The notes under the pieces were generated by a model. The model was not told the origin of the DNA. It searched no databases and saw nothing but the letters and a program-made list of their open reading frames with translations. A DNA stretch of 61,456 nucleotides, filler included, from Dugesia japonica (Eukaryota), in assembly GCA_001938525.1 (NCBI GenBank). It is 6 parts of 6 records of this genome, joined end to end, with 100 filler letters (N's around TTAATTAATTAA, not from the genome) between each part and the next. Parts side by side here need not be neighbours in the genome. Positions count along the whole stretch, not along the records: positions 1 to 14,430 come from MQRL01635290.1; 5 more parts are not named here. One strand, 5' to 3'. The position numbers were made by a program, and so were the translations under genes. The stretch's first letter is position 1. Every line of letters begins with the position of its first letter. Positions 1 to 61,456 of the stretch are shown in pieces.

Positions 1-3000
1 AAAGGAATCTTTATCAGTGATTCGAAATGTAGTATCATCTCTTTTATTCCCTCAAACAACCGGATAGAAACTCCTATTTCAATCAAGCGATTTCTATTCG
101 CACTTAGCGCAGAATTTAATTNNNNNNNNNNNNNNNNNNNNNNNNNNNNNNNNNNNNNAAAATCGAACTCAATAATTAAATCACTGATTGCTAAAAAACT
201 ACTACCAGATTTTCTCGTGAGATGCAACATAGAATTTGCGAATATTCTAGGAATCAGCAAGTCAACAGCACCTGAAAATCAAGCCGAACTTTCTCAAATA
301 TATTTCAAATCAAATATTATTTCCTCAACGACTTTCTTAGAATTTCAAGTGTTTGAAAAATTTTCCTAATAATAATAANNNNNNNNNNNNNNNNNNNNNN
401 NNNNNNNNNNNNNNNNNNNNNNNNNNNNNNNNNNNNNNNNNNNNNNNNNNNNNNNNNNNNNNNNNNNNNNNNNNNNNNNNNNNNNNNNNNNNNNNNNNNN
501 NNNNNNNNNNNNNNNNNNNNNNNNNNNNNNNNNNNNNNNNNNNNNNNNNNNNNNNNNTGTAAAACATTCTTTAAAAATTCGATTCTATATTTTATCGGTC
601 AATTTTTAAAAGTAATTGTATGATTTGGGAAATATTTGTTTCGATTCTATATTTTATTGGTCAATTTCTAAAATTAAACTGTCTGTATATAATTATATGA
701 TTTGGGAAATATTTGTTTAAAAGAAATTAGTCTTTTTGAAAATGATTTAAATTTCATAATTATTTAATTAATGGATTCTGGTGAAATTGGACTTATTTCT
801 ATTTTATCAGAGAATTTCAAAATTCTTAATTCATCTATGAATAAATTGTTTATAAATAATGGAATTTTATCTTCTCCTTCCGCTTCTTTTTCAAAGGCCA
901 GTTTTAATGAATCTGAATTATTGAAATGTAATCAAAATAATCCAATTCTTGTTCAACTGAAGATTTTTTTACATTGAATACAAGAATTTCAAAGTTGGAA
1001 AAAGATTTCAATAATCCTAAATTGAATTCAATTGGAGATTTTAATTTTATCAATTAAAGAATTTTAAAGTTAGTTAGTTAGAATTTTAACTGCAGTTAGC
1101 TTTATTTGATTCTTTAAAAAGCTCTTCGAATAATAATTTGGTAGATAATAACGCATTAAATAGTTTGGATAATATGCTTAGTAATAAAAATTTGAATTCC
1201 TCTAATAAAGAAATTATTGATACTTATAATTCTTTAAATAATCAATCTTTATTTGAGAATAATGTAAATATTATAAATATTATAAATGTTTGCCATGTAA
1301 AAATAATGTAAATAACTTCTACGATAGTAAAAAATCGAATTTGTACAGTAATAATGATGTTTCTGAAATGAAAAGCATTAATTCAGTAATGCCAATTGCT
1401 GATAATCTCATAATATTTAGTGAGAAATTCAACTTAATTCAACATGATACTCCTATTTTGAATTCTGATTTTAAATCTAACAATAAATTAATATCTAGTG
1501 ATTCGTCATTATCTAATCGTAATTTTTCAATCAAAAACAATGTAAATAATTCATTGCTGTTACCGGCTAAGAATAATTTAGACAGATCAAAAATTTAACA
1601 ATTCTAAATACGAAAATGGTCATACTGAAACAAATAAAGAAAATTCGGCAAGTGATAATGCCCCTATTGTGGTTTCCGACAATTTGCAAATCAGTTTACA
1701 AAACTAATTTGAACAAACGTGGTGTTCGAATTATAAAATCGATGCCTAAATCTTATTATAAACTTGTATTTACAGATTCATCATATGAAGTTACAAATAA
1801 ACTAAACTCCTTCTCACTGAAACTTACTGCTACGGAATGTAAAACACTATTTTCTTACTCTCCGAATATTCTGAGACTTTTAAAAGCAAAATCAAGCTCT
1901 ACAAAATCACAGAAAATAAATCTAGAATTAAGGAAAATTACACCGGAATCTTTCTTCCTAAAGAGTTATAATCTTAATAGACTCTATTTTGAAAAGAACT
2001 CTTTTTACAAAGTTATCAACAAAAATTTGCCATATAAAACAAGCAATAATAAACTTTCAGTACTAAATAAAGCAATCTTTATCACTGATTCTAAATGCGG
2101 TATTATCTCCACAGTTCGTTCAAACAACCGGATAGAAGTACATATCTCATAGTACATATCCCTTAGCACTGACTATAATTCAGTAGCTTCTATCAAAAAT
2201 ATCAAACATAAAACTGAGAGATCAAATGCAATCATTAAATCTCTGATTGCTCAGAAACTACTACCGGATTTTCTCGTGAGATGCAATATAGAATTTATGA
2301 ATGGCAATCTCTACTACACTGATATTCTAGGAATTAGCAAATTGACAGAACTTGTAAAGGAAAATGAAAGCAGATCTAATGAACTTTCTCGTACGAAATT
2401 AACATCTCTATTGTACTCATTTCCATCACTATCGGAACTCATATTTATCGATAACTCTGTTGATAAATGTTGCACAATAAATGAACACATCAAGTACCTA
2501 CAATCAGAGAAAGACTTCCCTAACAATATTTCTTATGACGGCGATAAATTCATAATTAGAGAAGACCAATCATTTATTTCCGGAACATCAACCACTGAAA
2601 ATGTAAGTGANNNNNNNNNNNNNNNNNNNNNNNNNNNNNNNNNNNNNNNNNNNNNNNNNNNNNNNNNNNNNNNNNNNNNNNNNNNNNNNNNNNNNNNNNN
2701 NNNNNNNNNNNNNNNNNNNNNNNNNNNNNNNNNNNNNNNNNNNNNNNNNNNNNNNNNNNNNNNNNNNNNNNATCATTAATTCCACTATCTCTACTAGTTT
2801 TTTCAATGAAATCACTTTGAAAATATCAAATCTTTCAATGGAAACCGATCTTGGAAAATCAATGCCTTCTCAATTAACAGTTACTGAGTCTTCTATGAGC
2901 AGTTTTATATCTAAAATTGAGTTAGTATTTTCTAATTTTAAAACTATTTTTATAAATGATTTTAAAAGTAAAATTGTAAGCTTTAATGATAATTTAAGTG

Positions 3001-4143
3001 TTTCATTGATAAATTGCTCTTTATTTATAATTCAACTCAACCATATGTTGATAATTTTTCTTCAAATAATGATTCTATAAATTTTACTAAAACCTCTAAT
3101 TGTTCTTGTAAAACTATAAATAGAGAAATTTCAATTATTTCCAATTCAAATATTGTTAGTAATTTGCCTGTTTTTAATAAATCAATAATTGAAATTTCAA
3201 AATAATTGTAATAATTCTGTTAAATATTATAATGAAAATTCTGGTTCAACAAATTTTAATTGCGATTTAAAAATCAAAGAGAAAGTTAATTCAAATAATC
3301 TTGATTCTAAATTTGAAAATAATAAAATAACTGAAANNNNNNNNNNNNNNNNNNNNNNNNNNNNNNNNNNNNNNCAGAAAATAAAGCAATAAACGTTAAT
3401 CAGAATTCTGAAAATTTTAAAAACTTTTCTGTCAATATTTAAAATTCTCAAACAAACTGTGAATTAGAATTATTACTAAAAATGAAAAAAGAAAATTATT
3501 TGAAATTTTCACAAAATTATCTTCATTAATAAAAGTTAATGAAGATTTCAAGAAATATTATTCTATTAATACCGAACTGAATGAAATTGAATCTAGTGAA
3601 AACCCTCTGAATATTGATGGTTTTATAAACTTCTTCTATAGGAACAAAAATATTTGCATTAAGATTAATTTACAAAATAAAAATGATCAGTTTAAAATGG
3701 CTTCTCAAACTGCTGTTTTATATAATAAAATTCATTTAATGGAATCAAATATATGTGATCTTACTTATGAAAATGAGGTATTTGTCCCTGTTCCTATGTC
3801 GATTAAAAAATTCTTATTCTGCTGTTGTAACGACTTCTCTTCGTCTATTTCACTTTCTAACGATGTTAACAGAGAGAACAAAATAAACAAGATTATTAAT
3901 TCCCTCAAGCTTTCTAAAAAACTTCCGGACTATTTAGTTAGATCACAATTAAAATACGAAAAAGGAAATTTTTTATTTCTGGATTCTTTTAGTATGACAG
4001 AATCGTCACTGACATTGGCGAAAAATGACAACGCAANNNNNNNNNNNNNNNNNNNNNNNNNNNNNNNNNTAAATAATATCTACAAAAAATATCCAATTAT
4101 TAAAGAAACTATGGAGAAATGTCTATTTTTAGCCTCTCAATGA
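1..4143 (+). pseudogene. Fragmented N/S-rich coding region with a repeated ~120-aa unknown domain, probably the upstream part of the non-LTR element
   Basis: Consecutive + strand ORF fragments. Recurring motif IKSLIAxKLLPDFLVRCNIEF (~175, ~2235) and INSLKLSKKLPDYLVRSQLKY (~3895). Confidence 0.5.
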
Positions 4144-4299
4144 TACCGTTGTTACTCACCGAAATGAAAGAAAAATGTGTAATGGCTAAATCAAATTTCA
4201 AAGTTAATTCCACTCAAAAATGTTCGATAACTGAAATTATGAAATTACTACTCTTGCCAATGAGAATAACAAAAGAACTTGCAATAATTGTGGTGATCA

Positions 4300-5440
4300 A
4301 AGTCTTATTGATAAAGCAGTCGAAACGCCAAAATTATTGGTTTTGAATATCGTCCTGGGAAATGTGCGCTTATCCAACTGCCGTTCGATACTGATAACAA
4401 CAAAATTTGTTTCCAATGAAAATATCAGAGCTCATAACTTCTGAATTCTTGGCGTTTAAGTAGGTGAAAATAATGACCAAAGCCCATATGAAATTATAGA
4501 AAACGTCATTACCGATGCAAAAAAACTAGCAAATTTCTATCTTTTATAACTCTATTGAAAATGGAGGAGCTGATTGTGTTGATCTCCTTGATGATTATCA
4601 CTGTCAAATAATCGTTTAATATTTTCATCTTTTTACCACAAAGTGCAATTACACCAGACAAGTCATTATAGCTTCTTTATGTCTCAAGACTAATATTTCG
4701 ATTTCGCACACGTAAAATTAAAACTTCGTGATCACGCACTTGGTGATCCAAAAGAAAATTTAAAAAATAATGGCAATAATTGTAATAAATTCAGGAGCCA
4801 ACTTAGAATTTCCAACCTCTCCGTAAAGTCAGAAACATTTTACTTTTATAACTCTATTGAAAATGGAGAAGCTGGTTGTGTTGATCTCCTTGATGATTAT
4901 CACTGCCAAATAATCATTCAATCGTTCAATATTTTCATCTTTTGCCCACAAAGTTCAATTACAACAGACAAGTCATTATAGATTCTTAATGCCTCGTTGC
5001 GAGAATTAGAATTAGATCTGCTTCGCTAATGGAAAGTCTTCAATTAATGGTAAAGAATCAATCAATAATCCTGAATCTGAAAAGACTAATTTCCAACGTC
5101 CACGAACATCAATTGATTATTTCCATAGAAATCATAACGTTAAGATCCTCTTTGACATAATGAATAAACAGCCAGTTTTGCATATCTCAACAAATATCCG
5201 AGGAACTTACATTATCACGTCTAAGTATCGTAATGAAGTCTCAAAAGTCCTTCACAATTCCATTGCCGGCGCTTATCTAGAAAAGTGGGAAAAGAGCTGT
5301 TACTCTAGTTTTCTCAATAAAAGCTAGTTCGATTATAAACAAAATAATCTTCAAAAGTCAACTTGATGAACTTGAATGGAACTTTATTCATCAAGCACGA
5401 ACAAATAGTCTGGCAATTCGCGCACGACCATTCAACTCAA
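4300..5440 (+). pseudogene. Degenerate non-LTR retrotransposon RT C-terminal region, NeSL/Utopia/R2-like
   Basis: Manual translation gives IGFEYRPGKCA (~4335, RT GLxFNPxKC-like), ILGV (YLG-like), FYNSIENGGADCVDLLDDYHCQII (~4543, duplicated ~4845) and EWNFIHQARTNSL (~5374, matches the WxFIHxARLN motif of early-branching RLE elements). Many stops and frameshifts. Confidence 0.75.
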
Positions 5441-7009
5441 AATTTGAGGATCGTTTACAAACAGAGATATAATTTTGGTGTCCATAATGCTTATAAACCC
5501 TATAAATCTATTGAAAGAATAATCCATTAGTCACAGTAATACACCAGGTAAACCAATAATTTCATTAATTTAATGAAATATTAAGATAATGCTAGCAGTA
5601 TAGAATCTAGTATTTTGACAGAGTGCTCATTAAATTCAATCTATTCATGCAAATTATTTGATTTATTATTACTATTATCGCATTAATTTAAAATATTTAT
5701 TTTTAGACTGCAAATGTCATTCAGCCGTAATCAACAAAAAGATGTGATTATATGTTTAATTTATGTTATTTTAGTATTTTGTGTAAAGATTTGTAATTTT
5801 ATAATGGAAATAGTATTAATAATGAAATTTGACTTAAGTTTATAATTTTACTTAAATTTAAGTCTTTTCTATTAATTTTGAAAGTTTTACTACTAATTTG
5901 TAGTGTTAGTTTGCAATAGTGTTCAATTTAATCAATAAAATAGGAAATGTGTTTCAATTGTCAGTAAAAATTACTTTAAAATTTTATTATACAAGTAATA
6001 ATTTTTCATTCATAAAGCACTTTGCTTTATATTGATCGCTATTAGATATAAACCTATGACCAATAGGCGATAGAATTAATAATCCTCTACTTATTATAAC
6101 GGAAACGAAGTTACAACTCACGGATAAATCAAAATCAAATTTATCAAGTGAAAAACAGAAAAAAACACTCAACGAAAAAAAATCGATGAGCTAATAGCAC
6201 ATGCAACTAATTTTGTTTCAGGCAAGATAATCAGCATGATCTTAAAAAAACATTCCTAACTTAAAACAACAATCTATGAATCACAAACCGTATCTTGGTA
6301 AAAAAAAATATGAACAAAATCGAACTGACAAATATAAACTAAGATCTGAGTTCTCAAATAAAACGCACAATCAACAAAATGCTGAATGATAACAAAATAT
6401 ATCCTAAAATCGAAGATATCATTAATCATTCCAGTAATGACTATAATAATAGTAATGACCCTTTTATTAAAATTAAGGATAATTTAAAGGTTTCTTTTTC
6501 TGATAAATGAAATTCAAGAAATGTAACTGTTATTCTAAATAAATTAAGTTTTAATAATAATAAATACAGTAATAAATATAATTCCAATCCATTCACGAGT
6601 AAACGTGTATTTTTTATTTCAATTTTACGATTTCAGTTTCTAGATGAAATGCACTGGCAGGCATAGAGTTCGAAATTACCACAAAGACGAAGTAGAAGAT
6701 ATAATCGAAAACGTGGCTTTTGATGATGATATGGTCGAACAAGTACTAGCTAGTACATTTAATACACCAAGAAAAAATGAATATTTAAATATTANGTTGA
6801 CCAAAAGGTTTTGCATCACATCATATTGTCGATTTTTTTATTGATTTTTTTATGTTTAGCATATTTTATAGGTAATTTTTTCGTTGTTGTAGATTCTCGT
6901 TAATTGCTAAAACTTTAAATGGTACTTGACAAAAAGGAACCTAGAGTCCTGATGCGATATTGTTGGAAGACACGCTACAAGGAGAGAGAACTGTGAACAA
7001 ATCAAATGT

Positions 7010-7395
7010 TTCCAGTTTATATAATAAAATTCACTTAATAGAATCAAATATATCTGATCTTAATGATGAAAATGAGGTATTTGTCCCTGTTAAATTGTCG
7101 ATTAAAAAGTTCTTATTTTGCTTTTGTAAAGATTGCTCTTCAACTATTTCACTTATTAAAAATTTTAATAGAGAATAAAATAAACAAAATTATTTATTCC
7201 CTCAAGCTTTCTTAAAAACTTCCAGACTATTTAGTTAGATCGAAACTCAAATGCTAGAAAGGAAATTTTTTAGTTCTGGATTTTTTTAGTAAGACAGAAT
7301 CGTCACCGATATTGTCGCAATATAACGCAATGATGAATAAATTTAAATTATCACGAGCCAAAGTAAATAATATTTACAAACAATAACCAATTATT
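7010..7395 (+). repeat. Diverged duplicate of 3715-4105 (unknown domain), now with stops
   Basis: Direct similarity: tttatataataaaattca...gaaaatgaggtatttgtccctgtt...ccctcaagctttc...gactatttagttagatc is present in both. Confidence 0.9.
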
Positions 7396-7870
7396 ATTAT
7401 TTATCGTTTGTTTGAGATATTCCAGACACAAGTATTATCAAAACATGTTATTATCAAATTTAAAATCATTAACACCAGTAAAATAACTACATCGTTTTTC
7501 TGCCGGCTATAGTGTAAATTACGAACCATAAAATATTTTGTTGAGTAGAATTACCAAACATTAATTTGAGATTAATGACTGATAAAATTGGAAAAGATTA
7601 GCAAGATGAAGTTCAAAAGTAATAAAATTGTTGAGAAAACATACAAGATCACATACGATAAAATATAGCATCATAATACAGTACATAACCAAACACCCAT
7701 GACACATAATATATTCATCAATCTACGAGCTATCAATATCAAGTCAAGCCAAAGAAAAAGTTCATGAATATATGATAATCAATATCTGATTCGATCAATT
7801 GTGAATATTACATTACATTTTTGAGAAATATTGACATTTTATTATTGGCATGTATATATTCCTTTTATTA

Positions 7871-8020
7871 TTATGCATAATTTTATTTTTTATTAAATTA
7901 ATAATCACCATGTATTTTATTGTTATGCATAATTTTATTTTTATTAAATTAATAATCACCATGTATTTTATTATTATCCATAATTTTATTTTTACTAAAT
8001 CAATAATTAACATGCATATA
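7871..8020. repeat. Tandem repeat, ~51-bp unit x3
   Basis: Unit ttatgcataattttatttttattaaattaataatcaccatgtattttatt seen three times, the third diverged. Confidence 0.85.
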
Positions 8021-10295
8021 TTTCTTTTATTACAAAATTGAAAACTACGAAAATTTAAAATAAACAATCAAAATTTGTTTCCAAAATAAACATTTAAATC
8101 ATTTTAATAAATAAATAAAAGAAATTTTTTTTGTAATTCTGTATATTTTTATTTAATTTAATTTTTATTTATTTTATCCTAATGGAATTTTATTTATTTT
8201 AACGATATGCATGTACATACAATTTTAGTATAAATAGAGAGTGGTTTCTCATTCAAAATTTAATCTCAAGTAGAGTCAAGGTTTACTGGAACAAACACTC
8301 GAGATAAAAATCATAACGTGTATTTGGATTTTAACTATATAATACAATTCTTATGTGTAATTTTGAATAAATAAACCTTTAGAGGTAAAGTTTCTTANNN
8401 NNNNNNNNNNNNNNNNNNNNNNNNNNNNNNNNNNNNNNNNNNNNNNNNNNNNNNNNNNNNNNNNNNNNNNNNNNNNNNNNNNNNNNNNNNNNNNNNNNNN
8501 NNNNNNNNNNNNNNNNNNNNNNNNNNNNNNNNNNNNNNNNNNNNNNNNNNNNNNNNNNNNNNNNNNNNNNNNNNNNNNNNNNNNNNNNNNNNNNNNNNNN
8601 NNNNNNNNNNAACGAAAGATGATAAAATATGGATACCAGAGAATAGGAGAGTTAAATTTTATTAAAAGAAAAACTCATTTTATTTGGTGTCATGCAGTAT
8701 GTGGAAAAATGAGATTATATATTAAAAATAATTTTGTAATTACAAATTTTTAAATTTGTAGTAAATAGTAACAGTAACCCTTTTCAAATCGAACATGGTT
8801 TCTTATTGATTGTTACTGTGTATTCCTTAAAGTAAACATGGGAAATCCTCTCGTATTTATACAGCGTAAAAGTGATGAAAAATTGAGTGCTGGTAAGTTA
8901 ATAATAAGTTTGATATTCTGTTTTATGAAATAGAACTTTGATTATTTTAGACCAGAGACATTAAATCGGCATCCATGACAGGCCACATAATTTGAAAAAT
9001 AATTAGTGTTGGGCTGGAACACATTCAGGAATGGAAGTTGTAGTCCCGAAAAGTTTGAAAATAAACGAGGAAAATATAGACAATAGAGGGCAAAGTAGAT
9101 GTGCTGGACCAGAAAAATGGATTATTATATGCGAAATTATCAGTATTATTATGTAATTATTATTAGTATAATTATTATACAATTAGTTGTTAAAATATCA
9201 AAAATCGAAAATCGGGCGTAGAGGACCCACCTTTCATCATGCAGGAATAGAATTTACATGAGCTGAAAGGGAATAAAAAATTAAATAATAAAAATAATCT
9301 ACAATAATATAATAATATATTAGAATGGCCTCTATGGCCCGTTTTATTTATTATAAATAACGCTGATTAGCGTTTAATATTATTATAGAATTAATTAATT
9401 TGGTCCAGTCCTCTTTTTGCCTTGTCTGAATCTGATGATAGCAGTAATAAATAAACAAAGCAACTGATTATTCACCAGAAGTTCAGACAAAGACTTCGCC
9501 TAGAAACAAACGGATGCATCAGATGTCACATGAGGTGACGACTGAAATTTACCAAAGTTCAAAAGTCCGAGTTCATGTGCAATTAACACTGATATGCGCA
9601 CACTGAATCCAGACCAAGGGGAACCAATCAGTAGGTCGGGAGAGCGAAAATCACAATTTCATTAGCCAACTAATTGAGGGCAAAATAATCTCTTACTACC
9701 ACAGGGAATAAAAAGAGATGAGAAGAAAGAAAAACACTTCTTGAGAATAAANTTTTAAAATTCTAAAAAAACCTAAATTTTGATAAGTAAATAAATCAAT
9801 TGGAAAAGGAAACGCCAACTCAACCAAAGTAAAAATTATATTTATTGTTTTCTCTTGTGTTTAATTATAACATTCGAGTGCCATTCTCAGAAGTTGTCTC
9901 CACCTGAATGACCGGGCTCTTAACGGGAAAAAATGTATGAACAAGATTTAGGTTGGGAAATAACGTTTAATTCAATTTGTGCGAGATAAGAGAAAACGAT
10001 ATGAAGATAATGAGACTAGTTGACATGAGATATGCGAATGTGAAGTTATATGTGAATACGAGAGGTATATGAGCCGAAAGGAAGTCAATATGTTGAAAGT
10101 GAAAAGGAAGGAATGATGAGGATAGTTGATTTTGGTAAAATTAATCGGAAATTATGTTAATGTTCGAAAGAGGAACAGTGGGAGAGCTCGGTCAGTCATG
10201 TGGAGGGGATCAGTAAATTTGAATTTCAATATATCTGAATTNNTATGCAGTTGGGTAATCATGACTCTGCAGGTTTTCTGAATTTTGTTTTATTC

Positions 10296-10562
10296 TTTTC
10301 GTTATAGTTAATTTTTTTTTATGAAACTTTATTAATATCCATGTTAAGTATTATTTGTTTTGAATTATAAATAAATCAATTTAATTTGCAGTGGATTATA
10401 TATTTTAATCAATTTAATATTTAAACTATATTTTTTCGTTATAGTTAATTTTTCAAGTATGAAATTTTATTAATATCCATGTCAAGTATTAGTTGTTTTG
10501 AATTATAAATAAATCAATTTAATTTGCAGTGGATTATATATTTTAATCAATTTAATATTTAA
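10296..10562. repeat. Tandem ~135-bp duplication inside the element
   Basis: ttttcgttatagttaatttt...gcagtggattatatattttaatcaatttaatatttaa occurs twice. Confidence 0.9.
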
Positions 10563-10866
10563 TTTTTTGAAANTTTTGTAACTAAATATTATCACTGATA
10601 AGTGAGTCAATATCATTATGAAACGAGATATGTTACACTATTCCTATAGGGAGAAAAGTCAAGGTAAATATTAGGGAAGTCTTAATAGAGCTTGACAATG
10701 ACGTGGACGAGAGAAGATGCTTGCAAATAGTGATCACCTTCTCTGGTTCGCATTATGAAGCGATGGAGAAATAATGATAGGCCATAGGCTGAAGAATCGT
10801 CAATTAACTTTTATAATAATGCATTAATTTATGAGTATGAATGAAATTAATTGCTATTGATTATAG

Positions 10867-11289
10867 ACGCAGGAATCGAAACAAGAGGAGAACAGTGGTG
10901 AACATAACGAGGATTCGGGTGCATACATAGACGAGGTCGGGTACTTTTATGTAGAATGGTCAGAGATTCAACGGATGCTGAAGCATGAAAGGGAAGAGTG
11001 GCGGATAGAAGTCGCAAATGTGCAGGCAGATCTAGAAACTGCCCAGTTACAACTGGTGATCAAAGGCACAAACTACTTGTTGAACAATTTCCAAAGGAAA
11101 TGCGACCATGAGATGGCTGGGAAGGAGACCTCGGTGATGCCTGATTCTTCTNCAGAATGTCCCTTGAAAATCACCGATGTGCGGNCATTGGCGGNATCGG
11201 CAGAGAACGAGGTGGAGGAGGAAGAAGCACGCATAATTCGACAGTTATTGGAACTAAGAGAAATCGATCCAATACGATTGGACGTATAA
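10867..11289 (+). CDS. Putative terminal exon, small acidic coiled-coil protein of unknown function
   Basis: The frame is open from the acceptor-like ttatag| (10866): TQESKQEENSGEH...MLKHEREEWRIEVANVQADLETAQLQL...DV*. GC-richer than flanks. Confidence 0.5.
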   Translation, partial: TQESKQEENSGEHNEDSGAYIDEVGYFYVEWSEIQRMLKHEREEWRIEVANVQADLETAQLQLVIKGTNYLLNNFQRKCDHEMAGKETSVMPDSSXECPLKITDVRXLAXSAENEVEEEEARIIRQLLELREIDPIRLDV

Positions 11290-11506
11290 AATATATGTAT
11301 ATCGGAAAGAGAGAAATTGTTTTGTTATTGAATGTAGAAAATGTGATATGTATGTCAGTAGTTTATAAGATTTGATTTATGATTATCGTAAAGATCCGCA
11401 GGGGCGGCGTGTATTAAGTATTTATTACTTAAGATGTTAAGATTCTAACAGTTCTCTTGTTTAAAATATAAATCATTTTAATTGTGGCCAATTTGAATCA
11501 CTTCAG

Positions 11507-11832
11507 TGTCAAAAACCATCGACGAATTGGGAAAAAGCAGGGAGTTAGTTGGAGAAAAGAAAAGATGGGCCGAGGAACGGCGTGAAATGCGAAACGAGAT
11601 ATTACGACTGAAGGGACAAGTCATAAAGGTCACCGAAAAGTTTAATCAGATAAGAGAAAGGAATTGTCTCTTCAGCACGCCAATCACCTCAATCATGGCT
11701 GAAGTGATAAAAACCTATGCCGATCGGGAGAGTTCGATGTTCCCATTCTTACGAACCTTATGGCTGAATTATCGAGAATCTCCGCCATCAACCAAAGCCA
11801 TGAACTCGACCGTGGATTTAAACGCTGATTGA
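11507..11832 (+). CDS. Putative terminal exon, ~108-aa coiled-coil protein of unknown function
   Basis: ttcag|TG acceptor, open frame and downstream AATAAA (~11850). A protein-level conserved homolog lies at 18340-18680 (NEILRLKG, VIKTYADRE, LRT, LNYR). Confidence 0.6.
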
Positions 11833-12547
11833 GAGCAATTTAATGGGGTAAATAAATGTGTTTAATTGTGAATGGAACGTATTCTTATTTCGTCTGTTCA
11901 CCCAATGTTAGTTGGTAACGAAGGAAACTTTTTTTTATAAGATATTTTTATACTGTGCAGAAAGAGATTTTTTACTTTTGGGTTCATTGATTCAGTAAAT
12001 AAGACGCGATACAGCAAAGTCGCGCTGAACCTGGGGAAAGAGAGGGGCACGTCAAAGAGGTGACGTAAACGCTTGTGATTTTTAGGTTGCCCCTAGATTA
12101 TGTGACTTGTTAAAAGTGAGAGTGGTATCAGTCGGAGATGATTTAAATTACAAAATAAAAATCCTAAAAATCCAACATTAGTAAATTTTGTTAGAAATTG
12201 GAATAGGTACAAATAAAATAAAAGGGAGTCAATCGTTAAACAAGGAACAAAATTAATGAATCTTCCCTAACTCTGACAATGTAAATAACAAACGATTAAT
12301 TTATTGGGTATTTTGTGATAAATTAAGATTTGCCAAAAGCAATCGTCCTAAAAAAATATAAGCAGAAAGGAAATTGTTCTGCAGATTTAGTCTATCATCT
12401 GTCATCTTACAGATCNCTTGGATATAAAAATCCAAAAATGATTCAACAACAGGTTTGAAAGTAAATACAAACCATGTTCACATACCATCAAAAAGTCAGT
12501 TGACAAATACTAACAACTTATCCAATATTACTAATACGGCAAACAAG

Positions 12548-12578
<31 letters not shown>

Positions 12579-12817
12579 CGAATAAATATTCGCATAAGCC
12601 TAGGAATAATATTAATTTTGATTTTCTTGATATAAATAATTTAAATTTAGATACTTTGTGTAAAAATAATGTAAATAATCAAGAATCTTTACCTATTTAT
12701 TATTCCATCTAGTTATAATAAATTACAATTTAATCTAAATAAACCTGCTAAAGATATTGTGCAAAAATAAATTAATAAGTAGTCAATTCTTCTATAACTC
12801 CCGTTATTAGTGATGAT

Positions 12818-13054
12818 TTGAAAATCACTGTACTTAAATCAAAACCAGATCATTGTGATGTTCGAATTTTAAATATCTTGATATCCTTGAATACAAAATA
12901 TATTCCTACAAAATCACAAAAAATTAATCAGGAATTTTTAAAAACAAATGTGAATTACCTTTTCGAGAAGATGTATCATCTTGAAAGGCGCAGTTTTGAA
13001 AATAATATATATCAAGCAATATTTAAACAATTAAAAAGATTAGTTGAAAAATAA
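12818..13054 (+). pseudogene. Fragment homologous to the 1616-2152 ORF (same non-LTR-associated family)
   Basis: TKSQKINQEFLKTNVNYLFEKMYHLERRSFENN aligns with TKSQKINLELRKITPESFFLKSYNLNRLYFEKN. Confidence 0.65.
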
Positions 13055-14430
13055 ATAATTCCAGCTTCATATTTTATAGAAAACTTTAGATAATGTAAAT
13101 TATAAGTAAATGCATTGTGTTAATTTAATTTTTAAATAAAATGAAACGAAAATGAATGAATAAAAAACCTGCTGAAAGAAAATAAGTTAAGATTAGTAGA
13201 CTTCGCTAACAATGTCAAAAAAGTTGATTCTGTAAGATTCAATAACCTATTCTATTGATTAAAAACTATTATAGTTTACTTTAATTAGGTTTAGATTATA
13301 GACCGTTTTTATTGAACAAAATTTTTTAGGTCATTCCATAAGTAATGCAGTATTTTCCTTATTTTTTAAAACTAATGACAATTATTTATAAACCGTATTC
13401 AATAAAGTATTTTTTTTCATTCTGTACAATCTGCTAAACTTTCTGAAGGATAATTAAACAGATTTCCAACAAAGATGACATTTTTTAGATGATGACAAAA
13501 ATAATTAAATAAAAAAAATAGTTTTTCACTTAAACAAGTAACTAAGACTTGCGGTGTTTTTTACTTAAATAGAATTAACTTGTTAGACGTTTATTGTCGT
13601 ATTTATCGTTTTTTTATACGTCGACCCAAAAGAGTAACGGGTGACGTTTTGTAGTTTTGTTTGCAATTGTGGTTTTTTAAGTAACTTCAATTGAAAACTG
13701 GTCTGTAAATTACTGTAAAAAATGTATTTTAGTGAAAATATTTATTAGTTTATATATTAAATATATCTTTTACGAGATATTGTGTTTATTATTAAATTAT
13801 ATTTATACTTAAAATCTAAGAAAAGTTTAATCAGCTGTAAAAACACAGATAGAGTTAAATTAAAAAATCCTTCCAAACTCATTTAATTATTGATTAATTA
13901 AATTAACTGATTTTGGACTCATCACGTATTTATGAGGATTCTATAATAGTTTAATATTCTAAATAAGAATAAACCCGATACTCTTTTTAATCCTTACATA
14001 ATAATAGTAATTATTTTTATTATTATCAATGGCGTAACTAGTGGGGAGCGAGCAGGGCACTCGTTCTGATTGCCCAAACTTTGGTCCGTCAAAAGGATAT
14101 TAAAAAAATAAAACTCTGGTTCTAAAAGTAATTAAAGTTATTATATTTGTACTTATTTTTTCTTATTATATTTGTACGTTTCTAAAAGTTTATTTCTGAG
14201 TTCTTCTATATTGTTATCAATTTCTGGGATAGGATAATGGTATGTTGGTATCATCCTTCTGAAAGATTGTTTATACTTCCATTTTGATGAAAACATTGAG
14301 GAATTATCTGATGTTTCATATGTAGTATTTTCAAGTCTGTGTAATTGGCATTTGACACTATAAATAGAAGCTTCAATCATTGCAATATTGGAGGAGTCAG
14401 AGGCTCCTGGATTTGTAGGGATATAGCTCG

Positions 14431-14530
14431 NNNNNNNNNNNNNNNNNNNNNNNNNNNNNNNNNNNNNNNNNNNNTTAATTAATTAANNNNNNNNNNNNNN
14501 NNNNNNNNNNNNNNNNNNNNNNNNNNNNNN
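14431..14530. other. Artificial contig linker
   Basis: 44 N + TTAATTAATTAA (stops in all six frames) + 44 N = 100 bp. Confidence 0.97.
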
Positions 14531-16479
14531 TTTATAAGAACAATGCATCACCAATATGTTTTATTTTGGAAAATTGCATTGTCAATGTTTTTTTTCAATG
14601 GAAAGTTACATCGCTAATAAGATTTTTTATTAAAAATTGTAAAACTAAAGAGATTTTCTATTAAAAATTGCATCGTTAATAATATTTCTTATTAAAAATT
14701 ACCTACTTTTTAAAAAGCACTTTAACAACGCAAACACAAAGAAAATTTACAATTTGAAAATACGCACACACACACCTTCAAAATCAAAAAAAACTAATTA
14801 GATCAAAAAAAATTCAATCCGATCAAAAATATTTTGATTCCAAAAATCTTAGGAAAAAAAATCGATCACAAAAATCATGGTTAAAAAATCGCAGCTTAAG
14901 CGTAATGTGTTTCCCAGCCCCCGTCGGGAAAGGGGCTCGATAACTGCTTAAAAATAATTGTGCCCGAATTTTGGCTCATTGTCAAATTGTGACCGTGTGC
15001 CATTATCTATCACATCTTCTAAAAGTCTCTATAGAAACTCTATAAATACAATTTAAAACCCTATAATAGCCTGGTAAACAATATAATTCCTACAATATTT
15101 TAAAAAATCTCATAAATCTTTATCTAAACCTTAAGGAAATCCTATAGAAATCCTATAACATCTTATAAAACCTCTAGAGAAACACACTGAATACAATATA
15201 AAACCCAATTTTAGCTTACAAAACCCCATAAAACCTCATAAAAATCCTCATAAATCTCTATAGAAACCCTATAGAAACCTTAAAACACCTTATAAAAAAA
15301 CATCTATCAAAATTCAATAAATACATAATAAAACAAAAAGATAGTCTATTAAACAATATAAAGTCATCCAGAACCTAGAAAATCACAAAACAACTGGTAA
15401 AACGTAAATATTTCTCAAGGAACATTAACATTAATATTACCCAGAGGGTATTAAAATTAATATTGTCCAGGAGATTTTAGCGTTAATAAAAAAATTTAAT
15501 AGAAAGAAAAATCTAAAAAAAAATTTCAAAATAAAAAAACATTTGGAAAAAAAATATTTTTAAAAAGAAAGTTAAAACAACGAATATTTCAGCAAAGTTT
15601 GAATCAAATTACACATTGAAAATTAATTAATTCATCATACTTAATTTTTTCAATCAATTATATGCTTAGAAATTATTTCAATGAATCAATCTTAATAAAA
15701 ATTTCATTACAAATTAATTGTTTATTATGTTTTACGATAAAAATAGAATAGTTTATTAAAAATAGACGAAATCTTATTTAATTTCAAAATTACAAGTTAA
15801 AATATAGAATAGAATAGATAAATACATACTAATTAAACATTTACCATTAGTGAAGAATAAAGACTTGAAAATTGCGAGAAAACCATTGATAACTAAAAAT
15901 TAGAGCACGGTAAGCAGAACACTGATGATTGAAATCTAGTGGACAGAGCACAAAAAGCAAAGCTTTGATAACTGATGACCTGCAAAAAATGAGAAAACTA
16001 GTAAAGTATGAAAAGGCTATTTTAATTTTAATTTTTGTATTGTATAATCATTTGTAAAGTTCGCATAGATATTACCCAACTTACCTGTTAATTAGTTAGA
16101 CCTTAATCTTAATCCAAATGTGTGTGCGATATGTTCATCTTCAAATATGACAACATATGGAAATTCACAATGACATATTATGAGATTCTTTTCAAATATT
16201 TCAATATTTTCATTTTGATTAACTATTTTTTCTTTGTTATTAATTGTCATAGTTATTTCATTCAATATTTTATTTGCTGTCATGTATTCAATTTTTAACT
16301 TGCTATACTGTAGAAATGGAAAATATATAAAGGTCAAATTCATGATGGCTACCTCCTAACTACCATCCATGTAAATCGGATTTTGAAGTTCCAGAATAAA
16401 ATTACTTGCTGTATTTTCCGTGTGAATAAGTGGTCAACTATTACATGGTAGAATTGTATAGAAATTTCTTCTATATTGA

Positions 16480-17325
16480 CTATTTGCGATGCTAATATCC
16501 AACTTGGTTTTTCATATCCATGCCATTTTACATAGTATGGTTTATTTTTACCAGATCATTTTGTATGATAATTTTTCTATTCTATATATCTCTGGCGGTG
16601 AATGACTTATAATTACTGTTCACAGAATTTTCCTTGCACGATATTGTCTTCATAATCTTTAATAAAATACAAAACCGAATTTGGTTTTGTGTTAAATTTT
16701 TTTATTTGAAACACTCCAATTACTATTGAAATTCTTGATAAATGGTGAAGCTGATATTTTTGAGATTCTCACATGATCACAAACTTTAAATTTTGGTTTT
16801 GTACTTGCTTTTGAGTGTTTTTTCCAAAACCATAACTTTTATTGATTGTTTGAACTTGCATTAACCAGAAGTGCTTTCTGATTCAAATAATTTTAAATAT
16901 GAATTAGTTTTGGTAAAACAGTTATCCATGTTTTATTACTAACATCTATAAAGTACTTTATAAAAGCATCTCTTAATGTACGATTAAATCTCGACATGTA
17001 CAGCTTTATACTGTGAGAAAAATACTATAATGGTTTATTGTTAGAAGATTTATAAGTTTTTTCACTTTGGAATTGTAAAATTTCTTACCCAAATCCATTT
17101 ATAAATTATCTGGGTGTCTATTTTTAAACATTGATTTGATGGCTAGTACCATATCATTAGCAGATTTTGATTTGACTGGAATTTTTGAATTGCTTTCATT
17201 AATTTTTCTAAATCTCGGAAAACTGCTGGATTTGTTGGATCCGTACATATTGTCTTCAGTTTCCTCATTACATTAATTCGATGAGCATTCCAGGTCAAAA
17301 TCCGGTACAAGTGTTTAGTGGCCAT
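16480..17325 (-). pseudogene. Polinton/Maverick-type retroviral-like integrase with C-terminal chromodomain, decayed
   Basis: Minus-strand motifs in the expected order: LKTICTDPTNPAVFRDLEKLMKA, DLGK (DxGxEF-like), SRFNRTL, TKPKFKVCDHVRISK, YYVKWHGYEKPSW. Confidence 0.85.
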
Positions 17326-18299
17326 TTTTCGTAAGCAGAATTGTCAATATGGGTTGAGCCAAATATCTGGTTAAGGTGCCTAACATAACGCTCATGGTTT
17401 CAATCTACCCATTGTTTATTTAAATGTTGCTATAAAGCGACCAACTTTATTTGAAATGAGTTCAGCCTAATGCAGTTAATGCAATTGGTAGTAATGTTGC
17501 TATAAGACAACCTTCTTGGTTATTCATTACTACTCGCCTCTTCAATTTTCTATTATTTGTATTTACAAGCGTTTACAATTTTTATTGTAAAATAATAAGC
17601 AATTAAATAAATAAGCAATTTTTATTACAAATTTTCAATTTTTTCAATGTGCTCTTTTTAGCTTCGCTCAAATTTTCATTACCACGAACAATATTTACAA
17701 TAATCTCAAATAAATCATTTATAACATACAATGGAAATGATTGAAAAATTTTCATTCTAGAAAATTTTGATGATCTAATCAATGCAGTAGAAAACGAAAT
17801 AATTCTTTCTAATATCATTTCTTTTTCAATAAAACAGTGAATTTTTTATAATGATATCCATTTCCATTCATCATTTTAAGTTTCTTTCCTTTACTTTTTA
17901 CAAGTGTTTTTAAACATAACCAATTACTGCTTCTTATTTACAAATGGCTTCTTATGTGATTGCTTCTTATGTGATTTTGTCTTATACAATTGTTTTCTCT
18001 TTTTCTGCACAGCAGGCAATGTTTAACAACACCATCATCAGTATCTGAATCAACTACAGTTTTTTTAAATTTTGCCTTATTTTATAATATTAAGAAAATT
18101 AAGAAATTAAGTTCGAGTGATATGTAGCTCACTTTGATAGTTAAGAAATTTTTTTTTGTACTTGTAGAGGCAGTAAAAGTTGAATCAAACGCATTTAATT
18201 ATTATTTATTTCTTTTACGAGTGGAAATGCGGAATGAAGTTTATTCATGTTGGTCATCTTACTATTATTATTTCTTTAATAAATACGGTTAACCTGATT

Positions 18300-19015
18300 A
18301 ATGAAATTAATTGTGATTGAATGATATTTCAAATTTTAGTGAACAAATCCAATGATGAAAAGATGATGAAAAAAGATGTTTTCGCCGCGTGGCAACGGTG
18401 GAAGGAGGAACGAAAAGAGTTAAAAAATGAAATTCTGAGGCTGAAGGGATAGGTAAAGAAGTCCGCAGTAAAACACAATCAGATACACTTAAATCAGAAA
18501 TACAATCAGAAATACACTTAAAAAGAGCTGTCCCTTTAGCACGCGAACGGATGTTATAAAGACGTACGCAGACCGAGAAGGATTCATGTTTGTACCTTTA
18601 AGGACACCATAGTTAAATTACCGTGCGGCGGTAGATGAAACGGTTGGAGAAACTACTACTATGAATTTAGATGCAGATTAGACGAATCTACAAGACCTAT
18701 CAATAGGAAAATAAAGGTTAATAGGCGTCATTAGCGTGTTCTGAATTAATGAATTTTTTTTAAAATTGTAGTGTAAATTTTTACTTAGCATAATAAGAGT
18801 TATTGCTGTCAGGATTCAGAAAATCTAGTGAGTAAGACGCTATATCACAAAGTCGCGCTGAAACCGTGGGTGAGAGGGGCATGTCACAGAGGTGACACAA
18901 ATGCTTGTGATTTTTAGGTATGCCCCTAGATATGTCGTTGGAAATAATAATTATTAAAAGCGAGAATAGAGAAGTTAAAGAAAATTTAAAACATCAAAAT
19001 CCTAAAATCCCAACA
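18300..19015 (+). mobile_element. Second, diverged copy of the right part of the 9007-12177 element
   Basis: ttttag|TG acceptor at 18339, a homologous ORF with premature stops, the shared ~100-bp block at 18834-18935 and terminus cctaaaatcccaaca. Left boundary not identified. Confidence 0.8.
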
Positions 19016-21720
19016 TGAAGAACTGGAAGATGCTGATGATGAAGCAGAAGAATATTTTATTTTAAATGAAGAAGTATATCTTTATGAGAAAAGTATGTTT
19101 TATGTTATTGTTTCTTTTCTATTAATGGTTGTTTTTAAACATTCCTAAAGACATATTACAAGCTTATTACAAGATTTTCCAATTTTGAGGACCATGAGAA
19201 TTATAATAATTGATCCAAAATAAATACTTTACTGGATATCAATTATGAGAAAATAATCGAAGAATATTTGCATGAATCAAGATGCTGTTCATTAATAACA
19301 GATGATTACTATAGAAAGTGTCTGAAAAGGAAATGTGAAGAAGCTTTATCGGAAAATGAAAATGAATTTTTATGTAAATCAGATTGTGATTGTATCAATC
19401 GGTCCTCTTCAGGAACACAAATCTTGGTTGATTAACAAAAAAATGTTTGGTTTTTATTATTTGTTTGTAAAAAATGTTGTTTCTTTTTTTTATAAAAATT
19501 AAATGTTTTATTAAAAAGTTTTAATTTATTTAAAACAAATTGCAAAAATAATAAACATTTACTTATAAAACAAAAAAAATACTAAAATAAATAAAATAAT
19601 CTAATAATTCAGCAAGTTAATTCGTTTAATTTATAGTTTCTCTTTAACGACTCTATTATTTTTTGCTTGCCATAATATAGTAATTCTGCCTGTTTATTCA
19701 TTTCAGTAAAAGCCTCTCTTTAATAATTCAGCATCCTCTTTCGATTATATACACTTAATTTATTTTAGTAATGAATGATCATATATATTGTAATATTTTA
19801 ATATTAATTTTTAAATAATCGAAAGATTTACTTCCAGATTTACTTAAGAGATAAGTTTAATCTTTCTGATAAGAGCTGATAATATCAAAATTATGTGATG
19901 AATTCTCTCAAAATCTGCGATGCTTTTATAGTATTTTGTATCGTCAGTTTTTGACAGTTTAACATGTGAATACCACTTCAATTTTTAGTTTTTTTTAAAA
20001 TTTTGCATAGATCGGTGCTCACTCGTTGTTCATATAACTTCATTATCATTATGTATTACATCTTTACTTTGTATTATGCACGGTGATCAACAATTTACAC
20101 AGAGACTATATACTTTGCGGTTCTTATCTGAAATATGGAGATTTCAATGTTGTATACGAAGTGCGGTGCTCACTTATCAATGCGTTTTCTTGTGCTGGTG
20201 CCAAACCAAATTTGTGGTCACGAGTTGATAAAAAAAAGTAATAATATTTTTCTTTAAAAATAATAAAATCAGAAAGTTAGTTTTCTAGAACACCAATATA
20301 TAAATAAGGATAAATACAAGATCTTTGTAAATAATTAAATATCAATATAAAATTTGAATATAAAAGTAACTCTTCTTTCCTTACATATGAATTTCTTGTT
20401 CTAATTCTTTTTCTTTCATTATAAATAATAATACATTTAATAATATTTAACTTTAATAATAATAATTTTCTTTTAATTGAGTTTTTGTGAAATTGAAATA
20501 TAAATAGGAAATTAAACAAGATGCTGTACAAATAATTTAACATTTTTACCAATTATAAAACTAAATTCCCTATTCTTTAATTAAATTCAATTGTGTTTTC
20601 CTAATTCCATTTTTATCTTTATAATTAATAATATTTATTTCAATATTAATAATTTTTGTTGTTGAACTATTTGTTTTAATCTATATACTTATTGTCAGGA
20701 TAAGTAAATGAATATTTCAAGTTTCAATTTTAGAAATTAATTTGAAATTAATTTTAATAAGAAAAAAAGAAGATCGAAAATCAAATAGAAACAGATGTTG
20801 GGTATTCTAACTCAACAAAAGATTTTATGGTTCGTATTTGATGCTAGTAAAAATAAATAATTGATTTGCGATTTTACGGGTGTTGATTTTATCCCTGTGT
20901 ATATGTTCATACTGTATTATATAATCAATATCTGATGATGTAAATAAAGTGATATAGTGTAACTTACCTTATGTAAATAAATGAATAAACACTTTAAAAA
21001 ATACCCTTTATTTTTGGAGTATACACAATATGTTTAACTTATCAATATCTTATCAGATCGATTTTAATTTGACAAAGTACTGCTTCCGGTAGAGGTCAGA
21101 GTCTTTGCAAATGAGAAAAGTCTGATTTACACTANNNNNNNNNNNNNNNNNNNNNNNNNNNNNNNNNNNNNNNNNNNNNNNNNNCACCATAATTTTTAAA
21201 ATAAACTCATATTATTAATAAAATTTCTTTACAAAGTAAAACAACTCAATAAATTTTTTGTGAAAATAACGTTCACTAATAATAAATTCAATTATTTAAA
21301 TTTTCCAACTACAAATAACATCAATAATTTTCAACATACAATTAATATTTTTTACAAAATAAATATAAAATAATCAAATCAAATAATTAAAATAAATAAT
21401 GTCATAAAAGGATTGAAATCAAATCATAAAAAATATTGAAGTCAAATAATTAAATAAACAATGTCAATATGAATGTTGGATTGATATCTTAGGAATCTGC
21501 TCGAGGTTAGATGATTGACTTGAACTGATTACTATTTGAATGATTTACTTGTATTTGTGAGGATTACTGTAATGTTATATTTGCGTGTTCTGCATGCTGT
21601 GTACAACTGTACCTCAACACAGATAATTATTAATAGGTAGAATTTCTATATTTTTTAAATAAATATTTTAAATCATGAGGGACACTTTACTAAATGAGCA
21701 CGTATGCTCTGTTTCTAATA

Positions 21721-22480
21721 TGGTGGCAGCGGTTAATACTGAAAGTATTACGGACCGTCTTATGCCGGATATCTAAGAAGAAGAAATATTTATATGCAAG
21801 TGCGAAATTTATTTCGGAGTCAAAGGAATACACAATAAAAAAGATCTGGTGCGTTTAGTAATATGTATGATAGAAGAGGAACTAGTTGAGAAGTATGTTG
21901 AAATATTTAAAAAGACAGAAGGATTCCAGGATTGACTTTGCATAGCATTTGGAAAGGAAAGAATCATTAAACTGGATTTCTGAGAACTGTTAGATTTCAA
22001 ACATAATCATGAAGATGTGGAAACGTATATTGCCAAAGTAGAATAACTGGTAAATAACTTATTTTTAAATAAAAGTTTTACACAGGAAGATGTTGATTCT
22101 CTGTGCAGGCGATAGACGTGCAGAAGAAGAAGTCCTCCTGAGGAAAATAAATGAAGTTAATGGCATTAAAGAAACTTTGCAATCGTTAGATAAGCTGGAG
22201 AATAAAGGAGAGCAAATTAAAGTAGTTCGAAGCAGTCTAAAAGAAACTGTAAGATTTAAGCAGGCAGCTCGAAATGTGGACAGAAAACAAAAAATAGTTG
22301 GGTGACGTCTTATGATATATTTAGATGTTAGGAGTGTAATAAAGAAGGCCAAAGTTGCAGAGAATGTTCGATGAGAAGGCAAGTGAGATGCTGGACGTGT
22401 GAAGAAGAAGGACATATTAGTCGAGACGGCAGAAAACAAATTCGATGTTGATTAAAGAGACACATATGAGTACTGTGAGT
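21721..22480 (+). mobile_element. Gypsy-like internal fragment: tRNA-Leu PBS and degenerate gag with zinc knuckle
   Basis: TGGTGGCAGCGGT at 21721 is complementary to the eukaryotic tRNA-Leu 3' end. VRCWTCEEEGHISRD(G) at ~22385 is a degenerate CX2CX4HX4C. Confidence 0.75.
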
Positions 22481-22938
22481 AGTTAAGAAGCGAGATGAAG
22501 TTTTTGTGCTTTCATTGGAAACTTTTTTTTGAAATATTTTTTTAAAAAAATAAAAAATCACAAATTAATTAAAAAGTTAAAAAAAATTATTTTCCATAGA
22601 AGTTTGATCTAAAATTTTGCAACTAAAGTTATTTTTAAAAAATCTTAAAGGCTTTTGAATTAAAATTTTGCAATTAAAATTATGTTTTAAAAATATTAAA
22701 AAAAGTGTTTGAATGAGAATTTAAATTTTGCATATAAAATTATTTTTTTAAAAATCTTCAAATTATTTTTGAATGAATCTGAAATTTTATATCTATTAGA
22801 AAATAGTTTTCAATCAGAGCATGAGGTTTTAATTTGTTTGATTAAACAAATAATGATGTCATAGTTTTTATTTTGTAATAAAATTTATGGAGTTGAATTT
22901 TGATGTTGATAATACAAGTTCTCAAAATTTATCTAACA

Positions 22939-24011
22939 TGTTGGCAGCGGTAAACACTGATGCGATCACATAAAGATTGTGGTAAAAAAGACCGAGTCAC
23001 AGAGCGGAAGAATATTATTTGAACATTAATAAACCTAGACTAGAAGAGAGAAGATACAATTTTAAAAGCGGACAACAAACAAAAGATTGAAGTCGGACAA
23101 AACCAATTCATGCCATTCGAGAAGAGGATGTTGAAGAGAATGAAGAGATATTTTTTGGAAGCATAATAAAAGATGAAAATTCAAGAAGCGAATACCCAAA
23201 AGGCAAGGCTCCATCAGTAGAGAAGTTTGTTAGAGCCATTCATTAAACGAGATACTGTTTGAATATCCTCAAGAGGCCGAGAAACGAGATGAGATGAGTA
23301 AAAAGAGAGAAAAGGTTTACAGATTCCTAAAAAGAGAAAGTTTCAATGATGCAGAAGTTAACAAAGCAAGAGTGATAGGAATAATTGAAAAGAAACAGAA
23401 TGCAGAAATTTCGTATGACAAAATGCAAAGGAAACCTAGCATTTCAGTGATTATCAATCGTGAACAGTTTGATTGTTTGTTAGATATAGGAGCAAGAATA
23501 AATGTGGTGAGCATGAAAGGATTTAATAGACTCTTAGAAACAATGTTATAAAAAAGCGAGGAACGATTGCATTGCGCGAATAACAGCTCATTGAAGACGA
23601 TTGGAAAGATACGTGTCGGAGTTGTAGTTTCAGAGGTGTGCAAGTAAGTAATATTTCTAAAATTAAAGAAATTAATACCAGATCAAATTGATGGAGTGGA
23701 ATTCCAGAATACCTTTGGGTACCATCTGCAAAAAATGTGCAGGGTAGACATCAATAATCACCGAGGAAAAATTTGGAAGACAAATACAGACGGATGAACG
23801 ATTGAGATATGCTATGGAGATTCTAGAAAATAACAAAGATCATAGATTGACTGTGATTATTCAGAATAATAAGGATGTATTTATGGCGGATAAATAGGAC
23901 ATTAGATGTACACACTTCACAAAGCGTCGAACAATCTCTAAAGGAGGTCCAATCAACATAAAACCGTATCGCCAACCAATGAATCTAGAGGAAAAGATTG
24001 AAGAGGCCATC
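22939..24011 (+). mobile_element. Gypsy-like internal fragment: PBS, aspartic protease remnant, start of RT
   Basis: ctaaca|TGTTGGCAGCGGT, then CLLDIGARINVVS (LDTGA-like) and KPYRQPMNLEEKIEEAI at the segment end. Confidence 0.8.
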
Positions 24012-24111
24012 NNNNNNNNNNNNNNNNNNNNNNNNNNNNNNNNNNNNNNNNNNNNTTAATTAATTAANNNNNNNNNNNNNNNNNNNNNNNNNNNNNNNNN
24101 NNNNNNNNNNN
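24012..24111. other. Artificial contig linker
   Basis: 44 N + TTAATTAATTAA + 44 N. Confidence 0.97.
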
Positions 24112-24139
24112 TATTTTCTTCGCGGGTGTTTCACCCCAA

Positions 24140-24185
<46 letters not shown>

Positions 24186-24309
24186 GATTGAGATTTCTTT
24201 TTTTTATTTCTTGTAGTAAAATTTTTTTTTACTGTTCAATTTGTTTTTTAAAATTTTTTTATTTCTTAATTTTTGTTTTATTGAAATTTTTTTTCTTGTT
24301 GTTTTTATT

Positions 24310-24445
24310 GGGACTTCTATGTAATTTTAAAAACTTTTTATCGACTTCTATGTAATTTTTTAAATATTTCAACGACTTCTATGTAATTTATTCAAAATTG
24401 CAATGACTTCTATGTAATTTTTGAAATATTTTAACGACATCTAAT
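24310..24445. repeat. ~30-bp minisatellite
   Basis: gacttctatgtaattt recurs four times at 30-31 bp spacing, with a fifth degenerate copy. Confidence 0.8.
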
Positions 24446-25079
24446 TAATACAGTTGAAATATCTATGTAAGATAACACATAAAAGACAATTATGAGAAAA
24501 ATTTATTTAAATCACTGCCATGTTCTTTATTACACATTTAAAAATACAATCAATATGTCTTCATCATTCATTTCTTTATCATTTATTTCCTCATTGGATT
24601 GTGAATCAGTCATATCCTTATTTGTATTTGTGTCAGACATTACTTCATAAGAAATGTCATCATTTGGAGGGATATCAATTATTTCCTCATCAATAATGAC
24701 ATCATTTGGTTGTACATCAATCATTTTCTCTGTAATAACGTCATCATTTGGTTGAGTATCGCCCATCTCTTTCTATGCTGATGCATCTATTTCAATTATT
24801 TCTACATCATTTCCTTGAAAATCAGNNNNNNNNNNNNNNNNNNNNNNNNNNNNNNNNNNNNNNNNNNNNNNNNNNNNNNNNNNNNNNNNNNNNNNNNNNN
24901 NNNNNNNCGTCTATAATATTATACGAATGCATCAGTTGTTAAGTTTCTATCAGTCTTTTGTTTATCATACATTTTCGTTGCTTAACATGTATTTATGATG
25001 CACACATGGATTAATATGTTTAAAATTTTAATATTCCCCAAAAACCTTTAATATTAATATTTTAAATAGATGAGTATAT

Positions 25080-26800
25080 CTGCTGCATAATGTGTATTAT
25101 ATGACTATATTGGGTTTATTGTATGTATTTACCTGTATGTATAGGGTTTATTGTATCTTTAACTAGTTTTATTGTTGTATTTGTATGTATTTAATGTTAT
25201 TAGGTTTTTTGTATGTATTATATCACTATATTGTGTTAATTGTATGTATTATAAGAACCTTTTGGGCTTAGTGTATGTATTATATTACTATATTAGGTTT
25301 ATTATGTGTATTATATAATTCTATGTTGTTAATCGAATGTATAATATCCATTGGTTTTCTGTGTTTAAGACTCACTTATCTTACTGTGTATGAAGCTCTA
25401 TTCGATATGTTGTATTAGACACTAATGAAATCTGTTGTGTTTGTAAAAATTACCCATACATCTATGTTATGTTTAAAATTAATACATAGACATCTATACT
25501 ATGTTTGAGAATATAACATAGACATCTATATTATGTTTGTAAATTGTGCAGATTAAATATTTTAATAGGTATATGAATTAAGTTTTTCAGGAACATATAG
25601 TAAATATTTAGAAATATTTACATATTAAATATTAATATTTTTTTTAAATATTAAAAAAATTATAGGCTCTCTGGTAACTTTCCGAAATATTTTAGGGACA
25701 TCTAGTAACTTTTTGAAAAAATTAATAGATCTCTGGTAACTTTTTGAAATATTTAGAGGATCTCTGGTAAATCTTTTGAAATAATTACATGACATCTCGT
25801 AACCTTTTATTGAAAAATATGTAATTTTAAAACAATTGTTTAATAAACTCATATAAAAGCATATAATTACTCTAAAACCTATAATTATCTTATAAAACAT
25901 ATATAATTACCATATTAAACTCTATAAAAGGATAATGAGAATATATAAAACCTTATATTTACTCTATAAAAGTCTTATAATTCCTATAAAAACCATATAA
26001 AAAGCAATAAAATATAAAAAGTAAAACCACATAAATACCCTAAAGGAACATATAAAACCCATCAATCATATAAAACTCTATTAAAACCCTATAATTACCA
26101 TATATTTACCTTATAAAAACTTATAATTACTCTATAATTACCTTAGAAAACCATATAATAAGCATATAGAAACATATAAATACCTTATAAAAATACCTNN
26201 NNNNNNNNNNNNNNNNNNNNNNNNNNNNNNNNNNNNNNNNNNNNNNNNNNNNNNNNNNNNNNNNNNNNNNNNNNNNNNNNNNNNNNNNNNNNTCTATTAA
26301 ATTCATAAAATCACCGTATAATTACCATATGAAAGTATACAGTTACCTTGTAAACCAAATAAGACTATATAAAATCCTATAAAAGTATATAAAAACCCCT
26401 TATATTTACTTAGTAAACGAGCTTTTGTACACTTACATTCCTATTTGCAAACCTATATTGTCTTTGTTAACTTGCACAAGTGTAACTCATGCTCTTTTTT
26501 CTAGTTGCACTCGTGTTGCAATGTCTTTGTTTGACTTGCATTTATGTTGTACAGGTATGAATCATACCATTTTTTAACATTTATTTGTGTATGTGTGTAT
26601 GTATTGGTTTATTAAATGTGTATTAATTTATTATGTGATAAAAAACCTAATATAAGTTCGATAAAATCTTTTAAGACTATGAAAACCTATAAAATACTCA
26701 TACAACCATATAAAAAAGATTCATATAAAACCCATATGGATAATATTTAACCTTATAATAATCATATAAAACTATATAAAAACCCTATAATAATGCCAAA
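25080..26800. repeat. Low-complexity degenerate minisatellite tract (aaacctataa / ttatgtatta type)
   Basis: Short degenerate units with a strand-asymmetry switch near 25500-25800. A similar tract occurs at 15030-15360. Confidence 0.6.
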
Positions 26801-28909
26801 GCCAATTTAATATAACAAAATTAGATTTCAAAATTCGTTTACCGCAACCTGCGGTCAACATTGTCTATTATGGTTTAAAAATCAACATTTTAACTGAAAA
26901 TTTACATTATGTGAAATATAGTCAACATTGTAGTTGAAAATGTATATGTTGTATGTAAATAAATGTGTTTTGTGAATATATTTTATTTTATTTATTTTTA
27001 TTAAATTTAAGAATAGTTAATTAATCTTTGTTACAATCATAAAAATATAAAGCAGTTAATTGACCTTTGTTATAATCAAAAACATGTCTTTGTTATTTTC
27101 ATGATTAATAACTTTGTAAATGCAACTATATACTATGTTGAAGTAATTTAAAATTATTTTATCAAAAAATTATTTCTTTTCACAACTAAATATACTACGT
27201 TGTGGTATTTTTAAATTTTTGATACACCAAAGAAAAATTATTTTGACATTATAAAAAAAGTTACTTTTTAAAAATTTTCACAATTTTCAAAAAACTATTT
27301 TTAAAAGCGTCAAATTGGATACGTAAGTTTGTTATTTTTGATATCCCATTTATATATATACATTTTAGATTATGAACAATAATAATAAAAGCATATTTAG
27401 AACATTGTTAAGCGAAGAAAAGGTAAACTATTTTCATTATTATTATTATTATTATTTATTATACGCTTTCAGATTATGAACAATATAAACGATAAACGAA
27501 ATATGAATTCAACAAGTTTAATGATGGATAATGTNAATTTATTTTTATTATTTAATGATTATTAATTTTATTTTAGAATTATAATAATTAAAATCAAGGT
27601 GGAAGAGGTATCATGAGGAAGAGTTTAATTAAAGTAAATTTATTATCAACAGTTGATAGTTGTTAAAATTATTTATTTTAGAATTATNATGCTTCTGTTG
27701 TTGCTGTTACTGTTGCTGCTCCTATTTATGATAAAAGTTAATTTTTATTTTATAATTTATTTTATATTAATTTTTAAATGAACTTTTAATATTTTTAAAA
27801 AATGTAATACAACTTATTTTTTCCAGATTGTTTTACAATGTTCAAACATTATTGTGCAATCGGACTCATAAAGGCGACTGTTATAGTACTATGGAGAGAT
27901 ACTATGCATTCTTTATATGAGGAAAAGTAGTACATATGTCCATCATGTAGGTCTATAGGAATAGGTGAATATTTAGACTTTTATAGGTTGCATACAGACC
28001 ATTTAGGGCAGTTTACAACAAATAAAAAACAATTATTGCGGATTTTGAGATGATTACAAAATTATCTCTCAGGGCTCGTATAAATTAATTATATTTGATT
28101 ATATGTATGCATATCAGGTATGTTGATTTATTTGTTTTCATAGATTTCCCCAAGACTGTGGCTTCTAAAACAATATATGTAGAAGCCGATGATGTCATAT
28201 TGTCTTAAAAAATTTTTTAGAAACTCTAGTTGAACTTCTTTATAACAAGGATGATTTTAGATAAAGAGATTAATGGCCCATCACCGAAAAAAAGAAGATG
28301 TTATCACAAATAAAAAAATGAAGATGGAATCCCAGATAATTGAAGATGATTGGACCAATTTTTAAATCATAGATGAAATGGACAAGAAGATATCGCCATG
28401 CAAAGTNNNNNNNNNNNNNNNNNNNNNNNNNNNNNNNNNNNNNNNNNNNNNNNNNNNNNNNNNNNNNNNNNNNNNNNNNNNNNNNNNNNNNNNNNNNNNN
28501 NNNNNNNNNNNNNNNNNNNNNNNNNNNNNNNNNNNNNNNNNNNNNNNNNNNNNNNNNNNNNNNNNNNNNNNNNNNNNNNNNNNNNNNNNNNNNNNNNNNN
28601 NNNNNNNNNNNNNNNNNNNNATTCGAAAAAGAAGAATAAATGTAATTGTTTTCACATTATGTTAAATTTCATAGAAACTGGAGTGTTATTTGTTTACCTG
28701 TATATTTCCTACTGCGCATGATTTTTCAAAAACAGATTCATTTCTAAGAATTAGATAGCATTAGTGTGTAAAATGATTGATCAAAAAACTACAAAAATAT
28801 ATTGTAAAACACACTAAAGATGTTTATATTATCAATAAAAAACTTGACAGTAACTAATAAATTGTAGCTCAATTTTTATGTTGAGTCCGACTTATAAATC
28901 TTTCAGTAT

Positions 28910-29950
28910 TACTGTGTTCAAAAAGTAAGGTGATTTTCTAAATAAAATTCGAACTATTTATTTAATCATTCAAATTTATTTTGCCTCTTTCAAAGTAATC
29001 CATTCCCGTTGCAAGACACCCTTGCCAACGTTGAATTCAATTTTTGAAACACTTATATTCAATTTTTAGAATTTTCATAAGCCTATCCTTTGATTTTTAT
29101 TTAATTGGATTCATGACTCAAATCGAGTTNNNNNNNNNNNNNNNNTAATTCGACTAAACAGGAAATAAATCGCATGGTTACAAATAAATTGACTGCTTAA
29201 AACTCATAGGTAATGATTGCATTATGAACAATTGGGCTATCATGGTGCAAAGTCCATTAATTATTTAAATAAATCTGTTCTCTTTTGACGAATGATTTCG
29301 TACAAACAACACATAACTAGTAGGTAATAATCTTTATTAACGGTTTTACATAATTCCAAAATATCTTTATGCACCACACCTCGATAATCTATAAAAACAG
29401 TGAGCAAAACTTTTGCCTCAGAATGAGTTTGACGAACTTCTTCCGGTCTTGGTTTATTTGAAGCACGCCATTCAAATCCATGTTGTTTTATTAACACATG
29501 AAACTTGCAAAATCTAAGTCTAGTTTCCAGTAATAATACGTTCGATGAATGTTGCATAATATTCATTCATTCAAGCATATCTTCGAAAAATCAACACATG
29601 CTACTTTTGAAAGATCTCAATGATTTTTAAATGAGTTTTTCTGCCAAACATTTCAAGCCTAAAACATTTAAAATCAGTTAAAATTACTTCTACTGACCAT
29701 TAAATTTGCCAAAATCTTCAGCAACCAATCTCATAGTCAGTTAAATCAGTAATAACTGACATCGTGAAACTTGAAAATATATTTATTATTTATACTTTAA
29801 TATACAAACAAAACGTCAAGGTCACGTTTATTTCCAACTTCTCCGTCTCTTCCAGATTTTTAACACCTTTTCAGCCTTTTAATACGTCTGTGTTTTGAAA
29901 CTTCTGAATTCTGGACAATCTTTTACATTTAACATACATCGTTAAATAAA
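28910..29950 (-). mobile_element. Degenerate mariner transposon
   Basis: ORF 29261-29566: EWRASNKPRP..KVLLTVFIDYRGVVH..TVNKDYY..IRQKR. TIR-like actgtgttcaaaaagtaaggtga at 28911. Confidence 0.85.
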
Positions 29951-32900
29951 TTATGCTGTTCTATAATTATGAAAAATATCCAAATTAATACAATTGGATT
30001 AATCAATATCCTTGATGATCGATTTTGTGGTGTATTTAAGAAAACTAATTGTAGAAAATTTATCAAGAACAAAATTGTTTTTTAATTTTTTGTAAACAGA
30101 AAACTTTTGGGTAAAAAATGCAATAAATTTAACAAAATTTAAGTTAAAAAAACAAAGAAATATGATAAAATAACAGAAACTTTTTTAAACATTTTAAAAC
30201 AAAAATCAATTTCATATAAAAAAATATTTATCATGTGAATATCGAATTAAAAAAATTTCAATTGAAATTTTAAAAAAAATCAAACAAAAATAATTATAAA
30301 AGTGATAACAGATGAACTAAACAATGATGTTAACATAAAGTAGTTATATAGAAGAGCAAGTAATCATGAACTCTGATTAGCATTAGAAGAAAAAAATTAT
30401 CTGACAGTTTGCCTGCAATGAAAAGCAGAGAAAATATTCATTAGGCTAGAAAATGCGATATATTTGGTAGAAATGGATGCGAACAGATGATGTTAGTCAA
30501 TAACAACAGCAGAAAATCAGCCGACCTGACAAATTTATCACTAAAGTAGATTTTGCATGAATTTGTNNNNNNNNNNNNNNNNNNNNNNNNNNNNNNNNNN
30601 NNNNNNNNNNNNNNNNNNNNNNNNNNNNNNNNNNNNNNNNAAATTAAATAACGTAAAAAATTTGTACAAAGCCATGTAAAAATATTTCTTAAATTACTTA
30701 TAAATTTGATTTATTGTTTAAAAAAGATTTCAAAATTAAAGAAAAAAATTATAAATTTGAGTTAAGAAATATTTTGTTTAATGAAACTAGACTAATTTCA
30801 TCAAGGATCAAGTCAGATATTCCATAGATTGTTGTTCAGCTTTGAAATGAATTAAAATCTGTATAGTAATTAATTTACAATTAATTGGATTTATTTTTCT
30901 AATAAAAATATTTAATATGTAAAAAAAATTGAAAATATCGAGGTTAAACTCATTTAAATTACAAATTTAAAGATGAAAAATCTAATTCCAATTGGTATTA
31001 AGCATGAATTAAGAAAATCCAATCAGAATTTGGTGATTATGTGTAAATTTTCTCTTATCCAAATGTTATGTTTGTGTGTTATTTGTATATATTCTATCAA
31101 ATCGATTCCGGTTTGCAATAAATTAAAATCTTCTCAATCATATTTGACAATTTATTTGTAATGGTTAAAATTAAAAGCACATTTTATGAACACATATATT
31201 CTTTGTATAAATCATAGTACTGAAATAATTTTATAATCCGTTTTACTGATGCTACTGTACCCAGAAAAGATTTAAAAACTAAATTTTAATTTTCAGTGAT
31301 AAAATTAATGACATTCGATATGATTATAATTGGAATTATTAAATAGCGTAACAACTTTGTAATTAAGCAGGAAATTCATTTAAATCTTTTGAAATTTTAC
31401 TTTTATTACGGGTAAAGTATACAGAAATTGTCTTTTAGGTGTTGTTAAAACACATAAAGTGATAGATGTTAGATGAGTTAGAAATACTCATCGGATCATT
31501 AATGTCAAAACTCGATTCCATAGCAACATTTATTCACAAACAAAACTATAAATATAACTTTGCTTTATTCAAACAAATTCAAAAAATCATATTCAAAAAC
31601 GGAAAATATCAAATATCAGTATTTTGTAAAATATTTTAAAATTTAATTAATATCAAATTTAAAAATACATTTTATATATTTTTACTTATTTTACTTTATT
31701 CAAAATTTTATTAATATCAGTAGATAGATAGTTGCGCACGGGATCAACCCCTCCCCCTCCCATCCGCCGACGAAGTGATCTAGTAATTTGAGTTATTCAG
31801 GAATGTAGGATTTTGATTGATCGTTACGAATACGGGAAAAAATTTGGAATTCGGGTTGGAACGGTCGAATTTTGGCTCGGTAAGGTCGAAAATTCGAATT
31901 TTGTTCGAAATTTTTTGGTCTATTTTCATCGTACAAGTTCAAATTTGGTACTGTTGGGGAAAGACAGCTCTCAGAGGGCCTCTCGAAGAGCGTAAAGTGG
32001 TTGACTCCCAGCGCCTACTTGGAGTGCACACTTATACGCTTTTGGTTCGGGTTCGATATTTCCCCATTTATTTACNNNNNNNNNNNNNNNNNNNNNNNNN
32101 NNNNNNNNNNNNNNNNNNNNNNNNNAAAAAAAAAGATTTATTTTATACAGACAAATACTATTGACATATAATCCAAAGTCTCATTATCAAGCCACTGGAT
32201 TGGCTAATTCATCTTCTTTCTTCACGATTACATCCAGCTTTTTTATGAGAGCGTAATTCTGTTAAGGTCAGGTGTTTTACCCCAACATACATATGGTTTG
32301 CTATATAAATATTTTTAGTTTCCAAGATAAAGGTAGTAGCGCACTGGATCAGTTGACCTTGATCTATGAATTTCTCAGTTAAAACTTATTGTATCGCTTC
32401 ACAAATAGTATGATTCGATTTAGAATAAAATTTTCAACAAATTTCATATATAGTTTGTTATATACTTGTGCTTGGTTCGAAAGATAGTTCGACATTGCCA
32501 GGTACCATGTCCGACCTTCGATAAGAGAAATTAATAACTCTGAAAATACTTATGATAATCCATCAAATTTAATATCGTTGAACTCAAAATAAAGAACTGA
32601 ACATTCACAATTATCTCAAGTAAATCTTCTCTATCAAATGATGGAAATGACTGTAACATTCTCATTCTCACCATAGCTGGATATTTTATCAATGCTGTAA
32701 AAACGGAAGACTTCTTTCTAAATCCATTATTATTTTAATAAATACACAATGAGTTGTTTATCACTTTATTTACTTTTCAGTTAAAAGCTTCTTTCCATAT
32801 ATTTTCGATATCATTTTGAATTAAAACTGTAACAATCTATGTGTAAATTGAAGCAAACTATGAGTAAATTGTAACCACTTATACGTAAATTACTATTACC

Positions 32901-33814
32901 TATGTACAAATTGTGAGTCACAATTCGTGACCTTCTGTGTGTAAATTGTCACCATTTAATGTACATTGAAACATTAGTTTGTACTTTATCAAGTCAAATT
33001 TGTATTTGTATAACGTGATTTTATAGATTNNNNNNNNNNNNNNNNNNNTATTACTAAGTCCATAAGTAATTACATTAAAATGTATAGACTCGTAATTTAT
33101 ATATAGACTAATTTTATTAAGATTTATTAAATTTCCATTAATTTCAGTAAAGTTAATTAATTATAATTCATTTCACTAAATTTCATCGAATATAATAGGT
33201 TTAATAGATTTATAGTATTCATTAGATGTACTCTATTCTCTTTGTTTCGTAAAGTTCAGCAGTTGTATTTAAACATTAAACCAATGGTTATACAGTAAAT
33301 GTAGTAAAATAGTAGAAAACAATGTAATAATTTAGACCAATTTTATTAAGATTTATTAAATTTCCATTAATTTCCTTAATTTATAAATTTCACAAGTTTA
33401 GCAAGAGATACAGAAAGTCAGTAAATAGAGTAAACAAGTAGATAGAGTAAGTCCATATGTTAGACAAAGCAAATAGGTGAAGTAAGCCCATGTGTTTTAG
33501 AAAAATCAATGAATAGAGTAAATTATTGGACATTTTATCACAGTACTTGATCAAATCAGTCAATTAAAGTAAATTATTGTATTTTTTTAAACTGCTAATA
33601 GAATCCAGACCAATTACTAACAACGAAAGATACAATATAATTTGAAATAAATCTTGTAATGTAAATTATATATGTTGAGGTTTGAGAGTAGGGGGATAGA
33701 AGCGCATTAGCACATTCATAGCTATGGGCGAACCCCCCGGGGGGGGGCTCGGAAACACATTACAATTGTGCTATGATTTTTGTGCTACTATTTTTGGGTT
33801 GGTTTTTTTTTCTA

Positions 33815-33914
33815 NNNNNNNNNNNNNNNNNNNNNNNNNNNNNNNNNNNNNNNNNNNNTTAATTAATTAANNNNNNNNNNNNNNNNNNNNNNNNNNNNNN
33901 NNNNNNNNNNNNNN
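33815..33914. other. Artificial contig linker
   Basis: 44 N + TTAATTAATTAA + 44 N. Confidence 0.97.
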
Positions 33915-35324
33915 AGATCTTTCAAATTTCGTGTCTACCTAAGCCATTATATTTGTCTTGATCTGGTGTTTCACCCCAACACTTCTATATTTGATATTTT
34001 GATTAAAGATTAGGATAATTACACTTATATCGCTCAGTTTAATTTTAAAGTAGAGAAGCCAATCAAAGAGATAGGTTCTCTAAATTAAATTTTTGTCTAA
34101 ACAATAAACTGACATATGTCAGTATTTATAGCAAAAATTTACACTAGGCCTTCATGCATTGACCTCGTGTTTACATAAAATTTTCCATAAAAAATTACTT
34201 ACATGATTATTAGTTTACATAAAATAAATTATATCCAATAAAACTTTCATAAAAAATTTTCCATGATTTTTAATTCGTCATAAAATAAATTATATGTCAT
34301 AATTGTTTATACAATAAAATTATTAACATTAACTAATAGTCTAAATTGTTTATACAATAAAATCAATAGACTTTTGAATAATCCAAATTTTCACGAAATT
34401 CCAAATAAAATATAATGTCCCAATACAATATAATGCCATAATAAAATTGAAATTCCAAATAAAATATGATGTCACAATAAAATATAATGTCAGCCCATTT
34501 TTCAAATATAATGTCAGCACATTTGAGTCAGCACATTTGAGTTGGATTGATTTTCAGGGATTGATACTGATTTGAGGACTTGAGTCAACTAATTAATTTA
34601 AGAATTTTCTCTGCTATGTTTATTGTGTGTTGTATATATTTTGCTCTACTATGTTTATTGTGTGTTGCTTGTCTGTTTAAACTATTCAAACCTCAACAGA
34701 AATATATAAGAATTTAATGATACATAAAAATTGAACTGAAATAAAAATTGTTAGCAACTGCATGCTAAGTATAAGAAGTCATTTTGGCGCTGTCTGATGA
34801 CGACTCAAAAGATTAGCAGTTAAATATAGGATAATAGCTACACAGTCAAATATAATCGCTGCAGCAGACAACCTGTTAAATAAAAATTGTCAGTTGAACT
34901 GTTTGATTTTTATCAAACTCAGATTCCATTTCTAAATATAATGAATTTGGAAATTGCATTCTTTAAACTTTAGCAGAACATGAAAATACAAAGATAATGC
35001 TTTCATGGCACTCTTATGTTAAGTAAGAATTATCAGAGCTGTAATCTACACAAGTTTTAATTAAACAAGTTTAAATCGATAGTTATTCTTCTTTTTGGTT
35101 TTGAATGAGCTAAAAAAACCATAGTTCTCAAATGAGTTTGACTGGGATTTCGAACGAAACGTTTTGATTTGTAATTCAACAACAGTTGGTTCTTTTCTAT
35201 TAACTTTAAAATTAGAGTTCTTTATCACTCAGTTAAGGATTCTAGATTCTAGGAATTAATATTTATACTACTACTCTGGTCAATTAGCATTTAATTGTGC
35301 TGCCACATCAATTTCATGAGTCAT

Positions 35325-37937
35325 CGGGGCGGGCTCCTGACATAGGCGACATAAACAGTCGTAAAAAGGAAAGGAAAAAAGTTTTTGTTCAACAACAATA
35401 GTACATAATAATTTTTTTTAATTATAACACAATTATTAATGAAAAAATTATACATTAATTGTTATTATGCAACAGTGGAAACTTGAGATGCAACTAACTT
35501 CATTGTTCATTCGAAATCATTTGAAAAATAATTTGAAACAATGCAAATTACTTTCAATTCCTGACGAAGACAAAGTCGAAATATAGAGTTATTATCAAAA
35601 AACCAAGAAAACAAAATTTTGATCGAAGCTTTTATTTTATATGAATATATATACGATAGCTTCCATAAAGAACCAGTTCCAAAAGGAGTAATTTTTACAG
35701 ATCAAAATCAATCATTCATTAATTTTGATGATCCTGCATTGTGGCCTATACATTTATACTCTAATCGGATTATTTTTATTACAAAAGGACATGTGCAAGT
35801 TAAACAATTTTTTTCCAGAAACAATAAACAGAATATTCAATGCGGACATTATGTACTGACACTTGAAATAGGTGAAGAATTTCCACGATCTTGGCTTGTC
35901 TACTCAATTTCTACAAACTTAGTCTTTTGTTTCTGTTTCAAACTCTTTTATCAATATTTATCCTTATTTGCACCGGCAACTAGTGGTTGGAGTGATTGGA
36001 AAAACTTTTCCAAAGTTTTATCTTCACATGAAAAATCACCACATCACATGGATACATATTTTCAATGGAAAGAAATGGAGGCAAGTTTTAAAGGAAATCA
36101 ATGCATTGATTAGGTTAACCAGTGTCTTATGATTCAAAAAATCCAACACTAGAAAGACTCATTGGTTTGGTAAGGACACATGTCGCTCAAAATTTAGAAT
36201 TTCGTTGTACATCAGACAAATTATACGATATGAACAACGGTAACCAACTAGTTCATCGAAAGCAAGTTCATCGAAAACAAGTTCAACAAATTACAAGTTC
36301 ATCGAAAATATTTTATTTTTTTACTAACTAATGTACAAATATCGACACAATGCATTTAAAGATATAATAAAAAATGTGGAAATATTTGTAGAAAATGACT
36401 TTGCATTTTTGCTTTATCTTTTATTTTAATGTTTCTCGTGTGAGACTCCAATTTAAGTACATGCTTTTCGGTATAACTTTTGTTCTATAAGGTTTCATGA
36501 TTTTAAATTTACATATTCTTTATCGCCATAAAATTTTCTATGAACTAGACACGTTATTGGTTGATTTTGAGAAGAAAAAGGGTTTTCAAAAAATTTCATG
36601 TAAAGTATTAGAAATATCAAAAATGATCCACGTAAAATTCTGAGCAGTTTGGTATAAAAAACTTTGAAATCTGAGAATGAAAAATATTGTAATCGTCCGA
36701 CAGTTTAGAGTATGTTCACCACCTAGGTAAAAATATTCAACTTGAACTTATCTATTTTTTTACTGTGAACACATGTTCAAAACATCATACTCGCTGATGC
36801 TAAAAGAGGGAAGTATTTATCAATCATATTAGACGGTACCTTGGATGCAGGTCATGTTGAGCAGCTGATACTGATTATTCTATTTGTCATAACGTTAGGA
36901 AAAGATAATAAACATGAAAGAAGAGTAGATGTGCGCGAACATTTCTTAGAATTTCTTCAATTACAAAATACAGCAAATGCAGCTATGGCTGTTATTTTGA
37001 GAAAAACACTTGACAAACATGGTTTGCTTCTTTCAAATATCAAAGATCAGATAATGGCGCAAACATAACTGGAGAGAATAACGGAGTTCAGCGTAAAATT
37101 CTAAACATTAATCTTCAAGAATTCTACGTGACATGCAATACGCATACTCTTAATTTAGCTGTAAATGATGCTGTCAAATGTTGTATTGTAGCTGTAAACT
37201 TGTTTGGTTTTGCTCAAAGTATATATGTATTTCTTGTGCGATCCACACACAACTGAAATGTTCTTTTGAAACATTTGTCTTCATAATCACTCATACTCAA
37301 ACCACTAAATAAAGCCAGGTGGGAATCTTGAGTTGCAGCTCCTCGTATTTTGCACATTATCTCGGTCTAGTCTACCATGCATAAGTTTCACTTACAGAGG
37401 ACACAAACTTCAAAGGTGTTAATAGTAAAAAAAATGGAGGAGAAGCTCAAGCAATTGCTGGAAAATTTTCGGACTTTAAATTTCTAGTAGCCGTAGTAAT
37501 ATATTATAAAGTACTCTATGAAGTCAACGAGATAAGCAACATGCTGCAAGGTGTAACACTTGATTTATCAGAAGCAGTCAAACAACTAAACAAAATTGAT
37601 GCCTTGTTCGTGGATAGCGTTTTGATGAAGGCTTCTTGGAAGCATTAACTAATGCCAAAGAATTAGCCAAGGATATTGATTTGGAAGACTTGAGTTTTCC
37701 AGCAACCAAAGGAATAAGATTTCGAAAAAAGAAACGTTTATTTGATTACGGGTCACTAGATAAATCTGAGGTAAATCCAAAGAGATAGTGTACAAAGCTT
37801 AGATATTATAGTCTATTGATAAAATTAAATTTAAAGTTTATTAGTTTTTTAATTATTTAAATTCTTGGCGTGGTGCGTGTGCGGAGCGCTTTTATAGATT
37901 ACTGCCTAGGGCGCCAAATTCCATGGGGATGGCTCTG
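35325..37937 (+). mobile_element. hAT (Tip100/ZMYM1-like) transposon, decayed, with nested insertions
   Basis: TTF-type Zn finger RSWLVYS..VFCFCFKLF..GWSDWKN..SHEKSPHH; SIILDGTLDAGHVEQL; NGVQ; CNTHTLNLAVNDA; LKPLNKARWES. GC-rich ends cggggcgggc and gcctagggcgcc..ggctctg. No clean TSD. Confidence 0.88.
35555..35591 (+). ncRNA. Minimal type I hammerhead ribozyme (Penelope-like-element type)
   Basis: CAATTC-CTGACGA-A-GAC(AAA)GTC-GAA-ATAT-A-GAGTT: stem I, core boxes, 3-bp stem II and palindromic stem III. Confidence 0.75.
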
Positions 37938-38486
37938 AGAACAATAAGGATTATTTATAAAAATAATTTGTAACAATAATCACTTTTTTTAACTGGAATG
38001 CATACTTTCATATTAAAAACTGACATAATAATTTTACTGCTGTCAAATATTTGAAATGTATGTTCAATACCTTTAAATTTCTAAATGTATTTTTTCAAGA
38101 AAACATTTTCCCAATAAAAATAATCTTTTCTGTTGATTAATTAAAATGAATTACCGTGATCATTGCAAAAATATTGAGAAAACTTTTGAAAAATTTGAAC
38201 CTTGAATCCAAAATGTATATATACAACTTTACAAATGGTAAAATATACAACTAATAATATTTCCGGTATATGATTGTTTAAAAATAGCAATTTAAATATT
38301 TAAATTCTTATAAATTTTAATTTAAAGATTTTAAAATTTCTTTAGATAATAGTAAATTTATTACATATTTAAATCTAAGATTTTGATTATAAAAAGTCAT
38401 TTATTAGAAGTCACTTTATTAAATTTTATTTTAGATATATTTCATATAATCTTCATGTCTATATAATAATATTTTTAAAGAAAAAT

Positions 38487-41400
38487 ATGAAGTCAATTAT
38501 TCTACAACAATTACGTGTGTTATTGTGGAAAAATTTTAGGTTAAGAAAACGAAAACCTATTTCTTTGATTTTAGAAATTTTAGTTCCTCTTATAATTATC
38601 TACATATTAGTTGCAGTTCGCAGAGTTAATCTTAAATTTAGAATGGAGCAATGTGAATTTAAAGAAAAGCGTATGTCATCAATGGGACTTTTTCCATTTT
38701 TAATTGACTTTTTATGTACATTTAATACTACTTGCTATAACAAAACTCAAATTGATTGGAATGGGAAGTATACAAATGATTTAGAAATATTTTTGTCTAA
38801 CATTAGTAGTATATATAACAGCTTACCAGATGAAGAATTAACTGTCGCTTTACTTTTTAAATGGTCTACTTTTCATCCATATGAAGTTGGACAATTAAAG
38901 AATAGTATTAGATATATTTCAACTAAATTTTCGCCTTTATTTATTGTTATAAATCAGTCATTTGAAAACGCATCTCATTCTGCTGAACCGATCTATTTTA
39001 AATTATATACATTACTATGTGGATTTAAAGAAAATGACTTTTCAATATTTTATGAAAAGATCAATAACGTTTCTAAATCTGAACAATTAAATAACACTTG
39101 CGAAAATAAATTCCAGAAATACTTTGGGGATATTGATTCTAATCCAATTTCTCAATTAATATCAACATGGATTTTTGGAAAAATATATTATTCTCCGAGT
39201 TCTCCCTTCACTAGAGAAATGATGAAGAGGGCTAACACAACCTTTAAAGTTTTAGATTCTTTAAGATTAGCATCAATTGAATGGCGAGTTAATTTCAAAG
39301 ATTGGATTATTAAATTTATTAATAATTACGGTTTAATTAATGAAATTGAAAAATGTGAATCGATTTTTTTGTATTTAATTCCTGGTTTTTGTAAAACAAT
39401 CGAAAAACAATTCAATCGTCAAAATATCCTATCGATAATCGAAAATATATCCGGGATATTTTCTTTAATTGAAAATGCTTTAAATTGTACAGAGCTGAAT
39501 AAATTTGTACCAATGAACTCATCAATCGATATCGATAATTTAGCCAATCAACCTATGGACAAGGTATTAGCTGGATTAGTTATTGATGAAAAATTTCAAT
39601 ATCTTACTCGTAGAAATGCTACTTTTCTCAATTATCAAATTCGAATGCCAACCGATCGAATTGATACGACGAAAAAATTCAAAGTTCTCGATATATTCTG
39701 GACAGCAGCTCCCCGTCGAAATACCCTAATCGATTTCAAGTATTATACCAGTGGATTTCTGTTATTGCAAGAATCGATCGATCAGGCGTTCATTGAAATG
39801 ATCACCAACGATACTCCTATCAATATCGGTACTAGTATGCAGATTATGCCGTATCCCTGCTATGTTAATGATAAATTTATCAGATTTCTATCGAATATGA
39901 TCCCGTTTCTCCTTATAATAGCATGGGTGACTTCTGTGACGAGTCTAATCAAAAGTATAGTTTACGAGAAAGAGAAACGTTTAAAGGAATTCATGAAAGT
40001 GATGGGATTGGAGAATTCTGTTCATTGGCTCGGTTGGTTTATATCTACATTTGTTGTGTTGATTTTCCCGATTTTCATCATGTCTTTCACACTCATATAC
40101 GCTTCGATATTGTCGTTTTCTTCATTCTCCATCGTTTTCTTGGTCATATTCTCCTATGTTATCTCGTTTATCTGTCAAACGTTTATGTTGAGCACATTTT
40201 TCGATAAAGCCAATCTGGCGTCTGTCGCCGGAGGAATAATCTACTTTCTATTCTATATGCCTTTTATCGTATTCATCAAGTTACGTGATGATCTAACACC
40301 GATTATCTACTATTTCGGCGGGTTGTCAACGCAAGTCGCATTTAGTAACGCTATCAATTTCATTGGAAACTGGGAACAAACAACTGAAGGAATTCATTTC
40401 TATAATTTGTTCGATAGTGCAATTATGAATTTGAATTTCGGAGTTGGGCATTGTGTGGTGATGATGTGGATCGATAGTGGGGTGTATTTGTTGATTGCTT
40501 GGTATGTGGAGGCGGTTTTCCCTGGGAAATACGGTCTAGCTAGGCCCTGGTATTTTCTATTTACTCGTAATTACTGGGTTGGTTGTGATTGTTCGACTGA
40601 AAATACGAGAGAAATCATCGATTATTCGGTGGATATTGACGATAGTAGAGGATTGATTGAAGAGAATGAAGAGAAAATCGGTTTTGAATCTGAACCAAAC
40701 CATTTGAATATCGGAATTTCGATTAGAAATCTCGTGAAAATCTATACGGGCGGAAGAAAAACTAGAGCGATCGATAATTTGAACTTGAACTTCTATCAGT
40801 CGCAAATCACAGCATTTCTCGGTCATAATGGCGCCGGAAAAACCACTACGATTTCGATATTAACCGGAATTCTGTGTCCCTCATCGGGAACCGCATACAT
40901 TCTCAATGACGATATCCGGATCGATATGGAGAAAATCAGGAAGAAAACCGGTTTATGTCCTCAATATAATGTTCTATTCGATAATCTCACTGTGGAAGAT
41001 CATATCTACTTTTATGGATTACTGAAAGGAATGAGAACNNNNNNNNNNNNNNNNNNNNNNNNNNNNNNNNNNNNNNNNNNNNNNNNNNNNNNNNNNNNNN
41101 NNNNNNNNNNNNNNNNNNNNNNNGGAGGAATGAAGCGGAAATTGAGTGTAGCGATGGCATTTATTGGAAACAATTCACGAGTTGTATTTCTCGATGAACC
41201 GACTGCAGGTGTCGATCCATTTGCTCGACGTGCAATCTGGGATTTATTGATTAAATACCGAAATGACGATGAGAACCGGACAATCATTTTAACGACTCAT
41301 CATATGGACGAAGCGGATTATCTGAGTGATAGAATAGCGATAATCTCTCAAGGAAAACTGAAATGTTGTGGTTCATCGGTATTTCTCAAGAGAACATTCG

Positions 41401-53743: not shown

Positions 53744-54642
53744 GATGACAGGGACGATGTCGCAGCCTTCCATTTTTATATGCCTGACCCAGACCAGTGG
53801 CTAGACCCTAGTAAGCTAGACGAATTATAAATGTCATTTTAATAAATGTTGTGAGTATCATTATCTTAAATCTTTTTGTAAGTTAAGGGAAAATGATGAA
53901 CCCGAATAAAAAGGTTTATGGCCGTGCACCTCTCATTAAGAGAGAGGTCAACCACCATACACTGAATACCTAACCTAAGGGCGTTAGGTTAAATTCTTGA
54001 AAGGGTCCCCTGAGGGCTGTTTTTCCCCAGCCCCACTTTTCTTCATCCAACTCAGGTGGAACTTCAACATTAGTTTCAAATTTTAATATATTTTGTTTAG
54101 ATATTTGTATGATGGATTATAAATTGATGTAATGTGCTACAATTTTATGTTTTATTGAAAATTTAGTGTGTTGACTTAGACCTTTGATGTATTGGTTTAG
54201 AATCTTACAATGATTGATTATAATTTTCATGTGATCGATTAAATTAATTAATTTTTATTTATTTCTGTTGTAAGGTTTTATGTAAGGTTTGCAGATTTTA
54301 TAAATTTAGTTGCTATTTACAATTTTATTGAGTTAAATTTTAAAAGAAACTGACTTATTTGTATACTAAGTAAGTGATTGCGATAATATTTAGATGGAAT
54401 GATGAATAATGCAGTATCTTTAGTCTAACTTCAGTCTTACTACAGTCTGTTCGTAGTCAGTCTGTGGTTCAACTGCAGTCATTTTGTAAACACCTCGATT
54501 TTTCAAGATATAGATAGATCAACAGAGAATATATATCCAGAGCATGGAAATATCCATAAAAACTAGACACAGTTTATTCATATTTCATATTTTTTCTTAT
54601 CCATTACTTATTCTTTACTTATTCTCTGCTTATTCTTTAAAA

Positions 54643-54970
54643 CAGCGGTTTCCAAACTGGGAGGCGCCAAAAACTTTTTAAGAAAACAAAAATTTCACAC
54701 TATGATATCTACAAANNNNNNNNNNNNNNNNNNNNNNNNNNNNNNNNNNNNNNNNNNNNNNNNNNNNNNNNNNNNNNNNNNNNNNNNNNNNNNNNNNNNN
54801 NNNNNNNNNNNNNNNNNNNNNNNNNNNNNNNNNNNNNNNNNNNNNNNNNNNNNNNNNNNNNNNNNNNNNNNNNNNNNNNNNNNNNNNNNNNNNNNNNNNN
54901 NNNAGAGGGAGGCGCGGAAAAAAAAATTTTTTTTAGGGAGGCGCGGTAGCATAAAGTTTGGAAACCGCTG
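54643..54970. mobile_element. hAT (Charlie-like) MITE
   Basis: Perfect 16-bp TIR CAGCGGTTTCCAAACT and perfect 8-bp TSD CTTTAAAA (54635-54642, 54971-54978). Confidence 0.95.
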
Positions 54971-55238
54971 CTTTAAAATAAAATGACTGGTGAGCTTATT
55001 GATTACATTAGTCGCTGTAAAGACTTTAAAGATAAAATTAAGCCTGCTTTAAACAATATTAAACAACTATCATTGATAAATAAAGTTTATTTATCAACAT
55101 AACTATTTATAAAGTATAAAAAATAGAAACTGCTATGAGAATAGCTGGTGATACAATTTATCAATTAGATTTAGAGATTGAAGCATTAACTGATGAAAAT
55201 AAAAGATTAGTTGATCAATTGAATTTAAATGCATAAAA

Positions 55239-55619
55239 ATGACTAATAAATTTATAGAGTGTATCTCTAATGATAATAATTTTCAATTAAAATTACAGGA
55301 CGATGTAAATGTGAATAATTTATTACCTATTGGTGGTCAAGCTGAAGCAGGAAGAACATTTATAGCAAGAGCTAAACAATTTGAGCAGTGTGTTAATATA
55401 ATGGGCGGAACAATATATTATCTTGCTTCTGAAAAGCATGAATTAGTTAATCAGAATAAAAAATTGATTAATCAACGAAAAGTGAATAATATTTATGATG
55501 CAAAGGATATTCAAAGAATTACAGAGAATAATCCGGTAATAAAGATGGATGAAAATAAAAATGAAGTTATATTATCTGATTTGCACAGATATATGAAGTT
55601 ATTAAATAAAGTTAAATAA
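55239..55619 (+). CDS. Hypothetical 126-aa protein, possible Polinton cargo
   Basis: Intact ATG ORF convergent with 55623-55862, on the same segment as the pPolB. Confidence 0.45.
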   Translation: MTNKFIECISNDNNFQLKLQDDVNVNNLLPIGGQAEAGRTFIARAKQFEQCVNIMGGTIYYLASEKHELVNQNKKLINQRKVNNIYDAKDIQRITENNPVIKMDENKNEVILSDLHRYMKLLNKVK

Positions 55620-55622
55620 TAA

Positions 55623-55862
55623 TTATAACTTTAAAGTAGTTACTGATAATATTTTTAAATAACGCATCATTTTGCTTGCAAAATAAACTGATAGTACTAA
55701 TAAAATGATTATAATGATCATGAAAATGAAATTTACATTAAACTTTTGTTTATTACAGTTCAACTTGTTTATTTCTTTATTTTTATCTTTAATCAAATAC
55801 TCTAATCTACCTAGAGTATAATACACCTGTTTTATATCTGATTCATCTATTAATAGTTTCAT
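55623..55862 (-). CDS. Hypothetical 79-aa protein with one hydrophobic segment, possible Polinton cargo
   Basis: Intact ATG ORF; coiled-coil-like N part then FIFMIIIIILLVLSVYF. Confidence 0.4.
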   Translation of the reverse strand: MKLLIDESDIKQVYYTLGRLEYLIKDKNKEINKLNCNKQKFNVNFIFMIIIIILLVLSVYFASKMMRYLKILSVTTLKL

Positions 55863-57499
55863 TTTGTATATTTATCTTTAATTTTTTCTAAATAAAGCTT
55901 ATTAAAATTAGTATCTAACTCTTTTGCTAAATATTTATCAATTTCACTAATATTTGCACTATTCTTTATTAATGAGCTGTTGTAATTAGACAAAGAGGAC
56001 TGTGGTTGACTGCAGACACCTCGCATCTTAGAAAAAACGAAATTTATTAAATATTCAAGCTCTTTGTTAGTAAAATTAGTTAAATGCTATAAATATTCAA
56101 GATTAATTTCCTATGTTTCATAATAAAAAGAATTATATTGTTACTGCTTGTCTTGAATAAAAAGATTTTAATAAATAAATAGATGATTTTAAATATCGTA
56201 TATATTTATAGTAAAAAGCTCTCTTTATTTTATAATTTGTTTCTAAAGTGAATGCATTTAACATTTCTGGTATGTTAGAAAATTGTTTATTCTGTTGAAA
56301 TAAGAATATTGACACAACTATATTATAAATTTCAAGAAATGTCTTTTTCTTTGGAGCAGGCATTTTTATATATTATATTCAATTATAAAACTGTTTGTTA
56401 TTTATATTGTTAATGAAAAATCTTTTATTTATATTTCATAAGAAACATTTAGACTTTCTTTATAGCTTAACTTAATACAACTAATGAAAATAAGGTTTGT
56501 ATTAATTTAAGAGTAAATAAATTTTGTTATAAGTACTATAAATAATAATTCTATATATAACTACTCAAAATAAGTGCTTTATTTATTAAACATTTAGCGT
56601 ACTGATCATTTATATTTCATTATTAATTTTTCTTAAATAAATAATTAATTAATATTTTCAATGAAAAATAAAAGAAGTCCTATTCACTCCATTAAAACAA
56701 AATAAAATCATTATTTTCGATTATTTAAGTATATTTGTCATTTAATATAAATTTTTATTTTTCTATTAAATTAATTAAGTTTTTATAAAAATAAACTTAT
56801 TTTTAACTAGCTAAATTTTATTTTATGAACTTAAAATATTGATTTTTGATTAAAAAAAGGTACGGCGCGCGGTACTTTTCTATTTTTAGATTAATATTAT
56901 TAAATTTCATTAAATTTTATTATTAAAGTTTATATTGATTATACTTTAAATTATTATATTCTTGAAGCTCTTTTGTTTTTATACGATTTATTTAAAAATC
57001 ATTTATTATATCTTGAAATTCTTCTTCATTTAATATAAAATAATCTTTATTGTCTTTATTATCTATAATCTTATTGCAATAATTTTCATCCATATTATAA
57101 AAATATTGTTTATTTTATTTTTTATTATAATCCATATGGAAATATTTCTCCATTGCTGCCTTCTAAATATTTTAATTGTCTTTTATCAAAATCAAAGTTA
57201 TATTCTTTTGTTTTTGTTATTGTTTTAATATTATTAATGTCTTTATAATTATTTACTGTTAATTTAAATTTAATATGTTCAAATGTTTCACATGATTCAA
57301 TTGTATTATTAATATTTAGAGCCATGGCAACTAAAATAACCATTATTACTAATTAATTCACTTTTATAAAATGACATTCTGTACATATAATAATTATTTT
57401 CCAATCATCCATCGCCCAATCTCTATCTCTGGGGGCTAGTTCTTTTTCCTCGGTGTTTAATGTAACTTTACACTTTTTACAATAATATTCATTGATATT

Positions 57500-60400
57500 C
57501 ATTTTAAAGTTAAATTAATATTTATGTTAAATAACAACCATTGCAAAATGGAATTTTTATTATATTATTGCGATAAAATCTTTTATCATCGTATGGAATT
57601 AAAGATATTTTATTTTGTTTTACTGTATAAACATTATGTAATTTTGATCTAATATTATAATTAATATTATATTGTAAATTACCGTTGTTTATTGCATCTT
57701 TATGTGTATTTCTTTATCAACTACACTTTTACTTGTTCCTTTATTTTTCTCTTTCTTATCGTCATTTATAAAACAATATTATTTAGATTTTAAAGCACAG
57801 AATTCTAACATTCTTTTCCCTCCGAATTCATCCGTAAAATAATCAATTACTTTCTTATACTTAGTTAAATCTTCAGGAGTTAATTGTAGTTCTCTTGCAG
57901 TATTATAATTTATATAATAATTACTAAAGTCGAATATTTCTTTTAAATTCTTTTCTCTTATTTCTTTATATAAATCATTAGATTTAATTTTAAGCACCCA
58001 AGAATAAGTATTTGTATATATTGGCGTGATATGTAATTAAGGATTAAATTCTTCATAAAAAGTTTTATACATATGCAATTTTGATAATTCTAATATGACA
58101 AATCCAATGTAAATTGGTTTATTCATTTGTATTTGTTTCTTTGTAAAGTGACAAGCAAATAGATTTTCATCAAATTGTTTTAAGCTTTTAAATGTTGGTT
58201 TAGAAGTTCTTTTTATATGATTTTATTTTACCGAATAAACCGTTATTCATTAATTTCCACAAATTTTTCTCAAAATCAGTTGTAGCAACAGTTCTTTTTT
58301 TTGTATTATAATCTATATAATCTTTTAACTATGGTTTTTCTCTAAATGAAACTACTTCGTGTATCTTTGTTACAACAATTCCTTTTTGAATATAATATTC
58401 TAGATTTTTCCATTATAAAACGTCATTTGTTTTTGGATTTAAATCTAAAACTAATTTTTCTGTCTCAACAAACTTTTGTTTTGATTGATTTCATAAATTT
58501 ATTTGATAATTAGATAATTCATTTATTTTTATCTTTCTTTTCTCTGGAGCTAATGGGTATTTCCTATTAGCTAATTTTGCTACATCATCTTTATATTGTA
58601 AATCAACTTTAAAAGCATAACCAACATTAAACTCGTTATTATGTATTTTTTTTGCTTTATTAAACATAAATTGTAATGCTTGCATTGGATTTCGGTTCAC
58701 ACAATCAATTACTTCTTTCAAGACTTGTTCAAAATTACTATAGGATAAAGGATGATTCATTGAATGACCGTATAAATTATTTGCATCAATATATAATAAT
58801 TAATTCTCTTTTAAATATGGTTTATATTATGAATGTGGTCCAGATGTTTGATTAATTTTATCACTCATAAATTTAATTGATTTATTTGTATATTTATTAT
58901 TTGGTTTAACATATCTATCTCCTAATACCGTAGAAATTCTTCCTCTTATTCCTCTTTCAAAGAACTCGAACATTTCTTGCGTTTTTAATAAGTCTAATTT
59001 AATTTCTGTGTGTTATAAACCTTTTTTCCATGTTAACGCAAAGAACTAAGACAAAATAAGGTGGATCTAATTCATTTATAGATCTAAATTTGTCTATTGC
59101 GTCAGCCATAATATATATGTCTACTTTGTTATATAGGATTGTGTAATCAAAGAAATTTTGACATCTAAATAACCTATAAACGTCTTTATATATTTTATAA
59201 TCATCTTTAGTTATTTCTTTTCTGTGTAATGCTGAATAAAATGATTCTATTGGTAAAGGGCAAAATCTACCATTTCAATCATAATGTGTTTCATAATATT
59301 TTGATGGATTATCAATCTACTCTTATGGATATATTCCTTTTTTCTTAATAGGTTCAAAGCGTCGGGAGAAACTGATTCAATAATTGCTGATTCTTTATTT
59401 AATCCTCCAGCTGCGTTATTAGTTATTTCTTTATTTATGGGATTGTCTATAATAACATTTGTCGTATTTCTTAAAGTTAATCTTATTACGTCTGGAGTTA
59501 ATCTAGTTGATTTTACTTTACAGAAATTATATAATATTTTTAACTCTCTTCTTTTGTTAATGATTTTGATATACTCTTTATTGAGCTTTGTAATATCTAG
59601 AAATCTTAATTTCCCAAATAATAAAGACATGTAATTCTTTTACAATTGCAATTATTGCGAGAATAATTGTTGGACATAACCATTGATCGTTTTAAAGAAT
59701 TCAATTAATATAAAAGCTTTGATCAAAATTTAGGTTTTATTTATTGATATTGGATAACAATTCGATATTTCGACCTTGTCTTTGTCAGGAATTGAATTTT
59801 TTAAAAAATACGAAAAATGTTATTATACATTTTACGAATTAGAATTATTTGATTCGCACTGTCTGATAAACTAGTTTGATTTGCTAATTCTTTTATAGTT
59901 ACATGAAAATCATATTACATGAAAAACTCCCATTGTGAAAATATAAGTATAAATTCTTTATACTTAGATTTAAATTACAGCTTTTATGTGATGCTCCTCT
60001 ATATTTTCTCTTAAATTGGCCATGATCTAATACTTTATAGCCATTTAATGGTTTTTCACAAATCCAACAGTCGGCAGAATTATGGTAATTAATAATATCT
60101 TCCTGCATAAGATTAATTGGTATTAGATTTTTCAGATAATGAGCAATAAAACTATACATAGCACTTTCTTTTACATTCATATATTTAATAAATTCTTCTT
60201 TACAATTTCTACCACGAAAAACTCTGGTATAATCTTGTACAAGTTCAGGATATAAAGATTTAAAATAAAGTGTTACTGTATATAGTACATGGGTATTAAC
60301 TATCCTCGTATCTGTAGTAATAACTCTTGGTGTTTTGGCTTGATATGACTCAATATCAGCATAAATTACAAATGGTTATTTTAACTGCTAATGATACTGT

Positions 60401-61200
60401 TTAAACTTGAGATAAGACATTCTTACAAATTTGCTATTTAGTGCAGAACACTTTTCACGTAATATTTCTTTTCGTTCCGGATTTTGGCATTGATTAAATT
60501 CATTGTTAGCGTCAATTAACTGTTTTTTATATCAATTGGGAAAATTAATCTAGATTTATTATCAATTGACTCACAAAACTCTTTATGGGATGTAAAAGCA
60601 TGTAGTGGTCTCGAATAATTAAAACATCTGTCACATAAATATTGATCAATTTTGACGTGTGAAGATTCCTCATTGAGAAAACTCTTTAATCTTTTAATTC
60701 AAAAGTAATGTCCTTCGTAATAACCTAGGTAGAGTTTACAATTTTTAGAGGACATATTATTACAGTCTTGTTTGAAAAACCTTAAATTATGATTATAATT
60801 GTATTGATCATGAAAATCGCTTAAAATCTCACATTGGAAACCATTAGTTTTTATTACATAATTAGAAATATTCTATGGGGAAGATATATAACTTTTTCGG
60901 AGTTTTATATCATTTTCAAGCGGTTTTTGATCTAATTCAAGGACATTTATAGAAATATTGAATAATTTTTCCAGAATGTTAATCTTATTTATTGGAAAAC
61001 CTTTTTTTCATTATTTGATTAACGTCTTTACTATTTTCCATTAATACATTAGTATTTATGGCTTTTAAATATTTTGAAAAAATTTGAAATTCGCTTTTAT
61101 GATATGAATTACCGGTTGAAGAAATAAATATGCAATTACATGCCAAAATACGCAGAAATTTTCTTTTGTTTTAATACTCTACAATCACTATTACTATGAG
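57500..61200 (-). pseudogene. Protein-primed family B DNA polymerase of a Polinton/Maverick, decayed
   Basis: Ordered minus-strand motifs: CDRCF, FVIYADIES, CWICEKP..VLDH..YRGASHKSCNL (endonuclease VII-like), LRFLD, KGIYP, FERGIRG, YIDANNLYGHSM, YPLAPEK, MNNGLFGK, KPIYIGFVILELSKLHMY, YTNTYS (YxDTDS), EFCALKSK, PYDDKR. Confidence 0.93.
59640..59797 (-). repeat. Hammerhead-associated repeat inserted in pPolB; ribozyme motif at 59758-59794
   Basis: Reverse complement CAATTC-CTGACAA-A-GAC(AAG)GTC-GAA-ATAT-C-GAATTG. Perfect 6-bp stem I but a core G>A substitution. Confidence 0.8.
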
Positions 61201-61364
61201 AAAATAATTATTATTTAATAATTTTGAGCCAATATAAATTGAGTTAATTCTGGATAAAGATTTTTAAGCTACTATTCAATTATTATTTTTCTTATTAAAG
61301 TTAGAGTTGAAGTAGAAAAATAATTAATGTCTAAAAATATTAGTTCTGATTTGAATAACCAATA

Positions 61365-61456
61365 ACCATAAAGATGAACACAATAAAGTAATTGACAGAG
61401 TATTGATGGAAATAATGAAGGCTGGTTTAAGAATTAATCCAGAAAAGTGTCATTTT
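61365..61456 (+). mobile_element. Gypsy RT fragment
   Basis: DEHNKVIDRVLMEIMKAGLRINPEKCHF. Confidence 0.8.

What the first reader, a model, noticed from the sequence alone, without database searches (positions are those of the whole stretch)
9007..12177. TSD-flanked TG...CA element with no transposition enzyme, carrying an array of small spliced-ORF cassettes
Seen: TGTTGG/CCAACA termini, a TTAG 4-bp direct repeat, and three GC-richer open frames (10650-10773, 10867-11289, 11507-11832). Each frame follows an AT-rich spacer ending in an AG acceptor and each ends in its own stop. A homolog of the last cassette plus terminus lies on another segment (18340-19015) with protein-level conservation. 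Known: TG..CA ends with a 4-bp TSD are typical of gypsy LTRs and Ginger-type integrases, and planarian giant gypsy elements (Burro) have multi-kb LTRs. Inference: a giant solo LTR or non-autonomous element encoding its own accessory genes, expressed as alternative terminal exons in a virus-like transcription unit.
Basis: partly seen in the sequence, partly recalled or inferred. Interest (0 to 1): 0.8.

Follow-up and report, generated by a model that had tools for sequence, protein, structure and literature searches.

The report
Retrotransposon end carrying small conserved genes
A 3.2-kb repeat with shared ends and a duplicated insertion site carries three small open reading frames, one of them conserved as protein across very distant copies; it is likely a lone terminal repeat (LTR) of a giant retrotransposon whose accessory genes would be chosen by alternative splicing.

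Summary
The anatomy is real. TGTTGG (9007)...CCAACA (12177) sits between two TTAG, and summed DNA depth jumps from about 10-20 to over 1,000 at both ends, so many copies share these ends. Three stop-bounded frames follow AG sites. Cassette 3 is under strong purifying selection against the second copy (87 codon pairs; mismatches 34/29/57 by codon position; synonymous sites saturated) and has five intact relatives, 25-58% identical. Cassettes 2 and 3 are predicted long helices with no known family. Ginger is excluded (6-bp inverted ends). Best reading: a decaying solo LTR of a large Gypsy-type family whose U3 holds accessory genes, likely spliced from a leader in full-length elements, as MMTV sag lies in U3. 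Not shown: pairing around gag-pol (no genome held), splicing (RNA barely covers the acceptors; no read is 99% like this copy), the host (planarian is inferred). The three frames do not share one phase, so one common coding 5' exon cannot serve them all. A second family in the window (52.5-54.1 kb) shows the same layout.

The parts
9003..9006 (.). left target-site duplication TTAG
   Evidence: X1 contig spans this junction, 8901-9083, 11 differences and 2 gaps in 181 nt
9007..9012 (+). 5' terminus TGTTGG
   Evidence: DNA depth step
9007..9510 (+). very high-copy 5' non-coding module with a long hairpin (about 9212-9342); nearly all RNA reads lie here
   Evidence: X1 summed depth 5,800-67,000 in bins 9037-9510; fold z -3.8, 0 of 200 shuffles
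10291..10562 (+). tandem duplication of a 138-bp unit in the AT-rich spacer before cassette 1
   Evidence: 94% identity, 97% over 105 nt
10650..10774 (+). cassette 1: candidate acceptor at 10649, 40 open codons starting two bases later, own stop; weakest of the three
   Evidence: frame scores best under two outside codon models; relatives show indels near 10667-10670; no homolog search run
10867..11289 (+). cassette 2: candidate acceptor at 10866, 140 open codons in phase 0, predicted 70-residue helix plus acidic tail; lacks the start codon that relatives have
   Evidence: pLDDT 67.5, single sequence; codon periodicity p 1e-4; 18 contigs, all of the depth at that place; no homolog
11507..11832 (+). 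cassette 3: candidate acceptor AG|TG at 11506, 107 codons, two predicted helices (coiled-coil-like); conserved C-terminal motif K.YADRE...RT...DL
   Evidence: about 11 residues near 11657-11689 are read in a shifted frame relative to relatives
12000..12103 (+). very high-copy 3' non-coding module, candidate promoter/R region
   Evidence: 86% identical to copy 2 while synonymous sites of cassette 3 are saturated; X1 depth 39,000-102,000
12172..12177 (+). 3' terminus CCAACA
   Evidence: shared with copy 2; depth step
12178..12181 (.). right target-site duplication TTAG; no primer-binding site follows
18340..19015 (+). copy 2: distant subfamily, 3' part only (acceptor, broken cassette 3, 3' module, terminus); no counterpart of the 5' half in its segment

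Best explanation
This is a high-copy TG...CA element with a 4-bp target duplication and protein-conserved internal frames, likely a solo LTR left by recombination of a large Gypsy-type retrotransposon, whose U3 region would carry an array of accessory genes. Shown: shared ends, no enzyme, purifying selection on cassette 3, a non-coding 3' module conserved far beyond neutral sites. Inferred: the 3' module is the promoter/R region; in a full-length element RNA starts in the 5' LTR, and a short leader is spliced over gag-pol to alternative acceptors in the 3' LTR, each giving one small helical protein that ends at its own stop. A leader ending in A would create the start codon on AG|TG acceptors (cassette 3, copy 2) and leave cassette 2 to use its own start, so one leader serves both phases. 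In a solo LTR the cassettes lie upstream of the promoter, so this copy would be silent and decaying. The proteins are likely self-associating coiled coils acting for the element (RNA export, particle assembly or host interference); that step is a guess.
For: Ends and TSD with depth steps. Only 6-bp inverted ends and no terminal direct repeat, as in one LTR. Selection: pS 0.97, pN 0.32, third-position excess P 6e-6, 0 of 2000 bootstraps with ratio of 1 or more. Five intact relatives of 83-115 aa end within a residue of the same place and begin at or near the acceptor position; the exhaustive 50%-cluster search found no longer fused form (3 hits, 1 spurious). Ends are 30-100 times deeper than the interior and loose ends before 12000 are mixed (agreement about 0.5), as expected for many subfamilies sharing LTR ends. 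This copy decays: no start codon on cassette 2, shifted stretch in cassette 3, 0 RNA reads at 99% identity in three runs. Precedents: MMTV sag lies wholly in U3 of the 3' LTR (PMC3621094); Drosophila Gypsy env is spliced to a leader peptide or to part of the start codon (bioRxiv 10.1101/2023.08.03.551782); multi-kb LTRs and accessory ORFs in Ogre and Burro (PMC6431247).
Against: No copy was seen next to a PBS, PPT or gag-pol: no genome is held and scans of viral, metagenome and prokaryote collections found nothing. No spliced read was seen. On both modules first mates lie mostly on + (X22: 25 vs 7 and 58 vs 18; X23: 22 vs 13), which in most stranded libraries means RNA from the minus strand, against a plus-strand promoter. 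No place where many molecules begin was found. Cassette 1 begins AG|GG here, which a split start would not open. Selection was measured for cassette 3 only, on one pair, leaving out the indel-bearing middle (11653-11706); the mirrored antisense frame gives the same signal (0.17). Under the codon model trained on the second element cassette 3's frame was not best.
Confidence: 0.5

Rival explanations
1. A stand-alone non-autonomous unit moved in trans by an integrase; its own promoter in the 5' module drives a first exon (candidate donors at 9786, 10134, 10212) spliced to the three acceptors.
For: The 5' module is conserved, has a strong hairpin and a TATA-like site at 9352, and draws RNA reads; the exon before 10212 ends in A, which would fit a split start. 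Only the single-unit form was seen.
Against: 6-bp inverted ends and a TTAG target fail Ginger; no second LTR, PBS or PPT as a TRIM/LARD would need; RNA depth between 9590 and 10695 is at most 1.
Confidence: 0.2
2. It is a solo LTR, but of the opposite polarity: gag-pol RNA runs on the minus strand and the cassettes are antisense genes with their own transcript.
For: About 3:1 excess of first mates on + in X22 on both modules, 1.7:1 in X23; the 5' module is the longer conserved, structured block. Antisense ORFs in plant Gypsy elements and HTLV-1 are recalled, not looked up.
Against: Library strandedness is not on record, and the reads are 80-95% alike and mostly run on into unlike sequence, so they may be repeat fragments inside host transcripts.
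Confidence: 0.15
3. The frames are real genes but are not cis-spliced: they are cistrons freed by spliced-leader trans-splicing or read from their own starts on separate short RNAs.
For: Gene-spacer-gene layout with own stops; relatives have a Met codon directly behind the second AG; MDG1 elements express small ORFs without splicing (PMC11952523).
Against: Cassette 3 and copy 2 have no start at the AG and open two bases later; a flatworm leader ending in AUG (recalled) would put them out of frame. No leader-like loose end was listed, but coverage there is nil and the tables are cut.
Confidence: 0.1
4. The frames are captured host exons or remnants of a polyprotein, carried passively.
For: Both window copies are damaged; AG boundaries and GC steps look like host exons.
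Against: Synonymous saturation with conserved protein between two element subfamilies means selection acted while the frame was in the element; no Pfam, PDB or fold match and no longer homolog.
Confidence: 0.05

Closest known systems
Solo LTRs of Ty3/Gypsy retrotransposons, incl. planarian Burro/GYPSM1 and plant Ogre
   Same: TG...CA ends, short TSD, multi-kb length, high copy number; Ogre LTRs are 1.9-6.5 kb and Burro has accessory ORFs (PMC6431247, section read).
   Different: In that text the extra ORFs lie in the internal region or polyprotein; here several acceptor-led ORFs lie between the two termini of one putative LTR. No sequence link to Burro could be tested.
U3-encoded retroviral accessory genes (MMTV sag; HIV nef and foamy bel2 recalled)
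   Same: Protein-coding frame inside the LTR, expressed by splicing from the upstream LTR (sag in U3: PMC3621094 passages).
   Different: Three frames in a row rather than one; invertebrate host; no sequence or fold similarity found.
Spliced third ORFs of Gypsy elements: Drosophila env, Cer1 CERV, rotifer ORF3s
   Same: Accessory ORF reached through an acceptor, sometimes with a split start codon; CERV is a spliced accessory protein needed for RNA export; rotifer ORF3s include coiled coils.
   Different: [quoted passage not shown]
MDG1/412 sORF1 and sORF2
   Same: Two small helical accessory ORFs in a Gypsy-group element (PMC11952523 passages).
   Different: They lie between LTR and gag and are not spliced.
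Ginger1/Ginger2 DNA transposons
   Same: TGT...ACA ends, 4-bp TSD.
   Different: They have 40-270 bp inverted repeats and CCGG/CCGT or RTATAY targets (PMC2836005); here 6 bp and TTAG.

Membership tests
Gypsy-type solo LTR | TG...CA termini with a short inverted repeat | tested here: met
   TGTTGG/CCAACA, 6 bp
Gypsy-type solo LTR | 4-6 bp target-site duplication directly flanking one unit | tested here: met
   TTAG both sides; 1 of 12 pairs
Gypsy-type solo LTR | ends shared by many copies | tested here: met
   depth steps at both ends in run X1; copy 2 shares the 3' end
Gypsy-type solo LTR | same unit occurs as paired direct repeats around gag-pol, with PBS and PPT | not testable with these tools
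   no genome; collection scans empty; loose-end tables cut before the termini
Gypsy-type solo LTR | U3-R-U5 order with promoter and poly(A) site | tested here: inconclusive
   conserved 3' module and AATAAA at 12154; no RNA start or end pile-up; strand excess points the other way if libraries are stranded
Burro (planarian giant Gypsy) | more than 30 kb element with gag-BIR-BCL2-env-pol polyprotein in a dugesiid host | not testable with these tools
   no internal region available; host not identified; the primary paper is not held
Ginger1/Ginger2 | terminal inverted repeats of 40-270 bp | tested here: not met
   6 bp
Ginger1/Ginger2 | CCGG/CCGT or RTATAY target | tested here: not met
   target TTAG
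TRIM/LARD non-autonomous LTR elements | two LTRs in direct repeat around an internal region (definition recalled) | tested here: not met
   only an internal 138-bp duplication
Spliced accessory-gene array | frames under purifying selection | tested here: met
   cassette 3 only; not testable for cassettes 1 and 2, which have no second sequence here
Spliced accessory-gene array | RNA joints onto the acceptors | tested here: inconclusive
   depth 0-2 at 10649 and 10866 in X21-X23, 0 at 11506 in X22

The most novel reading that the evidence does not exclude
Giant LTR retrotransposons of this animal lineage keep a multi-gene accessory array inside the LTR itself and decode it by alternative 3' splicing from one leader with a split start codon: an invertebrate retrotransposon counterpart of the 3' accessory region of complex retroviruses, present in at least two unrelated families in this genome, with a new small coiled-coil protein family that has distant relatives in other assemblies.
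Probability: 0.35. Interest if true: 0.75.

Novelty: new variant of a known kind. Interest (0 to 1): 0.56.

Why it matters
LTRs of invertebrate retrotransposons are annotated as non-coding. If multi-kb LTRs hide spliced accessory genes under strong selection, then abundant solo LTRs scatter ready-made acceptors and small coding exons through the genome, repeat libraries mask a protein family, and there is a testable set of element proteins for the conflict with piRNA silencing. The cassette 3 family has no Pfam, PDB or named relative. The score is held down because LTR status, splicing and host are inferred, LTR-borne ORFs have a retroviral precedent, and the DNA family may already sit in a repeat library that could not be checked.

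Tried and rejected
No genome held. No RNA holder listed by the run search (best share 0.29). Runs X13 and X10 (RNA only guessed) cover spacers like DNA, and the 11380-11502 joint is also in DNA run X1, so they were not used as expression or intron evidence. P0002 (3,956 aa, E 4e-13) is a spurious repeat match. Pfam, PDB sequence, BFVD and PDB fold searches: nothing significant; Atlas rows for P0001 are generic helical proteins; the Atlas did not answer for cassette 2. Rfam: one chance-level hit; no tRNA; the 3' module does not fold better than shuffles (z -1.0 to -1.4). Kinship of cassette 3 with the 52915 frame or with cassette 2: E 0.34 among 1,194 frames, shuffle tests and hhalign not significant, rejected as unshown. 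A fourth decayed cassette at 9880-10210: purine-rich but 6-11 stops per frame and no codon signal, not supported. The 22 listed single-base differences in the cassettes (4 synonymous, 18 not) were not used for selection: many are places where nearly all relatives differ from this one decaying copy, and the tables show only 40 rows each. Four look-ups of earlier scan findings returned nothing.
Full report
Setting. The window is about 25% GC and consists of six segments joined by an N44-TTAATTAATTAA-N44 spacer. It holds an ABCA-type transporter frame, two mariner fragments and a broken gag-protease region, so it is an AT-rich eukaryote genome, most likely animal. No whole genome is held. The run search names the holders only as organism A (19 of the 20 holding rows) and B, in 9 studies, best share 0.29. 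A planarian host is my inference from base composition, repeat content and the literature on S. mediterranea (over 70% AT, giant Gypsy elements; PMC11410931 passages); it was not verified.

TTAG|TGTTGG...CCAACA|TTAG spans 9003-12181. The TSD by itself is modest evidence (1 of 12 possible pairs, chance 0.0088 each). DNA contigs of run X1 settle it: summed depth is 7 and 19 in the left flank, 1,734 in the bin holding 9007 and 8,068 in the next; 1,225 in the last bin of the element, 72 and 18 after it. Summed depth is no copy number, but the interior (about 200-9,000) and two modules, 9037-9510 (5,800-67,000) and 11975-12097 (39,000-102,000), are clearly multi-copy. One X1 contig spans the left junction with 11 differences and 2 gaps in 181 nt, so the insertion is shared with a diverged haplotype. 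The ends are inverted over 6 bp only and there is no terminal direct repeat.

The cassettes. Three stop-bounded frames of 40, 140 and 107 codons follow AG sites at 10649, 10866 and 11506; GC is 0.40-0.47 inside and 0.17-0.28 in the spacers. Both long frames together arise in 18 of 2000 block shuffles. Each proposed frame scores best of three under a codon model trained on the ABCA frame; under a model trained on the second element cassettes 1 and 2 do, cassette 3 does not. Cassettes 1 and 3 open two bases after the AG, cassette 2 directly after it. All of the X1 depth covering the first codon of cassette 2 (18 contigs) has a Met codon there; this copy lacks it.

Selection. Cassette 3 was compared with copy 2 in two gap-free blocks, one anchored on the acceptor and one on the stop; 87 of 90 codon pairs were used (3 with stops dropped) and the indel-bearing middle was left out. 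Mismatches by codon position are 34, 29 and 57; pS 0.97, pN 0.32; Fisher P 6e-6. Four other frames give 1.5-2.3; the mirrored antisense frame gives 0.17. Protein searches found P0001 (57% identity) and, with a profile, P0003-P0006 (5 hits of 314 candidates). All are 83-115 aa, keep K.YADRE, RT and DL, and end at about the same place; four have a V or M near where the acceptor lies, which may reflect GTG read as a start, an inference since their DNA could not be fetched. The exhaustive search of 1.84 billion representatives gave 3 hits, one spurious, none a longer fusion. Cassette 2 has no homolog of 77-245 aa (0 of 17 candidates). Models are long helices (cassette 3 pLDDT 82, pTM 0.40; cassette 2 pLDDT 68, pTM 0.34) with no significant family or fold match. 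The non-coding 12000-12103 module is 86% identical between the copies, against 63-65% in the aligned spacers, so it is constrained or exchanged between subfamilies.

RNA. On 8800-11151, 5, 108 and 98 reads were laid from X21, X22 and X23 (6, 25 and 26% of each run read); on 11196-12415, 151 from X22. None is 99% alike, so none comes from this copy. Almost all lie on the two modules and run on into unlike sequence. Relatives of cassette 3 are covered at low depth (16 reads at 11604), starting near 11524. Depth at the acceptors is 0-2. None of the 15 joints shown of 22, or the 9, is an RNA joint onto an acceptor. The splice test is therefore inconclusive. First mates fall mostly on +, which would mean minus-strand RNA if the libraries are stranded in the usual way.

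Mechanism. One TG...CA unit with a TSD, 6-bp inverted ends, conserved ends and a faster-changing interior is what a solo LTR looks like. Selection on an internal frame across subfamilies requires that it was expressed in active elements. The simplest route is the retroviral one: the frames lie in U3, and in a full-length element a leader from the 5' LTR is spliced to acceptors in the 3' LTR. A leader ending in A would create the start on AG|TG acceptors (cassette 3, copy 2, and 53447 in the second element) while cassette 2 uses its own start. Split starts are known for Gypsy env, where the leader gives AU. In a solo LTR the array would lie upstream of the promoter and decay, as seen. All of this paragraph after its first two sentences is inference. 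Overall confidence 0.5; solo LTR in either polarity about 0.7.

Comparison and novelty. Ginger fails on two defining features. Burro could not be tested; Grohme et al. 2018 is not held and Repbase is not available, so the DNA family may already be catalogued, and supplements of planarian genome papers, which I did not read, may bear on this. Ten literature searches showed no paper describing acceptor-led ORF arrays inside invertebrate LTRs; 'ORF in the LTR' with gypsy and retrotransposon gave 0 papers; the library lacks most subscription papers. Papers seen: PMC6431247, section 7 whole; matched passages only of PMC2836005, PMC3621094, PMC5408684, PMC10309623, PMC11952523, PMC8532177, PMC11410931, PMC13309565, PMC13238120 and bioRxiv 10.1101/2023.08.03.551782. 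HIV nef, foamy bel2, HTLV-1 HBZ, plant antisense ORFs, TRIM/LARD definitions and the flatworm leader ending in AUG are recalled.

Verdict. A real element with a real, unnamed, selected small-protein family; likely an LTR with an accessory-gene array; splicing and pairing around gag-pol untested. New variant of a known kind, interest 0.56.

Noticed in passing
window 52519-54069 (+): A second element with no DNA match to the first shows the same layout: GC-rich frames of 118 and 101 codons (52915-53271, 53438-53743) behind AT-rich spacers and AG sites (52893 or 52914; AG|TG at 53447), a hairpin-rich tail (z -2.0) and a likely end TTCAACA at 54069. Its 5' part is cut by the segment start. Kinship of its first frame with cassette 3 is not significant.
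   Followed up: partly
window 21720-24011 (+): Broken Gypsy-like gag-protease region with two PBS-like sites TGGCAGCGGT near 21724 and 22942 (tRNA-Leu assignment recalled); weak RVP protease match, E 0.02. The sequence before them does not match the element.
   Followed up: partly
window 31952-32287; ends also at 24141 and 33981: A short TGTTGGGG...CCCCAACA element family without an exact 4-bp duplication at 31952-32287.
   Followed up: no
window 38379-43753 (+): ABCA-type transporter read as one uninterrupted frame of about 1,790 codons across N gaps, cut at the segment end.
   Followed up: no
window 58491-60375 (-): Fragments with motifs that I recall from protein-primed DNA polymerase B of Polinton-like elements; no Pfam match. 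Related palindromic repeats at 35553-35651, 44729-44884, 46090-46320 and 59638-59799.
   Followed up: no
window 29264-29566 (-) and 47534-47893 (-): Mariner transposase fragments (PF01359, PF17906).
   Followed up: yes
window 10841-10854 and about 18301-18314: The stretch AATGAAATTAATTG lies before the cassette 2 acceptor of the element and before the cassette 3 acceptor of copy 2; TTAAT occurs 20-43 nt before those two AG sites and before 11506, a candidate branch motif.
   Followed up: partly
window 9880-10215 (+): Purine-rich, 38% GC stretch behind an AG|TG at 9878 that looks like a fourth decayed cassette, but has stops in all frames and no codon signal.
   Followed up: yes
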